From positions 24,056,001 through 24,120,000 of the forward strand of contig OZ249447.1 in NCBI GenBank assembly GCA_965235115.1: a DNA stretch of 64,000 nucleotides, written 5' to 3'. The translations under genes were made by a program, and so were the position numbers. Numbering within the stretch: the first letter of the stretch is position 1; each line of letters starts with the position of its first letter. The notes beneath the pieces are model-generated. The model did no database searches. It had not been told where the DNA came from and was given only the letters and a program-made list of their open reading frames with translations. Below, one piece after another: positions 1 to 64,000 of the stretch. The DNA is from Laetmonice hystrix. Lineage: Eukaryota.

Positions 1-337
1 GAATAGTGCACGGAGTTTTAAACTGAACCTTCATATAAATATAAATGTAAATCTCAGGTCATCGTTTTTATTACAGGGAATAGTGCACGGAGTTTTAAAC
101 TGAACCTTCATATAAATATAAATGTAAATCTCAGGTCATCGTTTTTGTTACAGGGAATAGTGCACGGAGTTTTAAACTGAACCTTCATATAAATATAAAT
201 GTAAATCTCAGGTCATCGTTTTTATTACAGAGAATAGTGCACGGAGTTTTAAACTGAACCTTCATATAAATATAAAAGTAAATCTCAGGTCATCGTTTTT
301 ATTACAGAGAATAGTGCACGGAGTTTTAAACTGAACC
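1..337. repeat. 77-bp minisatellite, at least 4.4 copies (truncated by window start)
   Basis: gaatagtgcacggagttttaaactgaacc starts at 1, 78, 155, 232, 309. Confidence 0.97.
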
Positions 338-419
338 GTCATATACCCTCTGACCGGATACCTGTCTGGCAGCTGAGAAGGCTTTCACTGATCTGAGATA
401 ATAATAGGTTGATACTTAC

Positions 420-498
420 ATCTATAAATAGGGACCGTGCTCCTGACCCTCCTCTCACCCAGATTTCACATATTCCTTGGTAGTCGTACATTTGTATT
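420..498 (-). CDS. CACNA2D3/4-like: alpha2delta exon 28 ([26 protein letters not shown])
   Basis: ctcttcttcatttgtag| acceptor, |gtaagt donor, 79 nt, phase 2-0; YDYQ..C motif. Confidence 0.95.
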
Positions 499-3400
499 CT
501 ACAAATGAAGAAGAGAACATGAACTCTTACGGTAAAATACAATAAAATATTAGATCGAATTCCGCAAACATTACTCTCAATATACTATGAATATTAACAC
601 GCTCTCCTGAAATATATCTACTGTTTATTGACAACTCATATACCGGTAAGCCAGAAATAAAGGCTGCCAAGAATGACATGGTGTTGAAGAGATAAAAGGC
701 TGCCAAGACTTAGTCGACGTTGAAGACACCTACCTCCTAAAAACCCCTTTCTTAATGCCCATACTATCGGCCTCCTCATGTTGGATAAGTTCCTTCATTA
801 ATGTTCCATCCAGCTCCCCAAAGAATTTACCAATCTGCAACATAGAGATTTGATGTGGACGAGATTCGTTTCAAATTCACGACAGCCGACGTATGAACGT
901 GGCTACGTACAGTTGGCACCTCTCATTGTCTCTCTGTCATCTGGTTCAGGTTGGGCACACCGCACAGAAACGTAGCAGGTCATATTCAAATGAGCGTAAA
1001 TTGTTGTTCATGCCTGCATACACCTTATTCATTACCACTTCACATTTTCTAAATACTGTTTGCTAAAAAATCGATCTAGGACTTACCTCGCCTTGGTTCT
1101 CCGACAAAACCACAAAGCCATTGTTATCAAGGAGATAACAATCAAGCTCCTGAAGCCAAACAAATTATTGATATCACTGTTAATGAAACAACTATAGAAA
1201 GACATGTTGATTGACCTTAGTCACACCAACAAACATACAGCAAACATGTCAACATACAAAACCTGTCAACAAACATACAGCAAACATGTCAACATACAAA
1301 ATCTATCAACGCAAAATGAGCAAAACATATCACCGCAAAATGAGCCAGCTGAAACAAGCTCGCACAATTTGACTGTTGAAGTTGCCGATAAATTAATCCT
1401 CGTACACGCAGAAAATTCCCCTCTTGATCAGGTATCGACCTTAGTTATGACCGCATACATCAAAAGTCGACCAATGGCAGTGTGTTAAGACAGTATTAGA
1501 CGATAAATGCCAAGGAGTCTATGAAAGATGATTTACGTACAGCACTTTCACAAGTCATGTTACACGGAGCGTCCTTGAAGGGGCAGACTCTCGTCTGGTT
1601 GATGAAGAACTCGTAGAACTTGTCGTATCTCATCTGGAGACCGACGACGGCAGCCACCGCCTCCCGGCCCTCCTCCGAGATGATGATCGGTGAACTGGCT
1701 GTCACCACCGTCTTGTTCCACTCCGACTCATCACCTACAACAATGGACAACACTGGCGTCAACTGTAACTTCACCTACAGCAATGGACAACACTGCCGTC
1801 AACTGTAACTTCACCTACAGCAATGGACAACACTGGCGTCAACTTTAACTTCACCTACAGCAATGGACAACACTGGCGTCAACTGTAACTTCTCTGTGTA
1901 AACTGGTCTGTCTACCTCACCACGACTCGTTATATAAACTGGGCTGTTTCTACCCCGCCACTGTTCGTATATAAACCTTTGTAAAAATGAATATTGCAAG
2001 AATTCAACCGCCACCGTTGCCTCTTGACCAGTGACCTCAAGAAAAGATGAGCATAATGTACCCGGTAACCCCTTTGTTACGGTACTTTCATACTGACCAG
2101 CATTAAATGGTACGGAGAAGGTGAACACGCTTTCCCCTCCCTCCACTGCCCGTGTGTAGTAGAGCTCACTGATGGTGTTCACGTTTCTCTCCATGAAATC
2201 TCTGAGGGAAGGTAGCGTCAAAGAGATTTAGAAGGTCAATGAAGACTAAACACACTTCCTAGTAACCTCTTCTACTATTCTCTATTTTAAATATTATCCA
2301 TGGCATGCATGTTTCAACAGCCGAAAATGTTTTAATGGGCATCAATGTGTTTGGATAAAGAACGTTTGACTGTATACCGGTTAACGAAAATCAATCACTG
2401 TTTGGATAAAGGACGTTTGACTGTATACCGGTTAAAGAAAATCAATCACTGTTTGGATAAAGGACGTTTGACTGTATACCGGTTAAAGAAAATCAATCAC
2501 TGTTTGGATAAAGGACGTTTTGACTGTTTTTAAGATACTAACTAATAATTAATTACTTAATGGTTGTGTAAAGGCACTATTCATTATCACCAAAGCAACT
2601 AACATAACTTACGGTTCTGTGAGGTTGTCGACAAGTTTTAAATACCGTGTAAGACCACCTTTTGTTCCAATAAAGACGAGTTCTATTCCGTTTCTGAAAA
2701 AAAGTGTTACGAAATTAAAAAAAGAACCCAATGGGCGTTATTCAAGATTCACATAATTCATTTAATGTAGAAATCATGCTCAATATGTAAGGACTCTATA
2801 CTGTTGATTTCTTCATATAAGAAACTAAAGCATTTGTCTCGTATGTAAACCTGAATTGAAGGGGCATTTAATGATCATGCGGCCCCTATTACATGCATGA
2901 CTGCACAGAACCATGGACAAGGGGGACACCCACACACATAATAATGTCAGACGAACCAAACATCACTGTCATTTAAGAACGATACCAATTGGCTTTTCTT
3001 AACAACCAATAGGACAGGCGGTTCGCGAATACTCAAGATTCTACACGTCAAACAAGCAAAAAAGGTCACCGACACTGGTACCGGTACGGTATACACAACC
3101 ACATTCCAACTCTCTAGAGGGTGGACTCGGTTACTCATGCTTTGTATGACGGGTAGCTAGCAATGGTTGAAAGGTAACAGGGTTATATTGTAACACATAA
3201 TGCGGGGCACTTGGTGACATGTGATATTCAGGGACAGTTTGCAACACAACCTTTGGGATGTCTGGCTGATCAAGGGTTAACGTGGTATGGTTCCGTTCTG
3301 GAGGAATGTATCTAGTCGCTATTCAGATGTAAACCTCAGGCTGATACGATGTTATAACTTATCGATGTCTCAGTAACAAAAACTAGATTACACATACACA

Positions 3401-6400
3401 ATTATTCATCAATTGCGTTACATTCTCATTTAATAGTACAGTGAAAAAAAAACAGTTACAAGTATTTCCGCTTCAATATACTGATGTATTTGTAATTTCT
3501 TTGAAATATTCAAACATAATTTCCCATCAGTCATCCACTGGTGGTGCATGCAATCTGAGAATTAGAGTATCTAATTGACGTGGGTCCGAAGACGTTGCAA
3601 AATTCTCATTAGGATCCTCAACTACCATGCATTGTGTAATGCCAAAGTATACTGTAACGGAAACGAATAATTCAGCACCTTTCTGCACAAGAGTTAATAA
3701 ACGATGACATCTTGTCCCTCCGAGGCCGGAGTGTGTGGGTGGTCTGATGTTTTCCCCTGTCTGAACTCATTGTCATCTTGTTTTACAAGATCATCAGATG
3801 CTGTCTTATACTGTAACCGCGTTAGACTGACTAAAGTACGACCCTCAACCCCGATATCGAGGTACACTGCTTCAGGTATTTGCTTCAAAAGAAATAATTC
3901 TTAAATCATCCGACAGGTTGAAAACCCATCGATACACGTGATGGTCTCAGGTTATACCACGGCCATTATAACCCACTGTTCTCAGGTCGTGTCTTTCTCG
4001 ATCAATGAAACAATGTTTTTGCTCCTATTCTTGAAACCTTTTGATTTTTTTTCTTTCTTTTGTACATACTGTCATGATTGTACTGTTGGTTCCTTGTGCT
4101 TGTGCTTGATGTTTTCACTGCAGATGACAAACTAACAGAAATTGTAAAAGAAAGAAACGTTTCCAAATAGTTTTTTATTTCTACAACAGCTCATCTAGCA
4201 TGCTTCTATGACCAGAGACAGTAGAACCCCAGGGCCACGTGCTGACGAGCCACTCTCCCAGCCAGCCAAACTCATCTCTGCTGCCTCCCTGGAACCCCTT
4301 GCAGCTCTCTGACAGAACCATAGAGAGCTACTTTGTGGAAAGCCATGCCTATCAGCAGTTCATATTTCTGGAATTTCTATCAAATGGTTAAAAGTACCAT
4401 GCCGTATCGTGTCTGGCCGTTGTGCTGTATTAACCGTGTTCTAAGGTCATGGCTACTGACAATCCATCAGAACACGTGTCCCTGGGTTCTACGAGCATGT
4501 CGACCCTCTCCTTCCGATGTTTCGTTTCCATGACAGATCAACAACTCCAACATCATTTTAAAGTCACCAGTAAACGAAGGTATTCTCAAATATCATTTAG
4601 TCACGCTTGACTCCAAACTTTTCGAACCCTTGGCAACAGCAACTGATTGCAAGCGACCAACTCGACCTGACGGAGATCAAGATAAATCTACCAGCCATCA
4701 GTATATTCAGTACACAAGCTTCACTATCAATTATTGGAATACAAATCCTATGCGCAACCTAAAATCATGTGTCTGCAATCATATAAACAACAGGAACTAA
4801 ACCAAGGTGCATTGCAGTCAGTTGCCAGCTGTCATCGATAGCTTAGGTCTTTGTCCCTTTGTCCACCCATCACACACTCATCCCTCATCTGGTGTTCCAC
4901 ACTTTACCACATATTGGAGCGGACTTTATCATTTCATTTGCAATCAGACTCACTTTGGAGCGTAGTGAGGCCTAACTACCGGTATCGTGAAATCATTTAC
5001 ACAGGTATTGTTGATCTGAAATTCGACTGCGTCAGGTTGCCTTCCCGTTGAGCACACAATTCCCCTACGAACAACAAATTTGTATTGACTTTTGCAGCAG
5101 TCGCCTATTCTATCTACCATGCAATCTTCATGCACATCTCTCAACTGTGTGTCAACACTGTTGACATATTTATTATGTGGTGAAATAACGAGAGCAAGCA
5201 TGATTTAATGTCATCATCATTATGATCATATAATCATCATCATTCTCCCATAATGTAATTGTATCCAGGAATGAGCCTTTAACGTCGGCATGTATTGTAA
5301 GGGTGTCAGAGTTGAAAAGCATTCAGTACAAAGTGACCTACAATTATTCATTACCCCATTATTCGAAAAATTCTGCATTTCATATGAACTACTTTGTTCG
5401 CTGTGTCTTCTGAATAAGTAAATTGCCAAAAGAATTCGACGGGCGGCGAGAGGTCGGGTTTCTCATGCTCTGACCAACGGAAGGAAGGACCACTGGGTAG
5501 AGTTTCAAAGCATCCAACACTTTTAGGGGGATACACGAAAGAAAGAGACTTGTCACTCAAATATTATTACGCCTAAGGTTATGTGGTTTCCTAAAGCTTT
5601 CTTTCAGTCATTACTTCATACTGTGTCATCAAACCTTATAGAGCTGGGCCCGGTTCACAAACAAAGTCAAGTCAATTTTAATTGACTTGAAGTCAATTTT
5701 ACTTGAATCTGATTGGTTAAAATGGATTTCAAGTTAATTAAAATTGACTTGACTTTGTTTGTGAACAGGGCCCAGATCTTATTATGTAGAGTTCTATACA
5801 TGGTGAGTACGATTATGGCTATGTGATTTTCAAACCTCGCAAATCTTACCTTTCATTCTCTACATTTCCTGTTTTGTACTGAAGGAAGGGCTTTAAGATA
5901 TTCTTCATGGTCAAATAAGTCCAGATATCAATAATTCACATTTGAAAAAAGCTTTAGCAGTCCACGAACCTAAGCGAATTGTTCTTTCTGGACTGTGAAG
6001 TTCTATTTGCCTCAGTTGGCGAACGATGAAGCTAACCTGATTGTCTTGTTACCATATAATGTCATTATAATGTCATTATGACCATTGAGTAAAAAGAATG
6101 TGGTTTTGGACGGTAATGTAACGCGTATGGAGGGTTAAACACTTTGACTGGTACATGTGCGACTTTTGGGTGGGGTTTTATTCCTTAGGTGGGCCATCCC
6201 TTAAAGTGTTTGATGTTTGGCGTTTGGAAATGAAGGTTATTTTGTAGCGTTACCACCAGTATAAAAGGGAAGGGGCAACAGAAGAAATGAATAGTTTTGG
6301 TGTCACTGTTGATGAACTGATAGCAAGGAGCTAATGCGGTGTCACCTCTTGTTAAATAGGGTAATCGGGTTTCAGCATTGCTGGTTGCGCCGCTAGGTGT

Positions 6401-9400
6401 CACTACTTGAGGCCAGGGTTAGGAGGATGAGTAGAGTGACGTTACCTTGGCTGGAAGTCCGGGGTGCACGTGCTGTGTTGGGTAGTGCAATTACTGTGCA
6501 GTGATGTGGCAGGAGAGGAGGGAACAACAAAATTAGTATAAAGTGGCCATACATCCACAATACCACGCCAACCAAGCTGAAAATGCCAGGAACAAAACAA
6601 TCGTCTCTACCAACCAGGCTGAGTGAAACAACCAACCAATCGGCTACGTTGTAAGAAAAGAGGGTCTAATTAAAGAATGCATTATGCTTCTCTAGATAAT
6701 AAAGGCACAGATTAATAAACTCTTGGTTCATCGGAAAGGACATGAAACTTCAACAGTTAAGTTTATGTCCTTAAAGCTTAGCAAGAACTTATCACATCTA
6801 GGAAATGTTTGGAAAGCTGAAACTGTGCTTAAGTGAGAGTTCCAATATATGAAGCAACACGGACTAGATAACTTAATGCATAAAATGGACATTATGTAAA
6901 CTAGGTGGATTGCAAGAATAGCCATTAATGGAGGAGGAGGAGCAAAAATGGCCTAGTGAAAAGATGGCCTCATTATAAGGATTTTACCGGCACCGTAAAT
7001 ATTTACTAATCTTTGATGACCATACTGAAGCAAGCAATTTTAAACCATCTTTTATGGCAAAGTAGAAAACTTTTACGAGCTTTATACCTGTCCTAGTACC
7101 TCAGAAACAATCCCTGATGTCATTCAACATATACGTAACGACAGTGTAATTGCCGTACTAAAACCTACAAACTGCAACCCATTGCGTTACTTTAACCACC
7201 TCGGCTATTTAAACGCCTACCTTTTCAATATACGTAATAGAAAGTTCGATAACTGATGACCAATAACAAGCAACTTCCACTGGGCCGCGGCCGGCTGTTT
7301 CTACCTTTGTATGGGTATGGCTGGTCGTAGTACAATAAATGTAGATAAACACACTGTATCTTCAATGTCACCATATGCAAATATATTGCATTAGGCCTAT
7401 ATATTCCGACTTTTGTCAAATGCGGCTAAACATAATAACTGTACAAGGTCAGAACTTGCCCAGCGGCCCGGCCAGCCGGACGGCCCAGTGGATATGGTGC
7501 TTTTGGGGCATCCAACAACTGTCCGGCCTTAGTAACCTTGTTATTGTGAAGGGTCCCAACACACTACAATACATTGAAGTCTTTTACCGTTAAAACAGGC
7601 ATCAAATGACAATCTTTCCCATATCTACGTATAAATTTCCTATTACACTTCGTTTGGGACATGAGTTTTATGATTATGTTGCAAACTTTACAGGTTTAGA
7701 CACATAAACGCAGTATGAACGAACTTGAGACCACATATCAGTCTACAGACGTATCTAGATGGCCTTTGTGTGTCGTCACAAACACAATATAGATACTACT
7801 GGCGATTACATGGACAACGGGATGGTTAACACTGAGAACGTGTATGCACAATTCAGGTTCAACGCCAGATTCTACAAATGACGGTATTCCCTAGTGCACT
7901 CTATGCAGTTGACTGTTGCTGAGCCCACGTGATCAATCCACTGCTAGCTGATACATTCACGGATCTCGATTCAACATTACCTTCTATATTAATGCGATCT
8001 GTAGCCACCTGTACACCACATCTTAACATATCAAACCACCACACTTACAACGTCATCTACGACTACATCCTCATAAAGTCGTAATATGGATGCCACTTCT
8101 ACACCACAACCCTGTTTCAGTACTTGGGGCGGCATATAATGACTGACATATCGTCTTTCTTAGCCACAACATTAGAAGAGACAATAGACCAGCGATTCCT
8201 TACAATTTATTTATTTATGCGTGTGTGACAATTTTTGTTCGAATCTTCGGGCGGAATTATCTGCTGAATACTCCTGAGCAAACAAAAAAATAAAGGCTGG
8301 CCCTTTTCAAACCGAATGTTAGTATCTGCCTAGTGTAAATTCCATGCAGAATTCCCGATCCTTGGCGAAAAACTACCTTATATTGAAATCCAGAAGAGTC
8401 AGAACCCTTCATTGAAAAATACTATTTTTTGTCTGCCCCTAGAGAGCACCTGACAATACTTTGAAGATTCAGGCCCTTTCAGCATAGTACCAATTGTTAT
8501 TGTCAGGTTACCTGCGATATACCGGTACCTATGGGCACACTTTAGCCTCGGACTTGTGACGATATCAATAGTTACCCTCAAATCAACAATCTCCATACTC
8601 AGAATCCCCGTTTATTCCTGTTAAAAAAAGCGGTACTCTTATTTAGAAAAGGGAGTGAAAAGAAAATATTACATAACATATCAGGGTAAGTGTGGCTATC
8701 TTGTTGTAACCAGCCACTCTATCAATGTCTCTCCAGGAATACGGGACACATGAGACCTAAAGCTGAGTGGTGAAGGTTGGACAGACATCAGCAGTGGTGG
8801 GTAGTGGAAGCACTGAAGGTAACCAGTGACGTCAGCTGACACACCACAACACCAAACCTACCTTCTCGACGTGCTGTGGTTTAACGTGCCGTCACGATTC
8901 TGCTTCATCCAGTTGGCGAGAGCGCCACGCGTAGCTTCCGCATCGTACAGTAAACTCTCTATCAGTATTGGATCACCTGGCAAAATGGTAATGGAATGGA
9001 TACCAGTAAACTAATGCTAACATGTAGGCCTACATTGGAAAATCCAATACGGGAAAGGTTACACAAGATCTCACAGAATTACCAGTGATTTTTACGGTTG
9101 CAATTGTACCACTACTGTTAAAAGAAATGCCATACTAATGTTAATGCATAGTGCTACTGATGGCCTTAGCCGTATCAAAGCAGCTATTGCCGTACTACGT
9201 CAAAACATGTCTCTTGTATTCAGCATGGTATTAAATAGTAGTGAAATGATGCACCCCTTGCAGCCGATACGGTAAACCAACATTTCTTAGCCCATGTTAA
9301 TTAAGTATAATGAGATGAAACCCAAGAATTATTTGTGGTAAGATATGAGGGAAACATGTTTAAATCAGAGATGTAGAGATGTACAGAGATGAAGCCAGAT

Positions 9401-12400
9401 ACATGTTACCCTGGGGCCCGTTTCACTATGCGAGGACATCCCCAAGTGGGGACATCCACGATTCAGAGACATCGTTTCAATGTTTGTGTTGGCTTACATC
9501 TATCATCATAGAAAGCGTTGCCTTGTTGGCCGTATTCCAGGTACTTGAGTAACATCTCCACCTTATCCTGCCGGGTTTCATTGGTGTCCATCTTGCAGTA
9601 GTTCCTTCAGTGGATATAATACAATGTATAACCGGCCGATGATAAGTCGTGTTTTAAAGGAAACCATGTCAATACGTGGTTATAGGTGTAGACTACATGG
9701 GTCACAACTATCTGTGTCAGGATCCAACTGTTTATAGTACCTTGTTTCTGAAGCAGTTTCAGTATAATCATCATCAAATCACCATCCTCTTATAACAGAC
9801 TACTTACCAGTCAGCAATTTTGACTTCACTAGATTTGAATGCTGAAAGATCTGGAAATACATACAACAATGATACTGTGACAACAGAAGCCATGTCCAAG
9901 TCTGTTATGAATGGCACAAACTCGATAAGGCATTATGACGTTACTAAAACTACAGGCAAGAATCACACGTGGTGGGAGTTAGATCTAAGTGTAAAACAAC
10001 ATGAGAAAGTTTACCGGTTTTAGCAACAAGACGACGCCGACCATCCAACCAATTCATACCATATCCTTCAGGTAGAGCTATGCCAAGACTGGAACACCAA
10101 ACACAGGTCAACTTTAAAGGCAATCGCGCCATTTTAGATCTGACGTTGAAAAAGCTTAGATATTTGGTAGAAGTGAAGATCTATATGTCTACTTTACAAA
10201 AACATGAAAAAAATATATGGTCACCGTGGAAACCTGAGAGTGACAGCACTGCCACCTTGTGGCCAATTTGGAAATCAGGTAGAACTATTCAACACAACAT
10301 AAATTCAGTTTTTTTGTATTTATTCACAATCATAAATCACTTGACGACACCAGTTTAATCAGGAGACATGGGTTAATGAAAATACACCAAAGAAATTAAA
10401 AAAATGCAGGTTTTGGGGTGTTTCCAGGATACATATAATTCAACTGAAATGTTAATTTTCGGCAGTCAGATCGGTAAATCGTGTGCCAAAAAAAATTCAA
10501 CGTTGACAATTCTTCAAAATTTCAGCAGCGTATGCCGGAGAGGCTGCGTTATCACATGCACAAAGAAAAAATAGGGGTCACCGTGCTTATTTTTTTAGTA
10601 ACAGGCTCCGTTTACCCCGGAGTTTGGCCAAAAACTGATTTTTTACACGTCAAATGTAGGAATTTCTATTTTTATGCAAAATAGACATCCTAGTTATATT
10701 AAATATTAAAATCCTTTCAAATATTGACGGTTTGAAGATATGGATATGATTACAATACGTGATTAAGGTAAGCAGTAATTAATTATTGAATGCCTTTTAA
10801 CGATAGGTCAATAAGTACATGTAACAACTTTACCTGAAAGGTGTATTTTCTACATCTGTGAAAAAGTAGTTATTTTGTCGTATGGAAACCCTTTTCTGGA
10901 AAAGTAAAATATATACCATATGTCTCCATGGTCTGAAAAAACTGCACCAAGTCATAGCAACGTTTATTGCAAGATTCACTAACTGTCTGAACGTCAATAT
11001 CTGTATAAATATTTCATTTTAAAGTACGTCCTAAGCCTCTTTAAGCTATATTATCTTTTAGCGATTATCAAGTCTTTCTGCTAGGTGAGGCACAGTTTAT
11101 GAAAACATAACGCAGTAAGACTGGATTTGGAGCCGACTACCCGACTATCTCGACGGGAGAAACTGAGAGAATAACACCAGCTGATCTCGGAGAAACAATG
11201 ATAATACTCACCATGTTGTCATAGTGCACCTTCACGGCCATGCTGAATTGGTTAGTTCTTCGGTCTATCATCATCTGCCTCAACTACAATATACCATGTG
11301 GCAACATTAATCGAAAATCTCCTATCTCTGCCTCACAATGCACCAACAATTTCTTTATCATTTTGATGCTCCTTTCCCTGACCCAGAAGAAAGTTTTATA
11401 ACACAATTGATAACAATTACGACTTGTTTCGATCTCTCCTTGACTGACGAAAACCTTCAGGCGAGCCAATAATTCACACAACATAAGATGGAGGATGCGA
11501 GAACCGTGATTGCTGTGACATGCGCCACTTCGTTTAGACGTTGCCACAACAATACAAAAAGAGGTGTTTAAAAAGCCTGCTTACCTTGATGTTGTAGTTT
11601 GGCCTGGGAAAGCCCCCTATGGATTGCTGAAAGGTTTACAGAGTACCATTATTAGATATGCTACAACAGTGATCAGGTTTCTGGGACTATTTCAAGGACG
11701 CTGATTCTATATTTGAAGTAAGAGCAAAAGTCATCTCTCATTTCTGAATCCTATTATTTGTCTCGACAAATGTAGAAAAAGACCACCTAAGAACGTGCTG
11801 TATAAATGCAAAAAAGTTATGAAAATTAACACAAAACTGATACACAGTTGATATAATTACTTGCTTGTAGAAAGCCTCGAACATTACGGGGGATGCAGAT
11901 AAATAGGTGCTTGAAGATCATTAAAGTGCCAAAAGCATTCTCTTTAGTTACATTTCTCTCCAGCAAAATCTATACAGGTACAACATGATTTCATCTGCGG
12001 AGTCATATAAAAGTTCATCTAAAACTGTGAAGACATTCCCGTGATTTTCTGCATGACCAACCGAGGGTAAATCAAACTTGTGTCGTATTTTGAGACATCC
12101 GTTTGTGACCTCGGTGCTGCAACCTACGGGAACAAATGACCCAATTCTACATCTATATTTGGGCTGCAAGGCTTACAACTGATGCATAACATATATCAGG
12201 TGTTCTCAATATCTACCAATAACAACTGAAACGTGTCATCAGCATCCATATACCCAAGGAGGATTCTACCTCTATGTAGGTGACATTGATATCCTGTAAC
12301 CAGACAAGCAGTGGGTTTGTCAGCTTGGGTAAGCTAAGAACACATATTGAATTTGTACACAGCAAGTCTGTACAAAACGGCATCCACTGCTGAATGACGG

Positions 12401-15400
12401 TCACGCCAAAATACTTCTCAACATGTGACCACGCAAAAATATCTCATGCATCTAAGTGAAAGGCCGTGGCTTTATTAACAATTCAAACACTGGATGGGTC
12501 GATGGATAATACAGAGCTTCATTGAGAGCCCTGGTAATCTACCCTGTTATCTACCCAGCTCTTAGATGAAGTAGGAAAATATCTGCTTGAAATATGCGGT
12601 TAAATTGTGTTGGGTGGCGTGGCTCGAGGCCAGCTTGGCCAGTGATTCTACACGAAAAAATCATTCTTTGGCAACTTTCTTTGACGGGTGTACCCGTATA
12701 GATTACCAATACGTTTTCTTCGCCCATGGCCAAGTTTCCTCGCTCAAAACCTAGTACAACCAGCTTTCCAATGAGTGGGAATTGACGAGGAAAACTTGTT
12801 ACTTTTTTTTTTATCCCTACACGGGCACTTTTTTCTCGTCAATGAAGACTTGTCAAGGAAAACTTGTTCGTGTAGAAGATGCAGCAGTAACGGGAGATAG
12901 CTAAATGATCCGTACCTCGACTCCCTCCTCGAGCTCCACCTCGGCCAGGTCCACACTGTTGTAGTTGGGCTTCACCTGATCCTTCTCCTACAACACAATA
13001 CCCAATATAGACGATCAGCTAACACCATCACAGATCGCAGCAACACAATAGTCAATATAGACCAGGCGATCAGCTAACACCATCACAGATCGCAGCAACA
13101 CAATAGTCAATATAGACTAGGCAATCAGCTAACACCATCACAGATCGCAGCAACACAATACCCAATATAGACGATCAGCTAACACCATCACAGATCGCAG
13201 CAACACAATACCCAATACAGACCAGGCGATCAGCTAACACCATCACAGATCGCAGCAACACAATAGTCAATATAGACTAGGCAATCAGCTAACACCATCA
13301 CAGATCGCAGCAACACAATACCCAATATAGACGATCAGCTAACACCATCACAGATCGCAGCAACACAATAGTCAATATAGACCAGGCGATCAGCTAACAC
13401 CATCACAGATCGCACCAACACAATACCCAATATAGACGATCAGCTAACACCATCACAGATCGCAGCAACACAATACCCAATATAGACCAGGCGATCAGCT
13501 AACACCATCACAGATCCTAGCAAAACAATACCCAATATAGACCAGGCGATCAGCTAACACCATCACAGATCGCAGCAACACAATAGTCAATATAGACCAG
13601 GCAATCAGCTAACACCATTACAGATCGCAACAACACAATACCCAATATAGACCAGGCAATCAGCTAACACCATCACAGATCCCAGCAAAACAATACCCAA
13701 TATAGACCAGGCGATCAGCTAACACCATCACAGATCGCACCAACACAATACCCAATATAGACCAGGCGATCAGCTAACATCATCACAGATCGCAACAACA
13801 CAATACCCAATATAGACCAGGCGATCAGCTAACACCATCACAGATCGCAACAACACAATACCCAATATAGACCAGGCGATCAGCTAACACCATCACAGAT
13901 CGCAGCAACACAATACCCAATATAGACCAGGCGATCAGCTAACCTCATCACAGATCGCAGCAACACAATACCCAATACAGACCAGGCGATCAGCTAACAG
14001 TAACATCATCACAGATCGCAGCAACACAATACCCAATACAGACAAGGCGATCAGCTAACAGTAACATCATCACAGATCGCAGCAACACAATACCCAATAT
14101 AGACCAGGCGATCATCTAACACCATTACAGGTCGCAGCAACACAATACCCAATATAGACCAGGCGATCAGCTAACCTCATCACAGATCGCAGCAACACAA
14201 TACCCAATACAGACCAGGCGATCAGCTAACAGTAACATCATCACAGATCGCAGCAACACAATACCCAATATAGACCAGGCGATCAGCTAACCTCATCACA
14301 GATCGCAGCAACACAATACCCAATACAGACCAGGCGATCAGCTAACAGTAACATCATCACAGATCGCAGCAACACAATACCCAATACAGACCAGGCGATC
14401 AGCTAACATCATCACAGATCGCAGCAACACAATACTCAATACAGACCAGGCGATCAGCTAACACCATCACAGATCGCAGCAACACAATAGTCAATATAGA
14501 CCAGGCGATCAGCTAACACCATCACAGATCCCAGCAACACAATAGTCAATATAGACCAGGCGATCAGCTAACACCATCACAGATCCCAGCAACACAATAC
14601 TCAATACAGACCAGGCGATCAGCTAACATCATCATAGATCGCAGCAACACAATACCCAATACAGACCAGGCGATCAGCTAACACCATCATAGATCGCAGC
14701 AACACAATACTCAATACAGACCAGGCGATCAGTTAACATCATCACAGATCACAGCAAATTGGCGCACGACAATCTCATAGCTTTCACTATGATCAGGCAG
14801 ACAAAGGTTTCACATTAGCTTGGCTCTATTTGCGGTCCAAGTTTAAAGCCTCTAAGCATCTAAGCAATACGCCCCATGATGATAGATTGTCGTACATTAG
14901 GCTACACAGGGTCAAATATTTCCTCCATTGCCTCCCTTACAGAGTTAGGTGACTTTAGACGTGCCTCGTCGTATGTACATTATAGGCCGTATGAGTGACC
15001 AATAAAGTCAAGACACATGTATGCTGAACGAAACGAATATTTTAGTACTTACAGTTGGTCTGAAGTCAGGATGGAATAGTATATATCCATTGTTGGTGAT
15101 CGCAAACGCGTATCCATTAACTCCCAGCTGAAAGAGAAATCAGAAGGGACGTATGACTTCCCACAGAGGTGAAAACTAGTGGAGGTAATGCACAATAAGG
15201 AAGCTAGAGGCATATACTCTTCACCCATTTGTTATTTTTTATTAAGGCAAGTAAAACACCGTATTTACCTTGTACTTAGGCGTCAGCTTAATAAGTTCCT
15301 TTAAAGGAACATCAGTTCCCATCACACCTAGAAGGATACCATCCTTCTTCTACAAAGAGAAGTCACATCATTCCCAAATTAACTGACAGTCCGACAATTA

Positions 15401-18400
15401 ATGTATTCATTAATATTTTGTCTTTACATGGTCCAATGGTTTACAGAGATTTCAATAAATGAAAAATAATGAAGCCACCAGTAATGCACCATCAGTTCAT
15501 TTTCTTATTTATAAAAATCAATATAGGAACCCATGCTTTACCATCGCCTCGCCAGGTTGGATAGTTCCTACGGTGGGGAAAATTCAAGTTTCTATCACCG
15601 ACATAGAATTATCAATATTTCCTCTCACGTACCGTTTCATTTCGACGATCAAATACAGGCTGCGCAACGGACGTCATCAGACGTAGGCCCTGGTAACATT
15701 TCAATATACCACTTCAAATTAGTAAACAACAATTACGACACACTAATCGGCTGACAAATCCTACTGATTGTAGTGACAATCAGACTTTTCCGACCATGTC
15801 TGCGTACAGATACTCCAGTATAGATATTATGTCCATAGACATACGTACGCTGGTTAAAATAAATGTAGAGATCAGTAATGTTCATAATATTAAGTGCATT
15901 CCCGGTTGCATAGACCCGGCGGTAACACATTCCATTAAACAAACAAGATTCTTAAACAAACAACCAATTCGGTGAATACGAGTATTATGAAATCTAACGT
16001 CTGCTCGATGCAGAACTGATGTTTTCTTAAACCTCTTATATTTATGCTTCGCTATACCATTTAAAGAAATACATATGAAAAAGAAGAAACATAATAATTC
16101 TTTATAACAATTAAACAATTGTCAGAAAATTTCAATCGTCATTGTCGTGATATTCAGGTCTTGCAGTTGAATATTTCAAAATAACACTTCTTCTGTCCAC
16201 CTCGTTTTTGGTCCACGGAAAGTGGTGGCATTATCGTTACAAAATGAAGCAATGTTTCAACCATGGTGTACCCGTAAGGAGAGATGTGGTATTTATCTAC
16301 ACAGACCACTGCTTCCGTAAGCTATATGTATACATATAGCCTTAGTTCTGGTTCGTTGTCGGAAGCAAACGCACTGTAACAGCCTGCATCAAATACAACT
16401 TTTCATATACTACTTTCAACCGTTCTTTACATCAAATGTCACTTTTCCTATAGAACTCTCGGCCTTCCTTTATATCAAATGTCACTTTTCCTATACTACT
16501 CTCGGCCTTCCTTTACATCAAATGTCACTTTTCCTATAGAACTCTCGGCCTTCCTTTACATCAAATGTCACTTTTCCTATACTACTCTCGGCCTTCCTTT
16601 ACATCAAATGTCACTTTTCCTATACTACTCTCGGCCTTCCTTCAAATTAAAGGTCACTTTTCCTATACTACTCTCGGCCTTCCTTCAAATTAAAGGTCAC
16701 TTTTCCTATACTACTCTCGGCCTTCCTTCAAATTAAAGGTCACTTTTCCTATACTACTCTCGGCCTTCCTTCAAATTAAAGGTCACTTTTCCTATACTAC
16801 TCTCAGTCTTGCTTTAAATTAAAGGTCACTTTTCCTATACTACTCTCAGTCTTGCTTTAAATTAAAGGTCACTTTTCCTATAGAACTCTCGGCCTTCCTT
16901 TACATCAAAGGTCACTTTTCCTATACTACTCTCGGCCCTCCTTTACATCAAAGGTCACTTTTCCTATACTACTCTCGGCCACCCTTTACATCAAAGTTCA
17001 CTTTTCCTATACTACTCTCGGCCTTCCTTTACACCAAAGGTCACTTTTCCTATACTACTCTCAGCCTTCCTCTACATCTACCAGCACCAGTATAACAGTC
17101 AGGTTCTCACTTCATCGGTCTCCAATGCCATGTTTTTCACAACTTAAGCTCTTACTCAAGTCAGTCCAACCCGGACCCAGGTGCGGTCAGGTGGAGGTAA
17201 CATAAACTGACGTGACCACCTTATTTACAACCAGTGGCAGCATGTGGGCTCACTCACTACCGGAGACAAGGTTTTATAAAACACCTGACAATTATACCCT
17301 GAATCTGGTAAGGTCTAGTTAGGTTACCGTTACAAACCCTCAAATCGGCCGCGTTTTGTCATTTAACAGGATGTATGCTTAATTACGACCAATTACTGAA
17401 CAATGTACCGTGATGACCACTCTCCATCTCTCTCCTTTACACAAATATTGTTTCTCAAATTGAGAGCATACTATCCCGGCAATGACGTCAGACCCATAAA
17501 TCTGATTAAAAGAGTCGACCCATGCTAAGTTATTGTTTAACCTTAATCATAACATGCAATAAATCTTAAAGCTAATAAAATACCACTATGTACGAACTTA
17601 GAAAACCTTCGAACCATTTGGGTCAGGTTACAACAGTACTTGTATGATATCCAACCCATGAAACATGTCACATGTCACAGTTGTAAATCGGTCTCTTGGC
17701 GTATCAAACATTTAGACAGTCAGCAAGTAAAAGTCGCCAAGAGTTGTGTCCATTCATTGGTTTCAAAAACACACACAGTGAGAAAGAAAAGGCTGGTAGA
17801 GTTCAGGTCCAATACCATTCAGTCTCAGATACGTAGTGTTGCAGTGTCGTGATGACGTTTGTCAGAGACTGAACAGATGAGCACGAGTATGAGACGTATG
17901 CTGGGGCTCTGCCATGCCGGGATCAGCTACTGAAGGGGTGTCACCGACTCAGCACAGGGGAATGGGAGTGTTGGGGAGGGGGCGTAACGCACCATACATA
18001 CTGACTGCCTGATTGACTGACGGACGGATTCCACCAAAGCTCGACACTGACGCCACCTGGGGGCAGGGCGGGGTATACAGCGTTCATGCAGAAACCAAGG
18101 GAACCATTTTCGGGATGACCTCGGGGAGAGTATCAGCCCTGAGGTTTGGAATGGCACCACCTTCATAACAATTAGAGCCACCATCCGGAGATCACCAACC
18201 CTATCTGTCGGGAGGGGAAGTGGGACCCCAACCCCGGAGAAATCCTTAACTGATGGACTCGCTAAATTTGGAGTTATTTCAAGGGCACGGCAGAGACCAA
18301 GGACAAAGGAGAATTGAGATTAGAGATGTAAGTTTGACCACAGAGGCCTCTGCACTCCTGCAGAGTGCGTAGCAGCATCAGAAGTGCGCTCACAAATGCC

Positions 18401-21400
18401 AGGAAAACGTGCAACTTTAACTGAAATCTTGAGGACACATCGGCGATATCGAATTGAGAGCCCATTTCAGAAATTGGCCAGACAAGGTATTCAAAACATT
18501 TGAGTTGTGGATGTTAGTGGCAAGGATGAGGAAAATACAGCGACTTAGTAAGGAAAAGTTAGTGACACTCTTTACGCATGCCTTAAAAAGCTACCGTAAA
18601 TTTCATGAAGTATTTCTGGCGACCTATTATTTTTAATTTTATATTTAATTCTTAAACACTTAAAAATGTATCCAAACGAGAGAAGACAATGTTTTGAACA
18701 TTTTAGATTAATGTGTTCAGTTATAAATGTTATGCCCGGCGTCATTTTATCTTCAGAGTTGAATACTCCGTTTAAATGCCAGGTAGTGAAAAAGTTAATT
18801 TCCAAAAGAATCGAATGGTAGCCATGTATCTGTGGGCCGCTTGACGGGTTTGGGAGTCTCGGTACAAGTCTGGATCAGCAGGCAGAGGTTGGAAACGTGA
18901 GGCGGCGGACACCTGGCGGGACCATGCTGCGCCGGGTGGGTGGGCTGAAGCGGGGGGACAGATAGCCAGTTACCTGAGCATCATGCTGCAAAAATGTGAA
19001 GGCAACGGAGTAAATTGGTTCCAACCACCACCACCACCACCATCACCACCGATCCGGAAAGCAAAGAAAGTAATGATCAACAAAACATTAGCGATCATGG
19101 GGCAATCGAGGTGGTAAAACCAGGACACAGTTCGGCAGCTCGCCGCGCATGTCGCTGACATCGCAGCGCGCCACCTATGTGTCACGACGGAAATCAACCT
19201 TAATAGCATGGCACCAATTAATGCATGATGAAAAACCAGTAGCCAAAAATGTAAGTAGAACTTTGACACAAAATTAATGCAACTCAACCAGTGATAACAC
19301 TTGTGTGTTACCACTTTGCAAAAGGCAATATGTGTGGTAGTAGCATATTCTATAAACACAATGATTTAATGACCAGCCGCTCATTACAAACATGTAGAAA
19401 ACTTTCGGACGGAACTAGCATGAGGAACGGTACTACTAAAAGTCAATGCAACATTACTGCTAAGTATATACACGTTATAAACGTGAGATTCTACAACAAT
19501 AACAGAAATGCTTTAGACCTATTGAATGAAATTCTAAGACATTGTAAGAAGTAAAACTTGAGTATCATAAGCTTATGCGACATCATCAGTATACTACGCA
19601 TGGCATCTCATATAAAACAAAATTAGCAAGCAAATGTTTGGAACACGCAAGGATTTGGGGCCATCAAAATACAACAGTAAAATATAATCAGTCTATAAAA
19701 ACCCCCATGGTGTTTACGTCGAGTGATGAACCTGCAAGATTATACTGTTAGAAACCTAAAGATCCTTGCATTAGGGTTACCACTATATCCACAATGACAA
19801 TACCGAACAGGTCGCAGTTATTACTGCATATCACTGCCATGCAAGATAAAGGTCATTCTTTTGTGGGTACACTTCATGGTACCAACGACACGAGCAGGAG
19901 AAGGAGGAGGAGAAGGAGGGGGAGGAGAAGGAGGGGGAGGAGAAGGAGGAGGGGGAGGCTCAGCAGGCCACACACACCCATGTTTAAAGAAAATCTGTTC
20001 AAATGTTGGCTCCGGCTAAGTGATTTGATCACCTGTCGTCTGTCGCCAATGACAACGGTAACCACCCGACCCAACATATTTAAGTCTTTCCACCAGTTTT
20101 ACTTGGATGTGTTTGACGAGGATATCTGTATATATACCGGTGCATGTTTTCATTTTATGTGTGTGAATGAATTCCATGATGTCCAACTTCTGCTTCCCCC
20201 ATCAACAAGTGATACTTTCTGTCCAGGTGCGAGTACCTTATAAATCACCGGACCAAGTCGTGGTGCTCATCAACAAGTGATACTTTCTGTCCAGGTGCGA
20301 GTACCTTATGAATCATCGGACCAGGTCGTGGTGGTCCACGAACGTGTTAACGTACCCATTCCAATATTTTGTAGACATATAACCTGAATACGAGGGGCGC
20401 TTGAAGTCGTGTTCTGTAAGGGGTGAGCTCAGCTCAAGCTCTCTATAACAACGAGTGCCGTTTTTTTATTTTCTGAATTCCAAGTGCAAACCTAAACCAG
20501 TTTATCAGCTACAAAATGTATCTTTAACATGAAAGAGTAACTCTCCACAGTCTATGTCGAGCGGATTGCGAGTGTTTGTTAGTGCGCTAACAGTCAGCTA
20601 ATCTAAGTTACTGCATGGTGGTCGTATACTAACTACGGCTAGCCTTACCCGCGGCCGGCCCTGTGCTGTGAGGGAGGGACGGAGGGAGGGGGACTGTGAG
20701 TCGGACTGTGTGATGGAACTGTCAACTCATGTATCTCGTGGCCCTCGCCATCCCGTAGGACCCTTCACAAAGGTGTCAACAGTCCTGATAGTCGTAGACC
20801 GGACCACATAGTCTGTAAAGCTTCCGTAAACGGTTTCCCATACACAGACACATCATAAATGAAGAGCCTCTGCTGTTTTACAGAAAGATGACTTTTACTT
20901 GATATTAAATCTGGACAGGTTAAATTATAAAGTCCATATGTATTTGATCCCAGGGTTTTTTCGTGCGGAAGGTTGCTACTATTATTGGTATCCATTCGAA
21001 CCTGACAGTGCTCAATCCTGACAGAAATACATGAGCTGCACAGGGGCTTACGTACCTTACCAAACTACTTTTCGTCATTGGACGTCATTTTTTGAATCAA
21101 CATTTATGTTTCTTTTACGTTTTACGTCCCTTTTCATGCTGTTTAAAGGGTTAAACTCTAAGGCCAAGGGTTGGAACGAGTAACATAAATATCTTAACAC
21201 TGCTATGGAAGTGGGGGGGACGAGACCTTGTGAATCATTCTCGATTGGATGGTATGTAGAGCACTGTCAGGTTGGATCTGCCGTGAGCTGCAGGGTCACA
21301 CCATACGATGTGGCTGTGTCACCACTCACTAGGTGTGTCGAGCCTTCAATATCAGACGCAGTCGCTACACGTCCTGCTAAGTCTGGACATTTCTACAATC

Positions 21401-24400
21401 AGTCTATATCCTACCCTGGATTCTGTTAACAGAGCTACACAAACCTAATTTTGGGGGTGCTGCTAGGCAACATGGACCACCGCTTTTATATTGCTTGAAC
21501 ACCTTGAACTGTTCCCCAAACGGATACATGTACGAATGTATAGTTCTCTCCAAATTATGCTCAAGAATAAGCATAATCAACCCTTTCTAAATCTTCTAAA
21601 TATCCTTCTATAGTTAGGCCCAGTTTTGTAAAATACACTGATGTCAACTTTGAATGAACGTAGACCATAAGGTTTGAATATTGCCTAGCAGCAGCCAATG
21701 TGTGTTGTCTGTTGTGGTCACAAACCTGGTCCTCATGGGAGGAGTCTGCTGACATGTACACAGATGTCCATATTGTTATGTTTGGTTTAGAAATGACCAT
21801 CGGCCTGCTCACTGTTTTCACAAATGCCTGCAGAATGAAGAAAGAATGAAATAACGAAAAAAGGGCAACAACAGCCGCGCAATTCTGCGCTCTCACAGCA
21901 AGACTGAGAAAAAAGGAAGTCAAGAAAAGTCGTCGGGGCGAGCATTCCAGTGTGGCACAAACATTGAAAGTTACGACACGTGACCAGAAATTTGAAATGA
22001 ATTACAGTTAATACCGTAAACCATAAAATATTTGAAACCTAATGGCGTACTGAAAGCTCGATATCTTTTAACTGATTCTTCAATATAGTATGTGTGAGTG
22101 TGTACTCGAGAAACATGAACATGTCCAATGATATCGGAAGCTTTCAAATATGTTACGGTTCACAGTTAGTACATGGAAATGCAAACCATCCATCCAGTAT
22201 ATTGATTTAATCATGTTTTACCACAAAGAGTTCTAGGGATCTTTCAAAAGCATGGTTTGCACTGACATGCCTGGCATGCGCATTCCGCACACATATCACG
22301 AGCAAGGTGTACACGTGGTAAAAGCATGAAAGCTTCTCAGTGGCGCCACCTAGATCTGAAATAGAAATGTCACTCTTCTCGGCCAGTCACTACGAGAAGA
22401 AAATTGAAGGAAAAAAAGGTGTGACTCATACAGAACAGGGAGGTTGTAACCTCGACGAGACAGGTACTGTGACAGGACAACAAGAGTTCTGATGTCGTTT
22501 TATCAGTGACCTACCGCCTCGTCAATGTATACACTGGTCCAGGTAGTTTGATATTTACGCTTAATCACCATCGGACGACTGATGACATGGATGTACTCCT
22601 GTAAAATCACATTTCTCTTTAATAAACACATCAAGATGGTTTCTTCTATTCTTGTCTTCAGCGCATACAAAACATTTCTTACTAAACAATAGGATATGGC
22701 TCCCATTGTGTTTGTAGCAAGTACTTATGGTCTGGGAGAAATGTACAAATGTACATTTATCCACAAGTGTACAATCGATTTAGTGCAAAATTTTAAAACA
22801 AAAAGACTTAAAATCTAAACACGTACAATCGAGTTCTACAAACACCTATGCACATGATATATAGCTGCAACTCGAAAACATCAAAAATAGAAAGTGTTTC
22901 ATTACACCTAAACATCGCATCTTTTTATATTTATATATCAGGATCACATTAAAACCTGTAGGACAGTCATCCGCATTATCCGGGAACATTCCGTGAATTC
23001 ATTATCAACAAGGAAAACGGAGTTTGTCGTGGCTAGCATAAGTACTTTACATCAAGCTAACTTACATAAACAGTACCTGCTCTAAACAAAAAACATTATA
23101 CTCTCAAGCTTCAGTTATTGTGTACCGGTATCAATGTTATATTTCACCCTAAACCCAACACAGCTATCGCACACAATATATTTCTTTCCCTTTACGTCGA
23201 TAGCTGTTGTCATCATAAGCTAAGCATTACAGCACAATAGCTTCTAATTTTTGTAACTTCAAATCAATAAATCAATGCTCTTTGAGATAAAGGCATTTCA
23301 TTGCAAGACATATTCATTCTATTTATAGCGTTGCAAAAGGCTGACTGCAGTCGTAAAAACACAGGATATCTTCCGATCCGTTGATAGCGACTTACCTGAA
23401 CCTTTTCCTGGACATCGGCAAGAGTTGAGATATGTGAGTAGTAACCTGAAACAGACGTACATGTATCATGGAGAGAGCTCACAAACCTAATACATGATAT
23501 AATGATAACTGCACATCTTGTATTGTCTGGAAGAACAAAACTAAAGTACACCGCCAATTTTCTCCCAAAAATAACTGTCCGTAGACGGATGTCATACATT
23601 TATCCATTTAGATACGGATGTCATACATTTATCCATTTAGAGACGGATGTCATGCATTTATCCACTTAGATAGATAGATAATTTATTGATTAAAAATCTT
23701 AACATAAAATACAAAGTATGTAATAAAGTTTGGTGAGCAAGGCAGACAACAGTAATAAAGGCAGACTTCAAGACGCATTTACGCATTTACGCCATTCTCA
23801 TGAATTCATTGTTGACAAATGTTCATATCTGTCAAGTATCTTTACCGACACAAGAAACTTCGCTTATGTTGCAACAACTGCTACCCTACCCTGCTTTCTG
23901 AATCTATTTACATACTTCAAATGCATTTGATCTCACCTTTATTGGCGCATGCCATCCATTTCACCTGTTTCGAGTCTCCCACCTCTCTCCCTATCAAGTA
24001 CGTGAAGACGCGCACCTAAACAGGAGACAAGGCATCCACATTGAGACATCAAGAGACATATAAAACAATACCTGCTCGGAATCAAAGTACACAATCCTCA
24101 ATAGGTGAGTACTAAGTGCCTCCGAATATCAAAGAAAAGACAGAGGTTTGTGACGGAGATCGACTTACATTCTTTTCGGGCCAGTTGTAGCGGTTGAAGA
24201 TGTGTTCATAAGTTTCTGGCGCTCCGTCAGTGATGAGCATGATGGCTCGGTTACACATGGTTCCACGGTTAGTGAGGTTCATCTGGATTAGACACCCACA
24301 TCAGCTCATCACTATACCACTCCGACAGAACGTATAGCTCACGGCCTACACACGACCTCTATCAAAGTTCTGAGGGCACTAAACACCGGGAAGGGAGGAA

Positions 24401-27400
24401 CTCATTGAAAACCGCCTTCCCGGTCAACAGGCACCATCGACTACGTCAGATCTTCTTCGTAACACAATTATATCGGGGGGAAATACCACTTTCATTCATA
24501 TATGAACATATGAATATACATATGTAAATACTATTATGTCATTTTTCTTAGGATATTAATGCTGGCATGCCAACAAAATATAAATCATTAAACAGCAAAG
24601 TCTGATGGAAGACGATATCGCTGTTCAAACACAAACATGATGTCTGTTAGCCAATATCATTAACTTTGTGTTTATGCCCTGGTTAAAGACGGTTTTAAGA
24701 TCTTTCCGACGACTGCTGGTACATCTCAAAGACACAGACAAAAAGGCCAACAGAATATCCGTATGTAGCATCTATACAGTTGCCACGGGACGGTACACAT
24801 GGCATGTATACTGAGTGATCATTGGCCACCTGTGTCCACCAATAGGCTGCTAGGTTAATAACGACGTGTGCTGAGGAACACAGTCACAAAATATGTAAAG
24901 AAAAGCGAGTGACCATAAAAGATATCTCCGTATAATGTAAAACCAAGAATGATGAAGATACAGCTCATTTTACTTTAGTTTGGCTGTGTAAACAGATAGC
25001 AATGACAACTAAATCTGGTGTTCAATATAACAAACATGCAAGTCATCATAAAATTTAGTTCTAATTGATCTTTTGAAAAATAACGTAAATCATCTGTCAA
25101 TAAAATCACACCTAGATACAGTGGAGCAAAACAGTTCTTTTCTACCATCTGAAGGTGCCCTTTTTGTTTGTTATAGTGCAAGTTGTAAACTGGTCAGTGG
25201 AAAACACAACAGGCAAAAGCAAGCCTATGTCTTTATCGTGTAAAAGCTTCTTCGATGGGCAGCAAGGTAAAATCTAGAAAATGATCCCTTTTCCCTATGT
25301 GCTGACAGAAAAGATGCAGTAGACGATTTGTTCAGATTAACTTCTTTATGGTTGAAGGTATTCATGCGGACGATTTGGGTCGGATAAGGTGAACCCCACC
25401 CTAATCACTTTCCATTTAATTATTAACTTATCTGCTTTGTGTTATTATTCATGATCCCTTTTTAATGTAAGTGGTGAACAATGTTATAATTATGACTGAA
25501 CCGTAGCCTCATTTTCTAGATTTTTCACTCTGACTGCTTTCAGCCCAGGAAAATGACATGCATTTCCCATCATGCAATAGCATAAAGTTTACTATAATGA
25601 AGTGAATATGTTTTTACCAGCATTTCATAAGGGGAGTAGGTTGGGCACTACAAGTCACCAAATATATCTGTATCAGTATAGGTATAATAAGACAATAATT
25701 TTATATAAATCATCTATGTCCTACCGGTTATTGTTACATATTGGATTTATACAGAAAAAAAACGTGCTGGAACATATCTTTCACCGACATCTTTGAAATC
25801 ATTAGAAAATACACCGAAATTTTTCCAAATGTTTTACTTCCATCCACGGAGATAAACTAATGATTTTCTAGTCAAACAACGAATAAAGTGAAGGTCAAAA
25901 TTCAAAGCATTTCATGGTTTGGACGTCTGTTATTAGACTCTAGCACATGTTATATAGGTTAATGTTTGTTTTTTTCTATTACGGTATGTATTCACACCAT
26001 TCACAGCTCTCACAGCCCTTACATTTGCACCTTGTTAAAATAAGGTATACCCGTTATACCCTCGTACTGCTCATCCCACTTGGTTATTGTGTACTTTTCC
26101 TTCCTACTTTCTCTGTTGGTACAGATGATCATATTTTATATTAAATATAAATTTCATTTGACTGTTGACTTTTATTCATGCAAAGTGTTGTGTTGTCAAA
26201 GTAATCAAATATTGATCATAATATAAACAACAGAGCTCCTTATTCTTAACAAAGAAAATAAAAAATAATTTGTATTTGTCACTCAGTGATACATGACATG
26301 GTACAGAAATTGGCCTTTTTTCTAGTCTCAAGATATTTTTCCTATAATATCTCGATCCATAGATGATGCAGTCCAATATATAAAATGTATTTCCAAAGGA
26401 GTTACCCCAGTACAGTTTCATCTTGTAATCACCTAAACACTATCCGCTCATAATATTTGTCAAATGTCACCTTAGAAAATTTTCCGAATCAAGGGCCCAA
26501 TATGATGACGTTTCAGACTTTTAAAGAAATGCTAAGAATTAGAGGGGTACTACTTGTCCAGCAAACAGTGTAAGGATACGATACGATAATACTCATCACA
26601 CGTAAAACTCCGGCAACCAATATCAGTCTTACACACATTGTACATATATGTGTAGCTGGTACTTAGATGCACACACTAATATACGTACATGTACATTGTT
26701 CGGATGTTTATATAATAGGTGTGTGTACCCAATAATACAAGTACCCGTACCTTCACTCATATACAGACATACATCTGCATAATTTCATAGATAACATATA
26801 GATACAAACTTACAGTGCAGATAACAACATCCTTGGTATTAAATTACATTAAACTTATACTCTCCACCTTTCACTCCCAGTTTTCTCTGGATATAGAACA
26901 TCTTTCTTGTTCTGCATGTTGTTCACTGACACTATACGCTGCACAAACGTCACACAGACTAAGAGTGAACGACTCAGTCTCTGCTCAAAAGAATTCACAG
27001 TCTGTTATTTACTTACCTCTTTCAGAAGGTCAAAAGCCTTCTCCAGAACTACGTCAAATTTTGCGATATCTTTCGTCTGCATGTGTCGAATGGCTTCTTT
27101 TAAACGCTGTGGCAGAGAAAAGGTTACAACATTAATTAGTCAGGTCCATTTAATATGCACGAACTAAGGAGGTCTAATGGTATAAAAGGGTCATTCTCAG
27201 GGCCGTGCCCCGGGAGGGGGGGGGGGGGTTGGGTGTCTGTAACCCCCCCTGGGTGCCAAAGATTTTGTTATTTTTACTTTTTTTTAGGTCCTAACACTTG
27301 GATCTGTCCGCTGTAACCCCCCTCCCCTGCACCAGTAACCCCCCCTGCACCAATCTCTGGGCACGGCCCTGATTCTGATGAGAAAGAAATATATTTCCAG

Positions 27401-30400
27401 ACTTGCCTTCTTGTTGTCAGCGTTTGCTTGTACTAAGGTTCCGTTGAAACATTCATCTACATACATGGCCTCTTTGGAAAACTGTGGAAGCCAAAAAAAG
27501 AAATAGGCGTCAGATACGTGGTGTTGGCTGGCCCTCTCCCAAACTGGACCGAAACTGGGCGAATATATGGCCTTCGGCAATCAGTTATTCCCTTTTACTT
27601 AGAGTATACATCCTCGAGGTCACCAGCCCCGTCCATTAACTACCGATGCCATATCCCGGCGAATATAACGTTTGAAAGAGGGTGACGCGTGCCCCGACCG
27701 AAGGATAGATGCGTGGATACAAGGAACGTGAGAGTTATCTATATTCGGATATAGATGCGTGGATACAAGGAACGTGAGAGTTATCTATATTCGGATATAG
27801 ATGCGTGGATACAAGGAACGTGAGAGTTATCTATATTCGGATATAGATACGTGGATACAAGGAATGTGAGAGTTATCTATATTCGGATATAGATACGTGG
27901 ATACAAGGAATGTGAGAGTTATCTATATTCGGATATAGATGCGTGGATACAAGGAACGTGAGAGTTATCTATATTCGGATATGGATGTGTTAATCTATCC
28001 CTTACGGAACTGACCACTGCCCGTGATTTGTACGATTTGTGTGCTCAAGTCACGGTCGTCTGATCACGGTACCCACACGACCATTTTCTCATAGTCCCTC
28101 ATCCTTCAACTTACTTTTGACCTCTAACATCCCCACAGTGCTGATGCTGGCTGACTGAAGGGCAAGAAAGCTAGAGTAAATGCGGAATCAGTTTTCTCCT
28201 GATCCTCGTTATCACTTGCCTTTATGATGTTGAAGAAGTCGTCATCGCTAAGGGTGTCAAGAATTTTCTCAACAGTTGCCTTAGCAATTTCCATGCGAAG
28301 TCCAGTCATGCTTCCGCTGGCATCAAGCAGAATGACTATGTCTTTAGGTGACGTGGCTGCTTGAATATACCTGTAAAACCACGGCCATTTATACCAGTAC
28401 CGAGAAACATACTTGAAAATCAATCACATCAACAATCAAATATATTTTGTTCTCTACCGCTAACAACCTCCTGTCCCACATTTCTCATATAGTGAGACTA
28501 ACTATGCACTCCGTCCCCTGAGATCAGTCCTTTTACAATTAGAAACATTTCTCTCACAGTTACTCATTTACGAAAGTAAACTAAGTTTTAAGTTTTCTTA
28601 ATTCTATTGCAGAAACAAAGTAACATTGTAAAATTTACAACTAATGACAGATATTATGTTTGGTAGCTTAGTTTTACATTGATGAATGATTTGACCGATT
28701 CTGGTAATATCGGTCATAGTAAAATAGACTTTGAACAAATCAAGAGAGGAATGACGGTTCTCTATGCAACAATCGAGGAGATCGAGGAGACATAAAGCCA
28801 AGTGTCATGTCAAATGTCGATTCCCTTCTCAATCTCTCTTTTTATCATTAACTGTTCTTTTGAAACAGTTTTCTGTGAAGCCAGAGCTTCATAATTAGTT
28901 GGTGCACTGGGAGGTTCAAGGCAAAGCAAGGAAGTACAAAGATCTTACCATCCCCTTGTTCTACAGTCATATCTGTCAATCTTTTCCCTTTGTGAATCCA
29001 CAGTTTTCCAGAGCGTACCTGGTGATGATCACGGTAGGTGGAAGGGACAAATCGACAGGGTTAGACAGTTGTGTGCCTGTAGCACCACATACTGCCCACA
29101 TGGCACCGCACATCAGTCAAGGCCGAAACAAATTACAAAGTATCAGGGTCTGGTCACTAGGGGGCGGGGCTGGGTATGATGAGTACGGAGAGCTGTCACC
29201 AGGGGGCAGCAGCAGGATCGCCCCCGCCCCAGGTGCTAACCATTCCGTGTGCTCAACGTTGATGGCTGTATGGTTTCCTGTTCAATACCACATACGGCAG
29301 ACGCTATTCATGCCTGGCCTATATCCTCAACGTCCCGAATACACAACATATTCAATGTCGAATTTAATATCACTTACATCAGGTTACCCGATGATTAATG
29401 AATTCAAATACCTCCTCGCATTAAAAATAAATGTCAATATTCCTCGACAACTTTATCAGCGACGTCAGGTCAAATCTTTGGGAGAGGGGGGCCTAAATTA
29501 GCTCCTACACCATTACCAGTGTAGGGTTTCCTTTGTAGTGAATATACCAGTAGACCTTGACTAGTAATTTTGCTTAACTGAGGAGGAGGCGGCATGGTTG
29601 GAATGCCCTACTCAAAAAAAGCCGTGACCACAACTGGTTGGTAATGTCCACCGAAAAACGTGCCGCCTTTCTCGCTGAGAGTCTACCGGCCACTAAAGGC
29701 TGATCGATGGGTCCGGTTTCAATGCTTCTCATGTTGGCACAATTTTTTTCTTTTTCTTTTGTTGGTACAACCTGGTCCAGTTTTAATGATTATTCTTGAT
29801 TATGATTAAACTCCAAAGAATAGAGTTTGGTGTGTGATGGCAGGATGAATTGAGAGTGACGAACAGGCATGAATACATCTGTCCTTCTGTCCACCAGCCA
29901 TCTACTGGTGAAGGGATCCTAGACGGCGGGACGTGATCCTAAACCTAGGGGGTCCTCTTGTCTCTAAGTCAGGCACATCACCGCTTACCTACTTACAAGG
30001 ACTAACTTCACAAGGAACAAGACTTGGGTTCAGAGGCCCTCTCACCAACAAGTGCCACATCGTACTTCTCGATCATTAATTAAAGTTCCAAGACAGAGTA
30101 ATCACAACTCTGTAATTGTTTTTTCCCTGGCTCTAAAGTTTGTGTAGCACTTCTTGGGAAACCAGTTCTTTGCAGTTGCCTACTGGGTTCCAAGTGGGTG
30201 GCACCCTACGGATCAAACGAAATTTATCTATGTGCAAGCTTGGGGTCATGGTCAAACCAAGGATATGGCTACAAGCAGAGGGTCACAGTCTCAGGTGTAA
30301 CAAAGGTTAGTGAGTGCAAAGCAGGTTAAATGATGGGGCAGTTTCAAAAATAGGACTTACCATCCACGTGTTCTACAGTCATACAAATCAACCCCGCCCC

Positions 30401-33400
30401 CGGGCCACTGTATGCCTAAATACAAAGGACGATATTCTCAGAACAAAACGAACTCAAGATCAAACACAGCGTGAAGAGATTGGTAGCAGCCATGCAAGAA
30501 GCTGGTGCTTGTCAACACCTAACCCTTTCATACCCTTTCCAAATCCTTCACCAGAAATTTCCTCTTTTTTCCTGATTAACTGTACAAACAACCCATATCA
30601 TGTAAAAATATCCCCAAAATCATCCTACAATGGCATGTAATGTATCTTGAATATGAAAGGGCCACACCAAAACGCAGCATAAGATAGGTTAATTAATTAC
30701 TAAAACGTTTCCATGGCTGCTCTTTGGCTGCTTAACGTATTTTTTTTTCATTTATAAACCACTGTCGTTCATTTCACGTCTTAATACAGGTTAAAATCAA
30801 CACTGGCTCCGATGTAGATATTGAATGCAATGGGTATTTGATAAATCAGTATGTTGAGGTTATACCTAGACCAATGGGAAAGAAAACAAACTTAACCATT
30901 TCGATCATATCAATGGTTTTAACAGGTCTATATTCCGTATGCTTATTATGCTTAAAAAATTGCAGTTGATGTTCCATGATAAAAGAATAACTGTATTATT
31001 TTGGAATTCGTAGATTCCAGGCGGTGTAGTACTGCTATTTACTACCTTCATGGTATCGTAAACGCTCTATTTGGACATCAAAACTTACATTTGCTATTGC
31101 ATCCAATACGAAAAATTAAAAAATATATTTTAAAAAATTGACAACGTCTCCATAGAATAGAATACAATCTTTTAGCATTCTTAGCATATTCCATTTTTAA
31201 AAATCAAATTCAATTCATTAAGTTAATGACCACAAGATTTGAACTCAACTCTTTATTTTCATGAAGGCAGTAAAAACTTGCATATATAATGTTATATTAA
31301 ACAAAATCATGTAGGTTTGGTTATGTTTCAAAGCACACAGCATAACTTGGATTGAACTTAATTTAAGAAAAGGAGCAAACACAGCTGAATACACCGACCA
31401 TACTCTATCAGAGACCTACATTGCAACATACCATGAATCTCGCCCCAAAACCATGAAAATCAGGCACTTCGGATACTTGTCAATCTCAAAGACCAAGAGT
31501 TTCATTGCTGTGGTCTCTTTGGTGATAAGTAAGCATTTACATAAATAATTTTTTAAAACGTAGCACTTTAATATATAGCATGCCTACGTCATGTTTTAAA
31601 ACTTTCAGCAATACGTCTTCATCTCGACCACTTATATATACATGGACCGATCAAAATGCCCATCCTCAATTATCATAATTTCTGCGCTCTGTGCCCCCCC
31701 CCCGCCGCCGCCATTACCACCACTCTGCTTGTCCCTTGCTTACTAATTTCACAGATTTCTGATAGTGTTTGGTCAACTGCACATGTCAACTGAAAGAAGC
31801 GGAACCACTATGTCAAAGCAACAAAAAGTGAAGTAAGTAAGATAACTCGGTGACGTGATCTGATGTGACCAGGTTCAGATATCTGATATTTCACATGGCG
31901 TGTCAAATTTGGAATGGTGGTCATCTGTTTGAGAATGCAACATGTGTGGGCGGGATCCCTCAAAATTCACATTATTACATTAGGGCCATCAGGGAAAATC
32001 TATGAACAATGGACAACAAATTGTTTTCATTACAGATATATTACCGGTACATGAAATATTCTGATGTAATTACAATAATGTTTGAACGCTGCAAGTTATT
32101 AATTCCTCGCCATATAATCCCCTCCAGTACTTTGTATTCTCTTTGATGCAAAGATTTCAATCTCTGGTATGATTATACCAGCTAGGGCACTAGATAAATT
32201 AATATTTATGGCAGAATCACTAACATGTTGTACACCATGAAGAATTATACTGATTGCAGTACTGAAATTCTTAGATATGTTTGCCTCAACCATATACAAT
32301 GCAAATGAAGGAAATATCCTTTGGTATTTTAATCTATATACGCTGTAGTTCTAAAATCGTACGTTTCGAAATGATATCGTCGTGCGCAAATATATTTAAA
32401 ATGTTATCTAACCTTCTAAAATCGATTTCTTTACTGTTAAAAAAGTAATTTTCCTCTTCAGTATGACTGTTGTAACTATAATATACTTCATTTTTTCCAT
32501 GATGAAAAGTGTTTGTTTTGGGTTTCTCCTCTGTCAACGTGATCTAAAGTTTCATCACACAGAAATACATTCTTCTTTCATACCAAATTAACTCAACCCC
32601 AATTGTTTTCTAAAAAGTAACCTTAAATTCCGTTGAACGCGCCTTCTTTGAAATCGAAAGTAACTCACCTGGAAAGTTGCGGAAAAACCCAGACGCACTT
32701 CCAAAATACTGCCATGTTAATGTTTTATCAACCTCATAATTTCTTCGGAACTGTTCGTCGAGTTCCTCGGACCAGGCCACGCCATTCAATACCTCGGCAG
32801 CTGCAAGAAATGAAACTTTGGATAAACTGCAGCACTCCAGATACTGAGGTGTGTGAGAGACACCGGGGCGACCACCGTTTCGTTCACAAATGATCCTGCC
32901 ATGGCCGCAATGTAGACTGATGGTCTGTAGGTGGCAGTTCTCTCCCCCGAGTCGTGGCCTCGAGGCACTGCCATCCCACAACCCGCCTCCTAGACTCCCA
33001 ACCAATGAGTTCTCTTACACTAGCACAGCGAATCCAGTCTACATGTGATAAGTAAGACAAATACCTGGGAAAAATAGAGGAGTTGTCATAATTGAGCGGT
33101 ATGAGGGCAAAGGTTCCTGGAACATGTTGCCACCTGCTCATGGCCAGAACTGTTTTGTTCTGTCAGCGACTTGTGGGGGTACGCAGATAAACTATACATA
33201 ATGGGTAATATAAAAAAAGACAAATGTCACGAGCAGTCTCCAGTTGCACGTGAACTGACTGACTGCATTAATTTGGCATACCGGTGGTCCTCCTTACGTG
33301 ATTCCCACGGTGGCCACAAGGTGGGGAAGGTTGGCTCAATCAGCAACTCTGTGCCATGTCAAGAATAACACTGGAACGGGATTACAGGGTCTTCTCACAT

Positions 33401-36400
33401 ACAATTAGTTGCTAATTTAGTCAGTAGTAATTTAACATGGCCAATTAGCCTTGAGCTAGGCTGTCTGCTTACGCTAGAGGTGAGTATAGGATGTGAAGTG
33501 TTTGCGTGACAGCAAGGCGCCCAATGTAAACGGAGCTCAGTGATTATATGTGGTCCGTACACGTCTCAGGCCCCGGCCTTCGTTCACATCGCTCGCCATA
33601 TTACGACAACTCGATTCCACATCTCCAGTTTCATGGTACAGGTGGTAACTGGATGAATCCTCTACCTGACAGCATGTTTTCTTCTGTCATATACCTTCCC
33701 TGAGATTGGGCCTATAGTGTATAACACGTGGAATACGTTTTGGCCACCGAGTGCATTCACTGAAGCCTTGCCATAGTATCTTTTCTCCGAACATTAAGTG
33801 GATCTTGCCCTGAAGTGCTGGGTGTAATGAAGCAGCGACTCCTTTACACTATAAAAGTACCGCGGTCAAATCGTTGCCTTTGAAGTCCAGCCAAAAGGTG
33901 CCATTCATGTGGGCTGTAGATGGCTCCTCACGCCCGCTTTCATTGGAGTAGCCATGGCAGCGTTGACCATGGCCAGTACACGATGTCCGGCTCAGCGATA
34001 AGAGGATCCTTTTATTTACAAAGGTAAACTTAAGTGTCACGACAAGTACTAAGTGTTGGCTTATATGTAGACATGTAAACCTTTTAGAGTCGCCCCACCA
34101 CGCTACGGAAAATCTACGTTCAATGGAAATGCCATGATAGTGACAGTGACGTGTTTGATAGTGACTGTGACGTGTTTGATAGTGACTGTGACGTGTTTGA
34201 GCGGTATCACTTCGTTTTGGTATCGGCGAGTAAAGGGTGACGTTCGGTATATAACTGCGTTTCCTATACGGCACAAAAGTAGAAGTCGTTTCTAACAGTA
34301 ATACACTGTACATGTAACAGGTACACTCCACGAACACTGAAACCCGATTTCACCCTACGGAAATTGTAAGGATTGTAAGAAGATATATGCAGCCAGATAA
34401 AGGAGAAGACAGGAAATCTTTGACCTGGCATGCTCGGATACCTCATCGATCACCATAGAATCCAGGTGAAATCTAGCCCGGCAATTCACCCAGATTTCGT
34501 CTTCTCCGCTCGCACAACATGGCACACATCATAATCACCCATCCTGTCAGGCTGGCTAACTTCTTATCACCCACTGGTAAAACCTGATCCTACACGGCTG
34601 ACACATGATTGACGTGTTCAGGAAATCAGGAGACTTATTGCCATGTGGGAGCCTGTCTTACCAGATCTCTTACGATATCCTATCTAAGCAAACTGAAATG
34701 TCCTCTCAATAAAAACCCTTCAATACATTTAAGATAAAGTTATAGACGTTGTTACAGATAGGAAAGACACCTTCAGCCTAACCTTTCTCAGACATAAAAA
34801 AAAATGCTCAGAAGAATGAAATCAGCTGTCCGCACCATAACGGAAATAACATCAGAAATACAGGTTAATTTTTATTCTCAGACTGTTTTAACGTATTCAA
34901 CCTGAATTACTTACATTCGTCGTAGACATTGGTTGGAACGTGCACGGTGCTCATGGATAGGTTGACAGGGATGTAGTTGAAGTGCTCGTTCTCCACGAGA
35001 CTAAACTCGCTGGTGTTTAACTTCTTGGCCTTCCAGTATTCTTTCTGTAAAACAAAACAAACGGCTGACTACACATCCAACTGCTGGTGCTTGTTATGAA
35101 CTAATTTATAACTTTTTATGGGGATAGAATGTGTTCTTTACGAGATGACCATTTGGTCCCTAAATTATTGGCGTGACACAAACTGGGAGAGTGATACAAC
35201 CGCTTTATTCATGATACGCACAAAATGCTAAAAGTGCTCTGGTGCCAATAAATACACTGTAGCATGAAGGAGTATCCTCTCCGCAGACACGTATGAAATA
35301 CTCGGTATTAGTATAGAGTTAACTGTTAACTCGCTGTGGCCCTCACCATGTCCCTACACGACATCACCTCTACCAAGCCGTGGGTTCGGACCAAGGCAAC
35401 ACATCAGCACTTCTACCTCCAGTTATTTCCCGGGTCTAGTTCTTGTCTGTGAACTCGATACCGAATATTCTCCAAGTCCCCAATTCAATTCCGCCCAATA
35501 ATTCCCTTGTGGATGTGGTTTGTCAGCTGTGCAAGGCTCTTGAAACCAAAGGGTAGCCCGTCCTTTCAAAATGTAGATTAGTTTCCATGTAAAGCTTCCG
35601 TTGTTATATGGCACCTGTCCCTGGTCATCAGCCTCGCTGGGACAGATGCCAATCAAGTCGGTTCACACTAGCCTGTCACCTCTCTGGGGCGGTCTGGTCC
35701 CACGGACACAAGACACGCACCAACTCCTGCCCCTGTCTCTCTTTGGATAGGGTACACTTAAAAGGAGAGGCAGTGGCTCTGACCTATGCTTTCAAAGCCG
35801 TTAACTAATCACAATCCACTTACATGCACAATTGACCTGGGAGGCTGGTTGGCAATTGCCACGCAGCGTATGGTATACCCTTAGGATACGTCTTTTTTAC
35901 TGCCCCAGAATAGCCATCCAAGAATAGCTCCAACAATGCCAGTTCTTGCTAAGGAAAACCTATGCTACCTGAAAACACTGACGCGAATATTAGCTATTAC
36001 CTAATTGACTGCATTAATTATTGATGGGCGTGGTACCTGAATCCCATCTAAACATTGCTGCTGTGTGAGAATAGGTCAAGGTGAACTGGCGGAAAATAAA
36101 TCAAATCGACCACCGTATTAGAAATGTATCAACTGACAAATTCTACTCTCCATATACATTGTCCTGAAACTAGAGTAATCCGGTTTAAATTTGATGGAGA
36201 ATAAGATCTCAGAGATTTGAGAAGTGACGTCAGTTTTTGCAGCCATTAACAGCGTTCGGCCCAATGCAGTATGATGTCTGGATATTGTTTGCTGCTGCTG
36301 CTGTTTCCTGCTGGATGTACGGACACACGGATCGAGTTGGCAAATGTGTTTTTTCCTGATGAGTAAACACTACCGAACCAATGACAGGCTGGTTTGTCAT

Positions 36401-39400
36401 TTCAAACAAAAATCCTGATCGCAATAATTGCTTCATCTAAGAGCGGATCACCATCACTTTTGATTTGAAGTCTGCAAATTGTAAATTACTGAAATTTTAC
36501 TTAAAATGAAATACGATTCTCAAGGCAACCCGAGAAAAAGTCTGGTGGATTGGCAAAATGGTGAGCATTATTTCGTTCCCGATATAAGCGGCGGCCATCG
36601 CAACTGGCGCAATCGGACTCTGCCGTAACGGTTTCTGTACAAACCTTTGAACAGATTTATACAAAATAATTCCTTCGGAACCTTTCGGGATACGGCATTA
36701 TAAATGATCGACCTCTTATAGATGAAACTTTTTAAAATTTAAACTTAAGAGACGACTGGAACATCTCAAATCTGCATGTTGTAAATCAGTTCCCAAAATT
36801 TTATCCCAGGTTTTTAAAAACTCTTCATGCTAGGCTTGGAGCAAAGTATGAGGCAAGGAAGAAGTTTAACACCAACGCCGCCATTAGGTCCGAGTCCATT
36901 GGTATCGTATAAATATACCCCGGCATGACAGGCTAAAACGGTCCATGAATTCTTCCATGAAAAAAGACGGTTTTATAGTTTTCGCCATCTCACTTAAACG
37001 CACGCACGTTATCTTATCTTCTGTCGGATTTCTTATTTATGCGCTGTCATACATTTGTGTGAATAACTATGCTGAACAATAAGGACCAAAGAATGCAACG
37101 GGAAAAGATCTATGGATCATTAATATTGCGTGTAAATATGGTGACTGGAATAATCAGCTTTGAGTTAAATCTTGTGAATCTGAATCAATACTTGCAGATC
37201 AACTCAGCTTACAAGTGTAAGCCATTTACCAGCCCGGGATGAGACATTCACCCATTTTCATATTTCACCCAAAATGTTCTCACAAGGCAATTCCGATTAC
37301 AATTCACTGTTAGGCCTACTGATATATTCAACAAAGTCGATGAGCTAACCAGACACTGGTAAGAAAGAAAAGTAGGACAATATTGTAGCTCGCTGCTAGA
37401 GTTCGACCCAACCTTTGTACTGAGAACAACCACACCGGCTAATTTCCAGTTTTCCTGCACGTGTTTGCCCAGGTGTCAAGTAACCAATATCTCTCTTTGT
37501 TGTTGGATCGCAACTCCAGGAATATTGGCAAGTATAAATCATCAATCAGCACTTACCTGGATACGTTTTTCAAACACATGTAGTGAGTGCGCATTTTCAG
37601 CAATCCTTACGAGTCTCTGGAAAAGGCCAAGAAAAATTCACACCATTACAAACCTGGTAGATTGAAAGAACGGAAGAGGATAACGGACTTGATTCCTTGC
37701 ATGTCCATTCATATTTCTGTGCATATTAATTACGTAATCTACAAGTACCATTTATGGTATATTCATATAACATGTATAAGACTGATATCTGAGGTAGGGT
37801 TGGCTTCCTGTGGAGCGTCACTCATACACGATAAGACGGACCCAAGTCCCGTGCTGATCTTAGGTACGGCAACCTCAGATCTCCATGGCAGGGACCTGCT
37901 CTGGGAGATTTTGTTAATCTATTTCTGCCGGGGAACTCTGCCTCCTATCTGTGCTCTCAATGTCCTCTGGGTTGCGTGTGTTCACGTACGTCATCTCGTT
38001 GTTGTGTCGTGACCCCACAGATCACTACAGTGTCACAGCTACTGACGATCAGACGTTTAGAAATGCTTATTAAATAACACCCGATTTTTTTTTATCCTGA
38101 AGAGGACACATATTGCAATGAATATCGACCTCATCCCTTGGTAAACTTTCATTTCGAAGACAGGCAACATCAACCCACACATATTTCACTTCACATGCAT
38201 TTTTAGGTAACCTATATATAATCACATTTAGGACACAAATATTGGGGTCGGATATTCATGAAAGCAGACACTTATCAGCATACGAATGCCGTACCTTGGA
38301 TACTCTGATGTCATAAAACCTCTGTGAAAGAAATTGATCAATAATATAGATTAAATAAAACGAACCTTTGCCACAGCCCTCACAATATCGTGCAGCAGCA
38401 AAATTATGTAGGCTATTGTCGCAGCATTTATACTAATCATGAGGACTGTCCTCTTCAGCAAGTCTCCCATTTCTCTTTACAATAGCCTTCATGAACTCGG
38501 CTGATTAGAATGTTTTCTGCTTGAAGTGGATTCGAAATGGAACTTTATGATAAGCTTTGGGTCACATGACCTTCGGCCTCCTGCTTCTCAATCAGACCTG
38601 GCTCTACTTTCTCTGCCCTCTGCTATCCGGACCACCATCGTCTACAGCCAGACTAGACTTACTCCCTCCCCTCATCACAAACGGCAGTGGGACCCGGAGT
38701 CTCCCAAATAAATGTCCTTCTATCTAGGCTTAGACCCAACCCCGGCATCCTCCTCCCGAACGATCTCCAGCACAGCACCGTCTCACCCAGACCTAGAACT
38801 TCATTAAACAAGGTCCAATAACCAGGACATATCACGCACACGGCAACAATAGCCTATTTATTCCTTGTGACACATCGGTTAGCAGTACCACAACGTTCAG
38901 AACGACAATCGATTTTAAAATGGACGGCACATCCCATAATTACATTATCAATACATGATCAATTCCCAAGGTCGAAGCTTCTATTACTACAGAAATGGTT
39001 TTTTTAAAGGCCGGGTTAGATGGTGCACATCTGTCCACTTCATATGCCTCCACAACACCCGGCCTTTAGCCCTCCAAAATCACATGCTATTGACGCCAAG
39101 AAGCACTTCAGTGATGTAACACACATCGTGTGAAAGGTTTATGTTGGGATGAGTAACCACTTCTAGTGATCATCAATTTCCTCTGTGTTCTTAATCTGTT
39201 ACGACCCGGCCACACCCGCGAGTCGGAGGCGAGTCCGTCAATGTTCACAAAAGGTTTAGCCACTTTCGCTCCTATAGACTGCCCATACTCTCGGACAAGC
39301 TTCTCCATTCGACCTGCCTTGTCCAATCAGAAAAGGTCTTCATCCCTGACTTGAAGTTGCTGGGCCTCTGCTGTCACATAATTCAGTGCAGCAGATCGAG

Positions 39401-42400
39401 CACTCGGTAAGAAATAGGATGGCGGATGACAGGAGCTGACAGACCAGTGTAAATCAGACGACAAGCTGACGCCGTCAAGCTTAGCTAATGGAATCCATAG
39501 CACCGACAAAAATGTGTCCATAACTTTTCATCTCGCCATTCAAACACTCCCACTGGCGTCCTGTGAACAGCACCGGATGACTTTTATCGTAGATTGTTGC
39601 GACGAAAGAAAATGGATCAGAGAATGAGCAGTTGATGATGAATTATGCAGGCTCGGTGAGCAGTGAAGTGGTCACCGTAGATTCGTGGGCTTTGATCCAT
39701 CTCATACGCTGCTGACCCCAAGGTCAGCCTCGCCTTGACAACCCTTCTAGCTATGCGGTGTTCTAGCAAGCTCGGCATCTTTATCTTAAGAGTAGTAAAG
39801 GCTTTAAGGGTTGCAAGATGTGGACTTTTTCAGTTCCTACTATGCTGACATCTACATTTGCGTTACAGTTATCATTCCTAATGCATGTCAACATTTTAGA
39901 TTGGTATTCATAAGATTCCGTTGTTTTTTGTAGGTCAGTGTGTCATAATATCAGGATATTCCGTACACTACAGTCCAACACACACAAGGCCTATAAATTT
40001 AAATTCGCAGCTTATTAGCCAAGAAGCCTTGCTGGGGCATAGAGCTGGATCTGAGACTTCCAAGAAAGCGACTTTTCTCACCCAAACTTGTGTAGAAAAC
40101 ATGCGTAAAAGATGCCGTTTTGTCTTGATTACATTGTCTCAACCCTAGGTCCCGTAACCCAAGCCGACGTTTAAACACGGACACCTAATGCTGTGCTCGT
40201 ACTCTATGATCACAAGGAACTCTGTGACAACAAACCTTCCCGTGAATGGTTTAACTTGGCCACCACCATAAAACCTCGGGCCTGTCTTGGCGCCCACTAA
40301 ACCCCGCTCCTGCTCTGGCTGGCTGTCAACAGTACCGAACAGATTTCTGTAACTGAATCTGCCCCGTCCCTCTTCAGCCCACAAGCCACGGGTAACACAA
40401 TACAAAGTCAGTAGGCAATTGGTCTTATTGCTGTATCAGTGCTATTGCCTGGTCATGACGCGACGAAATCGATTCCCACCTGACTGCTTGGCCTCGTTTG
40501 GATCCAATCCCAGGTGTTAATTACCAATTAGCTTTGATCCGAGCTAAGCACACATGCTCAGTCTGGCAGCCAGTAAGGCGATAGGCGTCTAAATAAGCCG
40601 TGCAAAAAACAGCGGCAAGCAAATCACTTCCTCTTCTCCCCTAGGGTATTCAGAATTCACTTCAGTGGGAATTATTTGACCATTCCCCCACAACTCTGAC
40701 GCTTTCAGTGGGGGTTAACTTTAAATTTTCCCAATTTCTATTAATATCGGCACCTAATCTAGGATAGTTGAAAACGGTAATCTAGCATCTGTAAAGGTTC
40801 GTAGTCGTTGTAAGAAACGCACCCCCCCTACCATTCTGATACAAACTATTCTGTAGCATATACAAAACGTCTGATCGATTAATATTGCATACAAGATAAC
40901 GGACACACAATGCCCCGTCTAGTCTAACATTACTACAAATACCACGGTCTAGGTCAGAATACAGAAGTCCTTTAATGTAAGTAGCGCATGCTGTCAACGC
41001 CAGCCATGCTAGTAGTATGTAGAAAGAGAGGTTTGTGGGCCTGAGCACTAGTCTTGCGGGGTTAGTAGTATACGAAAAGTCGAGTTTTGAAGCGAAAAAT
41101 CATATCACCACAAACCCGGAATGAAGAGGGGTTGTGTAGATCTAATTGCTACCGTGTACATACAGGCCATATAACAAATCATCTGGAAGTGACATATCTC
41201 AACGAAACTGTACATCTCTTTGCTCAGTAAAGATTCAAAAACACGGCTGTAGAGTCCCTAGCACTGACGAATACAGCGCATTAAGTAGTATAAGAAGCGG
41301 AGTTTTGAAGATTAAAGATTTAAAAAAGAGAAACACGTCCTATTATATTGCTTATAAATTGGTATTGGAAACAATAACTAAAATTAAGGGAAGTCCGAAC
41401 ATGACTCCGAAAAAGAATGTATACTCAACAATACTCTGCCAGTGGCATTAGTTCAGTAAAAATCCTGTCCCCTACGAGTTGGTCTGTTTTTGCGTGACAC
41501 GGCGGAGAGGACCGAGCTGTAGATGCGAGCTTGTTGAGGTCAGGGCGTACGTCGCATGCATCATCCGCTAGATAATCAGTGCATTCCAATTTCCTTGTAT
41601 CGACCCAGACTGATTCGGCAGCACTAGGACCATCTTCTGTGTCGGTGGTCGTGGCACATGTAGGCATGTACGCAACCCGACGCCGGCCCAAGGGGAACAA
41701 CATCACAACCGCGTGGCACTCTTCCTCCTTGGACTACGCGGGCGGGGTGAAGGGGGGGGGGGTGTGTGAGGTGAGGGTGTGTGAGGGGGTGAGGGGGGGG
41801 GGTCACCTCAGAATGTCGGTCAGACAGCCGGAAGCCTGCTACATGGATATCTGGCCCGACTTCTACCAGACGATATCTGCCCTATTATCCTGCAGGAATT
41901 CAGCTCATCTAGTTTAAACATTCAATTCTCTGTGCGGAATAAACGCGATGAATGCGTACTGCACAGCCATAAACTGTTGGGGCTATACTGGAATCAGCAA
42001 ATACGAGGCCTATATGCCTTGATAAGATTCAAACTAATAAGGATTACCGCACAGAAAGAGACATGGGTAAATACCAGGTAAAATGAAACATCGTTCAGAG
42101 AGGTCGTCGATATCCCGCCGTATAAATGCTGAAACAAGTCTAACACACAGTACCCTAGTAAAAACAACTGTTGTCACATTGGTGCTCAAACCAGATGTCC
42201 ACTCGCACAATATGAGGAGCTCATCTTTCAGACATGAACTCAAAATAATATGATTTAAGGAATGCAATTTTCAAAACTATGTGCCTGTTAATGCTAAACA
42301 TTATGTTATACCCTGCTCACCAATCTTACCACTACATTACATTAAGACGACAGCCTGTACTGCAAACCACAGTCGGCCCCACAGATTATAACTCCTGACA

Positions 42401-45400
42401 CCCAGCACTGTGGGTCTGCCGCTACCTCATAGGAATGCAATTCTAGAAATGGGGCGGGAAGGATCTCCGTATATCTACTCAGATCTATACAAGTATCAAC
42501 AGAAAAATAGGCCCGCCTGCATCCAACATACCCTCGGGGTACCGAGTCGTATTTAATCATTTCAACAACCATCGACACGCGTATTAGCTAGGCACCCAGA
42601 GGGGCCCTGTGAATACGAGGCGGTTTGTTCTCATCCACGGCAAAAAAAACCCTCTCCAGTGTACATCCGCAATGCATCAAGTCCTAATTCAATAATAAAT
42701 TCATGACTGTTAAAAGTGTTCATTTTATCCGTTGTTCCATTAGCGAGGGGTTTTAAGTTTGCAGGTACACAATTACACATTTCTCAAATTTGCTAATGAA
42801 TCTCAGAACTTAAAATCAAATTATGATCAGCTGCAATTTGTATTGATTTTTTCGGTCTGTGAGACCCTCACCAACATGGTTCTCAATCTTCGAGTTCTAT
42901 TTACCAATCGAATTACCGATCCAATTGTACGATAACAGCTATTGAAATAACTCCAGACGGGCACATTTATAGCACTAACTACTCCGTACCTTCTATCAGA
43001 ACTTACATACGACGGGTTATGCTGTATAGCAGAGTGATACCTATTCGTGAGCTTCTTTATATGGACGATTGTCCAACAGCTTGTATGGTCTAATGTAACA
43101 TTATACAAGATATATTTATACACCATTGTGAGCAACGTTGGTCATCACCTATAGCATTTTCTGCAGTCTTTATCATAACTTAGACGATACAAATGATATC
43201 AGAATACAAATGGGAGAATGTAACAATAAATTTGTGAATCCTATTTAGCGCTATAATACCGAATACTAGCTGAAAGCTGACTAACTCTGGGAACATTTGC
43301 GTCATTTTGAAGTGGGCATTGCTTACGAATGCACTTTAATTGCTATCCGGCAAAGGAACACAGGAAGCAGATTTGTACAAGGAATTACAGCTAGGACAGT
43401 ATTGGCCTCATAGGTTACACAAATCTCTAGCATGAATTTATCACGCTATCTTTAAACATAAAAGATGCCGCTGCAGTCATTGGGAATGGCACCAAATGTA
43501 TCCAGCTGACGCAACTTGTATCTCTGCCGGTGCCTTAATATCTCCCGGGCCGTTGTAAGCAGTGGCCCCCACCTCCCCTCTACAATGTACAACCCCGCCA
43601 GCGTCCCTTTACTGGTATTTTGCGCCATATCAGTCTGGATCCATTCATCACTTTTCAAAAGTGCACTGGTAGCTTTTCCCTGGCCGCCAGTCATATATAA
43701 TTCATACAATCATCAGGTCGTAGCTCGCCCCCAGCTTAGGGCAGTTGATACGCTACACATGCTTGCAACACCATGTATTCTGGGCACTGACATGCAATGC
43801 ATATCTATGAGCTCCAATTAAGTTGTGCTGGGCGATAACTACCAATTACTATCATGGGGAAATCTGATAGAATATTGGTCACCACATAACGCTGGTAGCC
43901 CACTAATTTCCGCCGAATTCTAGCTGGCTTTAGTGAACTACTAACGGGGCGCGACGTGCGATTATCACGTCTTAGGTAGGCGCGGCGGGCCGCCTTGGCC
44001 ACTATCAGTGATTTGGGAGGCAGACTACTAAAAGGTCATCCTCTGTGCACGGCAAACATCTTCTCTACTCTACAGTCACCCGGCTCTTCCAACGACCATA
44101 TTATTGGCATCGCCATCTCTATAGGTTCTCTCCTTGATTTGAGGTCAAGCTGTAATATTCAATTTATGTATTCGCACTTTCTACATACAAATTCCTCAAT
44201 CATGTAGACAAATATGACCCTTTTGACAGTAAGCTAAACCGAGCTGACCTGAGCTGTATCTAGAATTGCTGGCGTGAGCAACTACTCACAAATATATTAT
44301 CTGGAGTACCGTTTATTTAAAAGCCAATCTAAGCCAAGTCTGAACCATCATGGAAGAGGACGTTATGCCTGATTCGCTAGGCACAGTGCCTATTCTATTG
44401 GAGAACACTAGACTCCCAACCCAAATAGTAACACTGCTGAGCTGTATCATGAAGTTTATCTGTGTATTGTCAGCGGGATATAGGTATCAAAGTCTGCCAT
44501 ACCTTCATTCACACTTGCCTGTGTGCGGAACGTATAGGAGACGTCTAAGATCTGTATTCATCCCACTCTAGCTGGTGCTAACGGCTGTCCTCGCTGTTTT
44601 CATCAATCTCATAACGACAGCTGCTGTCACAGGCATCCGAGCAACTTTCCCTGACAGGACCTCACAGTTACCTAAACAGCTGGACCAACCTCTGGTTTCC
44701 GACATCAGACAACGAATTGTACGCAGACATGTCATTCTTTGGGCCATCTCTACAGGAAGCCCATTTCTTACTGCTGCCATTCCTTATGGTCTGATGGCAG
44801 GTTGAAGAGTGTCATGCCCCATGACAAATGAGTCAGCCTAACCTTCACGCTCGCCATATTGGCATGGTCCCAAGAGGCACAACGTTTCAGATTGCCCCTT
44901 TTGTACGCCTTCTGACAACGATTTTTCATGATACAACGTTTATAGCTGGGTAATACATCAAACGTCATATGCAATTTTCCACAACTTCAAAGAGTTTTCT
45001 GGGTTATTTGTAGATGACAGTTTGAACTTCTCAGAGATTTTGGATGCACATTAATTTTCTAAAATCGTGATTGTACGAAGTCAATGACATCTACAGCGGT
45101 GATTTGCTCTCATGGTAATCCTGCATCAGCTAGTGGAAATGGTTCAACGTGAAACTTCAACGTTACCGAGCAATAAAAAAGGTGAAGTAATTTGTCCCTA
45201 ATCTATCAAAGAGGATGTCTTACACCAAATGGCTATTATTTACTGCTGTCATACCAAACAAAATATCCATCACAGATATGAAATCAATTTTAAGGTGATC
45301 AGATGATAGATTGGAAAAGTAAACTATGAACAGGAGGCCTATAATATAGACGATCTGGGAAATACATAGATACTTACAGCTGCCATATCCAAACACTATG

Positions 45401-48400
45401 GCCACTAACCAATTAAACTGTTGGCACGTGCCAAAAGTTAAGTGAATGTCCTGATCTATGTGGAATGATTACAATGATGCCTTTTCTTGTGAGAACTACA
45501 GCACACTGATTATATACTCCATGTTACTCGGTACACTATCCGGCCAATAGTACACTGGAGATGTGAACATTATGTGGTATTACTGGATTGTGATGAATGA
45601 TGATGTGGTTGACATTTGGGAGCCTAGTTTTCTTCTGATAGCATCCTTGCAGAACCATGTTCAGTTTTCACACGAGTTGATGACGTGCCGGCCGGCCAAT
45701 GCACCAGTACAGGGGCTCAAGATATGGCAGCCAGCTGTAGACCCACCGAGCCATAGGTGAGGCAGTTCGTCATATGGACTGCCTCCACATCCAGGCAGGG
45801 GGCCAGTTGCCTGCAGCAGGCTGGCAGGCCAGCCAGAATACAGGCACCATCCTAGGCTAAGGTGGCCAAGCCTGCTCAGACAGCGAGCTTACCGAGGGAG
45901 GCAGCCAGCCCATCCCAATGAAGCCTGCGACCAAGCCGCCATTTCCAAGCGGAGCAGCCTGCCATACGCGCCTCAGCCAGAATCAGAAGAGGCCACCGAC
46001 TCAATAAGGCAACCAGTGTGCCAGAAGAAGGTGGCAACCCTGGCAAGGCTGCCATCCCAGTCTGGCAATGTTTCCCGAGTCGAGACGTCTGCCACCAAAG
46101 CAGCCTCACTGCGTGTGGACTTACTGTCAAGATTCTGGAAAAATACCAACATTCAATGCCCCCCCCCTAAAATAATCAACTTTGCCCAAAAAGTCGATGT
46201 AGCTACAGGAGGCTGGCGATAATTGCTAGCAAGACCGTAGTACCTGCTGTTGACATGGATGTTTAGTGTTGCAAACCTGACATGTATTTCTGTCAATAAT
46301 CAAGAGATATATCAACAGAAACCTTTTTAAAATCGGACGGCACTCTCGGGCCATGAAGCAGCCAAATCGGTAATTGCGTCTGGAGTATTCAGGTTTTCAA
46401 TTCAAGCTGACAACCCCTCAACGACCTGCGACACTTGGTGAGATGGATTCCGGGCCTAAGGTGATGGCCAAGACATGCACACTGCAAAATGTGACGCACT
46501 CGGACTCGGGTAAATAACGCGATACCTCCAGCAGGACTTTTTCTGTTAATTTAGATTTAGCATAATTTCTTATTGGAACCTTATGATGTCATACTGCCTT
46601 GATCTTCATTCCCGAGCCCATCCGTGGTGTTTAATGAGTTAAGGGCCAGGAAATACAAATACACCATGAACCTTTCACATTAAAATCCAGATTTCTCACT
46701 TTGAATTTAAAGTAAGCAAGATGAGAAAACTTTCCGAGGGTTTCTTTCAAGCAAGTTTATTATGTGCGTATTAAAGCCCTCCACACAATTGCCCCCCCGT
46801 GTGTTTTTACTAAGTTCAGCTCGTGTTCAGCTGCCCTATGAGCAGCTGGACCAAGGCCTTACTTTCCATTGCCACTTAAGGCCCACTACACGAGGGCGTG
46901 GCGCGTTGTAACCGCGCCACAAGTGCCACACTGTCGATGACCGTCAGTTGTCATTACGGCCCTAGAAACCCTTGAAGATAACCAGGCACGAAGATCTGTT
47001 AATGCAATATTCCCCTGGGGCATTGGCCACCGCCGGAGTTCCGCTAGGATTGACCAGAGTATATCTCTGACCTCACTAATCATGGTGCCGACCAACAATA
47101 AGACATCACGACCTAATCACCATAATGCATGTTCATTGTCGACTGTGAAAATAGTAAAATTCTCGTTCATCCGAGCTTAATACTGCCCGACGTTTCCGAT
47201 CAGCGTACGAATATAGAACTGAATCTACGCAGCTTTAGTGGTTTCTGAACAGTTCTTTTAAGAAAATGTATATTTTTTTTCATTTTAGAATCATGTAAAA
47301 TATGTCGATCCAATGTTCGAGTTTCAGTAATCGATATAGTCCAATCAATATATTTGGACTTGAGGTCTTTCAACTGATTCGGAACCATATTCGACCCGCC
47401 CAGCATCAATTTTAGAATGACAGTCTTTATCATAACTTAGACGATACAAATGATATCAGAATACAAATGGGAGAATGTAACAATAAATTTGTGAATCCTA
47501 TTTAGCGCTATAATACCGAATACTAGCTGAAAGCTGACTAACTCTGGGAACATTTGCGCCATTTTGAAGTGGGCATTGCTGTGGTTTCTGAACAGTTCTT
47601 TTAAGAAAATGTATATTTTTTTTCATTTTAGAATCATGTAAAATATGTCGATCCAATGTTCGAGTTTCAGTAATCGATATAGTCCAATCAATATATTTGG
47701 ACTTGAGGTCTTTCAACTGATTCGGAACCATATTCGACCCGCCCAGCATCAATTTTAGAATGACCTTCTAAAGTTGAGATCTACAATAGTCTTCACAATT
47801 ATTCCGAACCACCTATAATAGGAGGACCATACCTGAGAGTGGTCCACCCAGCAGAGAAACAGCTGCTTTGAACTGGTCTGAGCTTTATATCAAACTAAAC
47901 GTAACAATTGAGAGGGGGAGCGGCGGGAAAATTATATATTCAGCAGATACCATTCTCCCTCATCTTAGCGCAAACAATACACTAATCCTTCTCTTGGATT
48001 TTACAGTCAAGTTGTCATCACGCGATTGGGATAAACCATGCAGACCACACATACAGCGATCTATCCTCCCGAAACACAACAAACGCATTTCACTAGGGAA
48101 AAATCATTAACTATTAATGAGACTGAAATCTACAAGTAATGTGTGTGTTGAAACTATACGAACCCCATACAATGGCTGACCTAAATATGTAATGTGTGTG
48201 CCTTGCCGAATATATCTTCATCAGAAACAATCTCGGCGACAATTCTTATGAAAGGATTTCCTTAGCCGCATTTCAGAGAGTGATTTAATAAGTAAATGTA
48301 ATATTGATTCTGGTTTAAATGCGACTCCACATCAGAAATTTCATTGTCATAAAGTAGCCTTTATTCGAATTTTACCATATACTATGAAAGTATGCGTGTT

Positions 48401-51400
48401 CGTGCACCTGTGCACGAATCCATGCGTATGAACATACGAGCCACAAAGGTTTACAGACAATAAATAATCTACGGTATCTGACTATTGTAAGGAATTTGTC
48501 AATAGTTTCAAGTATGCAGGTTATAATACGTCTCAGGTCTGCTCTTAGAACTCCGTGTAACCCATGTTACTGGCGCCATACATTATACTGCCAAGTCTAA
48601 CCCAACCCAAAAAATAGGCCTACGTTTTGTTAGAATATAATAAGTGTCATCCCAAACCAGATCTCAATTGATCGAAGATGGAAGGTCCATCAAACAAAGG
48701 GGATGGTACCTGAAAGATACCGTGATCGCATGGAAGGCAGGGCCACCAATGATTCACCGGTTCCAAATAAAGTACACGCTTTTCTCTCGCAATGTACGTG
48801 TTCCTGTCTAAGATAGCAAAACCTTTACGCTGCTCAGTCTTTCTTGCAAAAATCTCGTAATCAAGTTACTGTAGCCATGTGTAGTGGAGACTGCCCACCC
48901 GAGCCAACACTGATTGACCCCTAGGTCACGACCTGGGCGGCCGCTCTCCAATCAGACGGCGCCCGCTCGGCAGTCACTGCTGCCGGAATGAACAAGTGGC
49001 CACTTGTGGAGGACACAACAAGGCAAGAAATAAACTGGGATGTGAAGACTAACTAATGTCGTTGTCATTACCATACAAATTGAATTCCATTCTAATGCAG
49101 CCGCAAAGTTGAACTTTCCTGTCCGAAGCTAATTCGATCACCATAGAAGTGGGAGCACTCCGGTCTCAAAAACGGCAAGAGCCTTACTTTCCAATGCTGT
49201 CCTTCATGTTTCTAACAAAAGTATTTCATTCACAGCCAAATTAGCAGTGTTTAATTTTGAAAGTAATTTCTTACCGATTAGACTTAAATTTTGCGTTTAC
49301 ATGCGTCACAATAACCGCAACCATCTGTGCCTGACTGAAATAATAACTGAATGTTACGTTGACAGCGCTGGGATTGGATTGTTCTCACCGCTGACTGTGT
49401 GAACACAAATCTGTCATAGGTGTACGGCACTGATTTTAACCAAATTTCATCGTGGAGAGATTGATGGAACGTTCATTGGACACTGATGGAGAAATGATTA
49501 TCAAATCTTGCGGGCAGACTGTTATCTCAGAGACACAGCCAAATTTCCCTGAGGTCTTTGAGATTCCCATGGGGGAATGCTTATTTTTTAAATAGAATGC
49601 CTTGTCCTCTTCACCGCTTGAAAATACTGGGTTCAGCAATTGGTAAATGTTTGAGGGGCCGTCCCTTCCCATGGCGAGACCTACCTTCATATATCAATCT
49701 ATATTCATTTCGTGATTAGTAGTTCCTTGGAAAGTATCCATCACGAAACTGTGATCCATTAATTCTACAGTCAATCTCACCAGCCACGTAAGGGTCGGTC
49801 TCATCAGAAACCCCACCAATCATTAAGTGTATCGTGTTGCTTCCTAACGTCCATCACGGGGATTACAGAGCCAGAGGCCAGCCCAGGTTGGCCGGCCCTC
49901 CACCACCCATCCCCGGCGCCAAGCCCCATCGCCGCCCTAAGCAGCTTACCGTCAGGTACCAGCCTTTGTGTCGTGACAGATCTCATCATCATCAACAGAA
50001 CTAATTTTCAACGGAGGAGGGACCTGTTAGCGTCACTCATAGCCATACCTGGACTCGGCACTCAAGTACTCTCTCTTTCGCTCTCTCCCATTTATGGCCA
50101 TGATTCTGCCAATTATGTAGTTTCACTTATACGCATCGGGCAGTTTGATAACCGTTTCCATACAGTCAGCATTTTCCAGGCGAGCTACGCCCCCATCCCA
50201 GCCGTATGCAAATGGAACTGTTCTCAGTACGTTCGAGAAAAGAGGGCCGGGGCGTGCGCAAATTGGCAATTTATACACTCCTCATTGTGCACAGGCAAAC
50301 ACGAAGCGAGTCTTGAGAATGACAAGCTATTTACAGTAATTTTCTAAATTTCCTTGCGCTTAATTTACGTCGGCCTGCAAATCAGGAACGGGCCTCAATG
50401 ACCATGAGGCCACATCCTCGTCTGTGCCTTGAGGAGCTAGGATCTCTATATATTGCTCACTAGGCGGCACCACCTGTAGGCGATCCCCTCGCGCCACCAG
50501 GGACGTGTCTAACAACCATATTTCGTATAGTGTACATGTATTAACCTTGGAACAAAGGAACAGTGTATTGGACAAGTGGCTTTATTACAATAACGATGTC
50601 ATGTTACTAGACATATGGAATGTGTAATTTTGTCTAATACAAATTCAATACACTACACTTGATAGCCTAACCTTTCACAGGAATTATTGGTTCGATCCTT
50701 ATATCTGAATGAGTACTACTATAAATATTTCTCCCATTTTCTAACCGAGCTCGAACATATAAAAAAACTTGAATGGACCATTTCTTGCCCTGCCAATGCT
50801 TCCTTTAACACAGGCCCTAACATTTGATCTTGCCTATTCGCCATAGATATATTTCGCCCTCATATCCAACCTTTTCCAATGGCTTCTTCCGATGTCATAA
50901 ATCCTTGCAACCACTTTGCGGACAATAGCTTGGCGTCCTTACCCATTTTGCCCGCCTTAACGGGGGATTGGTTAGAGAAGGCCCGGTGGCCCAGTTTCCG
51001 AGCGCTGCCGTGGCGGGGTGGGGGTGTAGCCGTGAAAGCCGCCCTGCTAGGTGCTGAGGACCGTGGAGGTCTGACTGAGGGCGACGGGATCGTCTGTCAG
51101 CATCCCAACAGGCCGCAATCTGTCAGGCTGTCCATCAGACTCGTCCACGTGGTGGCTTGGTGCTGACCGCCCCTTCCCGGCCCTGCCCACGTCACGGCGC
51201 TAACCACAGGGCTGACCACAGGGCAGACCGCCATGGGGCTTCAAGGTCAACGAAATATGGCAATGTGGGCAGAGCTGCCCACGGTTCCTACGGTCACAGG
51301 GCCTCGCTTAGATCGGCTAGAGCCTCTACAACTGTACCCCGAGCGATTCACAACCACTGGACAAGGGACCGGGGTATACTGCCCTCCCAACAGGAACTGC

Positions 51401-54400
51401 AGTATCTGCAAAATTGTGAAATTCAGCAAATCGACCCTAAAGTTTAACCCTCAGCCATATTAAATTTCACATTTTTGCGGTACTGCAGTCTCTCTTGGGA
51501 GGGCAAGATAGCACTATAAATATACTATAAATATACTATCAGTTCTTAATCTTAATATTCATGATCACCAAATGTTGTCTGTAAAGTGACCACTGATCAA
51601 GGGCCCCCAATCGGCGGGTTGATAGCCCGTGTCGTGATTAACCCCGGTAATTGTTGGTCTCAGATCAGCATCTTCTACATGATTACACTGCTCTAAAACG
51701 TCAAAAACAATTAAACACCGCTTTGTCTTTGTGCTTTTCTGTCGGCTTATTGCCTGCTGGCGCAACTAGAATGCTGCCAAATGGTTTAAAGACAAAAAAG
51801 GTCATTTTTACTTCTTTGATTTTAAAGGGGAAACATTCTGGTGATTAGTTTAAAAACTTGAAGAATTCAATTACTGGTGAATATTCTTTTTCCTGTGCGT
51901 GTGTTGTGCCCCGGTGTGCCCTGGAACTCTGCCAAAAACTACGGGAGTGACACTTCTCCTCACCAGATTAATCCTCCATACCAATTTCGCGTTCACTATT
52001 TTTTTTCTAATTTGATTCACTTTCATTAAAGTGAAAGCTTGTTGATTTCCTATCGAATATGTATACTCCAAGTTAAGATTTATCATGACCATGATAATTA
52101 ATTGGACTGTTTTGCTACGGTTGAGGTCGACCGAAAATATAATGCCTGGAAGAAGAATGAAATGAATGTGATAATTAAAGGAGTCTGGGGACAGTCAATG
52201 ACTTCAGAGTCGCGGCACATAAAAATAACAGCCAAAAGATCAGCTGTTGGTCACTATATCTGTGGACCAAGGGGCCACCTTAATCACCCTACCCCCGTAT
52301 ACCCTCACCCTTGACCCACCAGGCCACCCCATTATGGGATTTTCATACCTCAGTTAGGCCCAACCCGCTCTTGTGAGGTGCTCTATATCTCTTTATTGTT
52401 TCCTGCGGCTCTAAGCCATTGACCTGCTCGCGGTCTCCCCGCCAGATCCATTGCCTCTGGGGTCTGAGCTGTTATTGTTGCTTTTGGCAATTCAGCTGTG
52501 GAACTAATGGCAGGCAGGCCTCTGGCAAGCTTCAAGAGCAATCAGCAGCTTAAGATATGCGCCCAGTCTCAGAGGGGGGTTGCTCCCAGAGGAAGAGTCG
52601 AAAATGGATGTAGTCTCATCCCCCAGCGGCTTGCCGTTGTTGGCCTTCACGTCCGTCGGTTCTAACATATGTCCTGGCTGAATAATACATCAACTTACAC
52701 ACAGATGGATTGCTTCGTTGCAGCGACGGTCAAGGGATCTCTAGGTTAGACAGTGTGTTATATCACACACCATATTGTGATCACCCACTGTGCACTGTGT
52801 GAATTACATCAAACAATTTCCAACCACATGCCCGTAAGATTACACTAGGACTACACAATAATAGCCGTTTCTGGAGGAATGCGATCCCAAACGGTACATA
52901 CGTACATTAATGTAAAGGATGACTGTCAAATGTTCCAGACACAATCACTATCTGTATCTTGATGAAGCATTTATCGCTATATTTGCCACATTCAACTATT
53001 CTATGCTGTAAGCCCTCTTAGCTTGCACTGTTCATGTTGTAGAAGCTGACTGAGTAAACATTGCAAAGCTGACACGAATGTATTGACAGTTAAATGGATC
53101 CCAGTTCAGAGAACCGTCTCATATGGAAGCAGACTTTAACTGTGAGAAACCACACAAATATTACGATTTTGTGTCATGTTTCACTCATCTGCGTATGCTT
53201 CGACAAATCCGCGGCACCCTTCCCATATTCATTTCAAATAGGAAAAATTACGACTTTTAAAATATTGAAAGATTTTGACGGAAAAAAATAATGTTAGCTC
53301 TAGATTCCGGCGAGTGTAGTATTTGTATGTCGACATTTAGCGGCACAATGGTTATGACTTCCTGATAACACCTCCGCACCACAACCGTATTAACAGGAAA
53401 CGGTCCAGACACAATGACAGATTGGAAAATCTCAAAGAGTGGCTCCCGGATTCTATATACATGTTAAACGATCCTGATATACTTTGCATCAATAATTTTT
53501 TGATCTAATGTCAACTCTTGCCAGAGAAATCTTATCTCTCCATGCCATGGTACATCAGTATTATTATTAGCAAGTCGCTGCCACGTTGGCGGGAAAGGAT
53601 CGTTTTGTTCCTCAGCCTCTCACCTAAAACCTCTGCAAGAACCTGCGCGGGGAAGAAGTCAAACTATGACGTTCAGATAATGATGACATGAGCAAATATA
53701 CGTGGACATAGAATGCGGCCCACATCCTCAGTGTCCTGCCTACGAAATCAGATTACTCTCCGACAGAACTTCCCAGGCCTGTGGACAGAGGAACCAGTCA
53801 GAAAATGCGCACAGGGCCTCCAGCTAAGAATCACAGGCGGCCAGGCCATATCCACTCAGTACTCCACCAAGACTTTGGAACGTTTGATTTTGAGGTGGGG
53901 GGGGGGGGGGTGGCTGCCAATTGTGACCAAACCAGCTACACATGAAAAGGCGCCTCCGAGGTTGAGTCCTCTGTGGTAGAACTGAAGTGGGCACTCAAAA
54001 AAGACAAGCCATCTCAAGAGGACACCGAGGGCTAATTTAATTTCTTCAGTCAACGAGGTTGGCGGTCAAAGTGTGGCCGTGGAAGCTCCGTCTGTTATGA
54101 TCCGAGTATGCCGCAGGCCACTCACAGAGTACCCTACCACTCCCGGCTAGGGTGGCCTACATGCATAATGTATCGGCCTCCCGGATATTTTTTTACCTGT
54201 TAATGGGTAATTAAATTGGTTGACATTTATCTACAATCAATTAAATCAATCAATTAAATACCTATCACAAGTCCAATGCTCTGTCTTCCTTGCCTACTAT
54301 TGCAAATATAGGACTAGTGGATTGATTCCTCTACTTGGAATAGACCAGCATTTTTACCAGGTATGGCCAATGACCATGAATAATGCTATTCTGATGTGTC

Positions 54401-57400
54401 CACTGATCTGAATACTTCCTTTTCTGTTCTGGAATAGTATCCTCTGGCCCAATAACTATACATGATGGGAGTCCTCAGTTAGTCTCGAGCTTGGCTTAAA
54501 TTATTTAGTTCATTTTGTTGAGGGTATATCGTCTAACGTTGAGGGGAGGGGGACACCAATCTTCCCAAGCGACAGGCTGCACCGTTGATTGTGTGAATAA
54601 AACAAAACACGGCCAGGACCCGCTGCATGTAAATACTCCTTACAGAATACAAGCAATTCTGTTGACTTTGCAGTTCCCAAAAAGTGCGTGTATTTGCATC
54701 GCCACTTGGTGAACATGTCTGACATGACTTCTCCAACATGTAAATTTTCTTTTATACATAGATTTCTAATTGGACATGACAGGTCCCCGTGTGAAAAGCA
54801 ATTCTCCATGGGACGGCAATATTCTACAGGATGTCATTATGGACTACGCCTCTGTATCCTCACACTCGACAAACACCTGAATATTTCATCGTGTCCCTCT
54901 GTAATAATGCGCACCCAAATGACCGATGGACACTCCGGCAATGGGATATTGTATTTGCATGTATTTGCCGAGGTGGGGGCGTTGTCTGCAGGCCTATTTG
55001 AAGTCACCAGTTGATGGCGACCCTCGCGGTTGACTGTGTGACAACGGTAGCCTGGCATGATAATGGCCTGAACGCAACCAACACCAGGTTTGAGGCTAAC
55101 GTACGGCAACACCTCCGAATGGTGGTGCTCTCTGTCAATGGGTGGTCATCTGTACAAAGACGCAGCGCTTACCCAGAGGAAGCGCAAATCACACCTCACC
55201 AGCTTTAACATTAGAATGCAATACAAATGTTACCTATCCGGTACACACCAATGGAATCAATCCAAAAGTCGAGCAGTATTAGTCGTGCCAGTACCTGCGA
55301 TCGCTAATTAAATCATGACGTACTACTTATAACAAAAAATATAGCGATGGATAATTCCATGTGTACTCCCTCTGACGCCATCTAAAAACTAACACCGCTT
55401 CCTTGAAATGATAATGCCCTTACTTTTTTCTATGCTTTCCCTACCTACTCATTCAATATAAGGACACATGTTTGTCTTCTTATACTGTCGGCTCATGGCG
55501 TTAAAGCTGAAAATAGCACCGCTAGGACGAACTTCATAGAGAACTCCGACTGGAGCTGTCGATGAACGTGTCAACTGTTAACCTTGGTACAAACAGCTTG
55601 TGGCAGGCTGCACTGGGCGACCTTAAGATCATCAAATGTCGGGTTGAGCTGACAGGATGCTTGACGCAAGACTTGTATTGACCCACACAAGGACATATAA
55701 ACCATAACAGAATGATAAGACATTGTCGCTTACTTAGAAGTACTAACAAAATACATCTCTGGACTGAAGAAACGACTGTCTTATTGACACCTCTCTGTTA
55801 AATTGTAATTCTTCAATAAAACCAATATGAATATATCCTTCATGAATATTCGCTGAATACAACGTGTGTGACGCGTTAAATGCCGGTTTCTCCTTCCGAC
55901 GACGGATTCCGTAATATTTCAAACGAAGCATGTTTGTAGAATGATTTAGGCTCACTGTACGTGACAATATAAATTCCATGCTCAGCTAAATAGCAAGACT
56001 TGGGTAAGAAACCCGACCTTGATGGCTTTGCTTTGGTCCATTCTGAAAGGATTAATTAATACGGCCCTGTAACGAACTTAATGCCCTTCAATGTTGAGGT
56101 AAAATCCTGCCTACTGGCTTTACAACTTTGTCAAGTGTGGTGCATGCCTTCATGAGAAGGCCAATCAAAGCACGGCTGCTGCAGGGGTTGCTGGATTCGC
56201 AACTGCTATGGATTCTTTGCATGTACGCCTCATCGTCCAATACCTGGTAAATTTATCATGTAGTCATTGACTATACGCTGGTTATAAGTAACGAATCAGA
56301 CGATACATTTGCGTGTGGAAGTACCGCTATCATGTAAGAGAGATAGAGGAATATGACCTCGGTTCTCCTGCATCTGACGTAGTGAGGAAGTGCAGCGAGG
56401 AAGAAATCTTTAGATTCTCATATGACACGTCAAATTCAGGAAGGTAAAGATGTTGGGCAGTTTGAGAAAGAATATCTTCAAAGCGATCTGACACCAGTGA
56501 GTGTTTTCTGTGATCTAGATAATTGATCTAATTTATGTATTTTAATGCAACCTCTAAGGCACCCAGTAGGTCGTGGGGTACGCTGTTCGGGTGGCGAAGG
56601 CTAAATGCACGTGTGGCCTGTGATACACAGGTGTGAAGGTGCCTGACTCCTGGAGCGCTAAGAGGCTGTTGACATTTTGCAGTGTCTACTGAATTACTGC
56701 TGCTGCTGTCCGGTAGGGCGACTGAGCTGACTTGGCAGCAGCGCGGCAGCTGGCAGCACCTTGGCAACATGCTGTCACCGATTGTCCATGTCCAGGAAAG
56801 CCTGGCCATATTTACGGTTACCAACAGTCCCACCCCAGGCCAATACGGATGTGTCAGAAGGAAGGCATTAGAAAAATTAACACTGGTCGCACAGGGGCAC
56901 GGCATGCCATTGACAGCTGCGCCGACTCCGCCCCCAGAAATTAGCACTGAGACAAGTGCCGTCAGGAATAACATAAGTAATCCCTCCGACTCGCCGGTCA
57001 CATGCTCTGAGTGGCAGGCGCGCATTTAGCAAAACAGAGAGGGCCATGTCGGGTGAATTCTGGTTGAGAATAAGAGAAAGAATGGCTAAAAAGGAGGGCC
57101 AAGGCCCCCTGGATCCTCCCTAACCCCCTTTGACAAGAAGGTTTGCACACACTTGTTAAAGGGTGATGATAACAACACTAACTTCACGAGGCTGTTTTCA
57201 TGTAAATGCCTGTATCCGGTGTGAACGACTAGGGCCCCACATTGTCCACGCAAGCACCCTAATTATCCAGAACATCTTCACAGCTAGGTGCAACCAACCA
57301 CACTCACCCGACCTCAACCCCCCTCCCTGATTTCTATCTGTAAAAAAAGAAATCAGGGAACTATCCCAAGAGAGAAGTGTGTCCGCGTAGTTGACAATTT

Positions 57401-60400
57401 CGCGCTCCCGCGGCATTCAGCAGTAGGTCATAAAAGCAGACCATTTGAACTGCAGAACCCAAACTTTCAGGACTGTATCGTTATCAACTCAGCTTAACAT
57501 GAATGAAAAACAAGCAAATCTCTTATCAGTTGTGGAAACGACAAACACTTTGATGGGTTGCATTAATTTTTGGTCACCCTGTAATAAAAGTTCCCCCTCC
57601 GTAGTAAAAGTGTTGGGCAGGAGTGAGGTCCTGCGTCACAGTTAACATGCGAATTGGTGATGACGCTATTTCAGTTTCGGATATTGGTTTGGCAATCTTT
57701 TTCTGATTAAAAGGATTATGCTAAAATGTGCAATTTGTTAGTTAACTTCTCAATGAATGGAAGACACGGTGGTACTAACAACATGAGAATTTCTATTCTA
57801 CCGACAAATTACATCCTACGTTTTTCTTAAATAGATCAAATTACATCATAACAACGTAATATACAAACCTACAAACCTACTAAAGAATGAAAACACTCCA
57901 TGTAATCCGATTTCAAGAATACTGCCTCAAATTTTAGTTTCTGGAAGGGGGCAAGGTCACAGGAGGCTGTAGTGTTGGGCGCTTCTGTCTATACTGTAAT
58001 AATATGGACCTTTCTTAAAGATAGCCGTCTATCGGTCTAATTAAACAGGAACTCTCAACTGAATCATCGCTGCGTGCCTATCTCGTTTTTATTTTGTCAG
58101 TTTCATGTCACAAGTTAATTCATCTCAATTGCTGACTGGAAATACTATCTGAATTACATTCTTAAGCTTCTTACCAGCCTTGGTGACATGAGCCAATATT
58201 AAATATTAAATGCCGAGTACCTCATAATTTCAATATTAACGTTTAACTATTTTTTTGTCTATTGTACGTTTATATCTATTGTAAATTGTAAGTTATTTTA
58301 TATTCCGTGAATGTTCCTTTATCTAAAAGCAGTTATTACTTACCTATACTTGAACAGACAGCATGCAAAATAATCACTTGGTATACAATACTAAAAAACC
58401 TGGTTCGGTCCCACTGATTATCCCATCCCCCCCCCCCCCCCCCCAAAGGGGGAAATGGGATTTTGAAATCACTTGGTTTCGTCTACACTATTCTTCTTCT
58501 TCTTCTGATTATTCCGGTAGTTAGACTTTTGCTGTATCTCGGTTATCTATGAAGATATCGTCATGAAACTTGCAGGGAACATTGATCATCCACTAAAATG
58601 ATCAGCTATTGACTGATTACGTCACATGACGTCACGTCAATGATTTATGACGTGTTAAAGTTGCTCAAATGAGGGTTCATTTCTTGAATTTCTCGAAAAG
58701 TAGGAGCAATCTCCATGATAGTTCCTAATTAGGCACTTAAGCATTAATCGTCATGCACCTGAATTTGACCTCTTACCTTTGACCTTTGTGAGATCTAGGT
58801 CAAAGATGTTAAACAACTTAAATTGCATCTCCTCCCCCAATATTTTGCAATATGTAGCCAAAGTGTGCCTGAAGAGTCTCATAAGGTGGCTCTTTATTGG
58901 AACGATTTGAAGTCAGGAATTTGACCTATATTAAGAGTCACGTGACTTTGAAATTTGGCACTTTTGGCACTTTTTGCTAAAATTGCTTCAACGAGATAGG
59001 AATCATATATTTGGTCACTGGATGTGTGCTCCTATTAAAGATTGGTCACTTTGCATAACTTTTTGCATAAATTTACCAATATTTTCTTATTTATGATGAA
59101 ATATGTAATCTGACGTAGACAGGCTCTATCTTCAAACGTGTGTATGATAGCCATCTACAAATATAACAGTTACAAAGTGTATAGAGTCAGGTATACCGCT
59201 GATCGTTTAGTTCTTTTGTCAGAAAGGTAATATGGTCAGAATTGTAAGTTTTAATGGGTATGTTTCCACAATAATATTTTTACCCTCTCACGGTTAGCAT
59301 CTCTGAATACACATAGCGCCTGCTGTGAGCCGGCCGCCTCTCCCAGCCCCGTGTTGGCAGGGTTACGTAACTGCTGCTGATAAGGTCGGGGTGTGAAGGT
59401 GCGTTGACGGACGCTTGCTGGGAACAGACTTAATTGAATAGCTGGGCCTTTGTATTTATAACTGTGGGTGTAACTGTATAAAATATCATATTCTTGAACC
59501 TTATATTGGAAGATTATATTATATTCTTGAATCTTATATTGGAGGAGAGTGGAATAGAGGATTAGGCCTATATTAACCGGTCTTCTTGAAGTTACAAGAG
59601 AACTCTTGGCCAGCTCTGCCCTTGGTTGAGTGAGCCAGCAGGTTGGTGTGGATGGTTCCACAGTTGGCTGAATCACAGGACAGTGAAATTGAAGTAGAGA
59701 AAAATGTAGGTAATGATAGAAAACCATTGGGGAAATGGGATCCTACCTGTATTGCTTGGCAATCAGAGTTTCTAGTTTCAAATTGTCAACACTCTGTTGA
59801 TGGCGACTGATATTCACGTGGTCGACTAAGCAGTAGAAATGAAGTAAATCAGACCTTCTAATTAAAGGCAAAATACTTGTACATATTAAATGTATCACCT
59901 CCCCTCGCCCCCCCCCCCCAAAAAAAAAAAAAAATCTTATTTTACCTCATCAACATTTTTCCTAATCGTTGGGTCACCTTAGACCACGCCTAAGGACGAT
60001 CGTCAATGGCAGGGTCCGGATTTTAATAAAAGGTTAACATTTTAAATTCAGTTCTGCTGTGGGCATTCTGATTGGATGGTGACACCTAATCCCGGGGGCA
60101 ACATGAATAATCGGGTCAATGTATCAGTAATCAGTTTTCTACCTGGAAGCAGCCACTTTCTCCTTTAAACAGTTTATCTTCCTCATGCATCACAATTCTG
60201 GATTATCTTAGAAACTATGCGAATCGAGACGCGTCCATTTAACCTTAGCAGCTCTCAGCACCGCACTCATGTCTCGGAGATGCTCACGTAGTTGAAAAGG
60301 TCATATACAATACAAATCAGCCAAACAAAAGGTGTCAGGTTGCCAGAACTATTTGCTGTCTATGGCACACACGATTACCCACAAGTGGAACAGGAGCCTC

Positions 60401-62866
60401 TCTGCTGGCAGGCTTGACGGTTTTTTAACCGCCTCAGACTGACTGCCGCCATTACTCGTCACCTTGGTAACTCTCAGAAAACGGCGCATTCCAGGCCCTG
60501 CAGAATGTCACTTAAAGCCACCCTTCATACACTCCACTGGCTGACGCCAGGGAAGGGGGGGGGGATCTGTATGCACCGAATGAAGGCTGACTCCGTTCAA
60601 AGAACCAGAGTGTGAGAGAAATTCCCGAGTGTCTTCAGTTTCAAACATCCACCTAGCGCCAGAATATCTATTGACACCATAAACAGAGACTTGCTGCAGA
60701 TTAAATTCTCGCCAGTAGAAACTGATTAGACCGGGGATATGTCAAGCCAGGTACGTGAACCATGTCCCTGCCCTCTGACACCTCATCTTTCATCTACGCT
60801 TCCTGACAGCTTCCTAATCAGCCTAATACGGCGGGCCAGCCTTCAAAGATACAACTTAGTATACTGATGGCACCACTTCAAAGAAACTCAGACGTAGAGG
60901 CAGAGTTCGCAGGGGATTTTCTTCCCTTTCCATTATTGTCAAGCATGTCCTGGTTAAGTTACGTGAAGAACGATTGTTGTCAATGTATGCGGGCATCCTC
61001 CCAGAAATGCACTAAAAAGGGAGTATATATACTAAAAATTTAAAAAAAAGGCATATCATCATTCAATGTTTATTTAAGACCAAATAGTTCAGCCTCTTTA
61101 CCAGTTATGATGGCATGAGACGAATTCAAGAATCAGGCTTTCCATCCTTATTTCGACATCCTCTTTTATTTTTCAACAATTTGTATAAAAGAATATCGCC
61201 CGATATTGTTAACCTAAAATGATGTATTTCATTGCATGCCGATTCCATATTCTGGACTGCCTGCAGACAGGATATCAGGCCGAGGTATCCCATAATGACA
61301 CCGATGAGGCGGTGTTCAGAACGCCAGGCCAGTGAACATGAAACTGATCCATTTCTCCCCGTCACGTTTCCACACTATGCTTTCAGCCTGGGTTAGCTTT
61401 ATAGTTTGGCCACCGGCAACTGTACGGGTATTGTCCGATAGCTGTCATTTACATGCATCAATTATTATACCCTGATTTATCCTACTCTCACACTGACCTC
61501 TTTCTACTGAGTTGTACAGAAATTATACTGACCATCGAATTATGCCGGAGGTATGACAAACCCTTACAAAATCGTTCAGAAATTATTGCAGGCCCTTTCG
61601 AAGGTTCAAGGACAGTTATTATCAGATACCTTTGTTTCCGCCAGTTTTGATGATATTTTGCATCGAACCGTTAAAATGGCAAGCCTGACATACCTCCATT
61701 TACTTTATAATGTTAAGATTATGGAAAGCCCAGTTAGTGACCCGTGACATGTCAACCAGATGCTGTGATCAAATATTACCCTTTAATTCTCTGTCCTTCT
61801 GATGCTTCCATACATTTTATGTGACTCAAGATAAAACTGTCTCATGGTTAAAGTGAACGTACACTGGCAAAAGATTAAATTAGCATTCTTAAAACACATT
61901 TTCTGTAGCCATACAACACTTACACAAACACATGTTTATTAAGCATTCGAGTGTAAGGACGTCCTTGAACAACCATCTGGGGTTGCCATTGTAATGGTTC
62001 CTCCCTTTAGTCAATACGTCAGCCGAGAGACGCAATCATACGATAGCCTACAATCGGTACCGCTTCTATACGAAAGCATACTGGGCGTACCGCTCGGTTT
62101 GCATAATTGAGACCAAAATGAACCATGCGAGCAAATACTTTTATACATCTACAGTCCCATTAGATTAATGAACTCGCCTGAGAGTACGCATAAGTCTTTT
62201 AAATAACAGTCTTTCTCATGCACGGAATATAATTACAGGTATTAACATCTCAAGTTAATGCCTGTTAATGCAATCTTATGTGACATCGACAATACAGTAA
62301 AACAAAGTTCACATGATGTCAGACGCACAACAGGTCAAATAACAATTAGTTACGACAAGCAGGTAATAGCAGAGCCGGATCCAGGATATTTTTCAAGGGG
62401 AGGGGGGGGGGGGGTTGCAACAACTTGACAGGTGAAAAAAAACCCACTTTATTACCAAGATACATGTATTACATTTATATTTTGTTTCTTTGCCAACTAA
62501 AATAGCGCTGTGCACTGTGCATTGGGGCAGTCTACTGGAATTCTGGCTTTAGCATGTTCAGATAGAATTTTTCTAGATTTCTAAGGGGGGTTGCAACCCC
62601 CAAAACCCCCCTCTGGATCCGGCCCTGAATAGAAATGTAGACATTAGGAAAATAATGCAGTTAACACTGTCACTTCAAGCAAAGGCTCAGTAGTAGAACA
62701 ACCAGCCGAAAGCCTGGCTCCATCTGATAGGCATAATCTCGAGGATGTTACTTACCCTGATGGCACTAACTTTCTTGTTCAGCATCGCTTGCATGCTACG
62801 CTTCATACTTCGTACCATTTCTTCCCCGTGAATTCCATGTACCTTTGGCTTCGTCAATAGGTAGTC
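420..62866 (-). CDS. CACNA2D3/4-like: Voltage-dependent calcium channel subunit alpha-2/delta (alpha2delta-3/4, straightjacket-like); spliced, 5'- and 3'-incomplete; 28 exons plus alternatives
   Basis: All listed exons join in frame with matching phases. Diagnostic motifs: [125 protein letters not shown]; collinear with the vertebrate alpha2delta-3 sequence as recalled. Confidence 0.97.
734..834 (-). CDS. CACNA2D3/4-like: alpha2delta exon 27 ([34 protein letters not shown])
   Basis: tatgttgcag| acceptor, GAG|gtaggt donor, 101 nt, phase 0-2. Confidence 0.94.
1087..1149 (-). CDS. CACNA2D3/4-like: alpha2delta exon 26 ([21 protein letters not shown])
   Basis: tttggcttcag| acceptor, GAG|gtaagt donor, 63 nt, phase 0-0. 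Confidence 0.96.
1227..1310. repeat. 40-bp tandem duplication, about 2 copies
   Basis: caacaaacatacagcaaacatgtcaacatacaaaa at 1227 and 1267. Confidence 0.9.
1541..1734 (-). CDS. CACNA2D3/4-like: alpha2delta exon 25 ([64 protein letters not shown])
   Basis: ccattgttgtag| acceptor, GCT|gtacgt donor, 194 nt, phase 1-0. Confidence 0.93.
1731..1892. repeat. 40-bp minisatellite x4 that includes the exon 25 acceptor
   Basis: tcacctaca(a/g)caatggacaacactg(g/c)cgtcaact(g/t)taact at 1731, 1771, 1811, 1851. Confidence 0.97.
2098..2201 (-). CDS. CACNA2D3/4-like: alpha2delta exon 24 ([35 protein letters not shown])
   Basis: taccttccctcag| acceptor, CTG|gtcagt donor, 104 nt, phase 2-1. Confidence 0.92.
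2341..2527. repeat. 51-bp minisatellite, about 3.5 copies
   Basis: ttggataaag at 2351, 2402, 2453, 2504. Confidence 0.96.
2613..2693 (-). CDS. CACNA2D3/4-like: alpha2delta exon 23 ([27 protein letters not shown])
   Basis: cttttttttcag| acceptor, |gtaagt donor, 81 nt, phase 2-2; F.GT..GL.R motif. Confidence 0.94.
5644..5775. mobile_element. 132-bp MITE-like element with ~40-bp terminal inverted repeats
   Basis: ctgggcccggttcacaaacaaagtcaagtcaattttaatt ... aattaaaattgacttgactttgtttgtgaacagggcccag (one mismatch); no clear TSD; a related-looking end ctggggcccgtttcac occurs near 9411. Confidence 0.8.
7276..7492. mobile_element. possible old MITE (GC-rich inverted ends)
   Basis: tccactgggccg...ccggctg versus cagccggacggcccagtgga; 12-bp perfect plus imperfect extension; no TSD. 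Confidence 0.3.
8862..8976 (-). CDS. CACNA2D3/4-like: alpha2delta exon 22 ([38 protein letters not shown])
   Basis: ccattttgccag| acceptor, AAG|gtaggt donor, 115 nt, phase 1-2; CD..LI..LL.DA motif. Confidence 0.92.
9498..9604 (-). CDS. CACNA2D3/4-like: alpha2delta exon 21 ([36 protein letters not shown])
   Basis: less common AAG acceptor (ccactgaag|), |gtaagc donor, 107 nt, phase 2-1; W.YC motif across the junction. Confidence 0.88.
9808..9850 (-). CDS. CACNA2D3/4-like: alpha2delta exon 20 ([15 protein letters not shown])
   Basis: gtatttccag| acceptor, CTG|gtaagt donor, 43 nt, phase 1-2. Confidence 0.9.
10015..10088 (-). CDS. CACNA2D3/4-like: alpha2delta exon 19 ([25 protein letters not shown])
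   Basis: tttggtgttccag| acceptor, CCG|gtaaac donor, 74 nt, phase 2-1. Confidence 0.92.
10834..10895 (-). CDS. CACNA2D3/4-like: alpha2delta exon 18 ([21 protein letters not shown])
   Basis: ttttacttttccag| acceptor, CAG|gtaaag donor, 62 nt, phase 0-2. Confidence 0.95.
11212..11283 (-). CDS. CACNA2D3/4-like: alpha2delta exon 17 ([24 protein letters not shown])
   Basis: tatattgtag| acceptor, ATG|gtgagt donor, 72 nt, phase 0-0. Confidence 0.93.
11585..11626 (-). CDS. candidate 42-nt cassette exon ([14 protein letters not shown])
   Basis: ctctgtaaacctttcag| acceptor, strong AAG|gtaagc donor, phase 0-0, no stop. Confidence 0.55.
12270..12293 (-). CDS. candidate 24-nt cassette microexon (DINVTYIE)
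   Basis: ctgcttgtctggttacag| acceptor, weaker GAG|gtagaa donor, phase 0-0, in frame between exons 16 and 17. Confidence 0.4.
12916..12987 (-). CDS. CACNA2D3/4-like: alpha2delta exon 16 ([24 protein letters not shown])
   Basis: tattgtgttgtag| acceptor, GAG|gtacgg donor, 72 nt, phase 0-0; KPNY.SVDL.EVE motif. Confidence 0.95.
12989..14756. repeat. ~1.77-kb minisatellite, ~32 copies of a 55-bp unit (50- and 61-bp variants), abutting the exon 16 acceptor
   Basis: unit caacacaatacccaatatagaccaggcgatcagctaacaccatcacagatcgcag. Confidence 0.98.
15053..15127 (-). CDS. CACNA2D3/4-like: alpha2delta exon 15 ([25 protein letters not shown]), Cache
   Basis: atttctctttcag| acceptor, |gtaagt donor, 75 nt, phase 0-0. 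Confidence 0.97.
15269..15349 (-). CDS. CACNA2D3/4-like: alpha2delta exon 14 ([27 protein letters not shown])
   Basis: cttctctttgtag| acceptor, AAG|gtaaat donor, 81 nt, phase 0-0. Confidence 0.97.
15633..15689 (-). CDS. CACNA2D3/4-like: alpha2delta exon 13 ([19 protein letters not shown])
   Basis: aatgttaccag| acceptor, ACG|gtacgt donor, 57 nt, phase 0-0; LMT.VA.PVF motif. Confidence 0.95.
16388..17078. repeat. 43-bp minisatellite, ~16 copies
   Basis: unit cacttttcctatactactctcggccttcctttacatcaaa(t/g)gt; acttttccta at 16441, 16484 and onward. Confidence 0.97.
19896..19957. repeat. polypurine (GGA/GAG)-type microsatellite
   Basis: aggagaaggaggaggagaaggagggggagg...; only A and G for ~60 nt. 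Confidence 0.9.
20200..20335. repeat. 68-bp tandem duplication x2
   Basis: atcaacaagtgatactttctgtccaggtgcgagtacctta at 20201 and 20269. Confidence 0.95.
21726..21827 (-). CDS. CACNA2D3/4-like: alpha2delta exon 12B, paralogous duplicate of 12A ([34 protein letters not shown])
   Basis: long pyrimidine tract ttcattctttcttcattctgcag|, CAG|gtttgt donor, 102 nt, phase 0-0, no stop; shares SRPMVI and WTSVY with 12A at the same spacing. Confidence 0.85.
22515..22598 (-). CDS. CACNA2D3/4-like: alpha2delta exon 12A ([28 protein letters not shown])
   Basis: gtgattttacag| acceptor, GCG|gtaggt donor, 84 nt, phase 0-0; matches EYLHVLSRPKVI...WTEAYID. Confidence 0.95.
23396..23445 (-). CDS. CACNA2D3/4-like: alpha2delta exon 11 ([17 protein letters not shown])
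   Basis: tctgtttcag| acceptor, CAG|gtaagt donor, 50 nt, phase 1-0. Confidence 0.96.
23583..23669. repeat. 29-bp minisatellite x3
   Basis: acggatgtcat at 23585, 23614, 23643. Confidence 0.93.
23937..24015 (-). CDS. CACNA2D3/4-like: alpha2delta exon 10 ([27 protein letters not shown])
   Basis: tctcctgtttag| acceptor, AAG|gtgaga donor, 79 nt, phase 0-1. Confidence 0.97.
24169..24282 (-). CDS. CACNA2D3/4-like: alpha2delta exon 9 ([38 protein letters not shown])
   Basis: ctaatccag| acceptor, |gtaagt donor, 114 nt, phase 0-0. Confidence 0.96.
27017..27106 (-). CDS. CACNA2D3/4-like: alpha2delta exon 8 ([30 protein letters not shown])
   Basis: ttttctctgccacag| acceptor, GAG|gtaagt donor, 90 nt, phase 0-0. 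Confidence 0.92.
27198..27371. mobile_element. 174-bp MITE, 13-bp TIR CAGGGCCGTGCCC, 5-bp TSD ATTCT
   Basis: attct|cagggccgtgccc ... gggcacggccctg|attct. Confidence 0.85.
27407..27481 (-). CDS. CACNA2D3/4-like: alpha2delta exon 7 ([25 protein letters not shown]); GC donor
   Basis: tttttttggcttccacag| acceptor, AAG|gcaagt donor, 75 nt, phase 0-0; C.NGTLVQA motif. Confidence 0.93.
27705..27988. repeat. 46-bp minisatellite, ~6 copies
   Basis: unit ggatatagatgcgtggatacaaggaacgtgagagttatctatattc; aaggaacgtg at 27721, 27767 and onward. Confidence 0.97.
28220..28370 (-). CDS. CACNA2D3/4-like: alpha2delta exon 6 ([50 protein letters not shown]), VWA start; GC donor
   Basis: gtggttttacag| acceptor, AAG|gcaagt donor, 151 nt, phase 2-0; MIDAS DxSxS. 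Confidence 0.95.
28949..29018 (-). CDS. CACNA2D3/4-like: alpha2delta exon 5 ([24 protein letters not shown])
   Basis: catcaccag| acceptor, TG|gtaaga donor, 70 nt, phase 1-2; YDCRxRxW motif. Confidence 0.93.
32669..32800 (-). CDS. CACNA2D3/4-like: alpha2delta exon 4 ([45 protein letters not shown])
   Basis: ttcatttcttgcag| acceptor, CAG|gtgagt donor, 132 nt, phase 1-1. Confidence 0.97.
34136..34200. repeat. 21-bp minisatellite x3
   Basis: gatagtgac(a/t)gtgacgtgttt repeated three times. Confidence 0.92.
34915..35044 (-). CDS. CACNA2D3/4-like: alpha2delta exon 3 ([43 protein letters not shown]), VWA_N
   Basis: tttgttttgttttacag| acceptor, |gtaagt donor, 130 nt, phase 0-1; PVN..S.V.VPTN motif. 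Confidence 0.95.
37557..37616 (-). CDS. CACNA2D3/4-like: alpha2delta exon 2 ([20 protein letters not shown])
   Basis: ttggccttttccag| acceptor, CAG|gtaagt donor, 60 nt, phase 0-0; matches RLVEAAEEAHLKHEFDADLQ; preceded by a 25.1-kb intron. Confidence 0.9.
43165..43323 (+). repeat. 159-bp segment B, also present at 47422-47580
   Basis: 158/159 identical by eye (T43302 vs C47559). Confidence 0.95.
47238..47764 (+). repeat. A-B-A structure: 184-bp direct repeats (47238-47421, 47581-47764) flanking a copy of segment B
   Basis: gtggtttctgaac...ttttagaatgac occurs twice, 343 nt apart, no mismatch seen. Confidence 0.95.
49141..49690 (-). mobile_element. possible highly decayed non-LTR retrotransposon reverse-transcriptase relic
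   Basis: In order and at roughly RT-like spacing: [10 protein letters not shown] (~KA.GPDG), [13 protein letters not shown] (~ISLTSV.KILE.II), NLSTMKFG* (~LS..QFGF), KKLLSKLN (~LL.KL), ETGVLPLL (~QGSVLGPLL); stops and frameshifts; pattern match only. Confidence 0.3.
51380..51505. mobile_element. ~126-bp MITE-like inverted repeat
   Basis: tgccctcccaacaggaactgcagtatctgcaaaattgtgaaatt versus aatttcacatttttgcggtactgcagtctctcttgggagggca (~44 bp imperfect). Confidence 0.7.
54480..55112 (-). mobile_element. decayed LINE (CR1/L2-like) APE-endonuclease relic
   Basis: SLKPG...IMPGY..NREGRH (~ETWLKP..IPGY..DR.GR.GGG), VIWVRI, HGDLSCP (~GDFNCP), [15 protein letters not shown] (~PT....S.LDLIF), YSHN (~SDH), then RYTLNK; order and spacing APE-like, split over two ORFs. 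Confidence 0.45.
58417..59216 (+). mobile_element. Helentron-associated / DINE-like non-autonomous element (tentative)
   Basis: 5' hairpin tcccatc(C)n-aaa-gggggaaatggga, (TTC)n microsatellite, atgaaacttg, tgacctttgacctt/aggtcaaag motifs, T-rich end; architecture recalled for HINE/DINE-1 elements; boundaries approximate. Confidence 0.45.
62370..62627. mobile_element. 258-bp MITE, 15-bp TIR CAG(A/G)GCCGGATCCAG, 5-bp TSD AATAG
   Basis: aatag|cagagccggatccag ... ctggatccggccctg|aatag. Confidence 0.85.
62756..62866 (-). CDS. CACNA2D3/4-like: alpha2delta exon 1 in window ([37 protein letters not shown])
   Basis: gttgttgcag| acceptor, AGG|gtaagt donor, 111 nt, phase 0-0; resembles IDGLQLVKKLAKNMEEMFHKKSEAVR. 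Confidence 0.88.
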
Positions 62867-64000
62867 CTGCAACAACGGAAAATAATTCGTCAATGTCCGA
62901 GCAAACGGTCGCTTTATTGAGTTCCTTCAACAGCATTGATTGATAAACTACTTACCCTAGAAATTAAAAAAAACCTTCATTACAATTCTGTTAATATCAT
63001 CACTGCAAGAAAACCAGAAAGAGAAGATCTTGTCCAGCGATATCGAGATTTTCATCTGATTCTATTACATATCCTAGAGTTCATATTTTGATGTTTCCAA
63101 TCACCCAATAAATCAGTTCTCCCAACAAACCAAAGTATTCCAGTGTTTTATAGTGTCCCCCATGATAATTACCACCGTGTCTGTCGTAAACATTGCAAAA
63201 TTTCATATAACGGTTCGAAAAAAAGACCTCCAGCCGATGACCTTTAAAAAGGGGAAACATGTGTGGGAGTCAATGACAGGAGGGAACCCGTCAGGATCTC
63301 CCATAGCAGGTAGAAATACATGCTGCGGAGATGTATTAATTCATGGATTGGCCCAAGGCATGGCGTGAGGTAATCAGGTTAACAGCACCACCAGGAGGCA
63401 ATATTTTACCATGTGCTGATGGTCCAGCAGCCAGATAGCCTGCGGTCTGCTCTGAGAACCTATAGGTACTGATAAGCTCTAGCCTGCCTACATCAATACA
63501 GCAATCTGGCGTTGATGTAAACTACATCATGCTCCTCTTCCCACCATCAAACAAGTAGTGTATGTAGGTTGTAAATCCTGGTAATTATATAAGAGACCTG
63601 TCACATGTTTCTAGGATTCGTCCCTTCTTTCTTAATATGACAAAGGACGCCGTCAAAAACCTGCTGATGAATCGTGGTATAAAAATCTAAATACTCTTGA
63701 CTTGTTAATCATACAAACCTCTTGATTATCACCATAATGATCAACTCTCTTGTAATTCCTTGTAAACCAACAATTTCTTTATTGTATGGCCGGGTTCTTA
63801 ATATAAATGACGCCCAAAACTCAAACAATTCTAATCACAGATGGCATCTACCCTGGTAGCATACCGGAGATAAAATCAACACTTGATTTATACGTTCCCT
63901 GCTGCCCCAATCCGAGTAATGAAAACAACTGGTACATTTTACTTCCTGCATGAAATATGTTACTTGCTGTTGTTACCAGCATCCACTGCCCCCTTCAACC

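What the first reader, a model, noticed from the sequence alone, without database searches (positions are those of the whole stretch)
21726..22598. Tandem duplicated, probably mutually exclusive exons that swap part of the alpha2delta dCache_1 ligand pocket
Seen: two phase 0-0 exons 687 nt apart, both open and with splice sites: 12[29 protein letters not shown] and 12[35 protein letters not shown]. Either joins exon 11 to exon 13 in frame. The motifs are conserved while the rest has diverged, which suggests an old duplication under selection. Established (recalled, verify numbering): in alpha2delta-1 the WTNVYLD segment supplies Y450/D452 to the dCache_1 amino-acid/gabapentinoid pocket. 12A keeps Y-x-D; 12B has Y-x-S, a 6-aa longer loop and a new N-I-T sequon. 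Inference: including both would duplicate a structural element, so use is probably either/or, giving isoforms with different ligand recognition. I do not recall this arrangement in vertebrate CACNA2D genes.
Basis: partly seen in the sequence, partly recalled or inferred. Interest (0 to 1): 0.9.

Follow-up and report, generated by a model that had tools for sequence, protein, structure and literature searches.

The report
Conserved alternative exon pair in alpha2delta
An invertebrate calcium-channel alpha2delta gene has two old, still-conserved versions of the small exon that builds one wall of its amino-acid/gabapentin-type pocket, so it can probably make two pocket variants, though no RNA data were available to show which version is used.

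Summary
On the minus strand, exon 12A (22515-22598, 84 nt) and exon 12B (21726-21827, 102 nt) are open, lie 687 nt apart, have AG/GT borders and are phase 0-0. Either one joins exon 11 (23396-23445) to exon 13 (15633-15689) in frame.

They are each other's only close match in the 627-Mb genome. Synonymous sites between them are saturated, while the RPMV and WTSVY motifs are kept.

The main new result is that two metagenome contigs from related species (L019, L020) carry both exons in the same order. Both have intact frames and splice sites, and their 12B copies share the signature VY-x-S-A where 12A and all outgroups have VY-x-D. So 12B is an old, selected coding exon.

By alignment to solved alpha2delta-1, the exon encodes the dCache_1 strand carrying Tyr452, Asp454 and Ala455, which published cryo-EM work places in the gabapentin/leucine pocket.

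Mutually exclusive use is not shown. No RNA run was found, and the exon lengths do not enforce it. It rests on structural logic.

A second pair, 8A/8B, encodes the other half of the pocket. Its exclusivity is frame-enforced, and Lingula annotates it as isoforms. The scan flagged a further pair in this gene (s1-306526) and many such pairs elsewhere in this genome.

The parts
23396..23445 (-). Exon 11 (constitutive, upstream). It encodes (G)[16 protein letters not shown], the end of the VWA domain, ends in phase 0 and has donor gtaagt.
   Evidence: Sequence. Aligned to homologues. Orthologous exon in L019 at 9648-9698 and in L017 at 6236-6298.
22515..22598 (-). Exon 12A, the canonical version: 84 nt, 28 aa, phase 0-0, with the VY-I-D signature. 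It encodes the return from the VWA domain into dCache_1 and the strand carrying the Tyr452/Asp454 equivalents.
   Evidence: Orthologues are 66-89% identical in protein in L016, L019, L020, L021 and L022, and the first 15 residues, which are all the L017 contig holds, are identical. pN is 0.14-0.18 against pS 0.69-1.05.
21828..22514 (-). Intron between 12A and 12B, 687 nt. It is far too long for steric exclusion, and no conserved docking/selector pairing was found in it.
   Evidence: The same intron is 285 nt in L019 and 1184 nt in L020.
21726..21827 (-). Exon 12B, the alternative version: 102 nt, 34 aa, phase 0-0, with the VY-M-S-A-D signature, an acidic tail and a strong pyrimidine tract before cag|.
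   Evidence: Orthologues are L020 3020-3127 (17/27 identical, VYLSAE + acidic tail) and L019 10370-10456 (VYMSAVG), both with AG/GT borders. No differences appear in three DNA data sets.
15633..15689 (-). Exon 13 (constitutive, downstream), [19 protein letters not shown], phase 0-0. It forms the next strand of the dCache_1 distal module.
   Evidence: Orthologue in L019 at 11696-11752.
15269..15349 (-). Exon 14, shared by both isoforms. Its GTDVP holds the equivalent of Asp493 of alpha2delta-1, the salt bridge to the ligand's amino group.
   Evidence: Alignment to alpha2delta-1. Role of Asp493/Asp491.
30361..30415 (-). Exon 8A (55 nt), (G)[18 protein letters not shown]. It carries the Trp225 equivalent and the Y-x4-R-x-W carboxylate-binding half of the same pocket. 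It is the first of a second tandem pair.
   Evidence: Orthologues in L017 (2078-2140) and L019 (4577-4639). Mapped to alpha2delta-1.
28949..29018 (-). Exon 8B (70 nt), (G)[23 protein letters not shown], the alternative to 8A. Both lengths are 1 mod 3, so including both or neither breaks the frame.
   Evidence: Orthologues in L017 (3516-3593) and L019 (6891-6965). Lingula anatina isoform X2 swaps this same exon against isoforms X1 and X3-X6.
28220..28370 (-). First VWA-domain exon, with the MIDAS motif D-A-S-G-S and donor AAG|gcaagt.
   Evidence: Pfam VWA hit. 815 homologues. Sequence.
32669..32800 (-). VWA_N exon, ...[18 protein letters not shown]. It has the alpha2delta-3-type Phe at the position of Ala217 of alpha2delta-1.
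   Evidence: Pfam VWA_N E=4.7e-17. Sequence. The Phe/Ala217 point comes from PMC9901441.

Best explanation
The gene is an alpha2delta-3-like auxiliary subunit of voltage-gated calcium channels, from an invertebrate that other notes of this scan take to be an annelid. [quoted passage not shown] Both copies have since been kept as coding exons.

The transcript most likely takes one copy or the other. 12A gives the canonical strand ...WTSVY-I-D-E-A. 12B keeps the structural core (RPMV, T-x-WT-x-VY) and the motif tyrosine. It replaces the pocket-lining Asp454 equivalent with Ser and changes the length and charge of the loop leading to the next strand.

Both isoforms keep the complete amino-acid-binding motif: Y-x4-R-x-W in exon 8, Tyr in exon 12 and Asp in exon 14. 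The expected effect is therefore a tuning of pocket shape, charge and lid. That would change ligand affinity or selectivity, or ligand-dependent trafficking, rather than abolish binding.

Shown here: the exons, their conservation across species, and their position in the pocket by homology. Inferred: either/or use and the functional consequence. Unknown: how the choice is made.
For: - Exact exon anatomy and in-frame joins.
- The two exons are each other's only close match in the genome.
- 12A against 12B gives pS 0.82-0.86 (saturated) and pN 0.41-0.43. Seven conserved residues use different codons, including AGT/TCT serine.
- L019 carries the order exon 11, 12A, 12B-like, exon 13. L020 carries 12A and 12B-like. 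All are phase 0-0 with AG/GT borders, and introns cannot be aligned.
- All three 12B copies have VY-[ML]-S-A. All six 12A copies have VY-x-D, as do nine of the ten outgroup homologues; Gordionus has IYHT.
- 12B evolves faster than 12A (pN 0.23-0.40 against 0.05-0.18) but still below pS, as is usual for an alternative exon.
- Every full-length homologue read has exactly one copy of the motif, so a protein with both would be unprecedented.
- By alignment to solved alpha2delta-1, exon 12 corresponds to ...[11 protein letters not shown]...QWTNVYLDA.
- The pocket is lined by Tyr452, Asp454, Ala455, Leu456 and Thr463, among others. The VWA domain is inserted just before this strand.
- A second pair in the same gene (8A/8B) is exclusive by reading frame, conserved in L017 and L019, and annotated as isoforms in Lingula.
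Against: - There is no transcript evidence at all. Two run searches returned only DNA runs, and the reads laid were genomic contigs without joints at the exons.
- Exon lengths of 84 with 102, 87 or 108 nt are all multiples of three, so 11-12A-12B-13 and 11-13 are also in frame.
- The intron is too long for steric exclusion, and no conserved competing RNA pairing was found.
- The tree of exon peptides is unresolved, so a single origin of 12B rests on the shared S-A signature, and the L019 copy is very divergent.
- The junction between exons 12 and 13 tolerates optional inserts of 3-24 residues in Branchiostoma, Lingula and Gordionus. An added cassette is therefore not structurally absurd.
- No 12B-type sequence was found among database proteins in the length ranges that could be searched.
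Confidence: 0.6

Rival explanations
1. 12B is an optional cassette that is added after a constitutive 12A (11-12A-12B-13). This would lengthen the loop between two dCache_1 strands, as the unrelated optional micro-exons at this same junction do in other phyla.
For: All exon lengths are multiples of three. Branchiostoma, Lingula and Gordionus isoforms differ by optional inserts of 3-24 residues exactly between the VY-x-D motif and GL-x-LMT.
Against: A loop insert has no reason to keep the core residues P-M-V and T-x-W-T-x-V-Y of the strand it follows, yet 12B keeps them in three species. No homologue has two copies of the motif. Two copies of a core strand would not fit the dCache_1 sheet; this last point is inference.
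Confidence: 0.12
2. 12B is a non-functional relic of a duplication (a pseudo-exon) that is not spliced into mature mRNA.
For: There is no RNA evidence for its use. It evolves about twice as fast as 12A at non-synonymous sites, and the L019 copy has lost the S-R of SRPMV. No database protein with a 12B-type sequence was found.
Against: The frame is open, AG/GT borders are canonical and a pyrimidine tract is present in three species whose introns cannot be aligned. pN is well below a saturated pS. The derived S-A signature is shared. Three DNA data sets show no disabling difference, and a 10-nt indel next to the acceptor still leaves cag|G.
Confidence: 0.06
3. The pair is used either/or, but what differs is not ligand recognition. 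The difference could lie in the VWA-to-dCache linker and the surface loop: glycosylation, folding or trafficking efficiency, or contacts with the channel alpha1 subunit or other partners.
For: Both versions keep the whole amino-acid motif (Tyr in exon 12; Y-x4-R-x-W and Asp in shared or paired exons). Most differences between 12A and 12B lie in the stretch before the strand (KRKYQT against SKPNIT) and in the tail after it. Asp454 is not part of the universal motif.
Against: The one difference that is fixed between all 12A and all 12B copies is at the pocket-lining Asp454 position and the residues after it, equivalent to Ala455/Leu456. The N-I-T sequon is not conserved.
Confidence: 0.22

Closest known systems
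Mutually exclusive, tandem-duplicated exons of channel genes, for example CaV1.2 exons 8/8a and 21/22, Drosophila cacophony pairs and SCN exon 5a/5b (PMC5059693, PMC11828482, PMC12772994, as listed)
   Same: Adjacent homologous exons of similar length and the same phase, ancient, both under purifying selection, each replacing a structural element of the protein with a variant.
   Different: Those pairs lie in the pore-forming alpha1/alpha subunits, and their exclusive use is shown by RNA. Here the pair lies in the auxiliary alpha2delta subunit, exclusivity is not shown, and the frame does not enforce it.
Alternative exon pair before the VWA domain of Lingula anatina alpha2delta-3, isoform X2 (XP_013401127.1) against X1 and X3-X6; this corresponds to pair 8A/8B of this window
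   Same: Same gene family, same kind of event, and the same ligand pocket: it encodes the Trp225 and Y-x4-R-x-W half. It is also present in this window, in L017 and in L019.
   Different: It is a different exon, it is exclusive by reading frame (55 and 70 nt), and it is already in a public annotation. The 12A/12B pair appears in none of the annotated homologues read.
Mammalian alpha2delta-1 with gabapentin or L-leucine bound (8FD7 and related entries; bioRxiv 10.1101/2022.12.05.519047; PMC8915833; PMC9901441)
   Same: Same domain architecture: VWA_N, VWA inserted in dCache_1, and a split amino-acid motif. Exon 12 aligns without gaps to the strand with Tyr452, Asp454 and Ala455.
   Different: The protein here is of the alpha2delta-3 type, with Phe at the Ala217 position. 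The review takes that residue to exclude gabapentinoids and bulky amino acids, so the ligand is probably a small amino acid. The searches found no report of an alternative version of this strand in mammalian alpha2delta genes.
Optional micro-exons between the VY-x-D strand and the next strand in Branchiostoma, Lingula and Gordionus alpha2delta-3-like genes
   Same: The same junction of the protein is varied by splicing.
   Different: Those are added cassettes unrelated in sequence to exon 12. 12B is a homologue of exon 12 itself.

Membership tests
alpha2delta auxiliary subunit of voltage-gated calcium channels | VWA_N region followed by a VWA domain with a MIDAS motif (D-x-S-x-S) | tested here: met
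   Pfam VWA_N E=4.7e-17 and VWA E=1.4e-5 on single exons. D-A-S-G-S is present in the exon at 28220-28370. The best full-length matches are named alpha-2/delta-3-like.
alpha2delta auxiliary subunit of voltage-gated calcium channels | First dCache_1 domain split by the VWA insertion and carrying the amino-acid motif Y-x4-R-x-W ... Y ... D | tested here: met
   YDCRTRGW is in both 8A and 8B. WTSVY is in both 12A and 12B. GTDVP is in exon 14. All were aligned to Y238/R243/W245, Y452 and D493 of alpha2delta-1.
alpha2delta auxiliary subunit of voltage-gated calcium channels | C-terminal VGCC_alpha2 region and delta peptide with membrane anchor | tested here: inconclusive
   Only a weak VGCC_alpha2 hit (E=0.035) was found on the exon at 1499-1774. 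The 3' end of the gene lies beyond the window start and was not examined. The clear VGCC_alpha2 hits at C13:23.81 Mb lie about 240 kb away and were not assigned to a gene.
Mutually exclusive exons derived from tandem exon duplication | Adjacent homologous exons with the same phase, similar length and their own splice sites | tested here: met
Mutually exclusive exons derived from tandem exon duplication | Both copies kept by selection across species | tested here: met
   L019 and L020 carry both copies with intact frames and sites. pN is below pS in all comparisons.
Mutually exclusive exons derived from tandem exon duplication | Transcripts contain one and only one of the copies | not testable with these tools
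   Both run searches listed only DNA runs. The reads laid were genomic contigs.
Mutually exclusive exons derived from tandem exon duplication | A mechanism that forbids joint inclusion: frame shift with decay, steric hindrance, incompatible spliceosomes, or competing RNA pairing | tested here: not met
   Lengths of 84 and 102 nt (87 and 108 nt in relatives) keep the frame. The intron is 285-1184 nt. The donors are ordinary GT (gtaggt, gtttgt), not the U12-type consensus. Inverted repeats are short and not shared between species. A fuller duplex scan did not finish. Regulation by splicing factors remains possible.

The most novel reading that the evidence does not exclude
One alpha2delta gene remodels both halves of its amino-acid pocket by splicing. 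Pair 8A/8B sits immediately before the VWA insertion and carries the Trp225 and Y-x4-R-x-W carboxylate side. Pair 12A/12B sits immediately after it and carries the Tyr452/Asp454 amino side and the lid loop. Together they would give up to four pocket variants, possibly chosen in a coordinated, cell-type-specific way. Different neurons or muscles would then carry calcium-channel complexes that sense different endogenous amino-acid ligands.
Probability: 0.2. Interest if true: 0.8.

Novelty: new member of a known kind. Interest (0 to 1): 0.6.

Why it matters
The amino-acid pocket of alpha2delta is the target of gabapentin and pregabalin. Its natural ligand and physiological purpose are still unclear (PMC9901441, PMC8915833).

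A lineage has kept two versions of a pocket-lining strand for a long time, next to a second exon pair for the opposite wall of the same pocket. This argues that the pocket is functionally important in invertebrates and is tuned by isoform. It also offers a natural pair of variants for binding and trafficking experiments.

For genome annotation, it shows that alpha2delta genes of these animals need isoform-aware models. An automatic model could include both copies or drop 12B.

Tried and rejected
- RNA evidence: two searches for sequencing runs were made, one with 1601 nt around both exons and one with 896 nt over exons 9-11. Both listed only three DNA runs of one sample.
- Reads: laying X1-X3 on 19000-24400 gave genomic contigs only. 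There were no joints at exon borders and no differences inside 12A or 12B. There was one synonymous difference in exon 11 (23417) and a 10-nt indel beside the 12B acceptor that preserves cag|G. With about 11 single-base differences in 3.1 kb, this has no power as a test of constraint.
- Protein database: two searches for 12B-type proteins, covering 80-255 aa and 36-115 aa candidates, found nothing. The index also missed P0165, which shares three words with 12B, so this blank is weak.
- A 47.7-kb contig of a close relative (P0001) could not be fetched. L016 ends 370 nt after 12A and L017 ends inside 12A, so neither can show 12B. L021 and L022 show 12A only, with 578 and 1162 nt downstream, which decides nothing.
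- A tree of the exon peptides (28 columns) was unresolved.
- Competing RNA structures: the inverted-repeat search gave only short arms not shared between species. My duplex-energy scan timed out.
- A suspected third pair at 1499-2227 was rejected. The similarity lies in intron sequence beside a four-copy 39-nt minisatellite, and the real exons are about 2096-2203 and about 1541-1733.
- Pfam finds nothing on the two short exons alone.
- Folding the two spliced isoforms was left out, because spliced sequences have no reference and would have had to be typed.
Full report
**What is there.**
The gene lies on the minus strand. The window is G000:C13:24056001-24120000. Reading the reverse complement gives the two exons exactly as described.
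- 12A is 22515-22598: 84 nt, 28 codons, acceptor ttttacag, donor gtaggt.
- 12B is 21726-21827: 102 nt, 34 codons, a long pyrimidine tract before cag, donor gtttgt.
- They are 687 nt apart.

Ten full-length homologues from a search of 1.84 billion proteins served as guides. With them the neighbours are exon 11 at 23396-23445, which ends on a complete codon with donor gtaagt, and exon 13 at 15633-15689, which starts on a complete codon. Either exon 12 joins them in frame. So would both together or neither, because 84 and 102 are multiples of three.

**Not chance.**
12A and 12B are 12/24 identical (E=5e-9). In six-frame searches of the whole 627-Mb genome each finds the other. The only further match is 12A's hit to one exon of a paralogue 11 Mb away, which is single-copy and has Y-M-D. 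DNA outside the exons does not align.

**What the gene is.**
Single exons hit Pfam VWA_N (E=4.7e-17) and VWA. The closest full-length proteins are named alpha-2/delta-3-like. They come from Branchiostoma, Asterias, Lingula, Tubulanus, Owenia and Gordionus. None is close, so the phylum is poorly annotated. Other notes of this scan call the animal an annelid, which I did not test.

- YDCRTRGW in exon 8;
- WTSVY in exon 12;
- GTDVP in exon 14 at 15269-15349.

The VWA_N exon has Phe where alpha2delta-1 has Ala217. PMC9901441 holds this residue responsible for alpha2delta-3/-4 excluding gabapentinoids and bulky amino acids. The likely ligands here are therefore small amino acids.

**Age and selection.**
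Between 12A and 12B, 82-86% of synonymous sites differ, which is saturation. Only 41-43% of non-synonymous sites differ. The conserved residues S, R, V, T, T, S and V use different codons, including AGT against TCT.

The decisive evidence is comparative. A scan of metagenome contigs with the aligned exons (A2) returned four loci.
- L019 (JAAUXT010079849.1) has exon 11 (9648-9698), 12A (10001-10084), a second copy (10370-10456, 87 nt, cag|...|gtaagt) and exon 13 (11696-11752), in that order.
- L020 (JAAUYG010087172.1) has 12A (1752-1835) and a second copy (3020-3127, 108 nt, cag|...|gtaatg).
- A profile search finds exactly two copies in the window, in L019 and in L020.
- The second copies read ...[10 protein letters not shown] and ...WTPVYLSAEADDDEEDK. 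Like 12B here (...[15 protein letters not shown]), they have Ser-Ala where all six 12A copies have Asp, as do nine of the ten outgroup homologues; Gordionus has IYHT.
- 12B here and in L020 are 17/27 identical, more than either is to any 12A (12-14/27). The L019 copy is more divergent.
- Introns cannot be aligned, and synonymous sites between orthologous 12A copies are also near saturation (pS 0.69-1.05). These are well-separated species.
- 12B changes about twice as fast as 12A at non-synonymous sites (0.23-0.40 against 0.05-0.18) but stays below pS.

A tree of the 28 alignable columns is unresolved. A single origin of 12B therefore rests on the shared signature and the shared position.

**Position in the protein.**
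Aligned to solved alpha2delta-1, exon 12 corresponds to ...[29 protein letters not shown]. The Asp is residue 452 in human chain 7mix_D and 454 in rabbit chains.

The gabapentin-bound structure lists Trp207, Val209, Tyr219, Trp225, Tyr238, Arg243, Trp245, Tyr452, Asp454, Ala455, Leu456, Thr463 and Asp493 as pocket lining. It names Tyr452 and Asp493 as the pair that holds the ligand's amino group.

[quoted passage not shown] Exon 12 is therefore the return from VWA into dCache_1, plus the strand with the motif tyrosine.

Both versions keep that tyrosine. With 12A, the distance from Tyr to the conserved P-V-F of the next strand is 15 residues, as in alpha2delta-1. With 12B it is 21 here, 16 in L019 and 23 in L020. 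12B thus changes the Asp454, Ala455 and Leu456 equivalents and the loop length, not the core motif. The N-I-T sequon occurs only in this species.

**Either/or use.**
This is the weak point. Both run searches gave only DNA runs. The laid contigs are genomic. The frame does not enforce exclusivity, the intron is too long for steric exclusion, and I found no conserved competing RNA pairing (my duplex scan timed out).

The argument for substitution is indirect.
- 12B conserves exactly the core residues of the strand it would replace (P-M-V, T-x-W-T-x-V-Y). A mere loop insert would not need them.
- No homologue has two copies of the motif.
- A second copy of a core strand should not fit the sheet.

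Against this, the same junction accepts unrelated optional inserts of 3-24 residues in Branchiostoma, Lingula and Gordionus. I put either/or use at roughly 0.7-0.75 overall. Of this, 0.6 is the pocket-tuning reading and the rest a non-ligand effect; the rival confidences overlap and do not sum to 1. I put a cassette added to 12A at about 0.12 and a dead relic at about 0.06.

**A second pair in the same pocket.**
Two exons lie between the VWA_N exon and the first VWA exon: 30361-30415 (55 nt...[18 protein letters not shown]) and 28949-29018 (70 nt...[23 protein letters not shown]).
- Both lengths are 1 mod 3, so both or neither would shift the frame.
- Both are conserved in L017 and L019.
- Lingula isoform X2 differs from X1 and X3-X6 by exactly this swap.
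- The exon aligns to ...[23 protein letters not shown] of alpha2delta-1, that is Trp225 and Tyr238-x4-Arg243-x-Trp245.

The two pairs flank the VWA insertion and meet in three dimensions at the ligand pocket.

**What is known.**
Full-text searches for alpha2delta or CACNA2D together with mutually exclusive or tandem-duplicated exons returned only work on alpha1 subunits and general surveys. The 8A/8B swap exists in a public annotation. I found the 12A/12B pair in no annotation and no paper. The scan has flagged another pair in this gene (s1-306526, not tested here) and many such pairs in other genes of this genome.

**Verdict.**
The pair is real, ancient and selected. Its place in the pocket holds by homology. 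Exclusive use and a change in ligand recognition are reasonable but untested. It is a new member of a known kind of system, of moderate to good interest for channel biology.

Noticed in passing
window 30361-30415 and 28949-29018 (minus strand): A second tandem pair of homologous exons (55 and 70 nt, both ending ...YDCRTRGW) sits just before the VWA domain. Inclusion of both or neither shifts the frame. The pair is conserved in L017 and L019 and matches the isoform X2 against X1 swap annotated in Lingula. It encodes the Trp225 / Y-x4-R-x-W half of the same ligand pocket.
   Followed up: partly
Proteins P0143/P0151-P0157 (Branchiostoma), P0062/P0163 (Lingula), P0075/P0158 (Gordionus): In three other phyla, annotated isoforms differ by optional inserts of 3-24 residues exactly between the VY-x-D strand and GL-x-LMT. 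This loop of the dCache_1 domain is a recurrent site of alternative splicing.
   Followed up: partly
window about 1735-1895 (minus strand): A four-copy tandem repeat of about 39 nt (gaagttacagttgacgccagtgttgtccattgctgtaggt) lies in the intron before the exon at about 1541-1733. Its open reading frame briefly looked like a duplicated exon but is not one.
   Followed up: yes
window 28218-28220 (minus strand): The first VWA exon appears to end with a GC donor (AAG|gcaagt) rather than GT.
   Followed up: no
window 21824-21830: One of the three DNA data sets (X3) carries a 10-nt insertion in the pyrimidine tract just upstream of exon 12B. After realignment the acceptor still reads tttcag|G. The three runs are recorded as one sample yet show run-specific fixed differences.
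   Followed up: partly
G000:C13:23813003-23814456 and G000:C13:13136107-13136184: Further alpha2delta-like exons lie on the same chromosome. There are clear VGCC_alpha2 hits about 240 kb from the window. There is also a paralogue exon-12 homologue (YAHVMARPLVTAKARRTAWTGPYMD) that is single-copy within 1.5 kb on either side.
   Followed up: partly
L021 329-424 and L022 1411-1506: Two further related contigs carry a 12A version with a four-residue insertion (…KQRNKPSRHTAW…) in the variable stretch before the strand.
   Followed up: no
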